Shown: one piece after another, positions 1 through 64,000 of the stretch
Position numbering within the stretch: the stretch's first letter is position 1
Layout: every line of letters begins with the position of its first letter
Source of the DNA: an uncultured Solibacteraceae bacterium
GTDB lineage: Bacteria; Acidobacteriota; Vicinamibacteria; Vicinamibacterales; SCN-69-37
DNA length: 64,000 bases
Assembly: GCA_964419785.1 (NCBI GenBank)
Contig: CAYQRM010000190.1
Location: forward strand, 31,290 to 95,289
Direction of reading: 5' to 3'
The notes under the pieces: generated by a model
Seen by the model: the letters and a program-made list of their open reading frames with translations, nothing else
What the model was told of the DNA's origin: nothing
Database searches by the model: none
Made by a program: the position numbers and the translations under genes

Positions 1-154
1 CGGGCGCCGGGGGTCAACAAATAGACTGTCCGCCCCTCCCGTGTTGTTTGGGCCGATCTCCGGCGTTGTCCGGATGTGCGCCACAGAAGGCGCAACGGAT
101 ACTCGCTGGTCCATGCCTCCGCTACTTATACAGCATCGACCGCGGGAGGGCCGA

Positions 155-1366
155 ATGACGAGGCGCCATCGACTTGCACTGCTGCTCGCCGTGGCAGCCG
201 CCGCGTCGTGCGGGAAAAGCGGCACCACCGCGCCGGCCGTCGACGCGGCGCGCGCCGTGTTGGTCGCGCGCGTCACGCGCGGCGATCTCAGCCGCAGCAT
301 CGAACTGGCTGCCGAGTTTCGGCCCTATCAGCAAATCGATCTGCATGCCAAGGTCGCGGGGTTTCTCAAGGACATCTACGTCGACATCGGCGACCAGGTG
401 AAGACCGGACAGTTGATCGCCGTCCTCGAGGCGCCGGAGATGGCGCAGGAATCGGCCCAGACCGATGCGGCGCTCAAGCGCGCCGAGGTCGACGTCGATC
501 GCGCGCGCGCCGACGAGCAGCGGAGCGAGGCCGAAGCCAAGCTCCGACAGGAGGAGCTCGATCGGCTGTCCGGCGTCGTCAAGGTCCGCGCGAACCTCGT
601 CGCGCAGCAGGATGTGGACGACGTGCGCGCGCGGGTGCAGGAAGCGGACGCGCAGCTGGCGTCGGCCAAGGCCGCCATCGCGTCCGCGGAAGCTCAGGTG
701 CAGGTCGCCACGGCGGCCAAGGAGCGCGACGCTGTCCTGCTCAGCTACCTGCGCATCGCTGCGCCCTTCAGCGGAGTCATCACGAACCGGCTGGCCGACC
801 CCGGCGCGATGATCCAGGCCGGCACCGCGTCGCACGTGCAGGCGATGCCCGTCGTCCAGTTGTCGCAGGTCGATCGCCTGCGCCTCGTGCTGCCCGTGCC
901 GGAATCGGTCGTGCCGCGCGTGCGGGTGAACGCGCCCGTCGAGATCCGCGTCGATGCGCTCAAGCGCGTCTTCCAGGGCCGGATCTCGCGCTTCACCGGC
1001 AAGCTCGACACCTCCACCCGGACGATGGATACCGAGGTGGATTTGCCGAACCCGGATCTCACGATCACGGCGGGCATGTTCGGCTATGCCACACTCGTGC
1101 TCGACCAGCGTTCCGCCGTGCTCAGCATTCCAGTGCAGGCGCTCGCCGGCCGATCGCTTCCGCTCAAAGTGCTGATGGTCGGCAGCGACGGCACGCTGGC
1201 CGAGCGAGCCGTCGAAACCGGACTCGAGACGCCCGACCGCATCGAGGTGACGTCCGGCCTGAAGGAAGGTGACCTGGTCGTCGTGGGTGCGTCGTCCGAC
1301 CTGAAGCCCGGCCAGCACGTGATACCGAAGATCCAGACCGCGTCGACGGACGCCGGAGGGGGCTGA
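155..1366 (+). CDS. efflux RND transporter periplasmic adaptor subunit (membrane fusion protein, HlyD/AcrA family), probable lipoprotein
   Basis: Track ORF 41..1366. I place the start at ATG 155, with GGGAGGG just upstream, giving MTRRHRLALLLAVAAAASCGK (signal peptide with lipobox-like Cys). It has a lipoyl-like hairpin GFLKDIYVDIGDQVKTGQLIAVLEAPE, a long A/E/R-rich coiled coil and a beta-barrel C-terminus. Its stop overlaps the next start (TGATG at 1364-1368). Confidence 0.9.
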   Translation: MTRRHRLALLLAVAAAASCGKSGTTAPAVDAARAVLVARVTRGDLSRSIELAAEFRPYQQIDLHAKVAGFLKDIYVDIGDQVKTGQLIAVLEAPEMAQESAQTDAALKRAEVDVDRARADEQRSEAEAKLRQEELDRLSGVVKVRANLVAQQDVDDVRARVQEADAQLASAKAAIASAEAQVQVATAAKERDAVLLSYLRIAAPFSGVITNRLADPGAMIQAGTASHVQAMPVVQLSQVDRLRLVLPVPESVVPRVRVNAPVEIRVDALKRVFQGRISRFTGKLDTSTRTMDTEVDLPNPDLTITAGMFGYATLVLDQRSAVLSIPVQALAGRSLPLKVLMVGSDGTLAERAVETGLETPDRIEVTSGLKEGDLVVVGASSDLKPGQHVIPKIQTASTDAGGG

Positions 1367-4300
1367 TGCCCGGATTTTCGATCCGCAAGCCGTTCTTGAT
1401 CCTGGTGGTGTGCCTGATGGTCGGGGTGATGGGCATCACCGCGGTGGTGCGGATGCCCGTCGATCTTTTTCCGGACATCGACATTCCGGTGGTGGTCGTG
1501 GCGACGTTCTTTTCGGGCATGCCACCGGAGCAGATCGAAGCTGACATCACGGGACGCTTCGAGCGGTTCTTCACGCTCGGCAGCAGCATCGAGCACATCG
1601 AGTCCCGATCGCTGCCTGGCGTCAGCCTGATCAAGATCTATTTCCAGCCGGGCACCAACGCCGATTCGGCCGTGACCAACATCTCGAATCTGGCGATGGC
1701 GAACCTGCGTCGCTTGCCGCCCGGCACGCTGCCGCCGGTCGTGCTGAAGTTCGACGCCTCGTCGCTGCCAGTGTGCCTGGTGGCGCTCAAAGGCGAAGGG
1801 CTGAACGAGACGCAGCTGCGCGATCTGGCGCAGTACGCCGTCCGCAACCAGGTCGCCAACGTGAGCGGCGCGTCGGTGCCGCAGCCGTTTGGCGGCAAGT
1901 ACCGGCAGATCATGCTTTACGTCAACCCGATTGAGCTCGAGGCGCACCAGTTGAGCCCGATGGACATCGTGCGGGCGGTGAACGACTCGAACCTCATCCT
2001 GCCGGCCGGCGATGTGAAGATTGGTCCGTTCGACTACAGCATTTACACGAACAGCCAGATCGACGACATTTCCGGCATCAACGAAATTCCGCTGAAGACG
2101 TCGGGTCTCAACTCGGTTCGGCTGGCCGACGTCGGCACGGCCAAGGACGCCCAGCAGATCCAGACGAGCATCGTGCGCGTGGACGGCCAGCGGTCAGTGT
2201 ACCTGCCGGTGCTCAAGCAGGGCGGCAACACCAACACCATTGCGGTCGTGTCGGGCGTCAAGGCCGCCGTGTTGCGGCTGCTCGACGTCCCCCCTCAGCT
2301 CGTCACGCGCGTGGTCTTCGACCAGTCGCAGTTCGTGCTGGGTGCCATCCAGACCCTGCTCATCGCGATAGCCGTGGGACTGGGGCTGACGTCGGTGATC
2401 GTGCTGCTGTTTCTCGCGAGCGGCCGTGCGACGATCGCCGTGCTGCTTTCCGTGCCGATCTCCGGTCTGGCGGCCGTCCTTGCACTTTCGATAGGCGGCG
2501 CCTCGATCAACACGATGGTGCTGGGCGGCCTGGCGCTGGCATTCACACGGTTCCTGTTCAATTCGCTCGTCGTCCTCGAGAACATCTTCCGGCATCTCGC
2601 CGCTGGCGAGGCTCCGGCCGTGGCGGCCGAACGAGGTGGCCGCGAGATGGCAATGCCGGTGCTGGCGGCGACGCTCACGACGCTGGTCGTCTTCTTTCCG
2701 GTCACGTTTCTCTTCGGCGTGAGCCGATTCCTGTTTGCGGCCCTGGCCATCGCCGTGGTCCTTGCGCTCGTGGCGTCCTACTTTGCGGCGCTCACGGTCA
2801 TTCCGCTCGTTTGCGCGCGATTCGTGACGGCCCAGGCTGCCGCCGAAGGCGGCGGGCTCGCCGCGGTGCGCGCCCGCACGGACGCGCTCTTCGCCCGTCT
2901 CTCCCACGCCTACGCGCGCGCCGTTGCGCGCGCGCTCGATCGCCCCCGCGTTGTTCTCCTCGGACTGGCCGCGGTCGTGTGCCTGACGCTGCCCCTCTAC
3001 ACGCAGCTGCGGGTCGCCTTCTTTCCGCGCACGGACGCCGGCCAGTTCATGATCAACATCAAGGCGCAGTCCGGCACGCGGCTCGAGGTCACCGAGTCGC
3101 TCGTCGGCCGCGTCGAGGACATCGTGCGACAGGTGGTTGCGCCCGAGGATCTCGACGTCATCCTGTCGAACATCGGCGTCACGCCTGGCTTCTCGTCGAT
3201 GTACACGAGCAACTCCGCGCAGCACACGGCGTTCGTGCAGGTCAACCTCCGCGAGGGACACCGGGTTGGCAGCTACGAGTACATGGCGCGTCTGCGCCAG
3301 CGGCTCGCCTCCGACATGCCGCAGCTCACGACGTACTTTCAATCGGGCGGGATGGCCGACGCCGTGCTGAACCTCGGCCTGCCGGCGCCGATCGACGTGC
3401 AGGTCACCGGCACCGATCTCGACGCGGCCTACCGGACGGCTCTCGATATCGCCAGCCGTGCGCGCCAGCTCTCTGGCGTGAGCGATGTGTACGTCCCGCA
3501 GGATCTCGATTACCCGGCGCTCAAAGTCGAGATCGATCGCACGAGCGCAGGCCGCCTGGGCTTGTCGCAAAAGGAGATCGTCCAGAACGTCATCACGGCG
3601 CTGACCTCGAATCAGATGATCGCGCCGAGCTACTGGGTCGATCCGCGCAGCGGCAACGACTATCTGCTGACCGTGCAGTATCCCGAAGATCAAGTTCGCA
3701 CGCTCGACGACCTGTCGGCGATCCCGCTTCGCGCCCCGAACCGGCAGATGGCGACGCGGCTCGACGCGGTGAGCCGTATCACGAGAATCCAGTCGCCGAC
3801 CGAGGTCGATCATTACGCGCTCCGGCGGCTGATCGACGTTTACGTCGCGCCGGTGGGCGAGGACCTCGGGCGCGTCGCCTCAGCCATCGACCAGATCATC
3901 AACACCACGAAGCTGCCGAACGGCGTCCGCGTCGACTTGCGAGGCATGGTGCAGGGCATGCGGCAGTCGTTCACCAGCTTCGGGTTCGGCCTCGTCCTCG
4001 CGGTCGCACTGCTGTACCTCATTCTCGTCGCCCAGTTTCGATCGTTCTCCGATCCGCTGCTCATCCTCGCCGCGCTGCCGATGGGCGTGTCCGGCGTGCT
4101 CCTCACGTTGTTCGTGACCGGCACGAGCCTCAACGTCATGTCCCTGATGGGCACCGTGATGATGGTGGGCGTCGTGGTGTCGAACAGCATCCTGCTCGTG
4201 CACGAGGCCAACACGGCGCGCGACCGCAAGCTGCCGCTTCGAGAGGCGATCCTGGGTGCCTGCAGCGCGCGGTTCCGCGTCATCGTCATGACCTCCCTTG

Positions 4301-4494
4301 CAACCGTCGTCGGCCTGTTGCCGCTGGCCATCAAGATCGGCACCGGCGGCGAAGCGTACGTGCCGATGGCGCGCGCGATCATCGGCGGGATGCTGGCGTC
4401 GGTCACGACCAGCGTCATCGCGGTACCGGTGGTCTGGTATCTCGCCAACGCGCGGCGGGCGGTTCGTGCCGCTTCGGCCGGCGGGGACGCGTAG
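1366..4494 (+). CDS. efflux RND transporter permease subunit (AcrB/CzcA-type), paralog 1
   Basis: A 1042-aa ORF whose start overlaps the adaptor stop. It has an N-terminal TM (FLILVVCLMVGVMGITAV), two large periplasmic loops and two multi-helix hydrophobic bundles. RND-typical stretches include VVVATFFSGMPPEQIE and MSLMGTVMMVGVVVSNSILLV. Confidence 0.93.
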   Translation: MPGFSIRKPFLILVVCLMVGVMGITAVVRMPVDLFPDIDIPVVVVATFFSGMPPEQIEADITGRFERFFTLGSSIEHIESRSLPGVSLIKIYFQPGTNADSAVTNISNLAMANLRRLPPGTLPPVVLKFDASSLPVCLVALKGEGLNETQLRDLAQYAVRNQVANVSGASVPQPFGGKYRQIMLYVNPIELEAHQLSPMDIVRAVNDSNLILPAGDVKIGPFDYSIYTNSQIDDISGINEIPLKTSGLNSVRLADVGTAKDAQQIQTSIVRVDGQRSVYLPVLKQGGNTNTIAVVSGVKAAVLRLLDVPPQLVTRVVFDQSQFVLGAIQTLLIAIAVGLGLTSVIVLLFLASGRATIAVLLSVPISGLAAVLALSIGGASINTMVLGGLALAFTRFLFNSLVVLENIFRHLAAGEAPAVAAERGGREMAMPVLAATLTTLVVFFPVTFLFGVSRFLFAALAIAVVLALVASYFAALTVIPLVCARFVTAQAAAEGGGLAAVRARTDALFARLSHAYARAVARALDRPRVVLLGLAAVVCLTLPLYTQLRVAFFPRTDAGQFMINIKAQSGTRLEVTESLVGRVEDIVRQVVAPEDLDVILSNIGVTPGFSSMYTSNSAQHTAFVQVNLREGHRVGSYEYMARLRQRLASDMPQLTTYFQSGGMADAVLNLGLPAPIDVQVTGTDLDAAYRTALDIASRARQLSGVSDVYVPQDLDYPALKVEIDRTSAGRLGLSQKEIVQNVITALTSNQMIAPSYWVDPRSGNDYLLTVQYPEDQVRTLDDLSAIPLRAPNRQMATRLDAVSRITRIQSPTEVDHYALRRLIDVYVAPVGEDLGRVASAIDQIINTTKLPNGVRVDLRGMVQGMRQSFTSFGFGLVLAVALLYLILVAQFRSFSDPLLILAALPMGVSGVLLTLFVTGTSLNVMSLMGTVMMVGVVVSNSILLVHEANTARDRKLPLREAILGACSARFRVIVMTSLATVVGLLPLAIKIGTGGEAYVPMARAIIGGMLASVTTSVIAVPVVWYLANARRAVRAASAGGDA

Positions 4495-4495
4495 C

Positions 4496-7400
4496 ATGTC
4501 GCGGTTCGCGATCCGGAACCCCCACATCATCGTGGTCGTGTGCCTCGTGCTGGGGATCGTCGGGTTGAGCAGCACCGTGCGGATGCCGGTCGATCTGTTT
4601 CCCAACATCAACATTCCCGTCGTGGTCGTGGCGACCTTCTTCTCCGGCATGCCGCCGGAGCAGATCGAGGCCGACATCACGGGGCGCTTCGAACGGTTCT
4701 TCACGCTGGCGGCCAACATCGAGCACATCGAATCGCGATCGCTGCCCGGCGTGAGCCTCATCAAGATCTATTTCCAGCCCGACACGGATCCGGATTCGGC
4801 CGTCACGAACGTCTCGAACCTCGCGATGGCGAACCTGCGGCGGCTACCGCCCGGCACGCTGCCGCCGGTTGTCCTGAAGTTCGACGCGTCGTCGCTTCCC
4901 GTCTGCCTGATTACGCTCAAGGGTGAGGGCTTGTCGGAGACGGAGCTTCGCGACCTGGGACAGTACGCGGTCCGCAACCAGGTCGCGAACGTCGAAGGGG
5001 CGTCGGTGCCCCAGCCGTTCGGCGGCCGCTACCGCCAGATCATGGTGTACGTCGATCCGGTGAAGCTCGCGGCGCATCAGCTGAGCCCAATGGACGTCGT
5101 GCGCGAGGTCAACGCGTCCAACCTCATTCTGCCGGCCGGCGACACGCGCATCGGGCCGTTCGACTACAGCCTGTACACCAACAGCCAGGTGAACACGGTC
5201 GATGACATCGACCGGATTCCGCTGAAGACGACGGACGGGGGCATCGTATCGGTGGCCGATGTCGGGTTCGCGCGTGACGCCGAGCAGATTCAGACGAACA
5301 TCGTGCGAGTGGACGGCCAGCCGTCGGTCTACCTGCCCGTGCTCAAACAGGGCGGCAATACGAACACCATCGCGGTCGTGGACGGCGTGAAGGCCGCCGT
5401 GTCACACCTGTTCAACGTGCCCGCGGGTCTGAGCCGGGCGGTGGTATTCGACCAGTCGCTCTTCGTGAAGAACGCGATCGAGACCCTGTGGCACGAAGGC
5501 GCGATCGGCCTGCTGTTGACGTCGCTCATGATCCTGATCTTCCTGGGGAGCGTCCGGGCGACCGTCGCTGTGTGTCTGTCGATTCCCCTGTCGGCGCTCG
5601 CGACGTTCCTCGTGCTGGCGCTGGGCGGCAGCTCGATCAACGCGATGGTGCTCGGCGGGCTGGCGCTCGTCTTCTCCCGGCTCATCGACAACTCGGTCGT
5701 CGTGCTCGAGAACATCTACCGGCACATGGAGAACGGCGTGCCCGCGGCCCAGGCCGCGGAGCGCGGGGGGCAGGAGGTGGCGCTGCCCGTGCTCGCCGCG
5801 ACGCTCACGACCGCGGTGGTCTTTTTCCCGGTCACCTTTCTCTACGGGGTCAGCCGGTTCCTCTTCTCCGCCCTGGCGCTGGCGGTCGTGATCGCGCTCG
5901 GCGCGTCCTACATCGTGGCCATGACGGTGGTCCCGCTCTTCTGCGCGCGGTTCCTCAAAGCGCCGGTGCACCTTGGCGCCGACGACGAGCCTCGCGGGTG
6001 GGGCGCGAGGTTCAACGCCTGGTTCAACCGCAACTTCGAGTCGATGCTCGAGCTGTACACGCGCGTGGTCGGACGCGCGCTTCGGCGGCCCGTGCTCGTC
6101 ATCGTGTCGTCGGCGGCCATTGTCGCGGCAAGCCTGTTTCTCTATCCGCAGCTCGGCGTGGCGTTCTTCCCGCGCACCGACGCCGGGCAGTTCGTCATGA
6201 ATCTCAAGGCGGCGCCAGGCACGCGGCTCGAGATCATGTCGGCGGAGACCGCGCGGGTCGAGCAGCTCGTGCGTGAGGTCGTCGCTCCTGACGACCTCGG
6301 GATGATCGTCTCGAACATCGGTGTCGCGCCTGGGTTCTCGTCGATCTACACGACCAATTCCGCCCAGCACACCGCGTTCGTCCAGGTCAGCCTGAGGGAA
6401 GGACACAAGATCGGCAGCTACGAGTACATGAACCGGATGCGCGCTCGGATGGCCCGGGAGCTGCCGGAACTGAGCGCGTACTTCCAGTCGGGCGGCCTCG
6501 TCGACGCGGTGCTCAACCTCGGGCTGCCGGCGCCAATCGACGTGCAGGTCAGCGGATCCGATCTGCGCGTGGACCACGAGGTGGCTGCCGACCTGGCCAC
6601 GCGCATTCGCGGCATCCCGAATGTCAGCGATGTCTTCGTGCCGCAGGACATCGACTACCCGGCGCTCGCCCTGGACGTCGACCGCGTGCGCGCGAGCCAG
6701 CTCGGGCTCAGCCAGCGGGAAGTCGTGAGCAACGTCATCACGGCGCTCACCTCGAACCAGATGATCGCGCCGAGCTACTGGGTCGATCAGCGCACCGGCA
6801 ACGATTACATGCTGACGGTGCAGTTCCCGGAGAATCGTGTGGCCAGCACGCTCGATCTCACGGGCATCCCGCTGCGCGCGCCTTCAGCGGTCGATCCGGT
6901 CCGGCTGGATGCCGTGACGTCGCTGCGCCAGTTTTCGGCCCCGACCGAAGTCAACCACTATGGCTTGCGGCGCGTCGTCGATATCTACGTCGGGCTGGCA
7001 AATGAGGACCTCGGCCGCGCTGCGAAGCAGATCGACCAGATCGTGGCGTCGATCCGCCTGCCCGACGGCGTGCGCACCGACCTCCGCGGAATGGTGCAGG
7101 GCATGCGGGCCTCGTTCGAGAGCTTCACGTACGGCCTGCTGCTCGCGCTCGTGCTGCTCTATCTCATCCTGGTCGCGCAATTCGAGTCGTTCGTCGATCC
7201 GCTCATCATCCTGCTCGCGGTGCCGCTCGGCGTGACCGGCGTGCTCGGCATGCTGTTTCTCGCCGGCACGACGGTCAACGTGCAGTCGCTCATGGGCGTC
7301 GTGATGATGGTCGGCATCGTCGTCTCGAACAGCATCCTCATCGTCGAGTTCACGCACCGCCTGCGCGATCAGGGCATGCCGACCCGCGAGGCGGTCGCCA

Positions 7401-7627
7401 TGGCGTGCCGCGTCCGGTTGCGGCCGGTGCTCATGACGTCGCTCGCCACAATCATCGGGCTGCTGCCGATGGCCCTGAAGCTCGGCACCGGCAGCGAAAG
7501 CTACGCCCCGCTCGCGCAGGCGATCATTGGCGGCCTGTCGGTGTCGGTTGTGTTCACGGTCGTACTCGTGCCGGCGGCGTGCCTGGTGGTGTACGAGCCT
7601 CGCCAGCCCAAAGTGGAACCGCGATGA
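4496..7627 (+). CDS. efflux RND transporter permease subunit, paralog 2
   Basis: Track ORF 4298..7627, but its first 66 codons overlap paralog 1. ATG 4496 lies 1 nt after the TAG at 4492-4494 and gives MSRFAIRNPHIIVVVCLVLGIVG, which is colinear with the paralog-1 N-terminus. It is similar to paralog 1 over its full length. Confidence 0.92.
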   Translation: MSRFAIRNPHIIVVVCLVLGIVGLSSTVRMPVDLFPNINIPVVVVATFFSGMPPEQIEADITGRFERFFTLAANIEHIESRSLPGVSLIKIYFQPDTDPDSAVTNVSNLAMANLRRLPPGTLPPVVLKFDASSLPVCLITLKGEGLSETELRDLGQYAVRNQVANVEGASVPQPFGGRYRQIMVYVDPVKLAAHQLSPMDVVREVNASNLILPAGDTRIGPFDYSLYTNSQVNTVDDIDRIPLKTTDGGIVSVADVGFARDAEQIQTNIVRVDGQPSVYLPVLKQGGNTNTIAVVDGVKAAVSHLFNVPAGLSRAVVFDQSLFVKNAIETLWHEGAIGLLLTSLMILIFLGSVRATVAVCLSIPLSALATFLVLALGGSSINAMVLGGLALVFSRLIDNSVVVLENIYRHMENGVPAAQAAERGGQEVALPVLAATLTTAVVFFPVTFLYGVSRFLFSALALAVVIALGASYIVAMTVVPLFCARFLKAPVHLGADDEPRGWGARFNAWFNRNFESMLELYTRVVGRALRRPVLVIVSSAAIVAASLFLYPQLGVAFFPRTDAGQFVMNLKAAPGTRLEIMSAETARVEQLVREVVAPDDLGMIVSNIGVAPGFSSIYTTNSAQHTAFVQVSLREGHKIGSYEYMNRMRARMARELPELSAYFQSGGLVDAVLNLGLPAPIDVQVSGSDLRVDHEVAADLATRIRGIPNVSDVFVPQDIDYPALALDVDRVRASQLGLSQREVVSNVITALTSNQMIAPSYWVDQRTGNDYMLTVQFPENRVASTLDLTGIPLRAPSAVDPVRLDAVTSLRQFSAPTEVNHYGLRRVVDIYVGLANEDLGRAAKQIDQIVASIRLPDGVRTDLRGMVQGMRASFESFTYGLLLALVLLYLILVAQFESFVDPLIILLAVPLGVTGVLGMLFLAGTTVNVQSLMGVVMMVGIVVSNSILIVEFTHRLRDQGMPTREAVAMACRVRLRPVLMTSLATIIGLLPMALKLGTGSESYAPLAQAIIGGLSVSVVFTVVLVPAACLVVYEPRQPKVEPR

Positions 7628-8916
7628 CCCAGCTCCCGATCAGGATCGCCTTCGTTCTGTTCATTGTGTGCATGGCTGCGCCGGCCCGCGCACAGAGCGC
7701 TCAGGCGCTGTCGCTCCAGCAGGCTCAGCAGCTGGCGCTCGCGAACCATCCCCAGATTCAGCAGGCCGAATTCACCTCACAGGCAGACGACGAGGCCGTG
7801 CGCGCGGCGCGGTCGGCGTACTACCCGACAGCGTTTGCCAGCCTGACAGGCGCCGACGCGAGCGCCGGAAGCCGCATCGCGGCCGGCGGGCTCAACAACC
7901 CCATCATCCTCGAGCGCTTCGCCGGAGGCGTGGGCGTCAGCCAGTTGGTCACGGATTTCGGGCGGACCGGCGCGCTCGTCGACAGCATGTCGCTGCGCGC
8001 GGACACCGGCCGGCGCGATGTCGATGCGCGGCGCGCGGACGTCCTGCTTCAGGTCGACCGCTCGTACTTCATGGCGCTCCGCGCCCAGGCCGTCGAGAGA
8101 GTCGCCGAAGAGACCACGACGACGCGACAGCTGGTGGTCGATCAGGTGACAGCGCAGACGGCGAGCGGCCTGAAGTCGGATCTGGACTTGAGTCTGGCGA
8201 AGGTCAATCTCTCCGAGGCACAGATGCTGTTGCTGCAGGCGAAGAGCGATGTGGACACCGCGTTCGCGGCGCTCACGGCTGCGCTCGGGCGAGCGGACGC
8301 CGCCAGCTACACGCTGGCCGACGAGCCCTTGCCGTCCGCGCCGCCGCCCGATCCGGAGGCGCTCGTGACCGAAGCCCTGCGCGATCGGCCGGACGTGGCC
8401 GCCGTGCAGCTTTCGGCGGAGGCGGCGCGCAGATTCGCGGACGCCGAAGGCGCGCTCCGGCTGCCGGCAGTGTCGATGGTCGCGGCGGTCGGCACGGTGC
8501 CGTACCACGTGGCGGGCCTGACCGACAAATATTCGGCGGCCGGCATCAATCTGACCGTGCCGATCACGACCGGCGGTTTGATCGGGGCGCGGCACGCGGC
8601 CGCGACGCTCGCCGCCCAGAGCGAGACGCAGCGGCTGCGCGATCTGCAGGATCGGGTGGCTCGCGACGTCCGCACCGCCTGGCACGATGCGGAAACCGCG
8701 TTTCAACAGATGGATGCCGCGACGCAGCTGCTCGCGGCCGCGAGCGACGCCGCCGACCTCGCGCAAACCCGCTTCGACATCGGGCTGGGGTCAATCGTCG
8801 AGCTCACGCAAGCGCAGTTGAGCAAGACGCGCGCCCAAATCGCCGTCGCGACGGCGCGCTACGATTATCAGCTCCGGACCGCGGTCCTGAAGTATCAAAC
8901 CGGACAGCTAAAATAG
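7624..8916 (+). CDS. TolC-family outer membrane efflux protein
   Basis: Track ORF 7405..8916. ATG 7624 overlaps the RND-2 stop (ATGA) and gives the signal peptide MTQLPIRIAFVLFIVCMAAPARAQS. It has two TolC-like repeat halves with L/A/Q-rich coiled-coil segments (LDLSLAKVNLSEAQ, ARYDYQLRTAVLKY). Confidence 0.88.
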   Translation: MTQLPIRIAFVLFIVCMAAPARAQSAQALSLQQAQQLALANHPQIQQAEFTSQADDEAVRAARSAYYPTAFASLTGADASAGSRIAAGGLNNPIILERFAGGVGVSQLVTDFGRTGALVDSMSLRADTGRRDVDARRADVLLQVDRSYFMALRAQAVERVAEETTTTRQLVVDQVTAQTASGLKSDLDLSLAKVNLSEAQMLLLQAKSDVDTAFAALTAALGRADAASYTLADEPLPSAPPPDPEALVTEALRDRPDVAAVQLSAEAARRFADAEGALRLPAVSMVAAVGTVPYHVAGLTDKYSAAGINLTVPITTGGLIGARHAAATLAAQSETQRLRDLQDRVARDVRTAWHDAETAFQQMDAATQLLAAASDAADLAQTRFDIGLGSIVELTQAQLSKTRAQIAVATARYDYQLRTAVLKYQTGQLK

Positions 8917-9016
8917 GGGGCGATCCATCGGTCTCAAACTGCTGCTCGCCATCGACGGGTCGTCGTTCTCAACGGCGGCGGTAGACGATCTCATCGCGCG
9001 CCTGCGTTCCGAGGCC

Positions 9017-9418
9017 GTGGTCGTGCACGTCCTGCACGCGGTCGATCTCGAGGAGCTGCTGCCGCTCCCCCACGACTTCGCGCGCGGGACCGACTACGGC
9101 CCCGATGTCATGACGCACGTCCGTCACGGTCGCGACGCCGCCGAACAGCTCGTGAGCGCGGCAGCGGAGCGGGTGACGGCCGCCGGCTTCGCCACGGTGA
9201 CGGCGATCCGCGAGGGTGATCCGCGGCGGGTGATCCTCGACTACGCCGCCGAGCACGAGTGCGACTGGATTGTCATGGGCTCGCACGGACGCCGCGGCCT
9301 CGGCCGCTTCCTCATGGGCAGCGTCTCGGAAGCCGTTGCCCGCCACGCGCGCTGCTCGGTGCTGATCGTGCGCGGCAGTCCCGCTCCGGTTTCTCGATCG
9401 TCGCCAGCCAGCTCGTGA
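9017..9418 (+). CDS. universal stress protein (UspA family); true start probably upstream
   Basis: The C-terminal Usp ATP-binding signature is present: IVMGSHGRRGLGRFLMGSVSEAVARHARCSVLIV. GTG 9017 is the first canonical start. However, the in-frame upstream codons 8927-9016 encode IGLKLLLAIDGSSFSTAAVDDLIARLRSEA, which is the typical Usp first strand. Confidence 0.8.
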   Translation: MVVHVLHAVDLEELLPLPHDFARGTDYGPDVMTHVRHGRDAAEQLVSAAAERVTAAGFATVTAIREGDPRRVILDYAAEHECDWIVMGSHGRRGLGRFLMGSVSEAVARHARCSVLIVRGSPAPVSRSSPASS

Positions 9419-9485
9419 TGACTTTTCGATTGCGTGAATTCTAAGGCGACTTTGGTACCCTTGTGAGGCCCCCCGGCAGGAATCT

Positions 9486-10493
9486 ATGCCTGATTCCGAG
9501 CGTCTCCCGGCCGCGGTCGCCTCTGCCGAGCAGGCGTTGGTGGCGGGAGATTTTGCCGCCGCGGCACAACACCTTCGCGATGCCCTCGCGCTGCAGGAGG
9601 CGGAGCTCGGGCCGTCGCATCCCGACGTCGCCAGCACGCTCAACAATCTCGGCGTCGTGTGCGAGCGCACGGGCAACGACGCGGAGGCCGAGCGCTGCTA
9701 CCGCCGCGCGTGCGAAATCGCCACGGCGGCGTTTCCGCCCGAGCATCCGTTCGTCGAAACGAGTCGCCAGAATCTAGCGGCATTCTGCGAGTCCCATCAC
9801 GTCGCACTCGAGCCGCCGAAAGTCGCGGCGACCAAGCCTCCCGAACCGTCGCCTCGTGAGGTGCGCGAGCCGCGTGCGCCCACGTTCTCTCCGGAGACGC
9901 CGCGTCGTGTGGTGACTGTGTCTCCGCCACGACCTGAGGCCGGACCACGCGTCTGGCCGATCGTTGTCGCCAGCGCTGCCGTCGTAGTTGTGCTGCTCGC
10001 GCTCTGGCTGAGACACGCTGGTGGAGACAACGCGAGCGCAACGCCGAGCGTCGCGCCGGTCACGACGCCGGCGCCCGTCTCGTCTTCCGTGGTGACGCCA
10101 ACATCAGCGCCACTTGTACCCACAACGGCACCATCTCGTCCCACCGCGCAAGCGAACGCGAGCGCACTCCTGCTGGTCCACGCCGAGCTGTGCCGCACGC
10201 TCACGACCGGCGCGGACTGGACCTGCGCGCATCCGAGCGATCCCGTTTCGCCCGGCGCGATCTATTTCTATACGCGCCTCACAACGCCACGCGACACGAC
10301 CGTCGTGCACCGCTGGTATCGAAACGATCGGCTCCAGCAGTCGCGCGAGCTGAAGATTTCTGCGAACGTTGGATCCGGTTACCGGACTTACAGCCGCATC
10401 ACGATCGATCCTGGCGAGTCGGGGGATTGGCGCGTCGAGCTCTGCACGACCGACGGTCGCGTGATCCAGCAAGAACGCTTCGTCGTGCGCTGA
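9486..10493 (+). CDS. TPR-repeat membrane protein with DUF2914-like C-terminal domain
   Basis: It has N-terminal TPR-like repeats (ASTLNNLGVVCERTGNDAEAERCYRRACEI), a Pro-rich linker and one TM (WPIVVASAAVVVVLLALWL). The C-terminal beta-rich module VHRWYRNDRLQQSRELKISANVGSGYRTYSRITIDPGESGDWRVELCTTDGRVIQQERFVV looks DUF2914-like to me. Confidence 0.65.
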   Translation: MPDSERLPAAVASAEQALVAGDFAAAAQHLRDALALQEAELGPSHPDVASTLNNLGVVCERTGNDAEAERCYRRACEIATAAFPPEHPFVETSRQNLAAFCESHHVALEPPKVAATKPPEPSPREVREPRAPTFSPETPRRVVTVSPPRPEAGPRVWPIVVASAAVVVVLLALWLRHAGGDNASATPSVAPVTTPAPVSSSVVTPTSAPLVPTTAPSRPTAQANASALLLVHAELCRTLTTGADWTCAHPSDPVSPGAIYFYTRLTTPRDTTVVHRWYRNDRLQQSRELKISANVGSGYRTYSRITIDPGESGDWRVELCTTDGRVIQQERFVVR

Positions 10494-10500
10494 GCGCGCG

Positions 10501-13131
<2,631 letters not shown>

Positions 13132-13234
13132 GTGAGCCGGCGGCGATTATACGCGCCGCGTCAGATGCCGCGCGGCCATGCCCGTCCGGAGTATCTTCCG
13201 CGCCGCGCGTACGCCAGAATGCGCACGGGCCGGG

Positions 13235-14077
13235 ATGGAACCGAGTCGCACGAGCTTCGCCTTGCTGGGGGTCGCGATCGCCGTCGCGGGCGTCGCACCG
13301 GTGCTGCGCATCGCCGCCGTGCCTCAGTATCAGCTCGTCTGGGCGGACGAGTTCGACAAGGACGGCGCGCCGGATCCTGCCAATTGGACGTTCGAGCACG
13401 GCTTCGTGCGCAACCAGGAGCTGCAGTGGTATCAGCCGCAGAACGCGCACGTCGAGCGCGGATTGCTCGTGATCGAAGCGCGGCGCGAGCATGTGGAGAA
13501 TCCGTCGTTCGATGCGACGTCGCCGGATTGGAAGCGCAACCGGCCGGCGGCGGAGTACACGTCGGCGAGCCTGACGACGCGCGGATTGCACAGCTTTACG
13601 TATGGGCGCTTCGAGGTGCGCGCGCGCATCGATACGCGACCGGGCATGTGGCCCGCGTTCTGGACCGTCGGCGCGAGCGGCCCGTGGCCGCACAACGGCG
13701 AGATCGACATCATGGAGTTCTACCGCGCGACGCTGCTCGCCAACGTTGCGTGGGGCGCCGCCGAGCGCAATCACGCGATCTGGGCCGACACGCGCACGCC
13801 GCTCTCGACATTTGGCGCCGGCTGGTCGCAGCAGTTCCATGTCTGGCGCATGGACTGGGACGAGCGCGCGATCAAGCTGTCCGTGGATGATCGGCTGCTG
13901 AACGACGTCGACCTGGCGCGCACGATCAATCAGGACGGCACCGGCAACCCGTTCACGCGGCCCCAGATCATCATCCTGAATCTTGCCGTCGGCGCGACCG
14001 GCGGCGATCCGTCGACGACCACGTTTCCCGGCAAGTACGAGATCGACTACGTGAGGGTCTATCAGGCGGCCCGCTAA
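13235..14077 (+). CDS. glycoside hydrolase family 16 (beta-glucanase/laminarinase-like), secreted
   Basis: Track ORF 13178..14077. ATG 13235 gives MEPSRTSFALLGVAIAVAGVAPV (signal peptide). The GH16 catalytic motif ExDxxE is present as NGEIDIMEF, within a jelly-roll context (WPAFWTVG, WRMDW). Confidence 0.88.
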   Translation: MEPSRTSFALLGVAIAVAGVAPVLRIAAVPQYQLVWADEFDKDGAPDPANWTFEHGFVRNQELQWYQPQNAHVERGLLVIEARREHVENPSFDATSPDWKRNRPAAEYTSASLTTRGLHSFTYGRFEVRARIDTRPGMWPAFWTVGASGPWPHNGEIDIMEFYRATLLANVAWGAAERNHAIWADTRTPLSTFGAGWSQQFHVWRMDWDERAIKLSVDDRLLNDVDLARTINQDGTGNPFTRPQIIILNLAVGATGGDPSTTTFPGKYEIDYVRVYQAAR

Positions 14078-14092
14078 ACGCGCCAAGAAACG

Positions 14093-14133
14093 GATCACGC
14101 TAGAAGTGTGAAGCCAGAAGTTAGAAGTAGAAG
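14093..14133. repeat. left arm of inverted repeat built of GAAG heptads (GATCACG-cta-GAAG-tgt-GAAG-cca-GAAG-tta-GAAG...)
   Basis: GAAG recurs at 14103, 14110, 14117, 14124 and 14130. The reverse complement of 14514-14550 matches this arm at 30 of 36 ungapped positions by my manual alignment. Confidence 0.7.
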
Positions 14134-14166
14134 AGACGAGCTCGTCCTGGCGAGATCGGAATCGGA

Positions 14167-14508
14167 TTACGTGTGCGTGTGTGGGCGCCGATGGCAGTGG
14201 CCGCCAGATCGAAACATCACGATCGTCGCCCACCACAGAAGGATCGCTCCGGCTGCCGCCCAGAACCACATCACTCGCGGCAAGGTCGCGTCCGAGGCTG
14301 CCGCAATCGCGCCGGCGCTTGCCACGAGCGCCGAGATCGCCAATGGAACGGCGGCGAGCCGCCGTACTCTCGGGCTCATCCGCGACTTCCGGAGGAATGG
14401 CGAGACGTTTCCGCCCAGGTAGTGGCCTGGATCGTAGCGATGCTCGGTCCATTCGACGTAGTCGCCGATCGGATCGTCAGGCTTGTGCTTCGACATGAAG
14501 TCACTCAA
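14167..14508 (-). CDS. hypothetical small membrane protein (113 aa) with His-rich C-terminus
   Basis: Third-position GC is high when read codon by codon. It has two hydrophobic helices (LAAVPLAISALVASAGAIAAA, VMWFWAAAGAILLWWATIVMF) and the tail GGHCHRRPHTHT. I recognise no family. Confidence 0.55.
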   Translation of the reverse strand: MSDFMSKHKPDDPIGDYVEWTEHRYDPGHYLGGNVSPFLRKSRMSPRVRRLAAVPLAISALVASAGAIAAASDATLPRVMWFWAAAGAILLWWATIVMFRSGGHCHRRPHTHT

Positions 14509-14513
14509 CGCCG

Positions 14514-14550
14514 AACTTCTAGCTTCTGGCTTCTAACTTCCAACTTGATC
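14514..14550. repeat. right arm of the GAAG-heptad inverted repeat
   Basis: The reverse complement reads GATCAAG-ttg-GAAG-tta-GAAG-cca-GAAG-cta-GAAG-tt and pairs with 14093-14133. It overlaps the last roughly 10 codons (RSSWKLEARS) of the gene 14519..15085. Confidence 0.7.
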
Positions 14551-15085
14551 GTTCAGGGGATTGTTCCTGCGCCAGATATCGCCAGACGAGCCAGCTGATC
14601 GATCCCAGCATGCCCATCCATCCGACGCCGCGGACGACGGCCGCGATCCTGGTGTCGAAGCCGAGCACGCCCCAGTGCGAGAAGAGGATCGTCCAGTCGC
14701 TCTCGTCGCCGCCGACGAGCGGCTGTGCAGACCGTCGCGCGTCAGCCATGTAGGCGGCGATGTAGAGGAAGTTCTCGAACGTCCAGAACGCCGAAAACGC
14801 GACGCCCGCGGTTTCGCCGCGACGCAGGAAGAACAGGAGGCAAACGAGCGGCACGATCAACTCGCCGAGCGTGCCGCCGAGGATGCGCGTGTAGTAGCCC
14901 GCCCAGCTGAACTCGACGTGCCCGGCCTCGTGAAACATGAGGTTGGCGTAGTCGATGAAGAGAAATCCCGTGGTGCTCGTCGCGGCGTAGAGCACGAAGA
15001 GCGCGTAGAAACCGCACCAGCCGGTGAGCGCCTCACGCGACACCGGCGCGAGACCCTGTTCGGGGAGCAGCCAGTCGCGAATCAT
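14519..15085 (-). CDS. hypothetical polytopic membrane protein with HExxH motif (possible membrane metalloprotease-like)
   Basis: 188 aa with several hydrophobic helices. The motif NLMFHEAGHV (HExxH) lies at a helix end. I cannot assign a family with confidence. Confidence 0.55.
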   Translation of the reverse strand: MIRDWLLPEQGLAPVSREALTGWCGFYALFVLYAATSTTGFLFIDYANLMFHEAGHVEFSWAGYYTRILGGTLGELIVPLVCLLFFLRRGETAGVAFSAFWTFENFLYIAAYMADARRSAQPLVGGDESDWTILFSHWGVLGFDTRIAAVVRGVGWMGMLGSISWLVWRYLAQEQSPERSSWKLEARS

Positions 15086-15234
15086 CCGCCTGTCGTCAGT
15101 AGCAAGCGCCGATCCACGGCCAGCGCGCGAAACGCGGCCGAACAGGGCGGCTGAACGAGGCAGAAGCTGCGCGCGTCGGCGCTGAAATTACGGTTTTGTG
15201 GATTCAGCGCGTCGCATCTCCAGACAATCGGCGA

Positions 15235-15741
15235 CTACAGGAACCGCTGATCGTCGGCCGACGGCCCGAAGACCGACGGCACCGTCCGGCCGAGCAACCG
15301 CAGGTACACGGTGAGCTGGCCGCGGTGATGCGCGAGATGGTTCATCGTGTCAGCGATCACGATGTGACGCGGATCGTTGGCGACGATCTTCCCGCCGGCT
15401 TTCAGGCGCCAGTTCGTCGTGAGCAAGTACTTGTCGTCGACCTTGGCGAAGGCCTCGCGCGCCTTGGGCACGACGGCGTCATGCGTCTCGACGAGCGTGC
15501 CCTTTGCCGGCGGCCGATGCTGGCCCGCGCCCGGCGGCGGCGTCAGGTCCAGCTCGTCCTGCTCGAGGATTAGATTGAACCACGACGGCATCGACGCGAC
15601 CATGCGGGCGAGCCGGCCGAGCGGCATGGACTTGTCGTGCGGCTTCCAGTCGTCCTGGCCGGTCGGCACCTGCTCGAGCACGCGACGCGTGCGCGGCGCT
15701 TCCCGTTCGAGCTGGGCAAGAAACATGTCCCTGAGCGTCAT
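15235..15741 (-). CDS. DinB-family protein (four-helix bundle, metal-binding)
   Basis: 168 aa. The N-terminus MTLRDMFLAQLEREAPRTRRVLEQVP and the C-terminal MNHLAHHRGQLTVYLRLLG are typical of the DinB/YfiT superfamily. Confidence 0.8.
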   Translation of the reverse strand: MTLRDMFLAQLEREAPRTRRVLEQVPTGQDDWKPHDKSMPLGRLARMVASMPSWFNLILEQDELDLTPPPGAGQHRPPAKGTLVETHDAVVPKAREAFAKVDDKYLLTTNWRLKAGGKIVANDPRHIVIADTMNHLAHHRGQLTVYLRLLGRTVPSVFGPSADDQRFL

Positions 15742-15832
15742 AACCCTTTTTACTTCGGCGCGTCCACGGGCGCAAATGCGTGTTCGACGGTTGCGGCGCG
15801 TATCAATGAAAGACGGGAGTTGATCGAACCGA

Positions 15833-17446
15833 CTACTTCATCCGGAACACGACCGTGCGGCCGCCGCCGCGCCACGGAAATGTCCCAATCGATTCGACGT
15901 CAGATCGGGCCTCGAGCGCGCGCACGTCCGCGTCGAAGTTGCCGCGAATGTAGAAGACGCTGTGCACGAGCAGATACCTGACGCCGCGATCGTGCAGGTA
16001 TCGAATCGCGCGGTCGTCTGGAAATCCGCCGAGCGCGTCGACGAGCGCGGCGTACGACGGTGGCGTGAAGCCACTGTAGCCATTGACCAGCGGTTGCCAG
16101 TGGCGCGTCGAGTAATACATGTACGTCGCGTCCTGCGGGCCGGCGCGTCCCTGGAGCGGTCCGACCGGGTACTCACAGACGACGCCGCGCGGCGCCGTGG
16201 CGAGCCAGGTATAGACGGCGGGCGCGCGATCGGGAAGATCGACGGACGTCTGCAGTCGCATGCGGCTCTCGAACGTCACCAGCGCAATCGCGATTGCGGC
16301 GATCGCGATCTGCGTTGATCTCAATCGACCGCGACACATGCGCACGACGCCGAAGCCCGCGAGCACCGACAGCGCGAGGCCGACGAACATGCCAAATCGC
16401 GCGGGCACTCGCAGCGCGCGCAGCGGCGCGAGGTGATCGAACAGCCAGCGATACCCCGGCATGTTGAGTCCAAGCGACAGGTCGAACGCGGTCAATCCGC
16501 CGAGCGCATACGGAATGGTCATGACGTCGATCGGCGGCACGAAGGCGGCGATCGTGAGGAGCGGCGCCGCGTAGCCGGGAAACAGTCGTCGCTCGCCCTG
16601 GCCGGGATGGTTGTCGTCGCCATACGCCGCGTTCTCCGGATGCGCGCGCAGGTAGTCGGTCAAGTCCGCACTGCCGTTGCCCGTTTCGGCAACGTGGCGC
16701 TCGCCGACGATGAGGGACGCCGCGCGGTACTCGAAGGCCAGCGGCGCGACGAGCACGGCCGCGGCGATCGCCCCGGCAACCAGCTGCCGCATCGCCGGTC
16801 CGCGGCGCGCCGCCGGCGTCATGAAGATCGACAGGCCGATCACGACCGACGCGAACGCGACGCCCATGACGCCGTAGTACATGCACGAGTACGCCTGCAG
16901 CGCGACGGCGGCAGCGAACGCGATGGCGCCGCGCGTCGACGCGCGTTCGAGCAAGTGATGCGCCGCGAGCAACGCCAACGGCCAACCGATCAACAGCTGC
17001 AGCTGGACCTTTGGATACTCCTCGATGCGGTACGGATAGATCGCGAAGATCACACCGGCCACCAGCGCCGCACCGTCGTGCCTCGTCAGCCGGCGCACGA
17101 GCGCGTAGACCGCGAGGCCTGAGAGCATGCATCCGAGCAGCAGCAGAAGATTGTGGACCGCGATCGGATCGGCGCCGATCCAGGCGAGCGGCGCCAGCAA
17201 CACGCCCGGCGCCAGGAGCGTTTCCGAATACGCGAGCGTGTGCCGCTCGGGATGAAAAATGTTGGCGTCGAACACGTGCGCCGGCTGCGAGACGAGGGCG
17301 TGCGCGACCCACGCCATCGCCCACGAGTTCAGCAGCGGATCGCCGAAATCGTTCACGCTGGCCAGCCGAACGGCCTGCGGCCACGTCGAAACGACGACCG
17401 CCAGCACGATGACGGTGGCGGACAACCCGCGGGGAAGCCGAAGCAC
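15833..17446 (-). CDS. large polytopic membrane protein, possibly GT-C-type glycosyltransferase-like (uncharacterised)
   Basis: 537 aa with about 10-12 hydrophobic helices followed by a soluble C-terminal domain (YLLVHSVFYIRGNFDADVRALEA). The overall layout resembles ArnT/PMT-like GT-C proteins. The coding status is solid, but the functional call is weak. Confidence 0.5.
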   Translation of the reverse strand: MLRLPRGLSATVIVLAVVVSTWPQAVRLASVNDFGDPLLNSWAMAWVAHALVSQPAHVFDANIFHPERHTLAYSETLLAPGVLLAPLAWIGADPIAVHNLLLLLGCMLSGLAVYALVRRLTRHDGAALVAGVIFAIYPYRIEEYPKVQLQLLIGWPLALLAAHHLLERASTRGAIAFAAAVALQAYSCMYYGVMGVAFASVVIGLSIFMTPAARRGPAMRQLVAGAIAAAVLVAPLAFEYRAASLIVGERHVAETGNGSADLTDYLRAHPENAAYGDDNHPGQGERRLFPGYAAPLLTIAAFVPPIDVMTIPYALGGLTAFDLSLGLNMPGYRWLFDHLAPLRALRVPARFGMFVGLALSVLAGFGVVRMCRGRLRSTQIAIAAIAIALVTFESRMRLQTSVDLPDRAPAVYTWLATAPRGVVCEYPVGPLQGRAGPQDATYMYYSTRHWQPLVNGYSGFTPPSYAALVDALGGFPDDRAIRYLHDRGVRYLLVHSVFYIRGNFDADVRALEARSDVESIGTFPWRGGGRTVVFRMK

Positions 17447-17460
17447 GCCGGGTAGTCTAA

Positions 17461-17481
17461 GGTGCCGGCATTGCCGGCACC
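17461..17481. promoter_or_regulatory. perfect 21-bp palindrome GGTGCCGGCA-T-TGCCGGCACC in a divergent intergenic region
   Basis: Read directly from the sequence. It lies 15 bp upstream of the start at 17446 (minus strand) and about 105 bp upstream of the start at 17587 (plus strand). It could be an operator or a hairpin. Confidence 0.35.
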
Positions 17482-17586
17482 ATCGCGGCTCGCCCGACCA
17501 TTCGCTGACCTTTCAGGGTTTTTTCACGGTCCGCTCACGACTCGGCGGGCCGCGTCTCCGTATTCTCGCGATAGACGGAGGCGTCG

Positions 17587-18258
17587 GTGGTCATCCATGT
17601 TCGCCGGCTCGTGAGCGTCACCTGCATGTTCGTGGGCGCGGTGTCACTGGTCGAGCCGGCCCACCTTCTGGCCGGACAACCGATTCCTCCCGCCGTGAGC
17701 GTCGTCGCGTTCGATGGGCAAGGCACGTCCCAACGGGATCGCGAGGCGATGGCCGACGAGCTCGCCGCTCGGCTCGTCGACACCCGCCGCTTTCGCGTGA
17801 TGCCGCGTGAATGGCTTCCCGCGGATCGCGAGAATCCGGATCCGACAGTGGGCGCGCTCTTCGAGTCGGCGAAGTCCGCGCGGATCGACTACCTGATTTT
17901 CGGGACCGCGCGTCAGTACACGACGCCCCTGCGATCGGGGCCGCCGCCGTTGTTGCTTGCAGCGCTCGCGATGAGAGGCCGGCTCGTCGGACCGGCCGCG
18001 CTGCTCTTTCCTGCGCTCTCCGCCGCCACGCCGCGCGTGCAGACGGTCCTGACCGTCCACGTGCGCGTGGTCGACGTGACGACAGAGGACGAGGTTCGCA
18101 CCGTCAACGCTTCGCGCTCCACGCGCGCGCCCGCGCCAATTCTGGCGCCGTCGCCGAAGCCGAAGCTCAATCGCGATTGGACGAAAGCGATTGCGGAGAT
18201 CGCGGGCACGCTCGACGTGCGCCGTGCGTCCGCGTCGACGTCCGCGCTTCGTCGATGA
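17587..18258 (+). CDS. CsgG/LpoB-like periplasmic protein, paralog 1
   Basis: 223 aa with an N-terminal hydrophobic signal. It is colinear with the next gene in these motifs: VSVVAFDGQG, LAARLVDTRRFRVMPREWL, IDYLIFGTARQY and LTVHVRVVDVTTEDEV. Confidence 0.6.
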   Translation: MVIHVRRLVSVTCMFVGAVSLVEPAHLLAGQPIPPAVSVVAFDGQGTSQRDREAMADELAARLVDTRRFRVMPREWLPADRENPDPTVGALFESAKSARIDYLIFGTARQYTTPLRSGPPPLLLAALAMRGRLVGPAALLFPALSAATPRVQTVLTVHVRVVDVTTEDEVRTVNASRSTRAPAPILAPSPKPKLNRDWTKAIAEIAGTLDVRRASASTSALRR

Positions 18259-18271
18259 CTCCGGAGGCCTT

Positions 18272-18955
18272 ATGAAACGCACCAGCGTGTGTGTGATTCC
18301 GATTCTCTTCGTGCTCCTGACGGCGCCGGCGTGGGCGCAGGCGGCGGCTGCGCCGGCCGTGCGGCCGACGCTGACCGTCGCCGATTTCGACACCGATCGC
18401 ACGGGCTGGATGCCGCCGCCGCGCCTCGGGACGACGCTCGCCGAACTGCTCACCGATCGGCTGGTCGCGAGCGGCCAGTACAGGATGACCGATCGCGAGT
18501 GGCTGATCGCCTCGCCGGACAATCAGGCGCGCATTCCGCTCGCGCAGCTGGTCGAACGCGCGTCGGCCGCCGGCGTCGACTATCTCGTCGTCGGTTCAGT
18601 CACGCGGCTGTCGATCGAGAAGAACTCGTCGACCGGCGCGGGCGGCGTCCCGCTGCCGTTCGTCGGCGCGTTTCTGCACAAGAACAAGACCGAGTCGGTG
18701 ATCGGCCTCACGATTCGAGTGATCGACGTGCGGACGGGCGAAGTCGTCGCGACGTCGACGGCGGAGAAGGGCGCGACGCAGAAGAATTCGGCCGGCGGCG
18801 GGATCGCGATCGTCGGACATGTGCCGATTGTCGCGGGCGGCGGCACGTCGGCGACCGGCTTCCAGGACAGACTGCTCGACACGGCCGTGCAGCAAGCGGT
18901 CACCGAAGCGTCGGACAAGCTTCTGGCCGCGGCTGCGAAACTGAAGACGCGGTAA
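18272..18955 (+). CDS. CsgG-family (curli-secretion-channel-like) lipoprotein/periplasmic protein, paralog 2
   Basis: Track ORF 18191..18955. ATG 18272 gives the signal peptide MKRTSVCVIPILFVLLTAPAWAQ. CsgG-like motifs are LTVADFDTDRTGW, LAELLTDRLVASGQYRMTDREWL, VDYLVVGSVTRL and LTIRVIDVRTGEVVAT, followed by a Gly-rich loop. Confidence 0.7.
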   Translation: MKRTSVCVIPILFVLLTAPAWAQAAAAPAVRPTLTVADFDTDRTGWMPPPRLGTTLAELLTDRLVASGQYRMTDREWLIASPDNQARIPLAQLVERASAAGVDYLVVGSVTRLSIEKNSSTGAGGVPLPFVGAFLHKNKTESVIGLTIRVIDVRTGEVVATSTAEKGATQKNSAGGGIAIVGHVPIVAGGGTSATGFQDRLLDTAVQQAVTEASDKLLAAAAKLKTR

Positions 18956-18974
18956 ATCTCTCTTGCCAGGTCTG

Positions 18975-19526
18975 TTACCGCATGTCGATCTTCGGCTCGA
19001 GCCACGCGACGCGGCCACCGGGCGTCGGGTCGGCGTTGAAGACGAGCCGCCACGTCGTGTTTCCGGGGCGATAGAACAGGCTCCACTGCCAGCCTGAGTA
19101 CGACGCGAGATCGATGTCGAGCGCCTGCCACGGGTCTGCGCCGGCGGCGGCCGGTGCGACGAGCCGTTTTTGCAGCTCGTCGTACGACCGGTTGTCCGAG
19201 ATGCCGACGCGAATCGTGACGCCTGCTCCGCTACCCGCGACGAGCGAGATCGCCGCCTTGAATCGCGCGCGCGTTGGCATGCGGATCGGGAAGAGCACGC
19301 GCGCCGGCGCCGCGGTCACGATCGCCGGGTGTTCGCCTTGATCGCGTGAGACGACCGTCGCGCGAATCGCCTCGTCTGGCGGTCCGAGCGCCCGCTTCTC
19401 CGCGGACGGCAGCGCGGCGACGAGATCGATGGAGGCCGGCGAGAGCCCGTGTCCGCAGGCGCCGCACAGCGACGCCAGCGTGACGCAGACGAGCCAGACG
19501 CGGTTCGACACCGGCCGCAGTCGCAC
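18975..19526 (-). CDS. hypothetical lipoprotein
   Basis: Only the 3-prime third of track ORF 18975..20390 looks real to me. GTG 19526 (or GTG 19511) gives VRLRPVSNRVWLVCVTLASLCGACGHG, which has a lipobox LCGAC. The C-terminal part is beta-rich. The upstream part of the track ORF is antisense to the esterase gene. Confidence 0.6.
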   Translation of the reverse strand: MRLRPVSNRVWLVCVTLASLCGACGHGLSPASIDLVAALPSAEKRALGPPDEAIRATVVSRDQGEHPAIVTAAPARVLFPIRMPTRARFKAAISLVAGSGAGVTIRVGISDNRSYDELQKRLVAPAAAGADPWQALDIDLASYSGWQWSLFYRPGNTTWRLVFNADPTPGGRVAWLEPKIDMR

Positions 19527-19562
19527 GTGAGGAAAGATATCGCGACGCCGAAGCCAGAGCCC

Positions 19563-19640
19563 GTGGAACGTTTTGGAACCCTTGGAATCTTCCAGCCCCC
19601 CGGCAGCTCCCTGGCACCTCCTGTTGGAACCCCGTGGAAC
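19563..19640. repeat. array of five TGGAAY direct repeats plus the TGGAAtcTTCCA palindrome in a divergent promoter region
   Basis: TGGAAC or TGGAAT starts at 19564, 19574, 19583, 19625 and 19635, with spacings of 10, 9, 42 and 10. The third copy forms the palindrome TGGAATCTTCCA at 19583-19594. Confidence 0.6.
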
Positions 19641-19658
19641 CCTGATTGTTGCTAGTCT

Positions 19659-20381
19659 TTGTGTGCTGTGCGCCGCGAGTATCACCGGTGGCCGTCCCGT
19701 CATCTCGGCCGCGACATGGAATTGCTGGCGTTTGGTCACGCCGGCGTGCCGATGGTCGTGTTTCCAACGTCGATGGGCGCGTTCTTCGATTACGAGGACC
19801 GCGGAATGGTCTCGGCGGTCTCGGACAAGATCGAGAGCGGCGCCATACGGCTCTTCTGCGTTACGACGCTCGACACCGAGACGTTCTACGCGCGCAACGG
19901 CGCGCCGCGCGCGCGCATCGATCGCTACCTCGCGTACGAGCGCTACCTCGTCGACGAGCTGGTCCCGTACCTTCGTCACATGACCGGGCGCGAGGCGCTC
20001 GGCGCGACTGGATGCAGTTTCGGCGCGTACCACGCGCTCACGATGGCGCTGCGTCATCCGGACATCTTCACGAATTGCATCACGATGGGCGGCGCGTTCG
20101 ACATCACGCGCTTCTTCGACGGCTACTACGACGAGGACGTGTATCTGTTGTGTCCGCCGCATTTTCTTCCCGGCCTCGACAATCCGTGGTTCCTCGATCG
20201 GATTCGCGCCAACAAGTGGGTGCTCGCGACCGGCGAGGCCGACATCTGTCGAGCCGAAACGGAACAGGCGGCGGGATTGCTCGGCTTCAAGGACGTGCCG
20301 CACAGTTTGCACGTCTGGCAGAACGGCTCGGTCCACGACTGGCCCGAGTGGATCAAGATGGCGAGGGCGTACTTGCCGTGA
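19659..20381 (+). CDS. esterase family protein (esterase D / putative esterase, alpha/beta hydrolase)
   Basis: 240 aa, with the start at TTG 19659 or GTG 19668. It reads HRWPSRHLGRDMELLAFGHAGVPMVVFPTSMGAFFDYEDRGMV, has the nucleophile elbow GCSFGAY (GxSxG), and includes MALRHPDIF. Confidence 0.8.
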   Translation: MCAVRREYHRWPSRHLGRDMELLAFGHAGVPMVVFPTSMGAFFDYEDRGMVSAVSDKIESGAIRLFCVTTLDTETFYARNGAPRARIDRYLAYERYLVDELVPYLRHMTGREALGATGCSFGAYHALTMALRHPDIFTNCITMGGAFDITRFFDGYYDEDVYLLCPPHFLPGLDNPWFLDRIRANKWVLATGEADICRAETEQAAGLLGFKDVPHSLHVWQNGSVHDWPEWIKMARAYLP

Positions 20382-20384
20382 GAC

Positions 20385-20489
20385 GAGCAAGGGGCCTGAC
20401 CCCGATTGGCGTCAGCCGGGTCTGGCCCCTCGGGAGTTTGAGCTGAGCAAGGGGTCTGGCCCCGCAGGCGTAAGCCGGGCCTGACCCCC
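20385..20489. repeat. two tandem 45-bp GC-rich REP-like units (period 60 bp), each with two GGGYCTGRCCCC half-sites
   Basis: Unit 1 (20385-20429) is GAGCAAGGGGCCTGACCCCGATTGGCGTCAGCCGGGTCTGGCCCC. Unit 2 (20445-20489) is GAGCAAGGGGTCTGGCCCCGCAGGCGTAAGCCGGGCCTGACCCCC. A third copy lies at 28089-28128. Confidence 0.8.
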
Positions 20490-20534
20490 TTGGCTCGTTC
20501 GAAGCAGAACGCTCGGAGAGAGAGACATCAGACG

Positions 20535-21473
20535 ATGGGAATCGACAGAGTCGGGATCGTCTTCGGGATGGAGGAGAGTTTTCCACCGGCGCTGGTGGAG
20601 CGCGTCAATCGCCTCGGCGTCACGGGAGTGACGGCTGAGTTCGTGAACATCGGCGCCGTGCGGATGGACGAGCCGGCGCGCTACAAAGTCATCGTCGATC
20701 GCATCTCGCACGACATTCCGTTCTATCGCGCGTATCTGAAGAACGCGGTGCTCGCCGGCGCCACGGTCATCAACAATCCGTTCTGGTGGAGCGCGGACGA
20801 CAAGTTCTTCAACTACGCGCTCGCTGCGCGACTCGGCGTGGCCGTGCCGCCGACGGTGATCCTGCCGCACAAGCAGCATCCGCCGAACACGACCGAGAAG
20901 TCGATGCGCAATCTGCAGTACCCCGTCGACTGGGTGCGCGTGTTCGACTACATCGGGTTTCCGGCGTTTCTGAAGCCATTCGACGGCGGCGGCTGGAAGG
21001 ACGTCTATCAGGTGCGCTCCCCCGACGAGTTCTTCGCCGCGTACGACCAGTCGGGTCAGCTCTGCATGACGCTGCAGCGGGCCGTGAACTTTCAGGAGTA
21101 CTTTCGTTGTTACGTCGTCGGACAGGAGAAGGTACGGATCATGTCGTACGATCCGCGCGCGCCGCATCACGAACGGTACATCCGGAATCCGCCGCCGTAC
21201 GATCCGTCGTTGCTCGCGCGCGTCGAGCGCGACGCGATCACGCTGTGCCGCGCGCTGGGCTACGACCTCAACACCGTTGAGTTCGCTGTCGAGGACGGCG
21301 TGCCGTACGCGATCGATTTCATGAACCCGGCCCCTGACGCCGAGCGGCGATCGGTCGGTGAGGAGAACTTCGAGTGGATCGTCGACGCAGTCGCAGACCT
21401 CGCCGTGAAGTCGGCACTGGCGCCCGCACGCCCGCTCACGTACCGCTGGGACGAGTTTTTGCGCCGCCAATGA
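20535..21473 (+). CDS. ATP-grasp domain protein (RimK/GshB-like amidoligase)
   Basis: Track ORF 20490..21473; the start is ATG 20535 (MGIDRVGIVFG). The ATP-grasp signatures are FPAFLKPFDGGGWKDVYQV (Lys/Gly-rich loop), LQRAVNFQEYFRCYVVG, and LNTVEFAVEDGVPYAIDFMNPAPD (Mg-binding E/N). Confidence 0.82.
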   Translation: MGIDRVGIVFGMEESFPPALVERVNRLGVTGVTAEFVNIGAVRMDEPARYKVIVDRISHDIPFYRAYLKNAVLAGATVINNPFWWSADDKFFNYALAARLGVAVPPTVILPHKQHPPNTTEKSMRNLQYPVDWVRVFDYIGFPAFLKPFDGGGWKDVYQVRSPDEFFAAYDQSGQLCMTLQRAVNFQEYFRCYVVGQEKVRIMSYDPRAPHHERYIRNPPPYDPSLLARVERDAITLCRALGYDLNTVEFAVEDGVPYAIDFMNPAPDAERRSVGEENFEWIVDAVADLAVKSALAPARPLTYRWDEFLRRQ

Positions 21474-21484
21474 CCCAATAACCC

Positions 21485-22594
21485 ATGGTCGCCCCCTCCT
21501 TCACCATCGGCATCGAAGAGGAATACCAGACGATCGATCCGCAGACGTGCGATCTGCGATCGCACATCCAGACGGAAATCGTCGAGAAGGGAAAGCGCCA
21601 GCTCAACGAGCGCGTGAAGGCAGAAATGCACCAGTCGGTGGTCGAAGTCGGCACCGGCGTCTGCCGGACGATCCGCGAGGCGAGCGATGACTTGCGCGAC
21701 CTGCGGCGCCGAATGGTCGCGCTCACCGGCGACAACGGCCTGCACCTCGCGTCCGGTGCGACCCACCCGTTCGCTGACTGGCGTGTTCAGGACGTGTACC
21801 CGGATGAGCGGTACCTGCAGCTTGTCGAGGACATGCAAATGGTCGCGCGCGCGAACCTGATCTTCGGCTTGCACGTGCACGTGGCCATCGAAGACCGCGA
21901 GACGCTGATCCACCTCATGAATCAGATGCGGTACTTCCTGCCGCATCTGCTCGCGCTCTCGGCGAACTCGCCGTTCTGGATCGGCATGAACACCGGATTC
22001 AAGTCGTACCGCTGCAAGGTGTTCGATCGCTTTCCGCGCACGAATATCCCCGACACGTTCACGTCGTGGTCGGATTTTGAGAACTTCGTCAATCTGCTCG
22101 TACGGACGAACTGCATCGACAACGCCAAAAAAATCTGGTGGGACGTGCGCCCGCATCCGTTCTTCGGCACGCTCGAAGTTCGCGTGTGCGACATCCCGAT
22201 GCGCGTGGACGAGACACTCGCGATCGCGGGCTTGATTCAGGCGACCCTGGTCAAGCTCTACCGGTTGCACGCGCGCAACCAGAGCTGGCGGCAGTACAGC
22301 CGCGCGCTGCTCATGGAGAACAAGTGGCGGGCCGCACGGTACGGGCTCGACGGCAAGCTCATCGACTTCGGCCAGGAACGCGAGGTTCCCGAGCGTCAGC
22401 TCATCCTCGAGTACCTCGAGTGGGTCGACGATGTGCTGGATGAGCTGGAGAGCCGGGAGGCGGTCGAGCACGTGCACTGGATTCTCGACCATGGCACCGG
22501 CGCCGATCGCCAGTTGCGGGCGTACGAAGAATCCGGGCATGATCTCAAGGCCGTCGTCGAGTTCATGACGGCTGAGACGCGTGAGGGACTGTGA
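21485..22594 (+). CDS. carboxylate-amine ligase, YbdK / glutamate-cysteine ligase family 2 (GCS2)
   Basis: 369 aa. The N-terminus FTIGIEEEYQTIDPQT is characteristic of the family. It also has GTGVCRTI, HPFADW, GLHVHVAIED, LALSANSPFW and WWDVRPHPFFGTLEVRVCD. It starts 11 nt after the ATP-grasp stop. Confidence 0.88.
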   Translation: MVAPSFTIGIEEEYQTIDPQTCDLRSHIQTEIVEKGKRQLNERVKAEMHQSVVEVGTGVCRTIREASDDLRDLRRRMVALTGDNGLHLASGATHPFADWRVQDVYPDERYLQLVEDMQMVARANLIFGLHVHVAIEDRETLIHLMNQMRYFLPHLLALSANSPFWIGMNTGFKSYRCKVFDRFPRTNIPDTFTSWSDFENFVNLLVRTNCIDNAKKIWWDVRPHPFFGTLEVRVCDIPMRVDETLAIAGLIQATLVKLYRLHARNQSWRQYSRALLMENKWRAARYGLDGKLIDFGQEREVPERQLILEYLEWVDDVLDELESREAVEHVHWILDHGTGADRQLRAYEESGHDLKAVVEFMTAETREGL

Positions 22595-22603
22595 TCCGCG
22601 GCG

Positions 22604-25528
22604 TTACTTGCGATCGAGCCCAGCCGCTCCGAGCGCGCGGAGCCGATCGACGAACCCCGCATCCGCCCGCTCGAGCCCGCGGATTGCCGTCTCTTCGATC
22701 GCAGCCGCGTCGGTCGTGGCGCCAGTGCGGCGAAGCAGCGCAGCCAGCCTGAACGACAGCGCCGTCGCCTCGAGGTCCGCGCCCGGATCGGGGTCATAGC
22801 TCGGCTCACTCAGGGCCGACCGCAACGTCTTAATGGCTGTCTCCCAATCTGCTTTCTGCAGCCAGGCATCCGACAGCGCACGCACGCCGCGGTAGGATCG
22901 CATTCCCTTGTCCATCCGATCGATCGTGCCGGCCAAAATCTGAATCGCCTCTTCCGGTCGGTGCCGTGCAGACGCCAGTTCTCCGAGAAGGACGCGCATG
23001 GTTGCATTTGTCGGATCCCAGTGCGCCGCCTCCGCGCGTTCGAGCAGGTCCTGGGTATCACGGAGATGGCCCGACTCAATGAGAAACCTCATGCAGTCCA
23101 CGAAGTGTCCATTGCCGGTCGGAGCGTCGCGCGAATCACAGAGCCGGCCGAGGTGCCGTGCTTGGGAGGGGAGATCGCCCGCATAGTAGTCTGCGACTGC
23201 CAGAAAGGCTTCGCGATCCGCGGGACCGATCCGGTCGATGGCCGTGCGGGCGGACGAGATCTGTCCCATCGCGAGGTACAGGCTGGCGACGCGCGGGAAA
23301 AGCGATGTCGAGGACTTTCCCATCGCCACGAGTCGGGGGCCGTTGACGACGCGGGCGATCTCGGTGGTCGTGGCATTTGCATCCCGCGCTCGCCACGCGA
23401 GCTCGGCTGGGGCCAGGAGCACGAGCGACGCATCGGGCCCACCGGGCTTGTCCGCCATCGCGTCGAACAAGCGCAGCGCGCGTGCGTAGGACTGCCGCAC
23501 CTGAGCCGCATCGCGTCCCGCGATGAGCAACCAGCGCGTCCCATTGGCCTGCAGACGAAAGTCGTTGGGCCGAAGCTCTGCCGCTGCCGTGGCCATGTCG
23601 ACCGTGCGATCGATCAATCCCGCTGCAGGGTAGAGAAGGGCGAGCTCGTTAACGATCCAGAAGTTGTCCGGCTGCGTTTGCAGCGCGCCCTCGTAGTGCG
23701 CAAGTGTCCGGTCGGCCTCACCCCGAATTTCTGCGGCGCGGCCGAGAATCCACTCGCGCTCGTGGGGAGGCAGCTGAGAATCCTGCGCGGCCGCCTCCGC
23801 GGCGGCCGCGGTCTGCAGCGCGTCGTTCGTGGCGCCCGTCTTGAACTCACACCACGCCTGCCAGATCTGCGCCAGCGCAAAGGCATGATCGCGGCTGGTC
23901 GCCTGCCGGGCGTGCTCGAGCGCGCCAGCCCAGGTGCCACGACCGCCGAGCCGAAGCGCGTCCGAATAGTCGCGCTGGCTTTCGAGGGAGATGGCCGGTC
24001 CCGTCCGCTGGCGACGGATGTCGTGCGCGCCGCCGAGGCGCTGATCAAGTTCCAGCGCGAGCTCCCGCACCGCCTCCGGCGCTAGCGCGTCGGACGCCAC
24101 GCGCACGTGCAGCGACGTCCTGGCCACGCCGGTGGCCGGATCCACGATCTGGGCATTGATCACATCGCCGGCCCGCTCCGCGTCGACGCTGCCGACGATC
24201 ACGGATCGAATACCTGCGTCGCGCCGCGCGACCTCGATCGCCAGCGCCGGCGTCAGCGGACTGTCGATCGGTTGTCTCATGACCTTCAGTGCATCGTCCA
24301 CGCGCACCGACGGCGCGACCGACACCGTGGGCGAGAGCTCGTACTCGAGCCCCGCTTGAATCGTGCGATCGAAGAGAACCTTGCCCGTATGGTTGTCGAA
24401 CGCTCCGACCAAAATCAGTCTCCGTGCGGCGACTTCCGAAGGGGGCTTCAGCCATGGTCCCCAGGCGACCGCCGCAGCGATGCCAAGAGCGGCGACGCTT
24501 CCGCCTGTAACCGCCGCATACCATCGTCGGGTGTGGCTGCGCAGAAACCCGTCGAGCGCGTCGGCCAATTCGCGCGCGGTCGCAAAGCGATCCGACGGCG
24601 CTGGCGCAAGGGCCCGTTCGATGATCGAGGCCAGCGACCGAGGCACCGCTGCGTTCGCGTGACGCAGGGTGACGCGGCTACCTCGAGCGTGCTCGGCGCG
24701 TAGCTCGCTCAGCGAGGCGGCGCGCACGGGGAAGGCACCGGTCGTCAAGTGGAAGAGTAAGACGCCGACGCTGTACGTGTCGCTCTGAACCGTGGCCCGT
24801 TCACCGCACAAGAGCTCCGGCGAGAGATACGCCGGCGTTCCCGCCATCAACGTCGCGCTGCCGCCCGAGGCGTCGAAGCCTGCCCCGAGGTCCATGAGGA
24901 CGATGCGCCCGGTTTCGTCCTGCATGACGTTCTGGGCCTTGACGTCTCGATGAAGAACGCCCGCGTCATGAATTGCCGCGAGTCCGAGGCACACATCACG
25001 CCCGGCCGATGCCGCCGCACGCGCGTCCAGTCGGCCGGAGTCCTTGATGCGGCTCGCGAGCGTGCTGCCCGGAATCAGCTCCATCCAGATGCCCGCGCGT
25101 CCATCGATTCGGGCCGCGCCGAACACGGTCACGACGTGCGGGTGCCGCACACGCGCGAGCACGCGTCCTTCTTCGATGGCCTCGGCCGCGAGCGAACCGC
25201 CGCTCCTCTCGACCGACCGGAGGAGCTTCAGGGCGACGTGACGGTCGAGGGCCGGATCGTAGGCTTCATACACGTCGCCAAACGAACCCGATCCGATCGA
25301 CCTGAGGATTCGCAGCGCGCCCCATTGGTTGGAGACCGTGACGGTAGTCTGATGGCTCAGTCGTCGGGATGAAGCCTGATGAAAACTTGCGATGCCGGCG
25401 ATGACGTGCAGTTCGCGCAGGAGCGCGGTCGAGTCCGAGTCAGCTCCGCTTGCCTCGGTGTCATGCCAGTCGACGGCCTCGCCTGCCGCGACCGCCCGCG
25501 CGACGTCGTCGAGCCGCGGATCGTTCAT
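22604..25528 (-). CDS. serine/threonine protein kinase with extracytoplasmic sensor region and TPR-rich C-terminus, coupled to an ECF sigma factor
   Basis: 974 aa. Kinase motifs are GSGSFGDVY, VALKLL, HRDVKAQNVM, DLGAG and GTPAYLSPE, followed by one TM (VAALGIAAAVAWGPW) and then a long helical-repeat region. Its ATG 25528 overlaps the sigma factor stop (ATGA). Confidence 0.88.
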   Translation of the reverse strand: MNDPRLDDVARAVAAGEAVDWHDTEASGADSDSTALLRELHVIAGIASFHQASSRRLSHQTTVTVSNQWGALRILRSIGSGSFGDVYEAYDPALDRHVALKLLRSVERSGGSLAAEAIEEGRVLARVRHPHVVTVFGAARIDGRAGIWMELIPGSTLASRIKDSGRLDARAAASAGRDVCLGLAAIHDAGVLHRDVKAQNVMQDETGRIVLMDLGAGFDASGGSATLMAGTPAYLSPELLCGERATVQSDTYSVGVLLFHLTTGAFPVRAASLSELRAEHARGSRVTLRHANAAVPRSLASIIERALAPAPSDRFATARELADALDGFLRSHTRRWYAAVTGGSVAALGIAAAVAWGPWLKPPSEVAARRLILVGAFDNHTGKVLFDRTIQAGLEYELSPTVSVAPSVRVDDALKVMRQPIDSPLTPALAIEVARRDAGIRSVIVGSVDAERAGDVINAQIVDPATGVARTSLHVRVASDALAPEAVRELALELDQRLGGAHDIRRQRTGPAISLESQRDYSDALRLGGRGTWAGALEHARQATSRDHAFALAQIWQAWCEFKTGATNDALQTAAAAEAAAQDSQLPPHEREWILGRAAEIRGEADRTLAHYEGALQTQPDNFWIVNELALLYPAAGLIDRTVDMATAAAELRPNDFRLQANGTRWLLIAGRDAAQVRQSYARALRLFDAMADKPGGPDASLVLLAPAELAWRARDANATTTEIARVVNGPRLVAMGKSSTSLFPRVASLYLAMGQISSARTAIDRIGPADREAFLAVADYYAGDLPSQARHLGRLCDSRDAPTGNGHFVDCMRFLIESGHLRDTQDLLERAEAAHWDPTNATMRVLLGELASARHRPEEAIQILAGTIDRMDKGMRSYRGVRALSDAWLQKADWETAIKTLRSALSEPSYDPDPGADLEATALSFRLAALLRRTGATTDAAAIEETAIRGLERADAGFVDRLRALGAAGLDRK

Positions 25529-26130
25529 GTCCCACCGGAGTCGGTGCGCATCTCGGCCGCCAGTCTCAGTAGTGCGCGCTCCACCGCCATACGCGCCGCA
25601 TTCGCCGTCGGCTTGCCGAGCAGTACAGCGATTTCCTCGTTGTCGTAGTCCAGCTCCACTCTGGCGATGATCGCTTCGCGATCTTCGGGTCGCAGACGCT
25701 CGAGCGCGCGCTCGTACCGGGCCACGGCTTCGACGCCGATCGCGGCTTCGAGCGGGGACACGCCTTGGTCCGCGACCTGCGAATCCAGCGCGCCCGCTGT
25801 GGGCCGTCGGCCAGCCCGTCGTAACTCATCGCGTATGCGATTGAGAATGCCCTGTCTCAGGTAGGCGTGGAGCGATCCTTCGCCGCGCGGCTCGAAGGCC
25901 TCAATTCGTCTAAACGTCTGAATGAGGGTGTCTTGCACAAGGTCTTGGGTGTCGGCCATGTCGCGCGCCCAGGTCGGCAGCCGCCCGCTCGCCCATCGCT
26001 CGAGGCGAGGGAGATAGCGCGCGATCAGCGCGTCCAGTGCCTCCTGATCGCCGGCACGCGCGCGCTGCAGGAGGTCGAGGGACGACTCCATCCGGGTCTC
26101 GGATTGTAAGGGATCGGTGGGCCTGTGCAT
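25525..26130 (-). CDS. ECF-type RNA polymerase sigma factor (sigma-70 family)
   Basis: Region 2 reads DLVQDTLIQTFRRIEAFEPRGEGSLHAYLRQGILNRIRDELRR. The region 4 helix-turn-helix reads NEEIAVLLGKPTANAARMAVERALLRL. The start is GTG 26130 or, perhaps more likely, ATG 26091 (MESSLDLLQRARAGD). Confidence 0.88.
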   Translation of the reverse strand: MHRPTDPLQSETRMESSLDLLQRARAGDQEALDALIARYLPRLERWASGRLPTWARDMADTQDLVQDTLIQTFRRIEAFEPRGEGSLHAYLRQGILNRIRDELRRAGRRPTAGALDSQVADQGVSPLEAAIGVEAVARYERALERLRPEDREAIIARVELDYDNEEIAVLLGKPTANAARMAVERALLRLAAEMRTDSGGT

Positions 26131-26185
26131 TTGACGCCCGGACGACGTTTCCCTACAGCAGAGGCGAGTCCTCTAGGGAGTCCTC

Positions 26186-26995
26186 ATGCGAACCTTCGTG
26201 ACTATGGTCGTCCTCATACTCGGCGCCAGTGTCGGCGCGGCACCGCGAACGTCTTGGACTTACACGGCCATGGGCGACTCGTTCGCCACGGGCGAGACGT
26301 ACGACCCCAACTACACGCTCGTTCCCTACGTATCGCGCTATGCGGGCGAACTGGCGACCGACAACGGCGTCACTGTCTCGCTGTTCAATCTGGGCCGGCA
26401 CGGCTTGACGAGCGGCCAGCTGTTGAACAATCTGATGACCAACGCCACTTTCCAGACCGACCTGGGGATCTCAGACGTCGTCACGTGGGACATCGGCTTC
26501 AATGACATCGACGGTCCGCACGCCACCTACCTGAGCGGTCGTTGCGGCAAGGGTAACAAGAGCGACAACCAGGACTGCTTGCGCGCGGCCGTAGCCACCT
26601 TCACCGCAAATTGGGACGGCATCGTCGCGCAAATTCTTTCGCGGCGTTCAGCCGGGACCACGATTATCCGGACGATGGATCTCTACGATCCGTGGGTCGC
26701 GATTGACCAGACGACGAACACGACGCCTGACAGCAGGGAAACGGGTCCAGCGCATGGCAATGATTTCCAGGTGTTCGAGTACTATCTGGATGAGATGAAT
26801 AACCACATCGCCCAGAGTGCTGCGGCACATGGCATCCTGGTGGCGCGCGTTCATGACGCGTTCAATGGTGTGAGCGGCACCGAAGACCCGATTGCTGAAG
26901 GCCTCATCGCGCCGGACGGTGTTCACCCCAACGACGCCGGACATCAGCTGATCGCAGACACGTTCCGCAGCCTCGGGTACGGACCGCTCAGATAG
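26186..26995 (+). CDS. SGNH/GDSL-family hydrolase, secreted
   Basis: It has the signal peptide MRTFVTMVVLILGASVGAAP, block I YTAMGDSFATGE (GDS) and block V DGVHPNDAGHQ (DxxH). Confidence 0.85.
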   Translation: MRTFVTMVVLILGASVGAAPRTSWTYTAMGDSFATGETYDPNYTLVPYVSRYAGELATDNGVTVSLFNLGRHGLTSGQLLNNLMTNATFQTDLGISDVVTWDIGFNDIDGPHATYLSGRCGKGNKSDNQDCLRAAVATFTANWDGIVAQILSRRSAGTTIIRTMDLYDPWVAIDQTTNTTPDSRETGPAHGNDFQVFEYYLDEMNNHIAQSAAAHGILVARVHDAFNGVSGTEDPIAEGLIAPDGVHPNDAGHQLIADTFRSLGYGPLR

Positions 26996-27049
26996 GCACC
27001 GCAGGCCGCCAGTTGCGGCAGAAGGCGCACTCCGGGCATCATTTCCTGG

Positions 27050-28060
27050 ATGCCCGTGATAGCCGACACCGATCTTCAGCCTGGCGCACGCAACGCGATC
27101 CGCGTGTGCCTGAACGTTCAGCCGCACGAGCGCGTGACGCTCATCGGCGACGAGGCGTGCGACGACATCGCCGACGCGCTCGCGCGCGAGATCGAGGCCG
27201 TCGGCGCCTCGTACCGCCGCTTCGTGCTCGAGCGCGAAGGCGCGCGGCCGCTCGCGTCGCTGCCCGCCACGATTGCCGCGGACATGGAACTCAGCGCGGT
27301 CAGCATCTTCTGCGCCCGCGCTCAGGCCAACGAGCTCGGCTCGCGCATGCAGATGACCGACATCGTCAATCGCCGGCGCATGCGCCACGCGCACATGGTG
27401 AACATCACGCGACAGATCATGCTCGAGGGCATGCGCGCCGATTACGCGACCGTCGACCGCATCAGCCGCCGCGTGCTCGAGATCGTTCAGCCTGCGAAGA
27501 CCATTCGTGCGACCACGCCCGCCGGGACGGATCTCCAGACGACACTCAATCCGGCGTATCGATGGATCAAGACGAGCGGCCTGATCTCGCCCGAGAAGTG
27601 GGGCAATCTGCCCGGCGGTGAGGTGTTCACGACGCCCGGCGAAGTCAACGGGACGCTCGTCGTCGACGGCGTGGTCGGTGATTGGTTGTGCGATCGATAC
27701 GGCAATCTCGCGGGCTCACCGCTGACGCTCAGAGTCGAGAAGAATCGCCTGGTCGACGCGTCTTCGCCCAACGCGAAGCTTCGCGATGACTTCTGGCGCT
27801 ACACGCACGCCGATGAGAACAGCGATCGCGTCGGCGAGTTCGCGATCGGGACCAACGTCGAGCTGCGACACGTCATCGGGCACATCCTCCAGGACGAAAA
27901 GTTTCCCGGCATCCATATCGCGTTCGGCAACCCGTACGGCGCGCATACCGGCGCCGAGTGGTACTCGTCGACCCACATCGACGTCGTCGGCACGAACTTC
28001 GACATCTTCGTCGACGACCGTCAGATCATGCGACGAGGCCAGTTTCTGATAGGGGCATAA
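27050..28060 (+). CDS. aminopeptidase, M29 (thermophilic metalloprotease / AmpS-PepS) family-like
   Basis: 336 aa. It reads GARNAIRVCLNVQPHERVTLIGDE, and then the family-typical NLPGGEVFTTPGEVNGTLVVDG, GEFAIGTN and ILQDEKFPGIHIAFG. Confidence 0.75.
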   Translation: MPVIADTDLQPGARNAIRVCLNVQPHERVTLIGDEACDDIADALAREIEAVGASYRRFVLEREGARPLASLPATIAADMELSAVSIFCARAQANELGSRMQMTDIVNRRRMRHAHMVNITRQIMLEGMRADYATVDRISRRVLEIVQPAKTIRATTPAGTDLQTTLNPAYRWIKTSGLISPEKWGNLPGGEVFTTPGEVNGTLVVDGVVGDWLCDRYGNLAGSPLTLRVEKNRLVDASSPNAKLRDDFWRYTHADENSDRVGEFAIGTNVELRHVIGHILQDEKFPGIHIAFGNPYGAHTGAEWYSSTHIDVVGTNFDIFVDDRQIMRRGQFLIGA

Positions 28061-28088
28061 CGCGTAACTCCTGGCCGGCCGCTTTGAG

Positions 28089-28128
28089 CCCGGGTCTGGC
28101 CCCGATTGGCGGTAGCCGGGCCCGACCC
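28089..28128. repeat. third copy of the GGGYCTGRCCCC REP-like unit
   Basis: The sequence CCCGGGTCTGGCCCCGATTGGCGGTAGCCGGGCCCGACCC is colinear with the units at 20385-20489 and has the shared upstream TTTGAGC. Confidence 0.75.
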
Positions 28129-28140
28129 GTGGCCGGGTCG

Positions 28141-29361
28141 ATGCAGAACCCGGGTCAGAGTCAAAGGACACCCATGATCCCCGCCTGGCGCGAGCGATTC
28201 AATCGAGAGTTCTCGCTCCTGCGGTATCGGAACTTCGTGCGGCAGATCAGCCGTCGGGCCGGCGTCGACATCGAGTTCCGGCTGTCCGAGACGCCGTGCT
28301 TCTTTCCGGCCTTGCTCCTCGATCAATTGGTGAACGTCGCCGAACAGCTGGTGGGCCAGCTGCTTCGCAACCAGGAATATCGACGCGCGGCCGACGAGAT
28401 CGTGCCGGCGGAGTTCCGCGTGGCGAGAAGCGAGCCAATCCCGACGTTCATGCAGGTGGACTTCGGGCTCGTCGCGACCGACACTGGCGTCGAGGGGCGT
28501 CTGGTCGAGCTGCAGGCATTTCCGTCGCTCTACGGGTTTCAGCTGGCGCTCGCGGAAGTCTCGCGCGAGGTGTACGGCCTCGAGCCGCTCGGCATGTGTT
28601 TTGGCCGTCTCACACGCGACGAGTACGTCGCGCGTGTCGGCGCGGCGATTCTGAACGGCCACGATCCGGCCCAGGTCGTGCTGATGGAGATCGACCCGGC
28701 GCGGCAGAAGACGCGACCGGACTTCGAAGTCACCGAGCAGTTGTGGGGCGTGCGCGCGATCGACATTCGCGCCGTGACGAAACGCGGCACGCGTCTGTTC
28801 TACAGGCGCGACGGCGTCGAGACGCCGATCGCGCGCGTTTACAATCGCGTCATTCCCGACGAGCTTCGGCGCGCGGGGCGCTCGCTGCCTTTCGATTATC
28901 GCGACGATCTCGAGGTCGAATGGGCCGGCGGTCCCGACTGGTTCTTCCGCATCAGCAAGTTTTCGATTCCGTGGCTGAAGCATCCGTGGGTGCCGCTCAC
29001 GCATTACTTGAGCAGCCTGGGCGCGGTGCCGCCTCCTCGCGACGAATGGGTGTTGAAGCCGCTGTTCTCGTTCGCCGGTGGCGGCATCGTCTTCGCGCCG
29101 ACCGATCGCGACCTCGCCGCCATTCCGCACAACGCGCGCGCGAATTACATCCTGCAGCGTCGCGTCGCGTTTACGCCGGTGATCGCCACGCCGGCCGGCC
29201 CGACGCAGGCGGAGATCCGCATCATGTTCGTGCGCGAAGGCGACGCGCTTCGCGCGGTGATGCCGCTCGTGCGCATGGGCCGAGGCCGGATGATGGGCGT
29301 CGACCATAACAAGGGCCTCGAGTGGGTCGGGGCGTCGGCCGCGCTGATCGATCAGTCATGA
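28141..29361 (+). CDS. uncharacterised ATP-grasp-fold-like amidoligase (glutathionylspermidine-synthase-like or circularly permuted ATP-grasp-like)
   Basis: Track ORF 27958..29361; the start is ATG 28141 or ATG 28174 (MIPAWRERF). The motifs are FMQVDFGLVATDTGVEGRLVELQAFPSLYGF, WVLKPLFSFAGGGIVF (Lys plus Gly-rich loop), NYILQRRVAF, AEIRIMFV and MGRGRMMGVDHN. The fold assignment comes from motif resemblance only. Confidence 0.5.
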   Translation: MQNPGQSQRTPMIPAWRERFNREFSLLRYRNFVRQISRRAGVDIEFRLSETPCFFPALLLDQLVNVAEQLVGQLLRNQEYRRAADEIVPAEFRVARSEPIPTFMQVDFGLVATDTGVEGRLVELQAFPSLYGFQLALAEVSREVYGLEPLGMCFGRLTRDEYVARVGAAILNGHDPAQVVLMEIDPARQKTRPDFEVTEQLWGVRAIDIRAVTKRGTRLFYRRDGVETPIARVYNRVIPDELRRAGRSLPFDYRDDLEVEWAGGPDWFFRISKFSIPWLKHPWVPLTHYLSSLGAVPPPRDEWVLKPLFSFAGGGIVFAPTDRDLAAIPHNARANYILQRRVAFTPVIATPAGPTQAEIRIMFVREGDALRAVMPLVRMGRGRMMGVDHNKGLEWVGASAALIDQS

Positions 29362-30455
29362 GCGCCACGATCCGATCGGGTTTCGTGACGGCGCTGTATC
29401 TGTTCGACGTCGCGGAGGCGATCGACGTCCTGGCGGTGAAGCGGCTGGTGGGCGATCGCGCCACGATCGCGACGCTCGACGACAAGTCGGCCGGCCCGCC
29501 GAGGCTGCACTACATTCAGCCGCCGGTCGTCGCGCCCGGCGAAGCGTTTCGCTGCCGCGAGCTCGACGGCTTCGCCGTCCGCGTGAAATTCTTCGACTAC
29601 GGCGTGGTCTCGCTGACGCTCACGCGCCCATTTGCCGGCGATTGGACGGACCTCGTGGCGCTCGGGCAGACGCTCATCGAAAACGAGCCGCTCGAACAGC
29701 ACGCGGCCGATGCGTGCAAACAAGTGCTGACCGTCGTCGAGAGCGCTCTGAGCGGGCGGCGCCCGACGCTGCTCGACGAAGACTATCTCGTATTCGCGAT
29801 CACCGCCGTCGATCCGCCGACGTCTGCGGCCGCGCTGGTCGACCAACACGGCGTCGACATCGCCCAGCTTCTGCGCGGCGAGCGTCAGGCGTTGAGCGTT
29901 CAGGAACGCGACGTCGTGCTGCGAAACGCGCTGTCGTACCTCACCGACGATCTCGTGATGCCGGCCTGGAACGCGGCGTTCATCTATGACACGGAGGCCG
30001 CCGCCGCTCAGGCGATCGAAATCCTCGAGTTTGCGAACTCCCAGCTGCTGGAGCTTCGGTACTACGACGACCTGCTCGAGACGGCGCTCACGCGCATCTA
30101 CGCCGAGCTTCGGCAGCCGCGCTGGACGGATCGCCTGGGGGGTCGGCGCTACACCCGCGCTGCCCGAGAGCTGCACGCACTCTTCATCGAGGTGAACGAG
30201 CTCACCGATCGGTTGGAGAACGCCGTCAAGTTCGTCGGCGACATCTACGCCGCGCGGCTCTTCGGCAACATCGCCGCGCGCCTCGGTCTCGATCGCTGGA
30301 AGAACAACGTCGAGGAGAAGCTCAGGACGCTGAACGAGATCTATCAGTCGGCCGTCCAGGAAACCGGCATGTCACAGGGCAACATCCTGGAGCTCGTGAT
30401 CGTGTTCATCCTCGTCATTGAGCTCGGACTGCTGCTCGCCGGCATCACCAAATAG
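29358..30455 (+). CDS. DUF155 / RMD1-like protein with C-terminal transmembrane helix
   Basis: Track ORF 29322..30455. ATG 29358 overlaps the upstream stop (ATGA). The layout is YLFDVAEAIDV, FFDYGVVSLTL, and a helical region, ending in the NILELVIVFILVIELGLLLAGI tail. This resembles the LEWIIIxLIxIE tail of DUF155 proteins. Confidence 0.55.
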   Translation: MSATIRSGFVTALYLFDVAEAIDVLAVKRLVGDRATIATLDDKSAGPPRLHYIQPPVVAPGEAFRCRELDGFAVRVKFFDYGVVSLTLTRPFAGDWTDLVALGQTLIENEPLEQHAADACKQVLTVVESALSGRRPTLLDEDYLVFAITAVDPPTSAAALVDQHGVDIAQLLRGERQALSVQERDVVLRNALSYLTDDLVMPAWNAAFIYDTEAAAAQAIEILEFANSQLLELRYYDDLLETALTRIYAELRQPRWTDRLGGRRYTRAARELHALFIEVNELTDRLENAVKFVGDIYAARLFGNIAARLGLDRWKNNVEEKLRTLNEIYQSAVQETGMSQGNILELVIVFILVIELGLLLAGITK

Positions 30456-30504
30456 AGTGGTGCCTCAATGACGCGATCCAGAAATCCTGAAATATATTGA
30501 TGCG

Positions 30505-31965
30505 GTGATCCCTCGCCTCCGCTTCGCTCCGTCGCCGACCGGCTATCTGCACGTCGGCGGAGCGCGCACGGCGTTGTTCAACTGGCTCTACGTCCGGCGC
30601 CACGGCGGCGCGTTCATCCTGCGGATTGAAGACACCGACGTCGAGCGAAGCTCGACCGACATGGTGACAGGCATTGTCGAGAGCTTGCGCTGGCTCGGAC
30701 TCGACTGGGACGAAGGTCCGGAGATCGGCGGCCCGCACGCGCCGTACTTTCAATCGGCGCGGCTCGACCGATATCGCGCTGCAGCTTCCGCGCTGATCGC
30801 GTCCGGTCACGCGTACTACTGTTACTGCAAGCCCGAGGAGTTGAGGGCGAAGCGCGAAGCCGCGGAAGCCGCCGGCCAGTCGGGCATGTACGACCGCACG
30901 TGCCGCCGCCTCACGCGCGAGGAATCTGCGCGCCGCGAGGCCGCGGGCGATCCGCGCGCGATCCGCTTCAAAGTGCCCGACGACGGCGCGACAACGTTCG
31001 TCGATCTCGTCCACGGCCCGATCACGGTCGACCACGACCACATCGAAGACTTCGTCGTCCTCCGCTCGGACAGCCATCCGACGTATCACCTCTCGGTCGT
31101 CGTCGACGACGTGGAGATGCAGGTGACGCACGTTGTGCGTGGCGACGACCATATCTCGAATACGCCGAAGCAGGTGCTGTTGTACGAAGCCATGCGAGCG
31201 CCCGTGCCCGCGTTTGCTCATGTGCCGCTCATTCTCGGCCCGGATAAGAAGCGACTGAGCAAGCGGCACGGCGCGACGTCCGTCGGCGAGTACGAGAAGC
31301 AAGGCTACTTGCCGGAAGCAATGGTGAATTTTCTGGCGCTGCTCGGCTGGTCGCCGGGCGGGGATCGCGAGGTGTTCACGCGCGACGAGCTCGTATCGCT
31401 CTTCACGCTCGAGGGCATCAGCGGCGGCAACGCCGTCTTCGGCCCTGACAAGCTCGATTGGTTCAACCAGCAGCACCTGATGCGCCTGCCGAACGGCGAG
31501 ATCCTGCGGCGCCTGCAGCCGGCGCTCGTCCAGGCCGGCCTCTGGCGAGACTCGTTCGTGGATCGCGACCGGGAATGGATCTCGCAGGTGATCGATCTCC
31601 TCAAGCCGCGCGCCCGCAAGCTCAATGATCTGGTCGACGCGCTCCGGCCGTTCATCGTCGATCGCGTGGAGCGCGATCCGGCGGCGGTATCGAGGTACCT
31701 GTCCGCGCCCGATCTTGCGCCGCATCTCGAGGCCTGGCATGAGAAGCTACGCGACGTTGCGCCGTTCGATCCGCCGACGCTCGAGAGCGCGCTTCGAGCG
31801 TTGGCTGACGCGCGCGGCATCAAGGCTGGCGCGCTGATTCATGCCACGCGCGTTGCGGTGGTCGGTCAGGCCGTCAGTCCAGGTCTCTTCGAGGTGCTCG
31901 CGCTGGTCGGCCGCGATCGCGTGCTCGCGAGACTCGCCGACGCCGCACGAGTGCTCCAGTCCTGA
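30505..31965 (+). CDS. gltX: glutamate--tRNA ligase
   Basis: It has the class I HIGH region (RFAPSPTGYLHVGGARTALFNWLY) and the KMSKS region (KKRLSKRHG). It is 486 aa and starts at GTG 30505. Confidence 0.95.
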   Translation: MIPRLRFAPSPTGYLHVGGARTALFNWLYVRRHGGAFILRIEDTDVERSSTDMVTGIVESLRWLGLDWDEGPEIGGPHAPYFQSARLDRYRAAASALIASGHAYYCYCKPEELRAKREAAEAAGQSGMYDRTCRRLTREESARREAAGDPRAIRFKVPDDGATTFVDLVHGPITVDHDHIEDFVVLRSDSHPTYHLSVVVDDVEMQVTHVVRGDDHISNTPKQVLLYEAMRAPVPAFAHVPLILGPDKKRLSKRHGATSVGEYEKQGYLPEAMVNFLALLGWSPGGDREVFTRDELVSLFTLEGISGGNAVFGPDKLDWFNQQHLMRLPNGEILRRLQPALVQAGLWRDSFVDRDREWISQVIDLLKPRARKLNDLVDALRPFIVDRVERDPAAVSRYLSAPDLAPHLEAWHEKLRDVAPFDPPTLESALRALADARGIKAGALIHATRVAVVGQAVSPGLFEVLALVGRDRVLARLADAARVLQS

Positions 31966-32004
31966 CCGCTCCGCCGCCTATACTCTCAGGGACCCGGACC
32001 AACG

Positions 32005-32685
32005 ATGGCGAAGCGCGCAAAGAAGGTCGCTCCGAAGAGTCTCGTCAAGGCGAACTGGGCCGCGCTTGCGGGCACCGAGCAGGAATTCGAGCGCGCGCGC
32101 AGGCAGTTGATGCGGCGCGACGCCAGGCTGGCGCCGCACATCAAGCGCGTCGGCCGCTGCCGGCTGCCCGACAGCCGCACCCGCCATCCGTTTGCGGCGC
32201 TCGTGCGCGCGATTCTCTCGCAGCAGCTGTCAGGAAAGGCCGCGGACACGATTCATGGCCGCATGGTCCGGCTCCTGGGCGGTCCGGAGCATCTGACGCC
32301 CGCGCGCTTGCTTGCGGCCGATCAGAAGGCGCTTCGCGCTGCGGGGATCAGCTGGCCGAAGATCTCGTACCTCCGAGATCTCGCCGAGCGCGTGCACGAT
32401 GGCCGTCTCGATCTCGACGCGCTCGAACATCGGTCCGACGATGAAGTGATCGAAACGATCACCGCCGTCAAAGGTCTGGGCCGCTGGTCGGCCGAAATGT
32501 TCTTGATGTTCCGCCTCAATCGTCCAGACGTCTTTCCCGTCGGCGATCTCGGGATCGTCAAAGGCGTGCAGAAGCTCTACGGCATGAAGCGCCGGCCGCA
32601 CCCGCGAACGATGGAACGGCTCGCCGAGCCGTGGCGTCCGTATCGATCGGTCGCGGCGTGGTATCTCTGGCGGCTGCTGGAGTAA
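32005..32685 (+). CDS. DNA-3-methyladenine glycosylase II family protein (HhH-GPD, AlkA-like)
   Basis: The sequence ILSQQLSGKAADTIHGRM and the helix-hairpin-helix VKGLGRWSAEMFLMFRL, followed by PDVFPVGDLGIVKGV (catalytic Asp context), support the call. Confidence 0.82.
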   Translation: MAKRAKKVAPKSLVKANWAALAGTEQEFERARRQLMRRDARLAPHIKRVGRCRLPDSRTRHPFAALVRAILSQQLSGKAADTIHGRMVRLLGGPEHLTPARLLAADQKALRAAGISWPKISYLRDLAERVHDGRLDLDALEHRSDDEVIETITAVKGLGRWSAEMFLMFRLNRPDVFPVGDLGIVKGVQKLYGMKRRPHPRTMERLAEPWRPYRSVAAWYLWRLLE

Positions 32686-32688
32686 CAG

Positions 32689-35475
32689 ATGCGCTGTCCG
32701 TCCTGCCGCGCCAGCCTTCCCGACTCGAGCCGCTTTTGTCCCTCGTGCGGCGTGTCGCTCGACGTGTCGTCCGGCGAGACCCGGCTGGCTGATGACCGGA
32801 CGCGGATGGCGGACGATCGGACGCGCCTGGCTGACGACCAGACGCGTCCCGCGCCGGCGACCAGCGGCGCGCGGTCGGGTTCGACGACGAGTGGATGGCT
32901 GAGCTCGTCGGGATCGATCGATCACGGACGATTCGCGCCGGGCGCCGTGCTCGACAACCGCTATCGCATCATCGGATTGCTGGGCCGCGGCGGGATGGGC
33001 GAAGTGTATCGCGCCGACGACCTGCGGCTGGGCCAGCCCGTTGCACTGAAGTTCCTGCCGGCGGATCTTTCGAGCAACGCGCGCCGCCTCGCGCAGTTTC
33101 ACAACGAAGTGCGGATCGCCCGCCAGGTGTCGCATCCGAACGTCTGTCGGGTGTATGACATCGGCGAGGTTGACGGCGCGCTGTACTTGTCGATGGAGTA
33201 CGTCGACGGCGAAGATCTGGCGGCGTCGCTCAAGCGCGTCGGCAGGTTTCCGGAGGATCGCGCGATCGAGCTCGCGCGGCAGATCGCCGCGGGCCTCGCG
33301 GCCGCGCACGAACGCGGCGTGATTCATCGTGACCTCAAGCCCGCGAACGTCATGCTCGACTCGTCGGGCCGAGTCCGCCTGATGGATTTTGGCCTCGCGG
33401 CAATCGGCGATGTCGGTGACATCCGCGTCGGCACGCCCGCCTACATGGCGCCCGAGCAGCTCGAGGGGCGCGAGGTCACGCTCAAGAGCGACATCTACGC
33501 GCTGGGGCTGGTGCTGTACGAGTTGTTCACCGGGCGCCGTGCCTTCACGGCCGGGACGCTCGCCGATCTCATCCAGGAACAGCAATCGGGCAGCATCACG
33601 GCGCCGACCGAGATCGTCAAGAACCTCGATCCGGCGATCGAGCGCGCGATCATGCGCTGTCTCGATCGCGACCCGGCGAAGCGGCCTGCATCGGCGCTCG
33701 CGGTGTCGGCGGCGCTGCCGGGCGGCGATCCGCTGGCTGCCGCGCTTGCCGCCGGCGAGACGCCGTCGCCGGAAATGGTCGCGGCCGCGGGCGGCGAGGA
33801 GATCGTGCTCTCGCGCACGATCGGTTCTACGTATCTCGCGCTGACGGTCGCGCTGTTGATCGTTGCGCTGCAGATGTCTGGCGCGTCGATGCTGTCGCGC
33901 GTGTCGCTCGAGAAGCCGCCCGAAGTGCTGGCCGATCGCGCCGAGCAGATCCGCGAGTCACTTGGCTACACGGCTCCCGTCGTCGATCGCGCCATCGGCT
34001 ACGAATACAGCGGCGGCTATCTGAACTGGGCCAAGCGCCAGGGCGCGGGCGCCAGCCGATGGACCGTGCTTTCAGGCGCGCGTCCGGCGCCGTTGTATTT
34101 CTGGCGCCGGACGAGCCCGCGCGTGCTCATCCCGGTGGATCAGACCGGCAGCCCCGGGCGCGGCGACCCGCCGATGGACGTCACGGCGATGACGCTCGTC
34201 GACATCGACACGATGGGCCGCCTCCTGCGATTCTCCGCGGTGCCGCCGCAAGTCGAGCGGCCCGACGATCCGCCCGCGCCGGCGTTGGACTGGAGCGTTG
34301 CCTTCTCGGCTGCCGGGCTCGATCAACAGACGTTTCACGAGGTCGCGCCCCAGAGAACACCGGACACGTTCGCCGACGATCGACGCGCGTGGGAGGGCGC
34401 GTTCCCCGGCACGGACACGAAGGTGCGGCTCGAGGGCGCGTCGTACCGCGGCAGGATTGTCTGGTTCGCGCTGATCGGACCGTGGTCCGTGCCGACGCGC
34501 GATACGCCATTCGACGTCGCCGACAACAGCACGCCGCCGGCGCAGGTCTTCGTGATTCTCGCATTGCTGCTCCTGGCCGCGTGGCTCGCGCACCGCAACG
34601 TCCAGTCAGGCCGGGCGGATCGGCGCGGCAGTTTCCGGCTCGCGGCCTTTACGTTTTTTCTGTTCATGACGCAGTGGGCGGTGGCCCCGCACGTGTCGAA
34701 CATCCCGGCGGAGTGGACGAGATTTCTTCTGAGCGGCTTGGCGATCGCGCTGCTGCTCGCCGCGATTCTCTACATCGTGTACCTGGCGCTCGAGCCATTC
34801 ATCCGGCGGAGCTGGCCGACCGTGCTCGTTGGCTGGACGCGGCTGGTGTCCGGGCGTTTCCGCGATCCGATCGTGGGCCGCGATCTGCTGGCCGGTGTGA
34901 TGTTCGGCGTCGCGTTCGGCGTGTTCGATCTGGTCCTTCAAGTGATGCCCGTCTGGTTCGGGCGGCCCGAGCCGATTCCCCACCAGCCGCAGATCAACAC
35001 GTTGCTCGGCTTGCACGAGCTCACGATCAGCCTGCTCGGCTGCCTGAACAACGGCTTGCAAAACGGCCTCATTTTCACGCTGCAGTTCGCGCTCGTGCGT
35101 GATTTTCTGCTGAGACTCGCGCGACGCCTGGGGCCGAACGCCGCGGCGGACGTCTCGACGGCCATCGCCATCGTCCTCGTGACGCTCATCAACATGCTCA
35201 CGAGCCGAAGCGACTGGTGGCTCGTGACCACGATGTCGACGATCGAGACAGCCCTGACGCTCCTCGTGCTGCTGCGGATTGGCCTGTTGGCCACGACGGT
35301 GATGTTCGTCATCACCGCCCTGATTCAGCGGATGCCGCTCACGCTCGACGGCACGAAGTTCTATGCGAACGAAGGCTGGTTGGCCGTGGCGATCGTGTTC
35401 GGTCTGGGCGCGCTCGGCTTCTGGACGGCTCGTCAACAGGCGCAGGCGCCCGGGCGTATAGCCGTAAGAGCGTAG
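32689..35475 (+). CDS. serine/threonine protein kinase with N-terminal zinc ribbon and polytopic C-terminal membrane domain (paralog of 10501..13131)
   Basis: 928 aa. It has the zinc ribbon MRCPSCRASLPDSSRFCPSCG and the kinase motifs GRGGMGEVY, VALKFL, HRDLKPANVM, DFGLA and GTPAYMAPE. It shares the juxtamembrane LPGGDPLAAALAAGETPSPEMVA and the C-terminal motifs YLALEPFIRRSWP and WTRLVSGRFRDPIVGR with the paralog. Confidence 0.9.
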   Translation: MRCPSCRASLPDSSRFCPSCGVSLDVSSGETRLADDRTRMADDRTRLADDQTRPAPATSGARSGSTTSGWLSSSGSIDHGRFAPGAVLDNRYRIIGLLGRGGMGEVYRADDLRLGQPVALKFLPADLSSNARRLAQFHNEVRIARQVSHPNVCRVYDIGEVDGALYLSMEYVDGEDLAASLKRVGRFPEDRAIELARQIAAGLAAAHERGVIHRDLKPANVMLDSSGRVRLMDFGLAAIGDVGDIRVGTPAYMAPEQLEGREVTLKSDIYALGLVLYELFTGRRAFTAGTLADLIQEQQSGSITAPTEIVKNLDPAIERAIMRCLDRDPAKRPASALAVSAALPGGDPLAAALAAGETPSPEMVAAAGGEEIVLSRTIGSTYLALTVALLIVALQMSGASMLSRVSLEKPPEVLADRAEQIRESLGYTAPVVDRAIGYEYSGGYLNWAKRQGAGASRWTVLSGARPAPLYFWRRTSPRVLIPVDQTGSPGRGDPPMDVTAMTLVDIDTMGRLLRFSAVPPQVERPDDPPAPALDWSVAFSAAGLDQQTFHEVAPQRTPDTFADDRRAWEGAFPGTDTKVRLEGASYRGRIVWFALIGPWSVPTRDTPFDVADNSTPPAQVFVILALLLLAAWLAHRNVQSGRADRRGSFRLAAFTFFLFMTQWAVAPHVSNIPAEWTRFLLSGLAIALLLAAILYIVYLALEPFIRRSWPTVLVGWTRLVSGRFRDPIVGRDLLAGVMFGVAFGVFDLVLQVMPVWFGRPEPIPHQPQINTLLGLHELTISLLGCLNNGLQNGLIFTLQFALVRDFLLRLARRLGPNAAADVSTAIAIVLVTLINMLTSRSDWWLVTTMSTIETALTLLVLLRIGLLATTVMFVITALIQRMPLTLDGTKFYANEGWLAVAIVFGLGALGFWTARQQAQAPGRIAVRA
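32776..32847 (+). repeat. in-frame 21-nt tandem repeat (about 3.4 copies) encoding (T/E)RLADD(R/Q) heptapeptides
   Basis: The units are GAGACCCGGCTGGCTGATGAC, CGGACGCGGATGGCGGACGAT, CGGACGCGCCTGGCTGACGAC and CAGACGCGTCCC. They translate to ETRLADD RTRMADD RTRLADD QTRP and lie between the zinc ribbon and the kinase domain. Confidence 0.85.
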
Positions 35476-35500
35476 GCAGCGGTGTCTGCCGATTCGCCTC

Positions 35501-36958
35501 ATGCCTTTGCTGCTTCGCCCCCGCGTCGCCATCACGAGCTTGCTCATCGCCGTTCCCGCGGCGTTGCTGCTGCTTTACGCGATCGCGTCGATTCGGGCGG
35601 CGGATGCGTCGCTCTCGCTCGAGCGTTTCGTCACGTCCCAGATCAACGATCAAGTGCGCGAGCGGTGCGAGAGCGATCCGATGTGGTTCCTGACGGGACC
35701 GCTGCCCGGCCGTCCGCCGCACGGCACCGTGCAGAACGCGGATCCCGATGCGATGGGACCGCGGCCGAAGGTCGAGGAGCAGCCGTTCGAGCTCTTCGCG
35801 TTCGACGAGGACTTTCTGGGCTCGAGCACGGCCACGCCGCGTTTCCCCAACGACCTCCGCATCGGACTCCGCCGATCGTCGAAGCCGATCATCGAGCCAT
35901 TCGACACGAAGGACGGTGCCGGCCTGCAGATGGCGGCCTGGACGGGCTGGATCACGGGACCGTGCGCGGTCTTTCTGGGCCGCATGCGTCCGGTGCCGCA
36001 CGCGTTTCGATCCCAGGTCGAATTGTTTGGCGGTCTGCTCTTCGTTTGTTATGCGGTGGCGTTGTTGTCGGTCGCGCCGACGGTGTTTCGCATCCGCCGG
36101 CTGGCCGGCGACGCCCGCGAGGCTTCGCGAGAACAACACGCATCGATCGCGCCAGATCGCAAGCGCGACGAAATCAGCTCGATCGCGTTCGTCTACAACG
36201 AGACGGCCAAGCTGCTGCACGAACGGACGACGGGGACCAAAGAACGTGATGAAACGCTCAAGCGGTTCGTCGAGGACGCGGCCGGCATGGCAAGGCCGCT
36301 CGACGCGCTGACCGCGAGGCTCGGCGTGCTCGAAATGCGCGACGGCGTACCCGGCGGCCTTCGCGCCGAGCTGCGCGAAGCCGTGCGCGCGGCCCACGAT
36401 CTCGAAGCGCGCCTCGGCAATCTCTCGATGGCGGCCGAACTGCATGCGCGCCGCGGTCCGTTCGTGCGCGAGACGCTCGATCTCGATCCGCTGCTCGCGC
36501 GCGTCGTGAGCCGCCACGAGGCGCTCGCGCGGACGATGGACGTCACGCTGCACGTCGCCGTGCCGTCCGCCCCGGTCATGGTCTCTGCCGATCAAGCCAA
36601 GCTCGATCGCGCGCTGGGCAATTTGATCGACAACGCGATCCGCTACAACCGCGCCGGCGGAGAAGTCGACGTCGAGTTGAGCGCGGGCAGTGCCGGGGCG
36701 TTCGTCCTGAAGATTCGCGACAACGGACGCGGCGTCACGGACGAAGACTTCAAGTCGCTAACGGCGATTCGCCGCTTTCGGGGCGACGAAGGACGCGAGC
36801 GCCGGCCCGGCGTGCCGGGCCTTGGATTAGCCGTGGCGCGGGAAGTGATCGAGCGGTTGGGATGGAAGCTCGACCTCGGCCGCCACGCGACGGGCGGCGT
36901 CGAGGTCGAGGTGAGTGGATTGGCGGCGTCTACTTCGCCGGCGCCTTTGGCTCGATGA
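35501..36958 (+). CDS. membrane sensor histidine kinase-like protein with degenerate H-box (phospho-acceptor His absent)
   Basis: It has two TM helices flanking a periplasmic segment of about 150 aa, followed by a HAMP-like linker. The DHp region reads KRFVEDAAGMARPLDALTARL, with Gly where the conserved His is expected. The HATPase_c boxes are intact: N (LGNLIDNAIRYN), G1 (IRDNGRGV) and G2 (GLGLAVAREV). Confidence 0.8.
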   Translation: MPLLLRPRVAITSLLIAVPAALLLLYAIASIRAADASLSLERFVTSQINDQVRERCESDPMWFLTGPLPGRPPHGTVQNADPDAMGPRPKVEEQPFELFAFDEDFLGSSTATPRFPNDLRIGLRRSSKPIIEPFDTKDGAGLQMAAWTGWITGPCAVFLGRMRPVPHAFRSQVELFGGLLFVCYAVALLSVAPTVFRIRRLAGDAREASREQHASIAPDRKRDEISSIAFVYNETAKLLHERTTGTKERDETLKRFVEDAAGMARPLDALTARLGVLEMRDGVPGGLRAELREAVRAAHDLEARLGNLSMAAELHARRGPFVRETLDLDPLLARVVSRHEALARTMDVTLHVAVPSAPVMVSADQAKLDRALGNLIDNAIRYNRAGGEVDVELSAGSAGAFVLKIRDNGRGVTDEDFKSLTAIRRFRGDEGRERRPGVPGLGLAVAREVIERLGWKLDLGRHATGGVEVEVSGLAASTSPAPLAR

Positions 36959-37517
36959 TGATCGGATCCGGCACGTGATTGACGACCGGTGGAATCGTTT
37001 TCAGATACGCGAAGATCGCCTTCAGGTCCTCGTCTGAATAGTTGCGGAAGGCCGGCCACGGCATCGGCGGCAGAATCGGCCGCGACGTGCCCATGTGCTT
37101 GCCCTCGCGAATCGCCTTGATGAACATGTCCTCGGTCCAGATGCCGAGGCCCGTGTTCTGATCGGGCGTCAGATTCGCCGTGTACGAAATGCCCCACGGT
37201 CCGGACCACGCGGTGAACGTGTTCGAGACCGCGGCCATCCACGTACCTTCGAGCTTGGGCGGCTTGTCGACTTTCATGCCTTCCGGATGGCCGGACAGCA
37301 TGCGCGACATGTCAGGCTCGGGCCCGTTCGCGCCCATCTTCATCGGCGTGTGACAGTCGTTGCAGCCGGCGGCGGACACCAGATACTTGCCGCGCTCGGC
37401 CGGAGACGGTTTGGGGGCGACGGCCACGGTGGGCGTCGGTGGGGGCGCGGTCTCAGAGCACGCTGCCGTGATGAGCAGAGCCGTACCACCAACCAACCAG
37501 ATTCCAACTGACTTCAT
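36930..37517 (-). CDS. c-type cytochrome (single CxxCH), lipoprotein-like signal
   Basis: It has the signal MKSVGIWLVGGTALLITAACSE, the heme-binding site GCNDCH, and a distal Met candidate in PILPPMPWPAF. The 3-prime end overlaps the convergent kinase gene by 29 bp. Confidence 0.82.
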   Translation of the reverse strand: MKSVGIWLVGGTALLITAACSETAPPPTPTVAVAPKPSPAERGKYLVSAAGCNDCHTPMKMGANGPEPDMSRMLSGHPEGMKVDKPPKLEGTWMAAVSNTFTAWSGPWGISYTANLTPDQNTGLGIWTEDMFIKAIREGKHMGTSRPILPPMPWPAFRNYSDEDLKAIFAYLKTIPPVVNHVPDPIIIEPKAPAK

Positions 37518-37557
37518 TCGATACCTCCAGGGAGCATGCGAAACGCGGAAGTATAGC

Positions 37558-39996
37558 TCAGCGTTCGATCAGCGCAAGGAGGGGATCGATGCGTACCGCA
37601 CGTCTTGCGGGAATCGCGCAGGCGGCGGCAGCGGAGAGCAGCATCACGCTCGCGACGGCGGCATACGTTGGCAGGTCGAACGGTGTCAGACCGAAGAGCA
37701 AACTGCGGACGAGCGGCGTCGCAAGCGCGGCGACCAGCAACCCTGCAACGAGCCCGGCGCCGACGGGCATCAAGCCTTCGCGAGCGATGAGACGCCACAC
37801 GTCGACATGCGCGGCGCCAAGCGCGATGCGGATCCCGATCTCGCGCGTGCGCCGCATGACCGACTGCGCGACGACGGCGTAGACGCCCATCGCAGCGAGC
37901 ATCAGCGCCACGCCGGCGAAGAGCATCACGAGATCGAGCTGGAAGCGGCGCGTCGCGACCGAGAAAGTGACGAGATCGTCGGCGGACAGAATGCGCGGCG
38001 CCGGCAGGTCTGGCAGTGCTTCTCGAACGACGGCGCGTACGGCCGCGACGATCGATGAGGGATCGGCCGTCGTGCGAACGGCCATCGCGACGTTCGACCG
38101 GAATGTCTGCCAGATCGGCACGTACACCGTGAGGTTCGGCGCTTTCTGCAGGCTCACGTGCACGTCACTGACGATTCCGATGATCTCGACCGGCGGCGCG
38201 TCCGGACCGCCGAGACGGAAGTGCCGTCCGATCGGATTTTCGTGCGGCCAGAGCCTCGCGGCGGTGCCGACCGAGATCAGGCCGACGCGATGGTCGCCGT
38301 CGGCGTCGCGCATCGGCCGTCCGGCGACGACCGCGATGCCCATCGCGTTGAAGTACTCGCCGGTGACGCATCGGTAGTCGGTAATCGGGTGCTCGTCCGT
38401 CGCGACGCTGTTGCTTTCGGCGTAGAGCCCGAGATTGCTGCCTTCGCCCGTGACCGGCAGCTTGTTGGTGACGCCGACCGCGGCCACACCTGGAAGTGCC
38501 TGCACTCGCGCGACGACATCGCGCAGGAGCGCCAGCGCCGTCGTCTCATTCTGAGCGCGCGGGCCCGAAAGCACGAGCGGGACGACGAACGCGTGCTCCG
38601 CGTCGAAGCCTTTGTCGACGTGCATCAGCCGCACGAAGCTTCCGAGCAGCAAGCCGGCGAGGACGAGGCACGACGCGCAGAGCGCAACTTCGACGCCAAT
38701 CAAAACCCGCCTCGCGGTGCCGCCGCGCCTGCTTTCCGTCGCCGACCGGTCGATCGATCGAAGCGCCTCCTGAGGATCGGTCCGCGCGTTCTGCCAGGCG
38801 GGAAGGAAGCCGATGACAATGGCGGTCACGACGACAAGTCCACCGACGAACAGCCAGACGACGGGATCAAGTGTCAACTCGCGAAGCATCGGCAGACCGA
38901 GCGGCGCAGTGACGAGCACCGTGCGCAGCGCCCATGCCGCGATCGCGATGCCGAAGGCGGCACCGAGGATCGTGAGTGCGAGGCTCTCCGCGAGCACGAG
39001 ACGGACGAGATCGCGCGTGCCCGCGCCGAGCGCCGCGCGAATCGCCAGCTCGCGCCGACGGCCCGATGCGCGCGCGAGCAGCACGTTCGACAAGTTGACA
39101 CAAACGATCATGAGCACGGCACCAACCGCGGTGACGAGCATCAGCACGCCGTCGCGCGACCGCGCGGCCACTTGATCGCCGAGCGGCGAGACGATCGCGT
39201 GCAGCTGTCCGTCGGCGCCGGCCGAGTGCGCGATCGCGCGCTCGATGCTGTCGAGGTCCGCTTGCGCCGCGGCAACCGTGACGCCGCGTTTCATGCGCGC
39301 CAGACAGCCATAGTCGAACTCCGACATCGTCACGAGGTCGCTGTCGCGCACGACGAACGGACGCCACAGGTCGGCCTCGGCGTCGTTGAACGCCATCTTC
39401 TGCAGCTGGCCTTGCCTCGGCACGCGGACGCCCGGCGGCAGCACGCCGACGATTTCCGACGGCGCATCATCGATCATCACGCGGCGGCCGATGACGCCCG
39501 GATCGCCGCCGAACGCGCGTGTCCACAACGCAAAGCTCAAGATGACGACGCGATCGCGGCCGGGCTGATCGTCGCCCTCGGCAAATACGCGTCCCCACAG
39601 GGGGTGCACGCCGAGGATGCCGAAGAAGTTTGCGGACACGACGCCGGCGTTCACGCGGACGGGCTCGCCGCCGATGGAAAGCTTCGCGCCGCCGCCCGCG
39701 ACGAGCGCGAACGCGTCGAAGGACACGCTGTTCTTGCGCCATTCGAGCACGTCGTGCGCGTTGACCGGAAGCGTCGGGCTGATCGCGGCGAGACGCGGCA
39801 CGGCTTCCTCGATCGACACGAGCCGGTCGGGCGTCGCGTAGGGCAGCGGTCGAAGCCAGACAGCGTTCACGACGCTGAACATGGCGGTGTTCGCGCCGAT
39901 GCCCACCGCCAGCATCGCCACGGCGAGGGCGGCAAATCCGGGCGCGCGCCGGAGGCTGCGGAGCGGTCGCCAGATGTCGATCAAGACGGTGGGCAT
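37558..39996 (-). CDS. ADOP-family duplicated ABC-type permease (MacB/FtsX-like, two FtsX modules)
   Basis: 812 aa. The N-terminus is IWRPLRSLRRAPGFAALAVAMLAVGIGANTAMFS. It has two copies of the pattern TM, periplasmic domain, then three FtsX helices (RELAIRAALGAG... and REIGIRIALGAA...). No adjacent ATPase gene is present. Confidence 0.88.
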   Translation of the reverse strand: MPTVLIDIWRPLRSLRRAPGFAALAVAMLAVGIGANTAMFSVVNAVWLRPLPYATPDRLVSIEEAVPRLAAISPTLPVNAHDVLEWRKNSVSFDAFALVAGGGAKLSIGGEPVRVNAGVVSANFFGILGVHPLWGRVFAEGDDQPGRDRVVILSFALWTRAFGGDPGVIGRRVMIDDAPSEIVGVLPPGVRVPRQGQLQKMAFNDAEADLWRPFVVRDSDLVTMSEFDYGCLARMKRGVTVAAAQADLDSIERAIAHSAGADGQLHAIVSPLGDQVAARSRDGVLMLVTAVGAVLMIVCVNLSNVLLARASGRRRELAIRAALGAGTRDLVRLVLAESLALTILGAAFGIAIAAWALRTVLVTAPLGLPMLRELTLDPVVWLFVGGLVVVTAIVIGFLPAWQNARTDPQEALRSIDRSATESRRGGTARRVLIGVEVALCASCLVLAGLLLGSFVRLMHVDKGFDAEHAFVVPLVLSGPRAQNETTALALLRDVVARVQALPGVAAVGVTNKLPVTGEGSNLGLYAESNSVATDEHPITDYRCVTGEYFNAMGIAVVAGRPMRDADGDHRVGLISVGTAARLWPHENPIGRHFRLGGPDAPPVEIIGIVSDVHVSLQKAPNLTVYVPIWQTFRSNVAMAVRTTADPSSIVAAVRAVVREALPDLPAPRILSADDLVTFSVATRRFQLDLVMLFAGVALMLAAMGVYAVVAQSVMRRTREIGIRIALGAAHVDVWRLIAREGLMPVGAGLVAGLLVAALATPLVRSLLFGLTPFDLPTYAAVASVMLLSAAAACAIPARRAVRIDPLLALIER

Positions 39997-40067
39997 GCTT
40001 CGTTAGACGAGCCTTCGATAGCGCGTGTTGGCAGCCGAAACCGGCGCTAGAATACGGCTCGACTTCC

Positions 40068-40649
40068 ATGAAACGCCGGACGGTGCTCCAGTCAATTGCC
40101 GCGTTCGTGGCGGTGCGGCCGTTCACGCGGTTGCGGCTGTTCGCCCAGAACTCAATAAGCGACGCGGACGTCGCCACGCTCAAGGCGATCGCCGAGGTCA
40201 CGCTGCCGGCCTCGGCGGGTGCCGCTGGTCGCGACCAGGCCGTCGAGCACTTCGTCGGCTGGGTGCGTAATTACAAGGAAGGAGCGGACCGCGGGCACGG
40301 CTACGGCAACTCGCAGCTCTCGCCGCCCACCGGACCGTCGCCGGCGGCGCGTTATCCCGCGCAGTTCGCCGCGCTCGACAAGGCGGCGGCCGATCAGGGC
40401 GCCGCGTCGTTTGCCAAGCTGCCCGTTGCGGCGCGGCGCGCGATCGTCGAGTCCGCGCTCAACACGCCACAGCCGGTGACGCGGCTGCCGGCGCGGCCTA
40501 CCGGCGCCAATCTCATTGCCGACTTCATGGGCTTGTACTTCAACAGCGCCGAGGCCGTTGATCTCTGCTATCGCGCGGCGATCGAGCGCGACACTTGCCG
40601 CGGTCTCGAAAATTCCGAGCAGGCGCCGCGGTCGCTCGGAGGGCAGTAG
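40068..40649 (+). CDS. gluconate 2-dehydrogenase subunit 3-like small subunit with Tat signal
   Basis: The N-terminus MKRRTVLQSIAAFVAV is twin-arginine-like. It is 193 aa and lies immediately upstream (2-nt gap) of a GMC flavoprotein, as in membrane-associated FAD dehydrogenase complexes. Confidence 0.7.
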   Translation: MKRRTVLQSIAAFVAVRPFTRLRLFAQNSISDADVATLKAIAEVTLPASAGAAGRDQAVEHFVGWVRNYKEGADRGHGYGNSQLSPPTGPSPAARYPAQFAALDKAAADQGAASFAKLPVAARRAIVESALNTPQPVTRLPARPTGANLIADFMGLYFNSAEAVDLCYRAAIERDTCRGLENSEQAPRSLGGQ

Positions 40650-40651
40650 CC

Positions 40652-42232
40652 ATGGCGCGCTACGAAGCAGACGTCGTGGTGATCGGCGGTGGCGTGACCG
40701 GCGCGATGATGGCGCAGAAGCTGTCCGAGCTTCGACCCAACTGGTCGATCATCGTCGTCGAAGCGGGCAAGCGGCTGTTCGATTTCGAGAGTCGCTTCGA
40801 GTACCGCCAGCGCAATTTGGATTACGGCGAGAACCAGTGGCCGGGAGACTTCGTCGCCGATCAAACGGCGCGCGGCGTGATTTCGCGCGCGATGGCGGTC
40901 GGCGGATCCGCGCTGCACTGGGGCGGCGTCTGCAATCGATTTTCTGAAGAAGATACGCGGCTCAAATCGATGTACGGCCTCGCCGTCGATTGGCCGATCG
41001 AGTGGAAAGAGCTCGAGACGTTCTACTGCGAAGCCGAACGGCGGCTGGGGGTGTCGGGCGAGCCGAGTCCGCTCGCCGAAGATTGGCGGTCGGAGCCGTA
41101 TCCGATGCCGGCGATGCCGATGACGTTCAACATGGTCCAGCTCAAGGGCTGGGCCGAGAAGAGCGGCATCAAGTTCTGGACGACGCCGCAGGCGAAGAAC
41201 ACGGTCGACGGGTACGGCGGACGCGGCAAGTGCCGTCGCTGCAATACGTGCGAAGTGTGTCCAACCGGCGCGCGCTACTCGCCGGACTGGACGTTCAAGC
41301 AGCTGCTCGACGCGAAGAAGATTCAGCTGCACGACCAGACGCTCGTGCGCAAGCTCACGCTCGACGGCTCGACGACGAAGATCGCGTCGGCGCAGGCCGC
41401 GAAGGAAGACGGATCGGACAACAATGTCGAGTACCGCGCGCGCACATTCGTGATTGCGTCCGGCTACTGCTGGAGCTCGCACCTTCTGCTGGTCTCGGCG
41501 AACTCGCGCTTCCCGAATGGTCTCGCCAACACGTCGGATCACGTCGGGCGATACTTGACCGGGCATCTCGCGTATCAGACGCAGATCGATCTCAACGTGA
41601 AGATCTTCCCGGGCATGAACGAGCAACACAGCCTGATCTCGCGTCAATTCTTCCGCTGCCGCACGGATCAGCCGTACGTGCGCCACGACCTTCGCGTGTG
41701 GGAGAGCGCGAGCGGCCGGGCGCCCCAGCTTCGCGACGGATCGGGCAAGCTGCTGCTCGGCGACGATCTGCTCGCCGACTGGCGGTCGCGGACGACGCGC
41801 GGATCGGCGCGTGTGCGCGGGTACTACACGGTCGAGCCCGACAAGGACAGCCGGCTGACGCTCGACGCCTCGACGAAGAATCGCTGGGGCGATCCGCTGC
41901 CCGTGCTGCAGCACAAGATCGACGCTGCCACGGCCGCGCGCGCCGGCGCGACGCGCGATCACTTCCAGACTCTTTTTGCCCAGCTCGCGAAAGCGAACGA
42001 CGGCAAGATGGGCAATCTGTCGGGCCTCAACTATCAGGACCATCCGGCCGGCGGCTGCCGCATGGGCACCGACCCGTCGACCAGCGTCGTCGACAGCCAC
42101 GGCCGCACGCACGATCACGACAATCTCTTCGTCGTCGGCTCGCCGACGCTCCCGACCGGCGGCTGCACCAACGGCACGCTGACCTTCGTCGCGATGACGC
42201 TGCGATCAGCGACCGCGATCGCTGCGAATTAG
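40652..42232 (+). CDS. GMC-family FAD-dependent oxidoreductase
   Basis: Track ORF 40595..42232; the start is ATG 40652. It has the FAD fingerprint DVVVIGGGVTGAMMAQKL and a C-terminal GMC region (HPAGGCRMGTDPSTSVVDSHGRTHDHDNLFVVGSPTLPT). Confidence 0.88.
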   Translation: MARYEADVVVIGGGVTGAMMAQKLSELRPNWSIIVVEAGKRLFDFESRFEYRQRNLDYGENQWPGDFVADQTARGVISRAMAVGGSALHWGGVCNRFSEEDTRLKSMYGLAVDWPIEWKELETFYCEAERRLGVSGEPSPLAEDWRSEPYPMPAMPMTFNMVQLKGWAEKSGIKFWTTPQAKNTVDGYGGRGKCRRCNTCEVCPTGARYSPDWTFKQLLDAKKIQLHDQTLVRKLTLDGSTTKIASAQAAKEDGSDNNVEYRARTFVIASGYCWSSHLLLVSANSRFPNGLANTSDHVGRYLTGHLAYQTQIDLNVKIFPGMNEQHSLISRQFFRCRTDQPYVRHDLRVWESASGRAPQLRDGSGKLLLGDDLLADWRSRTTRGSARVRGYYTVEPDKDSRLTLDASTKNRWGDPLPVLQHKIDAATAARAGATRDHFQTLFAQLAKANDGKMGNLSGLNYQDHPAGGCRMGTDPSTSVVDSHGRTHDHDNLFVVGSPTLPTGGCTNGTLTFVAMTLRSATAIAAN

Positions 42233-42536
42233 ATCACGAAGAGCCTCAACCACGAAGAGCACGAAGGACACGAAGCCGGAAAGAGCGAGGATCGATTCAC
42301 CACGTTAGGGCACACATAGGCTGGTCGTGGCGCCGTCGATCTGACGGCCGCCTTCGGCGGCCCTGGCGAGGATCGACGGCGCGAATCAAATCGCGAGACG
42401 CATGTGGCCGTTTCTTCGGGCTGCTGACGCGGCCAGCCTGCGTGCCCTACGTGGTGTGATGGCCCTCGGAGCGAAGCTGCGGTGCTGTCCGACCTTCGTG
42501 ACCCTTCGTGAGCTTCGTGGTGAATCGCTCTTGATC
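42232..42536. mobile_element. 305-bp foldback / MITE-like non-coding element with imperfect terminal inverted repeats (GATCA...TGATC) of CACGAAG nonamers, flanked by TA on both sides
   Basis: The left end is GATCACGAAGAGCCTCAACCACGAAGAGCACGAAGGACACGAAG. The reverse complement of the right end is GATCAAGAGCGATTCACCACGAAGCTCACGAAGGGTCACGAAG. Further inward there are perfect pairings at 42294-42304/42516-42526 (11 bp) and 42330-42341/42371-42382 (12 bp), plus a central hairpin GGCCGCC-TTC-GGCGGCC at 42346-42362. TA occurs at 42230-42231 and 42537-42538. No ORF looks convincing. Confidence 0.55.
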
Positions 42537-44155
42537 TAGCCCTCGAACTCGAGCGACCGCGCCTGCAGCTCGACGCGCGCTCGAGTGAGGAGCTCCATCA
42601 CGATGCTCGCCGTGATCACGACGCCGAACGCGATCGCCGTGGCCGTCGGGCTCTGGTAAAGCGTCGCGGAAAAGCCCTGCAGCAGCGCGCTGATCACGAA
42701 CATCACGACCATCAGCATGATGATCGAGTTTGCGCGGCGATTGACCTGCATCGGACGCGAGAACGGCAGCTCGGGATCGAGCAGCACGTTGGCCTGAAGC
42801 ACGAGGTGGCTGATGAGGCCGAGCAGCGCGACGTGGACGACGACGTGCCAGACGTTGTGCGACAAATACAGGAAGATCGCGCCGATGAAGAGCAGATACG
42901 GAAGCAAGAAGAACGCGACGAGCACGTTCTTTGCCGACCGGATGATGCGCAGCCGATCGGCCGGACACGCGAAGAATATCCACGATGCGCGAAACGCGTC
43001 GCTGCGCGTGAGCGCCGGCTTCAGCATCGACGGAAACATCAGCACCGCGACGGTCACGAACGACAGGCCTCTGCCCGCCGACGCGACGAACGGATCGTGC
43101 AGGTTGCCGTCGCGCACGCCCATGACCACATAGATCAGCGTCAGCGGCAGGATGCTGAGGATGCCCATCCGAAAGCGCTGGTCGTTGCGGAACTGGCTGC
43201 GGACGAGCACGGCCACGGCGCGTGCCTCGCCCGCGCGAAACCACCAGCCGCCACGCGATCGCCCCGCTTTTGCCGGCCGTGCCGGTTTGCTCGACGCCGC
43301 GATCGCCGCCAGCCGATCCGAGTAGCTGAGCGACAACCGGCCGCCCAGGCCCGCGACGAGCCCGACGAGCAATCCGACCGACAGCAGGATGGCGACGAAC
43401 TCGATTGGCACCAACCGTCCGGTTGCCGCGTCGAGATACGCCGCGAACCACATCGGCGGCACGAACAGCATCCACCACGCCTTCGGCAGCGACACCGACG
43501 TCAGCGCCAGCGAGCGCGACAACTGCGACATCAGAAAGTACCCGCCGTAGATCAGAAAGCTCATCGCGAGCTGGACGTATGACAGCGCGCGCTTCAGCGC
43601 GTCGGCGCCGACGATGTTCATCAGCCAGCCATAGCCGAAGAGGATCGAGAAGGCCGTGAAGAACGAGCAGCCATAGAGCGCCGCAATCCCGGCGACGCCG
43701 ACCAGCGCGCCGTGCCGGATGAACAGCGACACCGCGGGCAAGTACGCGGTCAGCGTCGTGATACCCGTCGTGTAGACGAGCGCGTTGGCGAGCCGCGACG
43801 CGAAATACGTGCGCGACGAGACAGGACGAAATCCGAGGATCGCGTAGTCCTTCGGCGACGTCAGCGCTGAATTGTGATCGAGCAGTACCGTGGTCCCCAC
43901 CATGAACGTGACGTACGTGGTGAGCACGGTCCCGGCGAGAAACAAATCGCGCGTCGCCCAGATGACGATCGCCATGAACAGGCCGTAGACCGAGTAGAAG
44001 ATGGCCTGGCTGACGAGCACGGCCGTGCTGCGCGCGCCGGCGCCGAAGCGCGATCGCCCGAATGACCCGCCGCGGAAGTCGAGCTTGAGTGCGACCAGCG
44101 TGAGCGCCTTCCACTGGTCGTAGTCGACGCCCAAGGCTGCCGCGATTCGCCTCAT
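42536..44155 (-). CDS. polytopic membrane protein, putative ABC exporter permease partner
   Basis: 539 aa with at least 12 hydrophobic helices. Its start overlaps the stop of the upstream ABC ATPase by 4 nt. It resembles the 'putative ABC exporter' type of permease, but the family call is tentative. Confidence 0.6.
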   Translation of the reverse strand: MRRIAAALGVDYDQWKALTLVALKLDFRGGSFGRSRFGAGARSTAVLVSQAIFYSVYGLFMAIVIWATRDLFLAGTVLTTYVTFMVGTTVLLDHNSALTSPKDYAILGFRPVSSRTYFASRLANALVYTTGITTLTAYLPAVSLFIRHGALVGVAGIAALYGCSFFTAFSILFGYGWLMNIVGADALKRALSYVQLAMSFLIYGGYFLMSQLSRSLALTSVSLPKAWWMLFVPPMWFAAYLDAATGRLVPIEFVAILLSVGLLVGLVAGLGGRLSLSYSDRLAAIAASSKPARPAKAGRSRGGWWFRAGEARAVAVLVRSQFRNDQRFRMGILSILPLTLIYVVMGVRDGNLHDPFVASAGRGLSFVTVAVLMFPSMLKPALTRSDAFRASWIFFACPADRLRIIRSAKNVLVAFFLLPYLLFIGAIFLYLSHNVWHVVVHVALLGLISHLVLQANVLLDPELPFSRPMQVNRRANSIIMLMVVMFVISALLQGFSATLYQSPTATAIAFGVVITASIVMELLTRARVELQARSLEFEG

Positions 44156-44919
44156 ACCCTGTCGAGTGCCGAGAGGAATTCGCTCGCGACCTGTCCGACG
44201 TCACGGACGCCCGTAAGATGACTAAAGGCCTCTTCGAGCGTCGCCGTGCCGGTCGACGCGCGGATCTCCACGGCCGTGCCGTCCGCGACCTGCCGGCCGT
44301 CATTGATCACGACGATGCGCGTGCAGATGCGTTCGACGACCTCGAGGATGTGCGAGCAAAACAGGATCGTCCGCCCCTGACCGGCGAGCTTCTTGAGCAG
44401 CTCCTTCATGACCGCCGCGGCGTTAGCGTCGAGGCCATCGAGCGGCTCGTCGAGAAACAGCACTTCGGGGCGATGCAACAGCGCCGAAGCAATGAGCACC
44501 TTCTGACGCATGCCCTTAGAGAATTCCGTCATGCGTTGATCGACCACCGCGCCGAGCCCGAAGAGATCGAGCAGCTCCGTTCGGCGTGTGGCCGACGTTT
44601 TCGGATCGAGGTGATGCAGGCACCCGACGAGCTCGAGATACTCCGACGCCGTCAGGCCGTCGTAGAGCGCCGCGGTTTCCGGCACGTAGCCGATGCGCTT
44701 CTTCACTTCGAGCGGATCGGTCGCGATGTCGAAGCCCGCGACGACCGCCCGACCGCTCGTCGGACGAATCATCCCCGTGAGGATCTTCACGGTGGTCGAC
44801 TTGCCGGCGCCGTTCGGACCGAGAAAACCGAGAATCTCGCCGGGTGCGACCGACAGCGACAAGTCGACGAGCGCGCGTTTCTCGCCGTAGCTCTTCGAGA
44901 GATGCTCCGTCTGAATCAT
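44152..44919 (-). CDS. ABC transporter ATP-binding protein
   Basis: It has Walker A GPNGAGKST, a signature-like FSKGMRQK, Walker B VLFLDEPLDGLD, and the H-loop CSHILE. Confidence 0.92.
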   Translation of the reverse strand: MIQTEHLSKSYGEKRALVDLSLSVAPGEILGFLGPNGAGKSTTVKILTGMIRPTSGRAVVAGFDIATDPLEVKKRIGYVPETAALYDGLTASEYLELVGCLHHLDPKTSATRRTELLDLFGLGAVVDQRMTEFSKGMRQKVLIASALLHRPEVLFLDEPLDGLDANAAAVMKELLKKLAGQGRTILFCSHILEVVERICTRIVVINDGRQVADGTAVEIRASTGTATLEEAFSHLTGVRDVGQVASEFLSALDRV

Positions 44920-44929
44920 GCGCGCAACG

Positions 44930-46825
44930 TCACTCGAGGCCGCGTCGCAGGAAGTTGATGTATTCCGCCGGGTCGCGCGTGAGGCCGCCGAAGGTGACGA
45001 CCGGCGTGCCGTCCGGTTTCAGCACGGCGTAGAACGGCAGCGCAACGGTGCCGAACGTCGCCTGCTCGAGTTGCTGATAGCGCCGGTACATCTCGCCTTG
45101 CCCATCGGTGTACAAGCGCAGCCGGACGTAGCGCGCCAGCTCGCGCGAAACGTCCGGACGCGGAAACATGTTCGCTTCCATCCAACGGCAGTTCGTGCAG
45201 GTGTAGCCGGTGAAATCTACCAGCACCGGTTGGCCCGTCTGCCGCGCGTCGGCAAGCGCCTGGTCGTAATCGTTGATGATCCAGCGGAGCTCGGAGCCTG
45301 GCGCCATGCCCGCAAGATCCGCCGGCGGCAAGAACGCCTCGAGCTCGCCGAGCCGATTGCCCGTGAGGCCGCTCGCGAGCCACACCCCGAGCGCCACGCC
45401 CGCGGCGATCGCCGTCCAGCGCGCGATGCCGGGCCGCGAGAGACGCGGCGCGTGCCCCAATCGAATCAGTCCGATCAAATAGAGGACGAGCACAATCGCG
45501 ATCGCCGTCCAGACGAGGAGCACGACCGGCCGCGTGAAGATGCCCCAATGCCACACGAGATCGACGTTCGACAAGAACTTCATCGCCGCGGCGATCTCGA
45601 GCAGCCCCATCACCGCTTTGACCGCGACGAGCCACGGCCCCGAGCGGGGCAGCGACGCGAGCCAGTTCGGAGCGAGCGCGAGCAGCACGAACGGCAGCGC
45701 GAAGACCGTCGAGAACGCGATCATGCCGGCAAGCGGCCACTGCCAGTCGCCTTGCGACGCAACGACGAGCAGTGTGCCGAGGAATGGCGCGGTGCAGGTG
45801 AACGACGTCAGCGTGAACGCGAGGCCCATCAACAGCGTGCCCGCGAAGGCGCCGCGTCCCGAGTCGGCTTTCGCGGCCGCGTTAACCAGGCGCGAGGGCA
45901 GCGCCAGCTCCCAGACGCCGAAGAGACTGAGCGCAAAGGCGAGGAAAAGCGCGGTGACCGCGAGGTTGAGCCAGGGATCGGCGGCGAATCGATTGAGGCC
46001 CGACGCGCCGAACGCGATCGCGAGCGTGAACCCGACGAGCGTGAACGTCAGGACGATGCCGAGGCCGTAGACAAGGGCTTGCACGACAGCCGCACGACGC
46101 GTCTGCCCCGCGCGCCGTGTGAAGTACGAGACGGTGATCGGCACCATCGGAAAGACGCACGGCGTCACAAGCGACAGCGCACCCATCGCGATCGCGAGCC
46201 CCAGATAGGCACCAAGCGTCGTCGCCTTTGAGGATGCGGCGAGATCGGGGACGACTGCGCGCGTCACCGCAGGCGCGCCAGAGGCTGAGGCGGCGGACGC
46301 GGTGGCGTCCGGTTGTACGTCACTCGCCGGCGCCGGTGCGCCAGTCGATCCGACATCGATCGAGACCTCGAGCTTCTCGTCTTTCGGCGGCAGGCAGACC
46401 TGCGCGTTGCACGCCTGGAAATTTACAGTCAGCCGGAAGGGTGTCCGACCGAGCGGCGCATCTGCCGCGATCGTCAACGGCAGAGTGACGGTTGCGGCAT
46501 CTTCGTGATACTGGGTCGTCGCACCGAAGTTCGGGTCGAACTTCTGGATCGGCGCCGATTCGGTGATCGCTCCGGCCAGGCTGAATGGGCCGCTCTTGTC
46601 GATCGTGAGCGTGAGTGGCGCCGGCCCTGGCGGCTGCGTCAAGCCATACAAATGCCAGCCATCGTCGATCTTGGCCGAAAGGATGATGGTGAGCGGCTTG
46701 CCCGGGTCGGCTTTTGCGCCGGCCCCGGGCGCGAGCGACCAATGAATCGGGGTCTGCGCAGCCGCCGGGCGCGCCGCGAGCAGCGCGCCCAGAAGGAGTA
46801 CCCACGCGGCCGACCTGACGGGCAC
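44930..46825 (-). CDS. DsbD-family thiol:disulfide interchange protein (N-terminal DsbD-alpha-like, CcdA-type membrane core, C-terminal thioredoxin)
   Basis: It has the signal MPVRSAAWVLLLGALLAARPAAAQ, the N-domain Cys pair FQACNAQVCLPP, the membrane Cys motifs LVTPCVFPMVPI and FTCTAPFLG, and the C-terminal thioredoxin CxxC FTGYTCTNCRWME. Confidence 0.88.
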   Translation of the reverse strand: MPVRSAAWVLLLGALLAARPAAAQTPIHWSLAPGAGAKADPGKPLTIILSAKIDDGWHLYGLTQPPGPAPLTLTIDKSGPFSLAGAITESAPIQKFDPNFGATTQYHEDAATVTLPLTIAADAPLGRTPFRLTVNFQACNAQVCLPPKDEKLEVSIDVGSTGAPAPASDVQPDATASAASASGAPAVTRAVVPDLAASSKATTLGAYLGLAIAMGALSLVTPCVFPMVPITVSYFTRRAGQTRRAAVVQALVYGLGIVLTFTLVGFTLAIAFGASGLNRFAADPWLNLAVTALFLAFALSLFGVWELALPSRLVNAAAKADSGRGAFAGTLLMGLAFTLTSFTCTAPFLGTLLVVASQGDWQWPLAGMIAFSTVFALPFVLLALAPNWLASLPRSGPWLVAVKAVMGLLEIAAAMKFLSNVDLVWHWGIFTRPVVLLVWTAIAIVLVLYLIGLIRLGHAPRLSRPGIARWTAIAAGVALGVWLASGLTGNRLGELEAFLPPADLAGMAPGSELRWIINDYDQALADARQTGQPVLVDFTGYTCTNCRWMEANMFPRPDVSRELARYVRLRLYTDGQGEMYRRYQQLEQATFGTVALPFYAVLKPDGTPVVTFGGLTRDPAEYINFLRRGLE

Positions 46826-46834
46826 GAGCCGATC

Positions 46835-47230
46835 TTACAGGGTCGCGCCTTCCTTGTCCTTCCGGTCGCCCGCCGGCGCGCACGCGTCGTACCGCGAGCG
46901 CATCCCCTGCCTGAATCGCTCGCGTTCCTCGGGCGTCATGCGGTCCCACCGATCGGCCATGCGCTGTTCCACCCGCTCTTCGATCCGGCGGCGCATGTTC
47001 GAGCGCGAGCCCATGTGCCCGGTCCGCCCAAAAAGAATCCGGCAGAGCACGAGCAACCCGAAGGCCTCCCAGAACGTGATCTGCCGCCAGCCGAACAGTG
47101 ACGGCAGCAGCCAGTTCCACAACTGCTGGACGATGACGCCGCCGATGAAGGCGATGGCCACCATCGCGAAGAGCGCGATCGGCGCAATGAAGATCCACTT
47201 CTTTCGTCGCATGTCCCACATGACGTTCAT
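46835..47230 (-). CDS. hypothetical two-TM membrane protein co-translated with the ECF sigma factor (candidate anti-sigma/regulatory partner)
   Basis: 131 aa. Its start overlaps the sigma factor stop by 4 nt. It has two hydrophobic helices (WIFIAPIALFAMVAIAFIGGVIV, FWEAFGLLVLCRILF) and then an Arg/Glu-rich helix (RRRIEERVEQRMADRWDRMTPEERERFRQGMR). No zinc-binding anti-sigma motif is present. Confidence 0.55.
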   Translation of the reverse strand: MNVMWDMRRKKWIFIAPIALFAMVAIAFIGGVIVQQLWNWLLPSLFGWRQITFWEAFGLLVLCRILFGRTGHMGSRSNMRRRIEERVEQRMADRWDRMTPEERERFRQGMRSRYDACAPAGDRKDKEGATL

Positions 47231-47847
47231 CCTTTCGCCAGCTCGTCGTAGAGCCGGCGCAATCGCTCGCGCAGCCGAAGGACCGCGTAGCGCTTGCGTG
47301 ACAGCAGCGTGTTCACGCTCGTGCCCGTCCGCTCGGCCAGTTCCTTGAAGCTCACTTCGTCGATCTCGTGCGCGATGAACACCTCACGCTGGTCGTCTGG
47401 CAGCGCGTCGATCGCCGCGGCAATTTCGTCGAGCAGGACGCGGCGCGCGTAAAGCGCGTCCGGCCCGGCGGCGGCTGAGGGCAGCAACTCCTCGAGGCCG
47501 AGTCGCTCGTCTTCATCGCTCACGACACCGGCGTCGCTCAGCCGATCCGGCGTTTTCCTCCGAAAAAGGTCGGTGATGCGGTTGCGCGCGACGCGAAACA
47601 GCCAGCCCGTGACGTGCTCGATCGGCATCAGCAGCCGGTTCGCCTCGACGAGCTCGGCAAAAACGTCCTGCAGGATGTCTTCGGCGTCGCGCGGATCGGG
47701 CACCCGCCGGCGGATGAAGCTGCCGAGGCGCGATCGCTCCCGCGTGAAGACGTCGGCGATGCGTCGATCCTGTTTGCGCGCCATCCGAGCCGCCTGCCTG
47801 CGCGCGATGCGCTCATGAGCGCCAGCGAGCCCGGCTGCGTCGTCCAT
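47227..47847 (-). CDS. ECF-type RNA polymerase sigma factor
   Basis: Region 2 reads DILQDVFAELVEANRLLMPIEHVTGWLFRVARNRITDLFRR. Region 4 reads SFKELAERTGTSVNTLLSRKRYAVLRLRERL. Confidence 0.88.
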   Translation of the reverse strand: MDDAAGLAGAHERIARRQAARMARKQDRRIADVFTRERSRLGSFIRRRVPDPRDAEDILQDVFAELVEANRLLMPIEHVTGWLFRVARNRITDLFRRKTPDRLSDAGVVSDEDERLGLEELLPSAAAGPDALYARRVLLDEIAAAIDALPDDQREVFIAHEIDEVSFKELAERTGTSVNTLLSRKRYAVLRLRERLRRLYDELAKG

Positions 47848-47918
47848 CTACAGGTGTAGACGGACGAGGGGGTGTGGATATTGTAGGAGCGGAAAAGTTG
47901 GCGGCCGCGAGGCGGCAG

Positions 47919-48248
47919 TTACCAGTTGAAGTACCAGACGGGGAAGACCGCGATGAGGGCCGCCGCGAACTGAAGCGCCAGGACCGGCAGCGCTTTTCGC
48001 GGCTCAGCGGGGAGCCACCTGATCGCAAAAAATGCGATCACCGGGACCTGTCCGGCCATCAATAGCTGCCACAGGTGGGCGGCCGTGCCCTCGTCGGCCT
48101 GACGGGCCGTGCCGAACATCACGATGTAGCCAACGATGACGGCGACCGCCGCCGCGGACATGGCGATCGGCGCAAAGGCGCTCGGGCGAGTCAGGAGTGT
48201 GCCGGTCATGTAGGCCTCTCTGGCTAACGTCGCGACATGATAGAGCAC
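47919..48248 (-). CDS. hypothetical small membrane protein
   Basis: 109 aa with three hydrophobic helices; an alternative start is at MTGTLL. I recognise no family. Confidence 0.5.
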   Translation of the reverse strand: MLYHVATLAREAYMTGTLLTRPSAFAPIAMSAAAVAVIVGYIVMFGTARQADEGTAAHLWQLLMAGQVPVIAFFAIRWLPAEPRKALPVLALQFAAALIAVFPVWYFNW

Positions 48249-48254
48249 TTTGTA

Positions 48255-49082
48255 CTACAAAGTCAATAGACCGGCCAGCCGCGCCCCGGACTTCGAATCG
48301 TGCGACGGCAAGTAGACCAGCGGGCGTTCCCGGGCGAGTCCGAGAATTCGGCCGTGCGTCTCGAGCGCGACGCGCTGATTCGGACTCACGCCGTCGACTC
48401 GTCCAGCGAGTAACAGCTCCTGGTTGTAGCTCGTGTCGCCGGCGAGGAAGAACGACGGCTCGCCTTGGACGAGCACGGACACGTGATGCGGAGTGTGGCC
48501 GGGAGTCGGGACGATGAGCACGTCGCCGCGCTTGGTGACGGGCATGGCTTCGTCGAACGGACCGACCTGGCGTCGATCGAAGCGGATGAATTCCGGCTGC
48601 CACCACTTCGGCCAGCGGTGCGAGAGGTAGCCCATGAGACGGCCTGCGGCGTCAGTCGCGGTTTTGAACTCGCCGGGTGCGACGAGCGAGCGGCTGCCCG
48701 TCACATGAAACAGTCCGCCGGCGTGATCGGTGTGGAGGTGCGTGAGGACCACCGTCTTCACGTCGCGGGGGCCGATCCCGAGCGCGCGCAGCTGCGGACC
48801 AAGCTCCTCTTCGGGATGCACGGAGAAGTGCACCGCCCGACGGAAGAACGGATTCCAGCGCGGGTGATAGCCGCGCTCGTGGACGCGCGAGGTCTCGCCG
48901 GTGTCGACGAGGATGAATCCTTCGTCATGCTCGATGAGCCAGACGTGGACCGGTAGCCACTCCGACCAATCGGGGTCGAACAGCATGTGACCGACGCGGG
49001 CGGCCTGGCTGCCGCCGCGCGATTCTCTCTGCGCGTTTCGCACCTGGACGCGGCCGGTGCTGAGGGCGTGAACTTTCGTCAT
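48255..49082 (-). CDS. MBL-fold metallo-hydrolase (N-acyl homoserine lactonase-like subgroup possible)
   Basis: The metal-binding motif VVLTHLHTDHAGG (HxHxDH) is present, with downstream His and Asp residues (VPTPGHTPHH, LAGDTSY). Confidence 0.85.
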   Translation of the reverse strand: MTKVHALSTGRVQVRNAQRESRGGSQAARVGHMLFDPDWSEWLPVHVWLIEHDEGFILVDTGETSRVHERGYHPRWNPFFRRAVHFSVHPEEELGPQLRALGIGPRDVKTVVLTHLHTDHAGGLFHVTGSRSLVAPGEFKTATDAAGRLMGYLSHRWPKWWQPEFIRFDRRQVGPFDEAMPVTKRGDVLIVPTPGHTPHHVSVLVQGEPSFFLAGDTSYNQELLLAGRVDGVSPNQRVALETHGRILGLARERPLVYLPSHDSKSGARLAGLLTL

Positions 49083-49442
49083 GGCGCCTGAGTCTCCGTC
49101 TCGTGCGAAGTAAGCGATCGCTAACCTATGAACGCAAAAAAATTCTAGTCCCGGACTTTGCCGGCGAGGTCACTGATTCCATCACGCCGATCCGCGCCCT
49201 CAGTTTTCTGTTGTCGATCGCGGCCCTCGCCACGCGCTCTTTGACCTCTTTTGACTCCGAAGGTGACCGTATTTGTCGCGAGTGCGGCGACCTGGCTCGC
49301 AATCGCCGCGGCGGCGGCCAGTGCGCCCTCGCTTTCAGCGACGCGCACCGATCCAGTCACTCTTCTAAAATCGGACTAGCCCGGTGTCCGATCTCGCACT
49401 CTTCCTGTGGCGTGGTCACATGTGTTAGTGTGGCCGTACCAC

Positions 49443-49793
49443 ATGAGCAGCGAAGAGCGCGCCGATCTGATGCAGGGCACCCTGGACCTCATGGTGCTCA
49501 AGACGCTTCAAGCCATGGGTCCGCTCCATGGCTACGGCCTCGCGCGCCGCATCGAGCAGTTGAGCGACGATGCGTTGCGTCTCAATCAGGGAACTATCTA
49601 CGCGTCGCTCTTGCGTCTCAGCGAGCGTGGGTTGATTGCAAGCGCCTGGGGCACCTCGCACAACAACCGTCGCGCGAAATTCTATAGCCTCACGCGCGCG
49701 GGACGCCGCCAGCTCGAGGCACAAACGCAGAGCTGGAAGAGATCGGCCGGCGTCATCGGCCGTCTTCTAAAGCTGACGCCGCAGGCGGAATGA
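49443..49793 (+). CDS. PadR-family transcriptional regulator (acidobacterial type, coupled to an ADOP permease)
   Basis: Track ORF 49407..49793; the start is ATG 49443. The winged helix reads LMQGTLDLMVLKTLQAMGPLHGYGLARRIEQLSDDALRLNQGTIYASLLRLSERGLI. Its stop overlaps the permease start (ATGA at 49790-49793). Confidence 0.88.
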   Translation: MSSEERADLMQGTLDLMVLKTLQAMGPLHGYGLARRIEQLSDDALRLNQGTIYASLLRLSERGLIASAWGTSHNNRRAKFYSLTRAGRRQLEAQTQSWKRSAGVIGRLLKLTPQAE

Positions 49794-52552
49794 CAATGCG
49801 TCAGCTGTTACTCATCGCTCGTACCCGTCTCGCCGGTTTGCTAAGGCGCGGCCGGCTCGATGCCGACTTCCGCGACGAATTGCGCGCGCATGAAGCCATG
49901 CTCACCGAAGAACTCGAGCGTTGCGGCGTCGCGAGCGACGAGGCGCGCCGGCGGGCGCGCGTCCTGCTCGGAAATCCAACAGCCCTGGCTCAGGAGCATC
50001 GAGAACGCCGGACCTGGCGGGTGCTGCCCGATCTCGGCGCCGATGTACGCGTCGCCCTTTGTCAGTTTCGTCGGCGTCCAGGCTTCACCCTCGTCGCGGT
50101 TCTGACGATGGCGCTCGGTATTGGCGTGAACACGACGGTGTTCGGCGCGCTCAACGCCGTCGCGCTGCGTCCATTACCAATTGCCGGGGCCGATCGCGCC
50201 GTCAGGGTGGAACGTTGGGCGCAGAGCGGCCTCCGTGGGACGAGTCAGTTCGTCTATTCCTACGCCGAGTACACCTGGCTGCGCGATCATTTCGATGTGC
50301 TGGCCGATCTCGTTGCGGTCAGTCTGCCGGTGCCCGTCAGCGGCCAGCCGCCGCAGGAGCTCGCGGCGGCCCTATCCGGGGACAACCCGTACATCGCAGA
50401 ATTCGTTTCCGACAATTTCTTTGCGAGTCTCGGAGTCCAGACGCAACTCGGCCGGCCGATGACGCTCGACGAGCTTCGAATTTCAGGGAGCGCGCCCGTC
50501 GTGTTCCTCAGCGACCACGGCTGGCGGACTCGCTTCGGTGCCGATCCGTCGGTCGTCGGTACGGCCATCCGACTGAACGGTGCTTCGTACACAGTCGTCG
50601 GCGTCGGCGCCCCGACCTTCATCGGCATTGGCAATCCGCCGGCGCCTCCGGATTTCTGGGCGTCGCTCGGTCTCAAAGTTGCGATGACGTCCGGGCTCGA
50701 CTGGACAGCGCTGCCCTCCGCGAGACCGTTGCGGTTGATCGGACACGTCGTCCCGTCTGCCTCGATCGCCGCTGGGAGCGCCAGGGCCCGATCGTTCGCC
50801 GCCGGGCTGATGGCCGAGCTTCCGGCTGCTGATCCGACCATCAACCTGACGCTCGAGCCCGCCACATATTTCGGCGAGACGAACGACCCGCGCTTTCTCT
50901 TGTTCGTCTCGCTGCTCGCCGTTGTCGTCGGCCTGATCCTGCTTGCCGCGTGTGCGAATCTCACCAACATGCTGCTCGCGCGCGCGGCGGGCCGCACGCG
51001 CGAGTTCGCGCTCCGGCTCGCCATCGGTGCGGGTCGCAGACGCGTGATCCGGCAGCTGCTTGTCGAGAGCATCTTGCTTTCGCTCGCCGGCGGCGCCGTC
51101 GCGCTCATGTTGGCAGCGTGGGCGAGCCACGTGCTCTGGGTCCGGGCCGCGGAGGCAATTCAGATCTTCACCGGCGGTCGGGGCGCGCTGCTCGTCGATC
51201 TCTCACCAGACCTGCGCGTGTTCGCGTTTGCAATGGCGCTGGCTGCGGCCGCTGGCGTGCTTTTTGGTCTGGCGCCTGCGCGACAGCTCGCGCGCACTGA
51301 TCTCGTGACGGGTCTCGGCGAGGCGGGGGCTGGCTCAGGCGCCTGGTCGCACCGGCCGCGCTTGCGCAGCTGGTTGATCGCGTCCGAGACCGCCATCGCG
51401 ATGACGCTCACAGTCGTCGCCGGCCTGCTTGCGCGCGGCCTCGACCGCGGAGGCGCCGCCGAGGCAAGCATCGATACGCGCCACATCTACTACGTCGGCT
51501 ATGCGTCCGATCCCGATCCAGCCAAGGCCGCAATCCTCGAGCGTCAACTCCTGCAGCGTCTGACCACCGATTCGGCTGTGGAGAACGGTACGCTCATGAG
51601 CACGATTCCATTCGCCGGCACGTGGACGCGTGAGGTCTTCGGCGATTCAGGATCCGGAACGTCGATGATCTTTTCCCACTTGAAGACCGTCTCGAACACG
51701 TACTTCGCCACGATGGGCATCCCGCTCGAACGGGGCCGCGGGTTCACGATTGACGAAGCGGACGCAGGATCCCCGGTGGCCGTGGTCAGCGCGAGCGCCG
51801 CGCGGCGGCTCTGGCCGAATCGCGATCCCATCGGACAAACGATTCGTTTTTCGACGGAACCGCGTCGCGGCGGCTCGCTTTCGACGTTCATCGTCATTGG
51901 CGTCGCGAGCGACGCTCGTACCGTCAACATCTCCCGCGACGATCCGGCGTTCGTCTATTGGCCGACCAAGCGGACCGATGAATACATGTTGGTGATTCGC
52001 TCCGCGCGGCCGGCGCCAACCGTGAGCGCCGCCGTTCGCGGAGCCATCGCGCCAATCGATCCGCGCTTACTGCGCACGCTCGCCGTCGTGCAGATCGAGG
52101 ACGGCTTCGTTCGCCCGCAACGTGTGTTGCCAGCCGCGATCGGAACGTTTGCGACGGCGCTCGCGGTGCTCTCGCTCGTCCTTGCGGCGGCCGGCATCTT
52201 CGGCATTGTGTCGTTTGTCGCAAGTCAGCGAATCCGTGAGTTCGGGATCCGGACGGCAATCGGCGCCACGTCGTCGCGACTGTTGCGTCTGGTCTTGGCG
52301 GAGGGTCTGGCACCCGTGGGGATCGGTATGGCCCTCGGCCTCGTTGCTGCGACGGGTATCGCCGCTATCTTCCACAGCGTTCTTCTGTTGTCGCCGAGTT
52401 CGCCAGATCTGTTGTTTGGCGTCGGCGCGTTCGATCCGGTGACATTCGGCGCGACGACGATCGTCGTGGCCACTGCCGCACTCAGCGCGGCGGCCGTTCC
52501 CGCCTGGCGTGCGGGCCGCGTCGATCCATTGGCCGCGCTGCGGCGATCGTAG
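49790..52552 (+). CDS. ADOP-family duplicated ABC-type permease with N-terminal cytoplasmic extension
   Basis: 920 aa. An N-terminal extension of about 85 aa (RLDADFRDELRAHEAMLTEELERCG...) is followed by two MacB-like modules (REFALRLAIGAG... and REFGIRTAIGAT...). No adjacent ATPase gene is present. Confidence 0.88.
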   Translation: MTMRQLLLIARTRLAGLLRRGRLDADFRDELRAHEAMLTEELERCGVASDEARRRARVLLGNPTALAQEHRERRTWRVLPDLGADVRVALCQFRRRPGFTLVAVLTMALGIGVNTTVFGALNAVALRPLPIAGADRAVRVERWAQSGLRGTSQFVYSYAEYTWLRDHFDVLADLVAVSLPVPVSGQPPQELAAALSGDNPYIAEFVSDNFFASLGVQTQLGRPMTLDELRISGSAPVVFLSDHGWRTRFGADPSVVGTAIRLNGASYTVVGVGAPTFIGIGNPPAPPDFWASLGLKVAMTSGLDWTALPSARPLRLIGHVVPSASIAAGSARARSFAAGLMAELPAADPTINLTLEPATYFGETNDPRFLLFVSLLAVVVGLILLAACANLTNMLLARAAGRTREFALRLAIGAGRRRVIRQLLVESILLSLAGGAVALMLAAWASHVLWVRAAEAIQIFTGGRGALLVDLSPDLRVFAFAMALAAAAGVLFGLAPARQLARTDLVTGLGEAGAGSGAWSHRPRLRSWLIASETAIAMTLTVVAGLLARGLDRGGAAEASIDTRHIYYVGYASDPDPAKAAILERQLLQRLTTDSAVENGTLMSTIPFAGTWTREVFGDSGSGTSMIFSHLKTVSNTYFATMGIPLERGRGFTIDEADAGSPVAVVSASAARRLWPNRDPIGQTIRFSTEPRRGGSLSTFIVIGVASDARTVNISRDDPAFVYWPTKRTDEYMLVIRSARPAPTVSAAVRGAIAPIDPRLLRTLAVVQIEDGFVRPQRVLPAAIGTFATALAVLSLVLAAAGIFGIVSFVASQRIREFGIRTAIGATSSRLLRLVLAEGLAPVGIGMALGLVAATGIAAIFHSVLLLSPSSPDLLFGVGAFDPVTFGATTIVVATAALSAAAVPAWRAGRVDPLAALRRS

Positions 52553-52591
52553 AACCTCTCCGTACTGACGGCGGCTGCTGCCTGATTGGCT

Positions 52592-55237
52592 TCAGTCGCC
52601 GCGCAGCACGATCGTTGGATTCACGCGAAGCGCACGCGCGATCGGTGCGACCGCCGCGAGCACTCCCGATGCCAGGACAGCAATCACTGGCAGTGCCAGC
52701 TGCCGGGCATCGGTCGCGTGCACGTCGTACAGGAGTGTCGTGACGAATCGGACGACGAGCAGTCCCACGCCGAGGCCGGCGATCGTTCCGACCGCCAGCA
52801 CCAGCGCGATATGGCGAGTCATCCGCCAGACGATGTCGCGGCTGGGCGCGCCGATCGCGCGGCAGATGCCGATCTCGCGCTGGCGTTGCTGCACCGTATA
52901 GAACATCACGCCGTAGATGCCGATCGCCGTCAGCGCGATCGCGACGATCGAGAAGAACCACGCCAGCGTCGCGAGCAATCGCTCTCGCACCGTCTGCGCG
53001 TCGTCGATCTCCTGCTGCGTTTCGGCGTTCGTGACGCGAAAGCCGGGCTTCGCCTGGACGACCTGCCGAAGCGCGGGCACGAGCGTCGCGGGATCCGCCG
53101 CCGTGGTGCGAACGGCGAACGTGGCCATGGCCAGCGGCCGAGGCGTACCGGTGGCGCTGAGCGCCGTCATCGGAATGTAGGCCGTCGGCGTCATCGGCTC
53201 ACGCATGTTGCGGTAGCGCGCGTTGCGCACGATGCCGATGATCGCGTACGCCGGCCGGGCCGGCTGGCCGAGCTGGCGCTCGAACATCTGGCCGAGGGCG
53301 TCACGGTCCGGGAAGAACTCCTTCACGAACGCCTCGTTCACAATCGCCGCGCCCGGCGACGGATCGCTGTCGAGAAAATCTCGCCCGGCGATGAGCGGGA
53401 TCTTCATGACGTCCATCCAGCCGGGCGAGACGCCAAGAAAGTACGCGCGCGTCTCCGTAGCGAGCGCGCCGTTGCGCCACACGAAGCCGTTCGATCCGGC
53501 GCCGCTGAGGAGCGCCCATCCGGACGCCGCCGCGGCCTCGACGCCGGGAACGGCACCGAGCTCCGCCGCGAGATCGTTCCACCTCGCGGGCGGCTGCGAC
53601 GGCTGTGCGATGGTATCGAGCTCGATCAGCCGTTCGGCGGAAAAGCCCATCGGCTGAGAGGAGAGTCGATCGAATGTCGAGACGAACAGGCCAGCGATCA
53701 GGAGCACGAGAGCGCAGAAGGCGACCTGTCCCGCCACCGGCGCATGTAGTCGCAGACGGCGAGAGCCAGCGGCGGCCTTGAGATGGCCGATCGGCGCCGT
53801 GCCGCTCGCCCGAAGGGCCGGCAGCAGACCGAAGAGCAAGGCAACGCCGCAGGTCAACGCCACGCTGAAGGCCGTGAGGCGCCAGTCGATCGGGAGCGCG
53901 AGCACGATCGGAGACGCCGGCGGGTTGAGTCGAGAGACGACGAACGGCGCGGCCCACCAGGCGAGGCCGGCGCCGATGGCGCTCGCCAAGAGCGCGACAA
54001 TCGCGCTCTCGACGAACATCAGCTGCGCGAGCCGTCCCCGCCCGGCGCCGATCGAGACGCGCAACGCCATCTCTCGCGACCGCGCCGCCGCCTGCGCGAT
54101 CTTCAAATTTGAGACGTTGGCGCAGGCGATCAGCAGCACGAGCGCGACGAACATCGCGAGTACCGCCAGCGCGCGTGTGTAGTTTCGCTGCAGGTACGAC
54201 ACGCCGGCTGGTGCGGGCTCGGCCACGAGCGTCCGAGTCAGGAACGCGTGCATGTAGTCGGCGGACAACCCGACGAATCCTTTCGCGCGTTCCTCCTGAA
54301 CTGTTTGGAAGACCGATCGCAGCGGGCCGATCACATCGTCCGGCCGGACTCCAGCGTGGAGGTGTACGAAAGCGCGGAACCACGTCGCATCGCTGCGCGC
54401 CGAGAGCGGGTTCATCGTCGCGGGGACGAAGAAGTCCACGGGCACGCCGGGCTCGGTCCCGGCGAATCCGGCCGGCGCGACACCGACGATCTGATAGGCG
54501 AAGGGAGGGACACGAATCGTGCGGCCGATGACCGACGGATCGCGGCCGAACCGGCGCGTCCAGTAGTCATAGGACAAGACGGCGTACGGACCCGCGCCTT
54601 GCGTCACGTCATCAGCGGGCGTAAGCAGGCGGCCGAGCGCCGGGCGTAAGCCGAAGACGTCGAACATCGCTCCGGACACGAACTGACGATGGGCCTTTTC
54701 GGTCTCCTGGTCACCGCCATAGGAGGGCTCGACGGCGTCCGCCCCGGAAACCGCGATCAGATCAGCGCGGTCGCGCACGGCGTCGCGCATCAGAACAAAC
54801 AGCGGGTACTCGCAGCCATCGTCTTCAGTCGAGATCGCGCGCGGGTCCGAGCCCAGCCGCACGAGCTCGAAGAGCCGATCCGGGTGCGCGATCGGAAGAG
54901 GCCGCAGCAGGACGGCGTCGACGATGCGGAACGCGGCGACGCACGCGCCCATCGCCAGGCCGAGCGAGAGGATCGCGGCCGCGGACGTGACGCGGTTTTT
55001 CAGGATCTGGCGGCAGCCGAATCGGATGTCCGCGCGAAGCGCATCGAGCCAGGGCAGCACACGGATGTCGTGACTCGCTTCACGATGGCGCAGTGGCACG
55101 CCGAGCGCGCGGCGGGCCTCCTTTGGATCGCGGCCGCGGGCGATCGCTTCTTCGAGATGTGACGCCAGCTCTTCGTCGATGTCGTCGCCGACGCGATTGG
55201 GCCGGAACGTGCGCGCGAGACGCGACCACCACGCCAT
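52592..55237 (-). CDS. ADOP-family duplicated ABC-type permease with N-terminal cytoplasmic extension
   Basis: 881 aa. The N-terminal extension (VGDDIDEELASHLEEAIARGRDPKEARR...) is followed by two MacB-like modules (REMALRVSIGAG... and REIGICRAIGAP...). Its start lies 1 nt downstream of the PadR stop. Confidence 0.88.
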   Translation of the reverse strand: MAWWSRLARTFRPNRVGDDIDEELASHLEEAIARGRDPKEARRALGVPLRHREASHDIRVLPWLDALRADIRFGCRQILKNRVTSAAAILSLGLAMGACVAAFRIVDAVLLRPLPIAHPDRLFELVRLGSDPRAISTEDDGCEYPLFVLMRDAVRDRADLIAVSGADAVEPSYGGDQETEKAHRQFVSGAMFDVFGLRPALGRLLTPADDVTQGAGPYAVLSYDYWTRRFGRDPSVIGRTIRVPPFAYQIVGVAPAGFAGTEPGVPVDFFVPATMNPLSARSDATWFRAFVHLHAGVRPDDVIGPLRSVFQTVQEERAKGFVGLSADYMHAFLTRTLVAEPAPAGVSYLQRNYTRALAVLAMFVALVLLIACANVSNLKIAQAAARSREMALRVSIGAGRGRLAQLMFVESAIVALLASAIGAGLAWWAAPFVVSRLNPPASPIVLALPIDWRLTAFSVALTCGVALLFGLLPALRASGTAPIGHLKAAAGSRRLRLHAPVAGQVAFCALVLLIAGLFVSTFDRLSSQPMGFSAERLIELDTIAQPSQPPARWNDLAAELGAVPGVEAAAASGWALLSGAGSNGFVWRNGALATETRAYFLGVSPGWMDVMKIPLIAGRDFLDSDPSPGAAIVNEAFVKEFFPDRDALGQMFERQLGQPARPAYAIIGIVRNARYRNMREPMTPTAYIPMTALSATGTPRPLAMATFAVRTTAADPATLVPALRQVVQAKPGFRVTNAETQQEIDDAQTVRERLLATLAWFFSIVAIALTAIGIYGVMFYTVQQRQREIGICRAIGAPSRDIVWRMTRHIALVLAVGTIAGLGVGLLVVRFVTTLLYDVHATDARQLALPVIAVLASGVLAAVAPIARALRVNPTIVLRGD

Positions 55238-55238
55238 C

Positions 55239-55568
55239 TCACACCGTCCTCAGAACGCGGTTGACCGCCGCCGTGACGGCGCGCCAGCGCGCCTCTTCGG
55301 CCTCCATCTGCGATCGCCCGCTCGCGGTGATGTCGTAGATGCGAGCACGGCGCCCCGTGTCTTTCGTGATCCATCGCGCCCGCACCCAGCCGGATTCCTC
55401 CATCCGATGGAGCGCGGGGTAAAGAGAACCCTCTTCGGCCCGGAGCACGTCGCCGGACCGCTCCTGGATGGCGGTCATGATTGCGTAGCCGTGCAGGCCC
55501 GGCCGGCGGTCCAGAATCTTCAGGACGAGCAGATCGAGCGAGCCTTGCAGCGAGTCGGGCTTGGGCAT
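55239..55568 (-). CDS. PadR-family transcriptional regulator (coupled to an ADOP permease)
   Basis: Track ORF 55239..55733. ATG 55568 gives MPKPDSLQGSLDLLVLKILDRRPGLHGYAIMTAIQERSGDVLRAEEGSLYPALHRMEESGWV. Confidence 0.85.
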   Translation of the reverse strand: MPKPDSLQGSLDLLVLKILDRRPGLHGYAIMTAIQERSGDVLRAEEGSLYPALHRMEESGWVRARWITKDTGRRARIYDITASGRSQMEAEEARWRAVTAAVNRVLRTV

Positions 55569-55671
55569 CGCGGCCTCGACATGCTTAGACGTCTGATTAT
55601 GTGGCGGGGTTGGTGCCGGCTTGAGTTCAGGGTAAGATGCGTTTCCACCGCAATCAAGGAGGAGGCTCCCT

Positions 55672-56184
55672 ATGCAGCGACGCACGTTCGTGCTCGGCGG
55701 CGTACTGTCGGTCGTCCTATATGGCGCCGGCACGTTCGCCTTTCAGAACCCCACACTTCCAACCGACCACCTGAGCGGCACGTGGGTTCTCAATGCCGCG
55801 CAGTCCAAGTTCAACCCGCCCGAAGGGGGCATGAAAAGCGAGCGGGTGCGTATCACCGTCGTCCAAGCAGGTATCAAGTTGACGGCCGACGGCTCCGATG
55901 CTCAGGGCCAGACCACCCACGCGGAGTTCACGGCCAAGTTCGACGGCAAGGACTATCCCATCAAGTCCACGGTGGCCGGCAAGCCGGATCCTACGCAGGA
56001 CGCGGTGTCGTGGAAGCAGATCGATGAGTGGAACTACGAGATCACGAACAAGCTCAAGAGCAAGGTGACCACCGTGATGAAGCTCGCCATTAGCCACGAT
56101 GGCAAGATGGGAACCTTGACGATCACCGGTACGACCCCGCAGGGCCAGGCCATCAACAGCACGGCCGTGTACCAGAAGCAGTAA
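55672..56184 (+). CDS. hypothetical secreted beta-rich protein (lipocalin-like by composition)
   Basis: A strong Shine-Dalgarno sequence AAGGAGGAGG lies upstream of ATG 55672. It has the signal MQRRTFVLGGVLSVVLYGAGTFA and alternating beta-strand pattern (GTWVLNAAQSKF, RVRITVVQAG, WNYEITNKLK, MGTLTITGT). It is followed by a clear terminator. Confidence 0.65.
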   Translation: MQRRTFVLGGVLSVVLYGAGTFAFQNPTLPTDHLSGTWVLNAAQSKFNPPEGGMKSERVRITVVQAGIKLTADGSDAQGQTTHAEFTAKFDGKDYPIKSTVAGKPDPTQDAVSWKQIDEWNYEITNKLKSKVTTVMKLAISHDGKMGTLTITGTTPQGQAINSTAVYQKQ

Positions 56185-56219
56185 CGTCGCGTCGATCGAC
56201 GAGCAGGTGAAACCACGAA

Positions 56220-56250
56220 GGGGCGGCAAATCTGCCGCCCCTCGTCTTTT
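56220..56250 (+). terminator. rho-independent terminator
   Basis: The perfect 9-bp stem GGGGCGGCA (56220-56228) / TGCCGCCCC (56233-56241) has a 4-nt loop and is followed by TCGTCTTTT. It lies between the convergent genes 55672..56184 and 56274..58685. Confidence 0.8.
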
Positions 56251-56273
56251 CACCAGTCACGCCGACGACAGGT

Positions 56274-58685
56274 CTATTCCGGCCTGAGCACGGCCGACGG
56301 CTTTAGCCGCGACGCGCGGATCGCCGGCACGGTGGTCGCGATCGCCGCCATCGCGATAACAAAGAGTGTGGCGCCGATGAGGACAACGGGATCGGACGCC
56401 TGCACGTTGTAGAGCCGGCTCGAAACCACCTTCCCCGAGAAATACGCCACGGCGATACCGATCACCGAGCCGACAATGGCGAGCGTGCGACCCTGCTTGA
56501 GCACGAGCCAGAATACGTCGCCCGGCGTCGCACCGAGCGCGAGACGCGTGGCCACCTCGTTCCTCCGCTGCGCCGCGCCGTACGCGATGACACCGTATAC
56601 GCCGACGGCGGCCAGCGCGACAGCCGCCGCGCCGAACCACATCATCAACGTCATGCCGAGCGACTGACGGCTGAGCGTGGACTCGACAATGCTCGTGGCT
56701 GAGTCGATGTCGACGGCCATCTGCGGATCGGTCTTGCGCACCTCGTCGCGAATCGACGTCTGGACCGCGCCTGTCTGCTTCAACGCGGTTTGGACCACGA
56801 TTGTCTCCCGCCGCGGCGCGCCCTGCGTCAGCGAGTTGTAGTACGCGGGCTCAGCGGCATCGTTGAGCGATTTGTAACGCATGTCCTCGACGACGCCAAC
56901 GATCGTCAGCTCATTCTTGGGATCGATCACGGGGTACCCCGTCGTGAACCGGCTCGTCAGCGGATCGCGTCCCGAGAGGTACTTGCGGACGAACGATCGG
57001 TTGACGATGGCTACCCCCGGTCCGCCCTGCTTGTCGTCGACGGTGAAATCCCGGCCGGCGAGAAACTTGACGCCCATCGCGCTGAAAAAGCCGGGACTCA
57101 CGAGGCGTTGGCGCGTGTTGTAGGTGTGTGCGTCGTCGTTCGTCTCGCCGCTGATGTGCACCATCAGCGCGTTGTCGGGCGCAGGCTTCAGCGGGAAGTT
57201 GAACGTCGATCCGACCCCCGTCACACCCGCGATCCCGCGGAGCCGATCGAATAGATCGATGAAGCCCGCGAGCACCTTTGGCTGGCCGTTGAAATTCGGA
57301 CCTTGCAGCGTGACGTCGAACACCAGCCGACCCTCGGGGACGAACCCAGGATCGGTACTCCGCAGCCGGCCGAAATCGCGAATCAGCCAGCCGGCGCCGG
57401 CGACGAGGACAATCGCGAGCGCGACTTCCGCGATGGTCATCACGCCGAGCCATCGCGCCGTGCCGCGCCCAGCGGACGTCGAGCGTCCGCTCTCGGTGAT
57501 CAGCGTCTTCACGTCCGTGGCCGCGAGGCGAAGTGCTGGAGCGAATCCGACGACGAGGCCGCTCGCGACAAGAATGACGAGCGCGAAGAGCAGCACACGC
57601 CCGTCGAACGCCACCTGATCGAGCCGCGGCAATTGAGAGGCCCCGACGGCGAGCAGCAGCCGGACGAAGCCGTAGGCCGCAGCGACGCCGACGATCGCGC
57701 CGGCCGTCGAGAGCAGAATCGATTCCGTCAACAGCTGGCGCACGATGCGGCCGCGGCTGGCGCCGAGTGACACACGCACGGCCATCTCACGCGCGCGCGC
57801 GGCGCCCCGCGCGAGAAGGAGGTTCGTGACGTTGACGCACGCGAGCGCGAGGAGCAAGCCCGTCGCCGACAGCACGATGAGCAGAATCGGGGCCAGGTCG
57901 CCGACGATGGAGTCGACGAGCGGCCTCGTGACGTACGCGCGGTTGGTCGCGCTGACGGGAGAATCACGCGCCACGCCGGCCATCACGCTCGTGAGCTCGC
58001 TGCGAATGCGTTCGAGGCTCGTCCCCGGCCTGGCGCGCATGTAGACCTCGAAGGTGTGCGCGACATTCTGAGGATCGAGCGGGATGAAGACCCAGAAATC
58101 CGCGCCGTGGGGCGTGTCGAAATCGCGTGGCGCCACGCCTGCGACGATCGTGTTGATCTCGGCGAAGTGGATCGGCTTGCCGACGACCGCCGGATCGCTG
58201 CCGTACATGTCGCGCCAGATGCGTTGGGAGATCACGACGCCGAGCGGCGGCGCGTTCGGCGGCGGCAGCTGGTTCGACGTGCCGCCGAAGGTCATCGGCA
58301 GTCCGAAGAGGTCGAAGAAGCCGAGCGTGACGGTGTAGGCCCGCGTCTTGAGCGGGGCGCCGTCATTCCTGAGCAGCGTGACGTCGTTCGGCTGCAAGCC
58401 CGCGGCGCGGACGATCGACAGGTTCGGGTCGTTGAGACGCGTCAGCTCGAGCGCCGAGACCAGGCCCGTCGTCACGCGGCCGTCGGTGAGCGTCGTCCGG
58501 ACGGAGTACAGGTCCTTCGGCGATGGGTAGGGCAGCGGCTTCAGGAGCGCCGCGTTGACCGTACTGAAAATGGCCGTCGTCGCGCCGATGCCGATCGCCA
58601 GAGTCGCGATGGCCGCCAGCGGAAACGCAGGCGTCCGGCGGAGGTTGCGAAATGCAAACCGCAGGTCTTGCAGCAAGGTGCCCAT
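56274..58685 (-). CDS. ADOP-family duplicated ABC-type permease
   Basis: 803 aa. The N-terminus is LQDLRFAFRNLRRTPAFPLAAIATLAIGIGATTAIFS. It has two MacB-like modules (REMAVRVSLGAS... and NEVATRLALGAT...). There is no N-terminal extension and no adjacent ATPase gene. Confidence 0.88.
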   Translation of the reverse strand: MGTLLQDLRFAFRNLRRTPAFPLAAIATLAIGIGATTAIFSTVNAALLKPLPYPSPKDLYSVRTTLTDGRVTTGLVSALELTRLNDPNLSIVRAAGLQPNDVTLLRNDGAPLKTRAYTVTLGFFDLFGLPMTFGGTSNQLPPPNAPPLGVVISQRIWRDMYGSDPAVVGKPIHFAEINTIVAGVAPRDFDTPHGADFWVFIPLDPQNVAHTFEVYMRARPGTSLERIRSELTSVMAGVARDSPVSATNRAYVTRPLVDSIVGDLAPILLIVLSATGLLLALACVNVTNLLLARGAARAREMAVRVSLGASRGRIVRQLLTESILLSTAGAIVGVAAAYGFVRLLLAVGASQLPRLDQVAFDGRVLLFALVILVASGLVVGFAPALRLAATDVKTLITESGRSTSAGRGTARWLGVMTIAEVALAIVLVAGAGWLIRDFGRLRSTDPGFVPEGRLVFDVTLQGPNFNGQPKVLAGFIDLFDRLRGIAGVTGVGSTFNFPLKPAPDNALMVHISGETNDDAHTYNTRQRLVSPGFFSAMGVKFLAGRDFTVDDKQGGPGVAIVNRSFVRKYLSGRDPLTSRFTTGYPVIDPKNELTIVGVVEDMRYKSLNDAAEPAYYNSLTQGAPRRETIVVQTALKQTGAVQTSIRDEVRKTDPQMAVDIDSATSIVESTLSRQSLGMTLMMWFGAAAVALAAVGVYGVIAYGAAQRRNEVATRLALGATPGDVFWLVLKQGRTLAIVGSVIGIAVAYFSGKVVSSRLYNVQASDPVVLIGATLFVIAMAAIATTVPAIRASRLKPSAVLRPE

Positions 58686-58745
58686 GGGAACCGCCCCCCA
58701 GTTAGACGCCGTTTTGGGGAATTTGGATCGCTGGCCGAGTTGCGT

Positions 58746-59390
58746 TCATTTCCCCTGCGACCGCGGCCGTGGGGAACCTGCTGTCGGCTTCCGCAGATAG
58801 CGGCACAACAGCGTGACGAGCTCGTCTGCGATCAGGCCGGTCCGCAAGTCGTCCGGACGCTCGATGGCGGCGCGATGCAGGACGGCGCCCGACGCTGTCG
58901 CGATCATCCACAGGGTGAGATCCAGATCTCGGGCGTCGACGTTCGCCTCCTGAAGAAAGCGGCGCATCGCATCGAAGATCGGCGCGTCAATCGCGGCGAC
59001 GTCTCGATATCCCAATGCCGGCATCTCTTCGGTGAAGACGCGATGGAGTCCAGGCTCGTGCGCGTGTCCGGCGACGCCTATCGACACGAGCCTGCGGATC
59101 GTCGACTCGAGCTCTCCCGCCCTCGGCTCGGCGAGGACCTCACGCAGTGCCGCTCGCTGCTCGGCGCCGTGCCGTCGGCGCAGCTCCGCGACGATCGCTT
59201 CCTTGCCGGGGAAGTATTGGTAGAGCGACGCGATGTTGACGCCGGCGCGGTCGGCGATCCGGTTCGTCGTGAGTTTCGCGTACCCCTGGCGAATCAGAAT
59301 GTCAGTCGTCGCCTCGAGCAGCGCCTCGACGGTGGCGCGCGATCGCTCCTGCCGCGGCGATTTTCTTGGGGAAAGTCTGCGTTTGCGCAT
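58746..59390 (-). CDS. TetR/AcrR-family transcriptional regulator
   Basis: Track ORF 58746..59435; the start is ATG 59390 (MRKRRLSPRKSPRQERSRATVEALLEATTDILIRQGYAKLTTNRIADRAGVNIASLYQYFPGKEAIV, a TetR N-terminal HTH). It lies 60 bp upstream of the ADOP permease 56274..58685 on the same strand. Confidence 0.88.
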   Translation of the reverse strand: MRKRRLSPRKSPRQERSRATVEALLEATTDILIRQGYAKLTTNRIADRAGVNIASLYQYFPGKEAIVAELRRRHGAEQRAALREVLAEPRAGELESTIRRLVSIGVAGHAHEPGLHRVFTEEMPALGYRDVAAIDAPIFDAMRRFLQEANVDARDLDLTLWMIATASGAVLHRAAIERPDDLRTGLIADELVTLLCRYLRKPTAGSPRPRSQGK

Positions 59391-59446
59391 CAGCGGTCCG
59401 GTCGCCGGAAATGCAAGCTGACACAATATAAGCAATTGCTTACATT

Positions 59447-60454
59447 ATGTCCATGGCGACTGCCCCTCTCCCCAATCACCGCTCCGTGGCTCGGGCCACC
59501 CGCGCCGGCGGGCCAGACGTGCTCACCGTCGCGGTCGAGGATCTTCGGCCGCTGAAGAGTGGCGAAGCGCTCGTTCGCGTCGAAGCCGCGGGCCTCAATC
59601 ATGTCGACAGCCTCGTCCGATCGGGGACCTATTCGATTCGCTTTGAATTTCCGTTCGACGTCGGTGTCGAAGGCGCCGGCACGGTCGTCGCCACGGGCCC
59701 CGACGTGCCAATGCGTCCTGGCACGCGAGTATGTTGGACGGCCGTCGTTGGATCGTGCGCGACCCACGTCATCGCGCCCGTAAAGATGCTGGCCGAATTG
59801 CCGGACCCACTCAGTGTCGAGGCAGGCGCCTCACTTGCCCATGCGGCGATCACGGCCGCGGGCCTGATTCGCCACTGTCCGATCGCCGAAGGGCAACGCG
59901 CCGTCGTCTGGGGCGCCGCCGGCGCGGTGGGACGCCTGCTCGTGGCGCTTCTTGCCGCGCGTGGTGTCGATGTGATCGGCATCGCGAGCGGCGCGCGCAC
60001 GAACGCCGCGCGCGAAGCCGGCGCCGCTCACGTCATCGATCGGGTGAGCGACGACATCGTCGAAAACGTCTGTCGGCATACTGGCGGCCGCGGCGCGGCA
60101 GCCCTGTTCGATCCGGTCGGCGCCGCGACGTACCAGACGAATCTGCGACTCCTCGCACCGCGCGGCTATCTCGTCAACTACGGACAGCTTTCGGGCGCGC
60201 TGCCGGACGTCGACCTGGGCCAGTTGATGGACGCGGGATCGATCTTCGTGACCAAGTACGGTCCCCGGGCAGGCGTCGTTCGAATCGAGGATCTCGCGCC
60301 CTGCATCACGGAGGCGCTCGCACTCGCAACCATGCGGCCGCTCGCGAGCGACGTCGCCGCTCGGTTTCCGCTCAATCGCGTCGCGGACGCTTATCGCGCG
60401 CTCGATTCGGGTGCGCCTGGCAAGGTGCTGGTCGTACCGGAGCGAACTATTTAG
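59447..60454 (+). CDS. NADPH:quinone oxidoreductase / zinc-type alcohol dehydrogenase superfamily protein
   Basis: It has MDR-family features: GEALVRVEAAGLNHVD and the nucleotide-binding VVWGAAGAVGRLLVALLAARG. It is 335 aa. Confidence 0.85.
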   Translation: MSMATAPLPNHRSVARATRAGGPDVLTVAVEDLRPLKSGEALVRVEAAGLNHVDSLVRSGTYSIRFEFPFDVGVEGAGTVVATGPDVPMRPGTRVCWTAVVGSCATHVIAPVKMLAELPDPLSVEAGASLAHAAITAAGLIRHCPIAEGQRAVVWGAAGAVGRLLVALLAARGVDVIGIASGARTNAAREAGAAHVIDRVSDDIVENVCRHTGGRGAAALFDPVGAATYQTNLRLLAPRGYLVNYGQLSGALPDVDLGQLMDAGSIFVTKYGPRAGVVRIEDLAPCITEALALATMRPLASDVAARFPLNRVADAYRALDSGAPGKVLVVPERTI

Positions 60455-60941
60455 CGGCTCTCATCGGCTGCCACAACTGAAGAGGGTTCCCTTCAGGATC
60501 GTGGAGGCTCGCGAAGCGGCCGTTCGGGTAAGTGGTTGGGTCCACCTTGACCTCGATGCCTGCCGCCTCGAGCTGCCGGACCATCTTGTCCAGATCGCTC
60601 ACGCGGAAGTTGAGCATCCACTGCTTCGTCAAGTCGCCGAAGTACGTCGTCTTCTCGGGAAACGGTTGGAACGCCGTCGGTCCGGCTTGCTGATTCCACG
60701 CCTGGTCGCCCGCACTCTGCGGCACGATGGAGATGCCGAGGTGGTCCTGATACCACAGCGTCAGTGCCTTGGGATCGTGCGCGCGAAAGAAGAAGCCGCC
60801 GATCCCCGTCACCCGCTCCTGCGGCAGATTGTTCGGCACGGGCGCCTGCTCCGCCGCTGCCATAATCGCCCCGGGCAGCAGTGCGGATCCCGCAGCGGCG
60901 GTGAGGACTCCGAGTACTTCGCGGCGTGGCATCTTCATCAC
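60447..60941 (-). CDS. VOC-family (glyoxalase/bleomycin-resistance fold) protein with Tat-like signal
   Basis: The N-terminus is MKMPRREVLGVLTAAAGSALLPGAIMAAA. The VOC halves are GIGGFFFRAHDPKALTLWYQDHLG and FRVSDLDKMVRQLEAAGIEV...ASLHDPEGNPLQLWQP. Confidence 0.8.
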   Translation of the reverse strand: MMKMPRREVLGVLTAAAGSALLPGAIMAAAEQAPVPNNLPQERVTGIGGFFFRAHDPKALTLWYQDHLGISIVPQSAGDQAWNQQAGPTAFQPFPEKTTYFGDLTKQWMLNFRVSDLDKMVRQLEAAGIEVKVDPTTYPNGRFASLHDPEGNPLQLWQPMRAAK

Positions 60942-61051
60942 GTTCTCCAGGTGGCTACATCATACGGGGCTGCAGGGTCGTGCACGATTCCGAACAGCGG
61001 CGGGCCGTCCAGGTGTATGCTGCGGCCCTGATCGATTTCGGACGGACGAGG

Positions 61052-61750
61052 ATGACGAATAGACCGCTGCTCTCGATTCTTGCGCTGGCCGCTACCGCGG
61101 CGCTGTCCGGCTGTCAAGGCGGCCAGACCAACACCAACCCGCAGCCGGCGGCGACGACCCCGCAGGCCCAGGCACCGGCCATCGTTCAACCAGGCGCGCC
61201 GGGCCAGGCCTCGAGCGTCGTCTCGAGCGTTCCGGAGTTTCACGACAACAACTACACGGACGCCGACGTGAAGTTCATGCAGGGCATGATTCATCATCAC
61301 AATCAGGCCCTGCTGATGGCGGCGATGATTCCGAGCCACACGGAAACGCCGGAGCTCATTGCGATGGGCAAGAAGATCACGATCTCGCAGACCGGCGAGA
61401 TTCAGGCGATGAAGGAGTGGCTCACCGCCCGGCACCAGGACGTCCCGATGATCATGCCCGATGGCGCGGCGATGATGGGCAAGATGGACATGGGCGCGAT
61501 GCCCGGCATGCTCACACCCGAGCAAATGAAGGCGCTCGACGCCGCGCGCGGCGCCAAGTTCGATGAGCTCTTTCTCACCGGCATGATTCAGCACCATAAA
61601 GGTGCGCTCACCATGGTCGCTGATCTGCGCGCCGCGGGCGGAGCGCACGAGACGAATATTGGTGACTTCTGCAATCAGGTTGACAACGATCAGCGGGCGG
61701 AAATCGTTCGCATGTACGGACTCTTGGGGAGGCCAGTAGAAAAGTCATGA
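61052..61750 (+). CDS. DUF305-family lipoprotein (four-helix-bundle, His-rich; often metal/copper-associated)
   Basis: Track ORF 60926..61750. ATG 61052 gives MTNRPLLSILALAATAALSGCQG (lipobox). The duplicated DUF305 motifs are FMQGMIHHHNQALLMA and FLTGMIQHHKGALTMV. Confidence 0.85.
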   Translation: MTNRPLLSILALAATAALSGCQGGQTNTNPQPAATTPQAQAPAIVQPGAPGQASSVVSSVPEFHDNNYTDADVKFMQGMIHHHNQALLMAAMIPSHTETPELIAMGKKITISQTGEIQAMKEWLTARHQDVPMIMPDGAAMMGKMDMGAMPGMLTPEQMKALDAARGAKFDELFLTGMIQHHKGALTMVADLRAAGGAHETNIGDFCNQVDNDQRAEIVRMYGLLGRPVEKS

Positions 61751-63804
61751 ACTTGCGCCATTACCGTCGGGTTATTCAAGTAGTTGTCACTGCGGCGGCG
61801 AGTGTGGCCGTTGCCACCGTGTTCGCGCAGAATCCGGCGACACCTCAGACAGCTGGCGCGCCGGCGCAGCAGCCGGGGCGCGGACAAATTCCAATTCCGC
61901 AGCCGTGCACGCCCGAGCAGATTGCTGCGGCTCAAGCAGCAGCCGCCGGACAGACGCCCGATGCGCAGGCCGCTGGCCGTGGGCGCGGCGGGCGCGGAGG
62001 CGGCGTGCCGTGCCACATGCCGGACAAGCGTGAGGGCCTCACGCCAGGCAGGTACGACGCCGGCCAGGCCGCGATGAACTTGAAGCTCGTGTCGAGCATG
62101 AAACAGCCCGATGGAATGTTCGATCCGAATGCGACCGGGCGCAGCCTCGACTACGCCAACTCTGACCTGGCGTTTGGTTTGAACGGCAACCTGGTGCTCC
62201 AAGGGAATTTCCACGGACTGATTTTTTATAACGTCGAGGATCCGGCGCGAGTCAAGCTGGAAACGATCGTGCCGTGCCCGGGTGGGCAGGGCGACGTCTC
62301 GATCTGGGGGCACCTCGCCTTCATGTCGGTCGAAAGCTACGGCCGGATCGATTGCGGATCGGGACGGCCTGCGCCACCGACGCCTCCAGCCGCGGGCGCG
62401 GCGAACGCCGCTCCGGGTGGACGCGGCGGCGGACGCGGCACGGCTCCGCCCGATCCCGATCGCATGTTCGGCGTGCGCATCTTCGACATCACCGATCCAA
62501 TGAAGCCGCGTCAGGTGGCCGCCGTGCAGACCTGCCGCGGTTCGCACACGCACTCGCTCGTCACCGATCCGAACGACAAGGACAACATCTACATCTACGT
62601 CTCCGGTACCGCCGGGATTCGCTCAGCCGATGAGAAAGCCGGCTGCGTCGCCGATCCGAACGCGCCCAACACCTCGAGCTTTGGCATCGACGTGATCAAG
62701 GTGCCGCTGGCGCACCCCGAACAGTCAGCGGTGGTCAATCACGCATACATCTTCGCGGATGCCAACACCGGCCAAATCGCGAGTCTCCATGGCCGCCGGC
62801 AGGGCACGGGCGAACCGAGCCCGAATCCGACCGCGGGCTGCCACGACGTGACCAGCTATCCGTTTGCGAAGCTGCTCGGCGGCGCGTGTTCCGGCAACGG
62901 CCTGTTGCTCGACATCAAGGACGTGACGCATCCGAAGCGGTTGGATGACGTGGCCGACGCCGCGTTTGCCTTCTGGCACTCCGCGACGTTCAACAATGAC
63001 GCGACGAAGCTGCTGTTCTCCGACGAGTGGGGCGGCGGCACGCAGCCGATGTGCCAGTCGACCGATCCCCCGATGTGGGGCGGCGACGCGGTGTACGACA
63101 TTCAAGGCACGGGCGACGGCCGCCATCTGCATTTCGGTGGGTACTACAAGATGCCGGCATGGCAGACCGCGACGGAAAATTGCGTGGCGCACAACGGCGG
63201 CCTCGTCCCGGTGCCGGGACGCGACATCATGTCGCAGGCCTTCTATCAAGGCGGCGCGACCGTGTTCGATTTCACCGACCCGGCCAACATCAAGGAGATC
63301 GCGTACTTCGACCGCGGGCCGATCGACGCGAATCAACTGATCATCGGCGGCTACTGGTCGGTTTACTACTACAACGGCTATCTCTACGGCTCGGAGATCG
63401 CGCGCGGCCTCGACATCTTCGAGCTGACGCCGAGCGAGTACCTCTCGCAGAACGAAATCGACGCGGCCAAGCTCGCGACGCGCGAGGGTTGTGGCGCGCC
63501 GGGCGATCTGAACCTGCAGTGCCAGCCGCACTACGTCTGGCCAGCGAGCTTCGTCGTCGCCCGCGCGTATCTCGATCAGCTCACGCGCGACAAGACGCTC
63601 ACGCAGGACCGCGCGGATGCGCTCAGCGCGGCGATGAAGCAGGTCGAAGACTCGAACGGTTCGGCTCGAAGCGCGGCGAAGACCAAGCTCGAGAGTCTCG
63701 CCGCCGAGCTCGCGAAAGACGCCACGACCGCGCCGGCGATCGACGCCGCGCGCATTCGCGCCTGCGTGGCGACGATTCAGAAGCGCAGTGCGGAGCTGAA
63801 GTAG
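61747..63804 (+). CDS. LVIVD-repeat beta-propeller protein, secreted, with C-terminal helical domain
   Basis: Its start overlaps the DUF305 stop (ATGA at 61747-61750), and it has a signal peptide. The LVIVD-type motif (hydrophobic-x-hydrophobic-D-hydrophobic-x-D/H-P) occurs five times: LIFYNVEDPARV, VRIFDITDPMKP, LLLDIKDVTHPK, TVFDFTDPANIK and LDIFELTPSE. Confidence 0.72.
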   Translation: MNLRHYRRVIQVVVTAAASVAVATVFAQNPATPQTAGAPAQQPGRGQIPIPQPCTPEQIAAAQAAAAGQTPDAQAAGRGRGGRGGGVPCHMPDKREGLTPGRYDAGQAAMNLKLVSSMKQPDGMFDPNATGRSLDYANSDLAFGLNGNLVLQGNFHGLIFYNVEDPARVKLETIVPCPGGQGDVSIWGHLAFMSVESYGRIDCGSGRPAPPTPPAAGAANAAPGGRGGGRGTAPPDPDRMFGVRIFDITDPMKPRQVAAVQTCRGSHTHSLVTDPNDKDNIYIYVSGTAGIRSADEKAGCVADPNAPNTSSFGIDVIKVPLAHPEQSAVVNHAYIFADANTGQIASLHGRRQGTGEPSPNPTAGCHDVTSYPFAKLLGGACSGNGLLLDIKDVTHPKRLDDVADAAFAFWHSATFNNDATKLLFSDEWGGGTQPMCQSTDPPMWGGDAVYDIQGTGDGRHLHFGGYYKMPAWQTATENCVAHNGGLVPVPGRDIMSQAFYQGGATVFDFTDPANIKEIAYFDRGPIDANQLIIGGYWSVYYYNGYLYGSEIARGLDIFELTPSEYLSQNEIDAAKLATREGCGAPGDLNLQCQPHYVWPASFVVARAYLDQLTRDKTLTQDRADALSAAMKQVEDSNGSARSAAKTKLESLAAELAKDATTAPAIDAARIRACVATIQKRSAELK

Positions 63805-63816
63805 CGCGTCTCAGCC

Positions 63817-64000
63817 TCACTTGATCCTGGCGATCGCGTCGGCGAATAGGCTTCGCACGTCGCTCAACGTCGTGCGCGGGTCGTTGTTGTAGTCCATCAT
63901 TCGGTGCTGGTAGTCGCGATCCTTGCTGCGGGTGTCGACGATCTGCCGAACGAGCTGGCCGGCCGGGCGACGGTGATTGAACCCGCCGGTGACCTCGATC
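63817..64000 (-). CDS. 3-prime end of an unidentified gene (partial, continues beyond the window)
   Basis: My own translation of the minus strand gives ...IEVTGGFNHRRPAGQLVRQIVDTRSKDRDYQHRMMDYNNDPRTTLSDVRSLFADAIARIK, ending at TGA (complement of 63817-63819). Third-position GC is high. This ORF is not in the supplied track, probably because it has no start within the window. Confidence 0.5.
   Translation of the reverse strand, partial: IEVTGGFNHRRPAGQLVRQIVDTRSKDRDYQHRMMDYNNDPRTTLSDVRSLFADAIARIK

Follow-up and report, generated by a model that had tools for sequence, protein, structure and literature searches.

Organization of the locus

The window, as the whole 64-kb stretch of DNA analyzed here is called, carries on its forward strand an open reading frame (35501-36958) for a 485-residue protein derived from a sensor histidine kinase (HK). 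Two transmembrane (TM) segments enclose its extracytoplasmic domain, and a HAMP-like linker leads to a DHp hairpin and an intact HATPase_c domain; the phospho-acceptor His is absent. The genes considered are listed below.

30505..31965, + strand: gltX (glutamyl-tRNA synthetase), synteny anchor (Pfam tRNA-synt_1c, 4e-102)
32005..32685, + strand: HhH-GPD (AlkA-like) DNA glycosylase, conserved upstream neighbor (Pfam PF00730, 9e-17)
32689..35475, + strand: zinc-ribbon Hanks-type Ser/Thr kinase (STK), 928 residues, candidate partner (Pfam Pkinase, E = 8e-55)
35501..36958, + strand: His-less HK-derived sensor protein, 485 residues (Pfam HATPase_c only; more than 290 homologs; AlphaFold pLDDT 82; Foldseek)
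36930..37517, - strand: cytochrome c gene (Pfam Cytochrom_C, 8e-08), convergent to the HK-like gene, whose last 29 nucleotides it overlaps
39879..42229, + strand: Gluconate_2-dh3 and GMC oxidoreductase pair, downstream synteny anchor (phmmer with the proteins of locus L052, 1e-57 and 1e-209)

As originally described, the STK gene lies upstream on the same strand and ends at 35475, 25 nucleotides before the ATG of the HK-like gene. The STK begins with a CxxC...CxxC arrangement, which scores 24.7 bits against the Pfam Zn_Ribbon_1 cutoff of 25. Its Pkinase domain is complete (GxGxxG, VALK, HRD, DFG, and APE motifs), and a TM scan predicts one TM segment, an extracytoplasmic region of about 210 residues, and about seven C-terminal TM segments.

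Architecture of the HK-like protein

The segments of the HK-like protein are given below, all on the + strand. Every motif string quoted in the original prediction is present in the translation.

35525..35593: TM1, residues 9-31 (Kyte-Doolittle hydrophobic stretch 7-35; AlphaFold helix 5-46)
35594..36001: extracytoplasmic sensor domain, residues 32-167, with invariant C56 and C155 (low entropy, low dN/dS)
36023..36088: TM2, residues 175-196 (hydrophobic stretch 171-199; AlphaFold helix 168-210)
36092..36235: HAMP-like helix-loop-helix linker, residues 198-245 (AlphaFold helices 168-210 and 226-279, loop 211-225)
36266..36301: degenerate H-box FVEDAAGMARPL, residues 256-267 (His column deleted or Gly)
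36395..36397: H299 on DHp helix alpha2 (conservation across homologs and sister clade)
36470..36922: CA (HATPase_c) domain, residues 324-474 (Pfam HATPase_c, E = 4e-18)
36614-36649: N box LGNLIDNAIRYN, residues 372-383 (translation)
36713-36736: G1 box IRDNGRGV, residues 405-412 (translation)
36770-36796: lid/F box RRFRGDEGR (motif location)
36818-36847: G2 box GLGLAVAREV, residues 440-449 (translation)

The sole Pfam match of the protein is HATPase_c (residues 364-471, E = 4e-18). HisKA, HisKA_2, and HisKA_3 give no match at E <= 1, and no HisKA-type profile match is recorded among the 120 homologs listed; the His-bearing relatives P0251, P0288, and P0389 do match HisKA. Full-length HK models of NCBIfam (BaeS, CreC, MtrB, and QseC) span residues 180-471 with scores far below their cutoffs. 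No Pfam family matches the sensor domain (residues 32-167). Its alpha/beta model yields weak PAS/PDC-like matches (CitA, KinD) that are not significant (E >= 0.04).

The HAMP-like linker that had been proposed appears as a helix-loop-helix in the AlphaFold model, and Pfam HAMP matches the homologs P0041, P0102, P0251, and P0288, but it misses the protein itself. Public records name these His-less proteins 'HAMP domain-containing sensor histidine kinase'.

In the AlphaFold model (pLDDT 82), DHp helix alpha1 (226-279) is followed by a hairpin (280-284), alpha2 (285-316), and the CA domain (324-474). Foldseek matched this model to WalK, CpxA, DivL, and HK853, with HK structures at E = 1e-12 to 1e-17; DivL (4q20) is among the best matches, at 25-26% identity. 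The protein is modeled with a class I HK fold. The DHp hairpin and a GHKL domain bearing the N, G1, F, and G2 boxes, which characterize the HisKA class (EC 2.7.13.3), are both found (AlphaFold, Foldseek, and the HATPase_c match), and the four boxes are canonical in the protein and in its subclade.

Loss of the phospho-acceptor histidine

The loss of the H-box His reported in the original prediction is borne out by three alignments that agree on the register, as well as by the missing HisKA match. In phmmer against CpxA, G262 faces His248 and the next residue is missing. No gaps are needed to align the family profile with the H-boxes of VicK, CpxA, and QseC, and its consensus at the His column is Glu. 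BLASTP against P0251 places a one-residue gap exactly opposite the His; FVEDATHDMARPL is the H-box of the protein with the His inserted, as in P0251. The more specific statement that the His position is a Gly with one residue missing holds as far as the absence of His is concerned, but the choice between a Gly and a deleted residue hinges on the alignment.

A shifted register, with 'AHDL' as the true H-box (HisKA_3-like 'HD'), was rejected, as the three alignments and the AlphaFold hairpin agree on FVEDAAGMARPL. The nearby His that invites such a register, H299, belongs to RAAHDLEARLGNL (residues 296-308). In real kinases, the H-box precedes the N box by 100-120 residues. The degenerate H-box lies about 115 residues ahead of the N box, and H299 lies only 75 residues ahead of it, which argues against the 'AHDL' register.

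At the His column, 160 homologs carry D (52), E (51), A (21), S (18), T (6), or H (4), among other states. The residue essential for autophosphorylation in the HisKA class is thus absent from the protein and from 156 of the 160, that is, across the ortholog group, in keeping with the high entropy of the H-box given below. The one-residue deletion at this column is common to 24 independent sequences or assemblies of the protein's own subclade. A His at the canonical column occurs in a few clade members (L023/P0243 and P0104/L017/L025). The more than 150 His-less homologs all come from metagenome-assembled genomes of Vicinamibacterales/Acidobacteriota and reach down to about 31% identity. This distribution points to an ancient, clade-wide loss and not to a strain-specific one. 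Orthologs with a normal H-box, which the original prediction would have read as a sign of mutation or error, do exist, but only at 39% identity, and the loss is clade-wide.

An exhaustive profile search returned 1010 representatives at E <= 1e-30, and a tree was built from the best 148 of these, which were fetched, together with the locus sequences (144 near-full-length tips). In this tree, a sister clade of 81 members uniformly carries a canonical His box at the same column (F-x-A-N-T-T-H-D-V-M-x-P-L-T-V-L-Q-G-H), and the His-bearing P0251, 39% identical to the protein over its full length, branches at the base of the His-less clade. The His-less state is therefore derived from that of a canonical HK. 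Full-length homology and shared synteny with P0251 and P0389, together with the Foldseek matches, establish the two traits expected of a pseudo-HK, an HK-type fold and an origin from a true HK.

Loss of the response regulator

The original prediction noted that the window contains no receiver-domain gene, and this was confirmed with a receiver HMM and two OmpR-type response regulator (RR) queries from related loci, whose best E values in the 64-kb window were 0.15-1.8. The same HMM detects receivers in control loci at 1e-17 to 1e-35. An adjacent receiver is likewise absent from about 40 orthologous His-less loci, so the cognate partner that typically adjoins a HisKA-class kinase is missing from the window and from these loci. 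The search covered the window, and an RR or HK partner could be encoded elsewhere in the genome.

The His-bearing P0251, P0288, and P0389 each directly follow an OmpR-type RR, and P0389 occupies the same chromosomal position as the HK-like gene. Locus L052, by gene order a positional ortholog of the window, keeps both the His and an OmpR-type RR directly upstream of the HK. The two orders compare as follows.

L052: gltX, HhH-GPD, STK (54% identical), [SCO1, unknown, YHYH], RR, HK (His), Gluconate_2-dh3, GMC
Window: gltX, HhH-GPD, STK, HK (no His), cytochrome c, MacB-like, Gluconate_2-dh3, GMC

Since gene order is shared and L052 retains the RR and the His, the His-less clade arose by loss of a segment that contained the RR. 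This loss explains, at least in part, why the HK-like gene now abuts the STK.

The flanking genes are conserved to different extents. gltX is at the same position in L001, L003-L006, and L052. The Gluconate_2-dh3/GMC pair follows the HK in L001, L007, L008, L010, L011 (about 8 kb downstream), L014, L023, L026, L047, and L052. A cytochrome c gene is downstream of the HK-like gene in L001, L004, L007, L008, L010, L011, L014, L023, and L026, convergent in all but L026.

Of the 38 distinct loci with upstream sequence, 37 have the HhH-GPD gene ahead of the HK-like gene, either directly or with only an STK between (six loci); in L023 the two are 7.8 kb apart. It was considered as a functional partner and set aside, as L052 has the same gltX, HhH-GPD block upstream with five genes between. 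Because the glycosylase gene also precedes the His-bearing HK in L052, its adjacency is inherited synteny that the deletion uncovered.

Selective constraint

Positional entropy was compared at equal divergence, with a mean pairwise identity of 0.42 in the His-less clade and 0.41 in the canonical sister clade. The H-box core has 2.40 bits in the His-less clade vs. 0.73 in the canonical one, and DHp alpha1 has 2.18 vs. 1.26. The order is reversed for the sensor domain (1.55 vs. 2.60), which is the most conserved region of the His-less clade, and for the ATP lid (1.01 vs. 1.46); the CA domain is similar in both (1.71 vs. 1.63). In the His-less clade, the H-box has therefore come under weaker constraint, and the sensor domain and the ATP lid under stronger constraint.

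The open reading frame is intact in all homologs, and dN/dS is 0.17-0.30 overall, 0.31-0.36 in the DHp region, and 0.10-0.25 in the sensor domain. The gene is under purifying selection and is not a pseudogene. Within the CA domain, 160 homologs keep N374 (159), N378 (148), D407 (151), G409 (159), and RFRGDE (160). Substitutions of the Mg-binding N378 and of the second G1 Gly are frequent in the His-less subclade that diverges most, and the lid motif is invariant there.

The neighboring Ser/Thr kinase

One group of STK orthologs adjoins the His-less gene in loci of nine GTDB species and in two gene orders, upstream in six (L001/L009, L007, L008, L010, L020, and L026) and downstream in three (L028, L032, and L040). 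P0195 was chosen solely as the nearest neighbor of the HK-adjacent STKs, and it is followed, with a 4-bp overlap, by a gene for 472 residues with HATPase_c only. The STK paralogs P0168 and P0142 are not beside any His-less HK-like gene. These nearest-neighbor lists and the P0195 prediction suggest that the HK-adjacent STKs form one ortholog group; a crude neighbor-joining tree did not recover them as one clade. The family is large, with more than 6000 matches and three STKs in the window. No STK adjoins the HK-like gene in 29 of 38 distinct loci, and nearly all of these lack one on flanks of up to 10 kb.

In L052, the STK is already nearby, three genes away from a normal RR-HK pair, and the 25-nucleotide spacing in the window is thus a by-product of the deletion. 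The proposal that the upstream kinase is a partner of the HK-like protein, or that the latter is its substrate, is accordingly possible, yet less well founded than the close spacing would imply: one STK ortholog group stays attached in two gene orders, but the adjacency itself can be traced at least in part to the deletion, and an STK is missing from the surrounding 10 kb in about three quarters of the His-less orthologs. We regard the STK as a plausible candidate partner.

Comparison with known signaling proteins

To our knowledge, only a few pseudo-HKs have been studied, such as DivL, RocA, and RcsD. The nearest relatives of the HK-like protein are canonical, OmpR-partnered HKs of the CpxA, BaeS, QseC, and EnvZ type (nearest P0251 and P0389), which share its TM-periplasmic-TM-HAMP-DHp-CA architecture. 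The HK-like protein differs from them in that it has no acceptor His, no HisKA match, and no adjacent RR, and in that its H-box is drifting.

Among pseudo-HKs, DivL of Caulobacter crescentus has a Tyr in place of the His, retains all four boxes (N, G1, F, and G2), has no kinase activity, binds DivK~P, and controls CckA (PMC4211667). Like DivL, the HK-like protein has a class I HK fold of DHp and CA domains, a His that is replaced throughout the ortholog group, and the four retained boxes; DivL acts without phosphotransfer, and the same is proposed here. However, the two are not orthologous, and the window comes from an acidobacterium. DivL is a cytoplasmic or polar protein with PAS domains, whereas the HK-like protein is a two-TM periplasmic sensor. 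The Tyr of DivL and the patch around it are conserved, whereas here the site is D, E, A, S, or deleted and alpha1 is the least conserved part. DivL also has two-component partners, DivK~P and CckA, and none is identifiable for the HK-like protein.

RocA of Streptococcus pyogenes is a membrane pseudokinase that acts through contact with CovS (PMC7028121). It resembles the HK-like protein as a membrane-anchored HK homolog that needs no autophosphorylation and that contacts a signaling partner in the membrane (PMC7028121), a mode of action that would apply to the HK-like protein by analogy. Unlike the HK-like protein, which has lost the His and kept its CA motifs, RocA keeps a dispensable His (H246) and has a degenerate CA domain. 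RocA also crosses the membrane six times and lacks a periplasmic domain, and its partner is an HK and not an STK.

Outside this group, SpoIIAB/RsbW, PDK/BCKDK, the phytochromes, and ETR2-type receptors also keep a GHKL ATP-binding domain without a phosphorylatable His. The HK-like protein gives no PF13581 or BCDHK match (E <= 1) and has no STAS-type gene among its called neighbors, which separates it from the SpoIIAB/RsbW and PDK/BCKDK types, and some members of the His-less clade are losing ATP-site residues.

A probable pseudo-histidine kinase and its alternatives

The HK-like protein is probably a pseudo-HK, a dimeric TM sensor that descends from an OmpR-partnered HisKA-class HK, lost first its RR and then its His, and now signals by contact with a partner. 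The original prediction had listed a pseudo-HK role as one option, and this one is favored by the clade-wide absence of the His, the loss of the cognate RR, an H-box that is less constrained than any other part, and purifying selection. Purifying selection (dN/dS 0.17-0.30) and the recurrent linkage to one STK ortholog group also hint, indirectly, at a retained function that would be exerted through a protein partner. In the proposed sequence of events, a segment with the cognate RR and a divergent SCO1/SenC-YHYH operon would have been lost in the ancestor of a large Vicinamibacterales clade. The orphaned kinase would then have lost its His, which became Asp or Glu in most lineages, Ala or Ser in others, and a deletion in the lineage of the window, and its RR-docking helix alpha1 would have drifted. 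The sensor domain with its Cys pair, the HAMP-like linker, and the CA domain, especially the lid RRFRGDEGR, would have been kept under purifying selection.

The extracytoplasmic domain of such a protein would sense a signal that TM2 and the HAMP-like linker relay to the DHp/CA module. This module, probably still able to bind nucleotide in the lineage of the window, would shift its conformation and modulate a partner by contact and not by His-Asp phosphotransfer. In the source genome, the most likely partner would be the putatively co-transcribed membrane STK, either as a regulated target or as a kinase that phosphorylates the pseudo-HK. From sequence comparison, we infer ATP binding, a lack of autophosphorylation, signaling through protein contact, and the identity of the partner.

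A stronger form of the partnership would have the sensor rewired from His-Asp phosphotransfer to Hanks-type Ser/Thr signaling, in a dedicated complex with the STK as its allosteric sensor subunit or phospho-substrate. This is tentative and the less likely outcome. A literature search brought up no description of this His-less family, no pseudo-HK/STK pair, and no pathway from a two-component sensor to a eukaryote-like kinase.

The CA domain has kept its N, G1, F, and G2 boxes in this lineage and is held as tightly as that of real kinases, which leaves room for a catalytic role. The protein could be an active Ser/Thr/Tyr kinase that phosphorylates itself or a partner, possibly the neighboring STK, although we consider this rather unlikely. 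HK-related Ser/Thr kinases include SpoIIAB/RsbW, the mitochondrial PDK/BCKDK, plant phytochromes, and subfamily-2 ethylene receptors. The canonical boxes of the protein and its subclade fit such a kinase, as do a CA domain as constrained as in the true-kinase sister clade, an ATP lid that is more so, and weak precomputed matches of several homologs to PF13581 (HATPase_c_2, the anti-sigma Ser-kinase type). However, the frequent replacement of N378 and of the second G1 Gly in the most divergent subclade, where the lid is invariant, implies that ATP chemistry is not what the whole clade conserves. Moreover, the protein itself matches neither PF13581 nor BCDHK at E <= 1, no conserved Ser, Thr, or Tyr occupies the His column (D/E/A/S/gap), and no STAS or anti-sigma partner lies beside the gene in loci with gene calls.

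About equally improbable is a pseudokinase that acts on a genuine HK or a phosphorylated RR encoded elsewhere, by the logic of RocA-CovS, RetS-GacS, or DivL-DivK~P/CckA, with the STK as a mere syntenic neighbor. Characterized bacterial pseudo-HKs all act on two-component partners, most His-less orthologs have no adjacent STK, and the RR deletion accounts for the STK adjacency where it occurs. An acidic D/E cluster at the former His site could even mimic phospho-His on the RR-docking face. Yet no part of the protein is less conserved than the RR-docking alpha1, which argues against a conserved contact mediated by an RR or by the DHp domain. In addition, neither an HK nor an RR is found elsewhere in the window or beside the gene in any locus, and the STK ortholog group remains attached through a change of gene order.

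It is very doubtful that the protein is an active HK that autophosphorylates on the non-canonical H299 of helix alpha2, the different acceptor residue considered in the original prediction. H299 is kept in 134 of 143 homologs of at least 40% identity (25 of 25 at >= 60% and 109 of 118 at 40-60%), and in the model it is found four turns away from the hairpin on alpha2, at about the height of the former alpha1 H-box. However, the same column is also His in the canonical sister clade ('EEAHY', 'EEAHYMASL'), which already has a normal acceptor; H299 is therefore ancestral, predates the loss, and is not a replacement acceptor. It is also missing from all 17 members of the His-less subclade below 40% identity, the most divergent one, and from L020 and L023, and no RR is present to take the phosphate. 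A preprint that seeks new H-boxes likewise regards a conserved alpha2 His as doubtful (10.64898/2026.02.27.708494).

The comparative data effectively refute, and make scarcely credible, a gene without function, whether through decay, sequencing error, or strain-specific mutation: the H-box and DHp region do evolve fastest and the RR and putative target operon are gone, but the reading frame is intact, an identical one-residue deletion recurs in 24 independent assemblies, more than 150 sequences down to 31% identity are His-less, dN/dS is 0.17-0.30, and the sensor domain varies less than that of functional relatives.

Implications

How often, and by what route, sensor kinases are repurposed after the loss of their regulator is poorly documented. 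The loci compared here form a clean natural series, with a canonical RR-HK pair in one lineage and, in its sister lineage, a gene at the same position whose RR is deleted and whose His is gone, and whose sensor domain and ATP lid are under tighter constraint. The series would thus provide a dated example of neofunctionalization rather than decay, and it offers a specific candidate partner in the adjacent membrane STK. If true, a rewired sensor-STK complex would constitute a hybrid pathway, from two-component sensor to eukaryote-like kinase, of order-wide occurrence. The importance of the series is limited in that the organisms are uncultured soil Acidobacteria and the inference is comparative throughout. 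The series also calls for caution in annotation, given the sensor histidine kinase name that these His-less proteins bear.

A histidine kinase-like protein without its phospho-acceptor

The open reading frame at 35501-36958 (+) encodes a histidine kinase (HK)-like protein of 485 residues, and all motifs quoted in the original prediction are found in its translation. The protein is arranged as follows, the last three features being taken from an AlphaFold model (mean pLDDT 82).

Residues 7-35, hydrophobic segment 1
Residues 171-199, hydrophobic segment 2
Between the two segments, a domain of ~135 residues
Helix-loop-helix linker
Long helical hairpin: alpha1 226-279, turn 280-284, alpha2 285-316
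Residues 324-474, alpha/beta domain

HATPase_c is the sole Pfam match (E = 4e-18), and no HisKA-type domain is found in the protein even at E <= 1. In Foldseek the model falls among class I histidine kinases, with the pseudokinase DivL as well as WalK, CpxA, and HK853 as neighbours. No receiver domain is detected in the 64-kb window by a receiver HMM or by two OmpR-type response regulator (RR) queries, all of which give clear positives in control loci. The reading frame, Pfam, and receiver searches confirm the core observation of the original prediction, an HK without its His and with no receiver in the window.

Three independent alignments agree on the position of the missing His. In a phmmer alignment with CpxA, G262 faces His248, and the residue after it is missing from the HK-like protein. 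When a profile built from 30 family members is aligned to the H-boxes of VicK, CpxA, and QseC, no gap is needed, placing the consensus RRFVesTeEeVarPL over F-x-x-x-x-S-H-E-L-R-T-P-L; Glu is thus the family consensus at the His column. BLASTP against P0251, the closest His-bearing relative (39% identity over 470 residues), leaves the HK-like protein with a gap of one residue precisely where P0251 has the His of NTTHDIALPL. The degenerate box lies ~115 residues before the N box, as in real kinases. A shifted register with AHDL (containing H299) as the H-box was rejected, as H299 is just 75 residues before the N box and lies on alpha2 of the modelled hairpin.

The His is also missing from the relatives. 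A homology search returned >290 of them, all from Vicinamibacterales or Acidobacteriota metagenome-assembled genomes; among the best 120, HATPase_c is present and HisKA never. In 160 non-identical sequences the His column holds D (52), E (51), A (21), S (18), T (6), and H (4). Forty loci of GTDB species representatives extend the family to 31-35% identity, and the His is still missing there. The single-residue deletion of the window's protein is common to 24 sequences from independent assemblies. This recurrence and the family-wide loss of the His dispose of a sequencing error or single-strain mutation.

Two clades with opposite fates of the His

An exhaustive profile search covering 1.84 billion representatives yielded 1010 proteins at E <= 1e-30. 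The 148 fetched best matches of these were aligned to the family profile with the locus and homologue sequences. A neighbour-joining tree limited to 144 near-full-length sequences splits into two clades. Clade A (62 tips) includes the window and all GTDB loci and lacks the His, save for two small exceptions (L023/P0243 and P0104/L017/L025). Clade B (81 tips) carries F-[VL]-A-N-T-T-H-D-V-M-x-P-L-T-V-L-Q-G-H at the same column in 81/81 sequences. P0251 is the basal branch of clade A and has kept the His.

At the canonical column the exceptions, which are nested inside clade A, read His and then Asp (STVHDVAAPM, ATEHDVAYPL):

L023, 9761-11422, His-carrying gene
L017, 2-1468, His-carrying gene
L025, 2-1441, His-carrying gene
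P0104, His-carrying protein

No RR lies within reach of the gene in L023 or L025. The His in these four members may be either retained or the result of a D-to-H reversion.

Loss of the response regulator segment

The His-bearing relatives P0251 (locus L047) and P0288 (L048, L049) are encoded in ordinary operons, directly 3' of an OmpR-type RR. A 0.93-Mb contig (locus L052) encodes P0389, which has 73% identity to P0251. The gene orders of L052 and the window are:

L052: gltX, HhH-GPD, STK (Ser/Thr kinase), then SCO1/SenC, unknown gene, and YHYH on the opposite strand (operon 7206-9219 (-), divergent from the RR-HK pair), RR, HK (His), Gluconate_2-dh3, GMC oxidoreductase
Window: gltX, HhH-GPD, STK, HK (no His), cytochrome c, MacB-like permease, Gluconate_2-dh3, GMC oxidoreductase

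The two STKs are 54% identical over 761 residues. The flanks correspond on either side, which makes the His-less gene the orthologue, by position, of an ordinary kinase with a linked RR. Gene order indicates that clade A arose after the loss of a roughly 5-kb segment with the RR and the divergently transcribed operon. This single loss explains why the HK-like gene has no RR, why it directly follows HhH-GPD in almost all orthologous loci, and why, in the window's genome, it begins 25 nt past the STK stop codon, the spacing originally reported. None of the three operon genes (SCO1/SenC, the unknown gene, and YHYH) was found in any His-less locus. The operon is probably copper- or redox-related, and its position divergent from the RR-HK pair may mean that copper or redox homeostasis was under the control of the ancestral two-component system. 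The L052 STK (4706-7226) is split within its kinase domain into 80-aa and 775-aa reading frames; the assembly is nanopore-derived, and the split probably reflects a frameshift made in assembly, not true pseudogenisation.

Proposed role and candidate partner

Three features of true HKs were tested and found missing (the His, a HisKA profile, and an adjacent RR), and all testable features of the pseudo-HK class are present. A pseudo-HK, one of the roles originally suggested, is the most economical reading of the protein. The sensor would keep the dimeric HK scaffold and relay a signal from the periplasm to a bound partner by changing conformation, and signalling would proceed without phosphorylation of any His. 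DivL carries a Tyr instead of the His and retains the N, G1, F, and G2 boxes; it has no autokinase activity and works through DivK~P and CckA (PMC4211667). RocA is a membrane pseudokinase contacting CovS (PMC7028121). The same logic, shown experimentally for DivL and RocA, is proposed here. Pseudo-HKs as such are already known, and this protein would be an uncharacterised addition. Most of the explanation is evolutionary: a sensor kinase was orphaned, and it was repurposed rather than lost. The finding appeals for its clean pair of loci, one before and one after the change, and for a link to Ser/Thr signalling that can be tested.

Three STKs are encoded in the window:

32689-35475 (+), Hanks-type STK upstream of the HK-like gene, 928 aa, with a CxxC...CxxC N-terminus and all catalytic motifs
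10504-13146 (-), Zn-ribbon STK paralogue with a multi-TM C-terminal domain as in the first
22604-25528 (-), 974-aa kinase, alike in the catalytic domain only

The upstream STK, originally suggested as a partner, is the best available candidate, though a tentative one. An STK of the same architecture directly adjoins the His-less gene on the same strand in 9/38 distinct species loci. In three separate clade A branches (the window's group, L020, and L026) its place is between HhH-GPD and the His-less gene; in L028, L032, and L040 of the <40%-identity subclade it comes immediately after the gene. The HK-adjacent STKs are among each other's nearest neighbours, and P0195, an STK picked only as one such nearest neighbour, is followed by a 472-aa HATPase_c-only gene with a 4-bp overlap; neither of two STK paralogues (46-47% identity) has such a gene beside it. 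Against the pairing, the adjacency appears from gene order to be, at least in part, a by-product of the RR-segment deletion, and in most orthologous loci no STK is present up to 10 kb from the gene. The STK family is also vastly expanded: its C-terminal domain has >6000 matches in the protein collection, which points to massive expansion in these Acidobacteria, and in a crude tree the adjacent STKs do not come out as a single clade. Another HK or an RR as the partner of the pseudokinase is rather unlikely.

What selection preserves

Overall divergence is equal (mean pairwise identity 0.42 in clade A vs 0.41 in clade B), yet the pattern of constraint is inverted.

Entropy (bits) by region
Region; clade A; clade B
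H-box core; 2.40; 0.73
DHp alpha1; 2.18; 1.26
Extracytoplasmic domain; 1.55; 2.60
ATP lid; 1.01; 1.46
CA domain; 1.71; 1.63

In the sensor domain, C56 and C155 (window regions 35657-35680 and 35957-35974) are invariant bar one alignment gap at C56. Both are also conserved in clade B. The two cysteines suggest a structural or redox-sensitive disulfide. This domain has no Pfam match, and a fold search gave weak PAS/PDC-like matches only.

The window's subclade has canonical N, G1, F, and G2 boxes. In the <40%-identity subclade (L027-L045), the DHp hairpin is shorter by ~19 residues and substitutions are frequent at two sites, the Mg-binding Asn of the N box and the second Gly of G1, while the lid motif RRFRGDEGR (RRFRGDEGRG) and the G2 box are still invariant. 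RRFRGDE is invariant throughout clade A, a result inflated among the GTDB loci, which were retrieved by a pattern containing it; the motif is also present in independently retrieved homologues. As a whole, clade A thus conserves the sensor and the CA surface rather than phosphotransfer, and ATP chemistry is not necessarily what is kept. Against this background, an HK-derived Ser/Thr kinase is improbable.

Much less probable still is the different acceptor once considered, H299. It is retained in 134/143 sequences with >= 40% identity and in 0/17 of the distant subclade. Canonical clade B also has His at this alpha2 column (EEAHYMASL), which marks H299 as an inherited trait of the wider family rather than a substitute acceptor. 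A functionless relic is scarcely credible, since dN/dS against four orthologues (whole gene 0.17-0.30, DHp 0.31-0.36, extracytoplasmic domain 0.10-0.25) shows that selection maintains the gene.

Downstream neighbours

A convergent cytochrome c gene (36930-37517 (-)) overlaps the 3' end of the HK-like gene by 29 nt (36930-36958). It also follows the HK-like gene in nine related loci (L001, L004, L007, L008, L010, L011, L014, L023, and L026) and is not found after the HK in the His-bearing orthologous loci L047 and L052. A MacB/FtsX-type permease (37558-39996 (-)) lies between it and the Gluconate_2-dh3/GMC oxidoreductase pair (39879-42229). In L001 and L007 this pair comes directly after the cytochrome c gene, which suggests that the permease was inserted locally or brought in by a rearrangement.

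Follow-up and report, generated by a model that had tools for sequence, protein, structure and literature searches.

Small extragenic repeats in bacteria

Small extragenic repeats influence how transcripts end, how genomes rearrange, and how strains are typed, and nearly all that have been characterized so far come from Proteobacteria, Neisseria, and cyanobacteria. The bacterial MITEs inserted at TA include Correia/NEMIS of Neisseria and ERIC/IRU of enterobacteria, which are foldbacks of 100-300 bp with TA at their ends that lie between genes, are present or absent from strain to strain, and are transcribed into long hairpins that become RNase targets. The STRR heptamer repeats of cyanobacteria are a further analogue of the repeats discussed here. 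Proteobacteria have REP, REPIN, and BIME elements, comprising repetitive extragenic palindromes and the mosaic clusters that these form (PMC3733652, PMC3116915, PMC2817692), and one end of a REP palindrome bears an unpaired tag, GTAG or CGTC (PMC3733652). Such repeats are typically numerous within a genome and flank an associated RAYT (Y1 transposase) gene. Direct repeats of the heptamer TAACTGA occur in intergenic DNA of Beggiatoaceae, Cyanobacteria, and Bacteroidetes and are proposed to be binding sites for a regulator (PMC4679880).

Within the 64,000-nt stretch of DNA analyzed here (the window, to which all window coordinates refer), the gap between two convergent genes is read, with moderate confidence, as a mosaic extragenic palindromic repeat of the REP/BIME/MITE-like kind that belongs to a dispersed, apparently undescribed family of CACGAAG arrays and acts as a 3′-end hairpin. 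Like REP and BIME sequences, members of this family are extragenic imperfect palindromes found mostly downstream of genes, between convergent or co-directional genes; their units stand alone or pair up inversely, always with the same relative orientation, a rule that the window family follows; different modules are combined into mosaics; roles in mRNA 3′-end stabilization or termination are proposed; and target duplication is not required. They differ in architecture, with arms built of heptamer arrays separated by 0-3-nt spacers where a REP is a single 20-40-bp hairpin, and in the absence of a terminal GTAG or CGTC tag, the consensus before the arrays being TTNAC and GTAG occurring in the element only inside degenerate CACGTAG units of module A (described below). 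They differ also in that no RAYT has been linked to them across the fragmentary loci covered, and in their occurrence in Acidobacteriota, Chloroflexota, Planctomycetota, and phage genomes.

An intergenic foldback, polymorphism between strains, and TA at the ends of the window copy are also reminiscent of Correia/NEMIS and ERIC/IRU, but those elements have no sequence similarity to this one and no heptamer-array arms, and here TA flanks are not family-wide and the outer arms are of two sub-types. The TAACTGA repeats resemble the CACGAAG arrays in that one fixed heptamer recurs in intergenic DNA (2-6 or more copies), is oriented with the genes, and has a distribution that is patchy across phyla without an evident transfer mechanism; however, the unit differs, and TAACTGA lies just upstream of starts and is almost never inverted (PMC4679880), whereas CACGAAG arrays follow stops, often as convergent pairs that form hairpins, and no gene starts downstream in the window. 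What appears to be new is a heptamer-array repeat family in Vicinamibacterales, with the same array, lead-in, and orientation rules in other phyla and in phages.

Anatomy of a foldback between convergent genes

The host is a soil acidobacterium of the poorly studied order Vicinamibacterales. On the plus strand, a GMC-family oxidoreductase gene (40595..42232, the longest ORF in the ORF list) ends ...SATAIAAN* at the stop TAG 42230-42232; its product matches Pfam GMC_oxred_C (3.5e-17) and GMC_oxred_N, its relatives are called at 526 aa, and homologues are named GMC oxidoreductase of Vicinamibacterales. Convergent to it on the minus strand is the gene of a 539-aa membrane protein (42536..44155, ending ...LEFEG*, stop at the complement of 42536-42538), which some sources name an ABC-2-type transport permease, with an ABC ATPase gene upstream of it (44152-44919). 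The whole gap between the two is 305 bp (42232-42536).

The initial annotation described this gap as one long imperfect palindrome. Its sequence statements about the stops, termini, heptamers, stems, tip, and TAs all agree with the letters of the window, and the foldback spanning 42232..42536 is confirmed. On the plus strand the RNA folds into one long hairpin with an MFE of -176.7 kcal/mol, against -125.3 +/- 4.7 for shuffled sequences (z = -10.9, 0/100), and the minus strand gives z = -8.7, a foldback well outside what chance would produce. BLAST within the 64-kb window found no second copy.

The palindrome begins with GATCA (42232-36) and ends with TGATC (42532-36), and each outer arm is an array that directly follows a stop codon and is oriented in the sense of the gene it adjoins. 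The left outer arm L1 (42232..42277, plus strand), after the GMC stop, reads GATCACGAAG-N8-CCACGAAG-AG-CACGAAG-GA-CACGAAG and defines the sub-type "GATCACGAAG N8 CCACGAAG", with CACGAAG units at 42235-41, 42251-57, 42260-66, and 42269-75. The right outer arm R1 (42490..42536, minus strand), after the permease stop, reads GATC-AAGAGCGATTCAC-CACGAAG-CT-CACGAAG-GGT-CACGAAG-G, with CTTCGTG units at 42494-500, 42504-10, and 42513-19, and belongs to the sub-type formed by an AAGAGCG lead-in and three units. As L1 and R1 are of different sub-types, the block may be an assembly of separately acquired pieces and not one insertion.

Inward of these, the arms continue through ATTCACCACGTTAGGGCACACATAGGCTGG and CCAGCCTGCGTGCCCTACGTGGTGTGAT. 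The inner left arm L2, or module A (42281..42324, plus strand), was delimited by alignment with two other loci (L059 and L057, below) and by motif search; it has the lead-in AAGAGCGA(GGATCG)ATTCAC, followed by the degenerate units CACGTTAG-GG-CACACATAG-G and then CTGG. Module B, GCGCCGTCGATCTGAC (42330..42345, plus strand), provides the 5′ half of a perfect 12-bp stem (42330-41/42371-82), module B′, GATCGACGGCGC (42371..42382, plus strand), provides the 3′ half, and the GC-rich apical hairpin GGCCGCC-TTC-GGCGGCC (42346..42362) forms the tip. An asymmetric interior segment (42383..42432), with no partner on the opposite side and no match elsewhere, separates B′ from the inner right arm R2, module A′ (42433..42460), which on the minus strand reads ATCACACCACGTAGGGCACGCAGGCTGG. 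A further stem of 15 nt (42290-304/42516-530) is 93% paired.

As a mosaic repeat, the gap thus has an outer pair of arrays, one right after each stop, and nested within it an A-B...B′-A′ palindromic unit with a GC-rich apical hairpin. In this reading, a read-out transcript of either gene would fold into a hairpin of about 300 nt, which may supply both convergent operons with a structured 3′ end, bar 3′ exonucleases and read-through into the opposite gene, and possibly serve as a substrate for a double-strand RNase.

A very stable fold on both strands and a position between convergent genes are also what a conserved structured non-coding RNA or a classical bidirectional intrinsic terminator, the alternatives offered in the initial annotation, would show. 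Both are highly improbable here. Against a canonical bidirectional terminator stands the lack of a U-tract after the stem on either strand (the sequence beyond it is GCCCTCG on the plus strand and TTCGCAG on the minus strand), and a terminator scan of 42232-42536 found no terminator-like site; a sigma-70 promoter scan likewise found none. Three findings speak against a conserved structured RNA: the nearest relatives lack the element, mismatches between the window arms and those of L059 are uncompensated in the alignment, and Rfam offers no match. Rfam 15 gave no match in the window at the gathering score and none in 13 related loci, and at E <= 1 the only match in 42100-42700 was a chance CRISPR-DR match at 42188-42213, in GMC coding sequence outside the element. 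The absence of the element in the closest relative already goes far to refute this pair of alternatives.

Occupancy of the junction and mode of insertion

The 305-bp element is a presence/absence polymorphism among orthologous loci. In the closest sampled relative (L061), both flanking genes have ~94-95% nucleotide identity to those of the window and the orthologous site holds a 7-nt spacer; two others (L003 and L004) have a 5-nt spacer at the same junction, and in L005 the two stops overlap as CTAG, the element being absent from all of these. Such empty sites were predicted in the initial annotation, the last of them in exactly the form of overlapping stops. Elsewhere the junction is filled differently. 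In L062 a 31-nt spacer contains the 14-mer CAGATCGACGGCGC, the complement of module B (window 42330-42343), with a 12-nt core identical to B′ (0/2000 shuffles), whereas L060 and L063 carry array hairpins composed of GTCCGGA and GTTCCGN units, respectively. Among strains that are 83-95% identical, the GMC/permease junction holds four different hairpins or nothing, and its varied occupancy offers a natural system in which to date and dissect such events. For the window strain, the block would have been gained in its own lineage, or lost from its closest relatives, within about 5% divergence, a gain or loss that would have left every coding base intact.

Hairpins made of different units at one site also fit local generation, in which a hairpin grows in place from short units by slippage, template switching, and palindrome-templated repair, involves no transposition, and is tolerated in these genomes only at gene 3′ ends. 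Besides the 7-8-nt units of L060 and L063, this explanation can draw on the rplT-pheS spacer of another locus (L064), where a hairpin of GTACGAC arrays is flanked by an 11-nt direct repeat of which one copy is found in the short spacer of L066, on unit numbers that vary from 3 to 14, and on pairing that is less frequent in the spacers of array hairpins than in their units (63% vs 90%). It is nevertheless unlikely, since it leaves unexplained why modules A and B (an exact 16-mer and an arm of ~30 nt) and the lead-in are common to unrelated loci in other organisms, and why one and the same heptamer, with TTNAC as its lead-in each time, turns up in several phyla and in phages.

The initial annotation had instead proposed a MITE derived from Tc1/mariner or IS630 that inserted into a TA within overlapping stops and duplicated it. 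In the broad sense of an inserted, dispersed foldback repeat, the term MITE holds; the TA-duplicating mechanism is not supported, and that origin is very unlikely. The window copy does resemble IS630/Tc1-mariner MITEs as a small foldback with inverted termini and TA beside both ends. The left TA (42230..42231) opens the TAG stop of the GMC gene, and the right TA (42537..42538) is complementary to the TA that opens the permease stop, also TAG. Read from the sequence, removal of 42232-42536 plus one TA gives GCGAAT-TA-GCCCTC and keeps both stops, as had been stated; close relatives lack the element, and CTAG, the overlapping-stop site of L005, is a preferred IS630 target. However, the TA flanks are weak evidence because each is the start of a TAG stop: TAG or TAA is the stop of 12 of the window's 23 long high-GC3 ORFs, and chance alone would thus give two TA-type stops in ~27% of cases. 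TAG (3 nt) and GATC (4 nt) are repeated at both ends as well, and no duplication fits equally.

Other copies argue further against the TA model. The flanks of L059 (...ACACC|AAGAGCG...CCTCTG|TTGTC) have no TA, nor do those of about 20 other array hairpins, and the terminal repeats are composite arrays whose outer members, being of different sub-types, are not a simple TIR pair. Among the six neighboring genes and, in the fetched loci, in the DNA that separates inverted arrays by 0.4-3.5 kb, no DDE transposase or other mobilizing gene was found that could be an autonomous IS630-like partner. The ORFs that such arrays enclose encode a capsid protein or a Dam-type methylase or have no Pfam match, and were rejected as candidates.

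The reading of the gap as a mosaic extragenic repeat has difficulties of its own. No second copy was found in the 64-kb window, no mobilizing gene in the loci covered, and no U-tract, and the boundaries allow more than one placement. In L061 the empty site has the sequence TAGATC-GA-GATCA, which would let the terminal GATCs be either flank or footprint; with that relative as the reference the inserted segment is equally well 42236-42532; and TA, TAG, GATC, or no duplication all fit. Mobility under this reading would come from a trans-acting factor that recognizes the heptamer arrays and copies the element, and the putative factor would be something other than a TA-duplicating DDE transposase.

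CACGAAG arrays in other loci, phyla, and phages

Two loci unrelated to this junction, in Vicinamibacterales-like relatives, have related copies, as the initial annotation had anticipated for a mobile element. Modules A and B recur in L059, between rplT and pheS, and in L057, next to an amino-acid permease gene; both have the exact 16-mer of module B, and the shared arm is ~30 nt. In L059 the inner A-B-B′-A′ palindrome is complete although the neighboring genes are co-directional, and the lead-in and array of R1 are present too, whereas two relatives of that locus (L065 and L066) lack the element. The L1 arm type occurs in 13 Acidobacteriota loci, which share bases even where the search pattern left positions unspecified, and at least two loci come from each of two MAGs (L019 with L035, and L014 with L028).

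The building block common to these loci is an array of the heptamer CACGAAG, with the degenerate form CACGTAG, preceded by a lead-in that ends in TTNAC; in the sub-family of the window the array is preceded by AAGAGCGATTCAC. Phage contigs have very similar arrays, and those of one contig (L077) follow the closely similar lead-in AAGAGCGTTTCA. Most arrays have three units with 2-nt spacers, the spacers ranging from 0 to 3 nt and the unit number from 3 to 14. This class of array and lead-in is found in Acidobacteriota, Chloroflexota, Planctomycetota, and tailed-phage genomes, and the array-bearing contigs assigned to the last were confirmed as genuine. Across all fetched loci 280 arrays were counted, and adjacent arrays faced each other in 34 cases ("><") against none of the opposite arrangement ("<>"; p = 1e-10), with pairs in both convergent and co-directional gene contexts. 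Solo arrays followed the stop of a sense-strand ORF in 71 cases vs 30, at a median distance of 15 nt. Phage contigs carry 4-7 arrays per ~10 kb, co-oriented with the genes, and in several phage copies arms that pair perfectly over 27-30 bp enclose interiors of 37-208 nt.

These regularities could alternatively mark the arrays as cis-acting DNA or RNA binding sites for a conserved protein placed after stops, the foldback being a by-product of two arrays that face each other across a convergent gene pair; more speculatively, antisense or read-through RNA might be loaded with a termination factor at the arrays, which there read CUUCGUG every 9 nt. Sense orientation shortly after stops, the strict pairing rule, co-orientation with genes along phage contigs, and the presence, beside each of the two window genes, of an outer arm with its own sub-type would all be expected of binding sites, and the TAACTGA heptamers provide an analogue (PMC4679880). 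Even so, this explanation is rather improbable: it does not account for the inner A-B-B′-A′ palindrome, which L059 has in full with co-directional genes on either side; the nearest relative is missing the two arrays too; phage copies whose arms match perfectly, even in the spacers, give the impression of having been copied whole; and no candidate protein is known.

Placement about 15 nt after stops, sense orientation, and solely convergent pairing would imply a dedicated trans-acting partner. It is a possibility, put forward tentatively, that CACGAAG x3 with its TTNAC lead-in constitutes an undescribed, horizontally spread intergenic element with such a partner, which would be either a new kind of mobilizing enzyme or a conserved DNA- or RNA-binding marker of gene ends. 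The window element would then be one mosaic product of this horizontally spread system, and a cognate protein, if it exists, would represent a new way of mobilizing miniature elements or a new signal at gene ends. Tandem CACGAAG as a bacterial repeat was not found in the searched literature, where the sole two matches concern mammalian cell biology, and BLAST against cultured phages and plasmids returned no match, in a search whose low-complexity filter may hide arrays.

Several lines of evidence were set aside. The number of viral loci with CACGAAG x3 (>120) is meaningless alone, because control heptamers of the same composition give similar counts (GAAGCAC 96, CAGCAAG >120); the controls are simple coding tandem repeats and not dispersed arrays, from which the CACGAAG arrays differ in dispersal, variable spacers, and inverted partners. 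Whether arrays lie inside an open frame was dropped as a test, being uninformative in GC-rich DNA. About half of the loci from the genome scan were discarded as chance coding matches, as were three from the metagenome scan (L055, L056, and L058), the match in L050, a viral match to module B (L187), and both viral matches to the AAGAGCGNTTCACCACGNAG lead-in (L403 and L404).

The ends of the element, AGATCACGAAGAGC and AGATCAAGAGCG, resemble AGATCGGAAGAGC, the start of the Illumina adapter. A sequencing or assembly artefact is nonetheless rejected because the element is identical in three assemblies, apart from 1 nt in the comparison with two independent JGI assemblies, because the adjacency of the flanking genes is conserved in relatives, and because related arrays are present in many independent assemblies, including one isolate genome.

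A mosaic foldback between convergent stop codons

The 305-bp element at 42232-42536 is a palindromic repeat of mosaic build that belongs to a dispersed family; it was acquired, or retained, lineage-specifically and sits exactly between two stop codons. It fills the whole gap between the plus-strand GMC oxidoreductase gene (taken as the longest ORF, in which GMC oxidoreductase domains are found; stop TAG, 42230-42232) and a convergent minus-strand gene (stop complementary to 42536-42538) that follows an ABC ATPase gene and encodes a 539-aa membrane protein, homologs of which are named ABC-2-type permease by some sources. Direct reading confirmed the initial annotation's description of stops, units, stems, and tip: motif search found CACGAAG four times in the left side and CTTCGTG three times in the right, inner arms are present, a perfect 12-bp stem joins 42330-42341 with 42371-42382, and the apical tip GGCCGCC-TTC-GGCGGCC occupies the center. 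The foldback is real and far above chance, with a plus-strand RNA fold energy of -176.7 kcal/mol compared with -125.3 ± 4.7 kcal/mol for dinucleotide shuffles (z = -10.9) and z = -8.7 for the minus strand. Because the element is present, with one base differing, in two JGI assemblies made independently from this strain, and because the GMC-permease adjacency is kept in relatives, it is not an assembly artifact.

A sense-oriented array lies directly 3′ of each gene, and the two outer arrays belong to distinct sub-types. Read outward from the gene, the GMC-side arm is TAG-ATCACGAAG-AGCCTCAAC-CACGAAG-AG-CACGAAG-GA-CACGAAG, the Acidobacteriota "N8" sub-type, and the permease-side arm is TAG-ATC-AAGAGCGATTCAC-CACGAAG-CT-CACGAAG-GGT-CACGAAG, a sub-type with an AAGAGCG lead-in and three units that also occurs in the metagenomic locus L059 and has a near-identical lead-in, AAGAGCGTTTCA, on a phage contig. 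The interior order is A-B-tip-B′-(48-nt unique insert)-A′, where module A comprises the lead-in AAGAGCGA..ATTCAC and two degenerate units, CACGTTAG and CACACATAG. Since two outer sub-types enclose the A-B-tip-B′-A′ unit and module A is itself a lead-in plus units, the 305 bp is a mosaic of family modules and not a single element with a simple terminal-repeat pair.

Orthologous junctions and the mode of insertion

The two flanking proteins have their homologs in MAGs of Vicinamibacterales (Acidobacteriota) and in soil metagenomes. Eight orthologous junctions were compared, and identity to the window was computed from the final 750 nt of both genes. Empty sites, which the initial annotation had proposed to seek in relatives, were found in L061 (94.8%/94.1% nt identity; 7-nt spacer, TAG-ATCGAGA-TCA), L003 and L004 (88-90%; 5-nt spacer), and L005 (85-88%; overlapping stops, CTAG). 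L062 (about 85% for the GMC gene) has a 31-nt spacer (L062:4582-4612, GAGCATTCGCAGATCGACGGCGCATCCGAGA) with an AAGAGC-like lead-in fragment at its start and an exact 14-mer, CAGATCGACGGCGC, that corresponds, in complement, to part of the element's module B (0/2000 shuffles). This spacer probably remains from a family member that was deleted, and the module B fragment suggests that the family was present earlier at this site. L006 (89% for the permease gene) carries a different CACGAAG-type array directly 3′ of the permease stop. L060 (92% aa for the GMC protein; nt identity not measurable) has a hairpin of GTCCGGA units (four GTCCGGA facing four TCGGAC, L060:4591-4659), and L063 (about 83% for the GMC gene) has one of GTTCCGN units (five GGTTCCGN facing CGAAC-type units, L063:4582-4649). 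The C-terminal lengths of both proteins are constant across junctions except in L060, whose GMC protein has three more amino acids and a different C-terminal tail. Because junction states differ while the C-termini otherwise keep their length, the element is a presence/absence polymorphism at a junction with fast turnover. Gain in the window lineage would explain the pattern, as would deletions in several relatives.

A classical terminator was ruled out because no U-tract is present and close relatives do not have the element; a conserved structured RNA was ruled out by the latter fact too, and because arm mismatches are uncompensated. A structured RNA or terminator reading is very improbable.

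The initial annotation proposed a foldback MITE derived from Tc1/mariner or IS630 that had inserted into overlapping stops with TA duplication. Insertion of a foldback element is supported, and the overlapping-stop ancestor it reconstructed exists in one relative (L005), so on this point its reasoning is sound. The TA-duplicating mechanism lacks support. The TA at either side is part of a TAG stop, TAG and GATC are likewise repeated at both ends, and the chance expectation for two TA-type stops is about 27% because TAG or TAA ends 12 of the 23 confident ORFs in the window. With the nearest empty site, that of L061 (TAGATC-GA-GATCA), as reference, 42236-42532 could be what was inserted, and nothing would then have been duplicated. 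The second full copy (L059) has neither TA flanks nor an evident duplication, the other array hairpins inspected lack TA flanks, and among neighboring genes and fetched loci no transposase was found nearby or between distant inverted arrays. A Tc1/IS630 origin is quite improbable.

Related copies at other loci

BLAST found no second copy within the 64-kb window. Related copies elsewhere are present in unrelated contexts. A metagenome scan with a pattern satisfied by both inner arms returned two true relatives, L059, between rplT and pheS (PheS by Pfam; L20 called in orthologous loci), and L057, beside the start of a gene for an amino-acid permease. Module A (GATTCACCACGTAGGGCACGTAGGCTGGCCGCG) is common to the window copy and both relatives, and module B (GCGCCGTCGATCTGAC) is an exact 16-mer in 3/3. 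L059 repeats the A-B...B′-A′ architecture with other hairpins in the center, and L057 shows the left half alone (A and B), where its contig ends. Relatives of L059 (PheS 89-92% identical) have short spacers without the element, which makes the rplT-pheS spacer a second independent presence/absence case; the pheS leader is common to L065 and L059. The L059 contig also carries a 6S RNA gene (L059:7555-7737; Rfam RF00013, 87.8 bits).

A genome scan with the left outer arm, GATCACGAAG-N8-CCACGAAG, gave about 20 intergenic array hairpins, plus chance coding matches, in Acidobacteriota (many Vicinamibacterales), Chloroflexota (Caldilineae, Anaerolineae, Herpetosiphon), and one Planctomycetota genome. 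Acidobacteriota copies share bases that the pattern leaves unspecified, GCCACGAN preceding the match and ACNGTNTG inside it, so these arms are homologous.

Another rplT-pheS spacer, in L064 (162 nt, L064:1839-2000), contains a GTACGAC/GTCGTAC hairpin, and its inserted part lies between copies of an 11-nt direct repeat, ACCTGTCGTAC; the 27-nt spacer of L066 (L066:145-171) has a single copy. The repeat may have arisen by target duplication or may have seeded local growth. Growth of hairpins in place from short units draws real support from this array and from the different units occupying one junction in L060 and L063, but cannot account for modules and lead-ins common to unrelated loci, organisms, and phages, and is rather unlikely.

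The wider array class and its possible role

An IMG/VR scan with CACGAAGNNCACGAAGNNCACGAAG matched >120 loci, a count that alone proves nothing because control heptamers of the same composition (GAAGCAC, CAGCAAG) give similar counts. The matches differ sharply in nature: among those listed, at least two separate arrays occur in 39/120 CACGAAG loci compared with 2/96 and 2/119 for GAAGCAC and CAGCAAG, both spacers are identical in 25% of arrays compared with 93% and 80%, and inverted neighbors within 450 nt number 18 compared with 0 and 0. All fetched loci together hold 280 CACGAAG arrays, most with exactly three units and TTNAC in front, and adjacent arrays are convergent in 34 cases, co-directional in three, and divergent in none (p = 1e-10). 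Among the 159 solo arrays, a long sense-strand ORF ends 0-80 nt before 71 (median stop-to-array distance 15 nt), and an antisense ORF ends past the far side of only 30. These orientation rules and the two arm sub-types would suit arrays that are gene-end binding sites with the foldback as a by-product, yet such a reading leaves the inner palindrome, complete between co-directional genes in L059, unexplained and is unlikely.

Two array-bearing contigs checked are both genuine tailed-phage genomes: L108 (tape measure, major head, and adaptor genes) has six co-oriented arrays after structural genes, and in L106 (primase, TerS, TerL) a 210-bp hairpin element separates terS from terL. Some phage copies are MITE-like: their arms are perfect over 27-30 bp, including the spacers, and enclose interiors of 37-208 nt. 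Across all predicted folds, pairing involves 90% of unit bases but only 63% of spacer bases. Related loci matched no Rfam family, cultured phages and plasmids gave no BLAST match, and the literature searched mentioned tandem CACGAAG strings only in two unrelated mammalian papers, not as a bacterial repeat.

By analogy with REP/BIME and with Correia elements, for which a similar 3′-end hairpin role has been proposed, RNA transcribed past the stop of either operon would fold into a long hairpin that may stabilize or define the 3′ end and hinder read-through into the opposite gene. The family might propagate through a hypothetical trans-acting factor recognizing the heptamer arrays. For REP/BIME, 3′-end stabilization or definition and hindrance of read-through have been proposed (PMC3733652). 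Taken whole, the reading that combines a mosaic family repeat, a 3′-end hairpin, and an array-recognizing factor is modestly favored, and a gene-end element with a dedicated, hypothetical partner is a tentative possibility. Small extragenic palindromic or foldback repeats are an already known kind; the heptamer-array arms, the orientation rules, and the spread over Acidobacteriota, Chloroflexota, Planctomycetota, and phages appear to be undescribed.

In phage-like loci L077, L085, L104, L108, and L160, CACGAAG-bearing intergenic regions also contain, on the coding strand, arrays of further purine-rich 7-9-mers (CAGAGGG, CACAGATG, GACGAATG, CGTTGGAA, ACGGAAG, CAGAAGG, AACGGCA), often with short GC-rich hairpins between them. 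On phage contigs L074, L082, L106, and L113, the outer side of the arm reads CATCAGTCAAAACC..TTCAC, so that the hairpin lies about 20 nt upstream of a start codon on the opposite strand, and these copies adjoin gene starts as well as gene ends.

The window itself holds a second inverted heptamer-array pair with a different unit, (T)AGAAG(T) about five times at 14095-14133 and CTTCTAG/CTTCTGG/CTTCTAA at 14512-14545, about 380 nt apart; the arrays flank a small minus-strand ORF (14167-14508, a predicted small membrane protein), and the left one is also 3′ of the stop of gene 13178-14077. Stretches 1447-4199 and 4577-7344 are tandem paralogs of about 2.8 kb, 70-85% identical and about 3.13 kb apart from start to start, that look like duplicated large genes. 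Segments 12103-12979 and 32925-33795 are inverted paralogs of about 0.9 kb, 70-79% complementary and about 20 kb apart.
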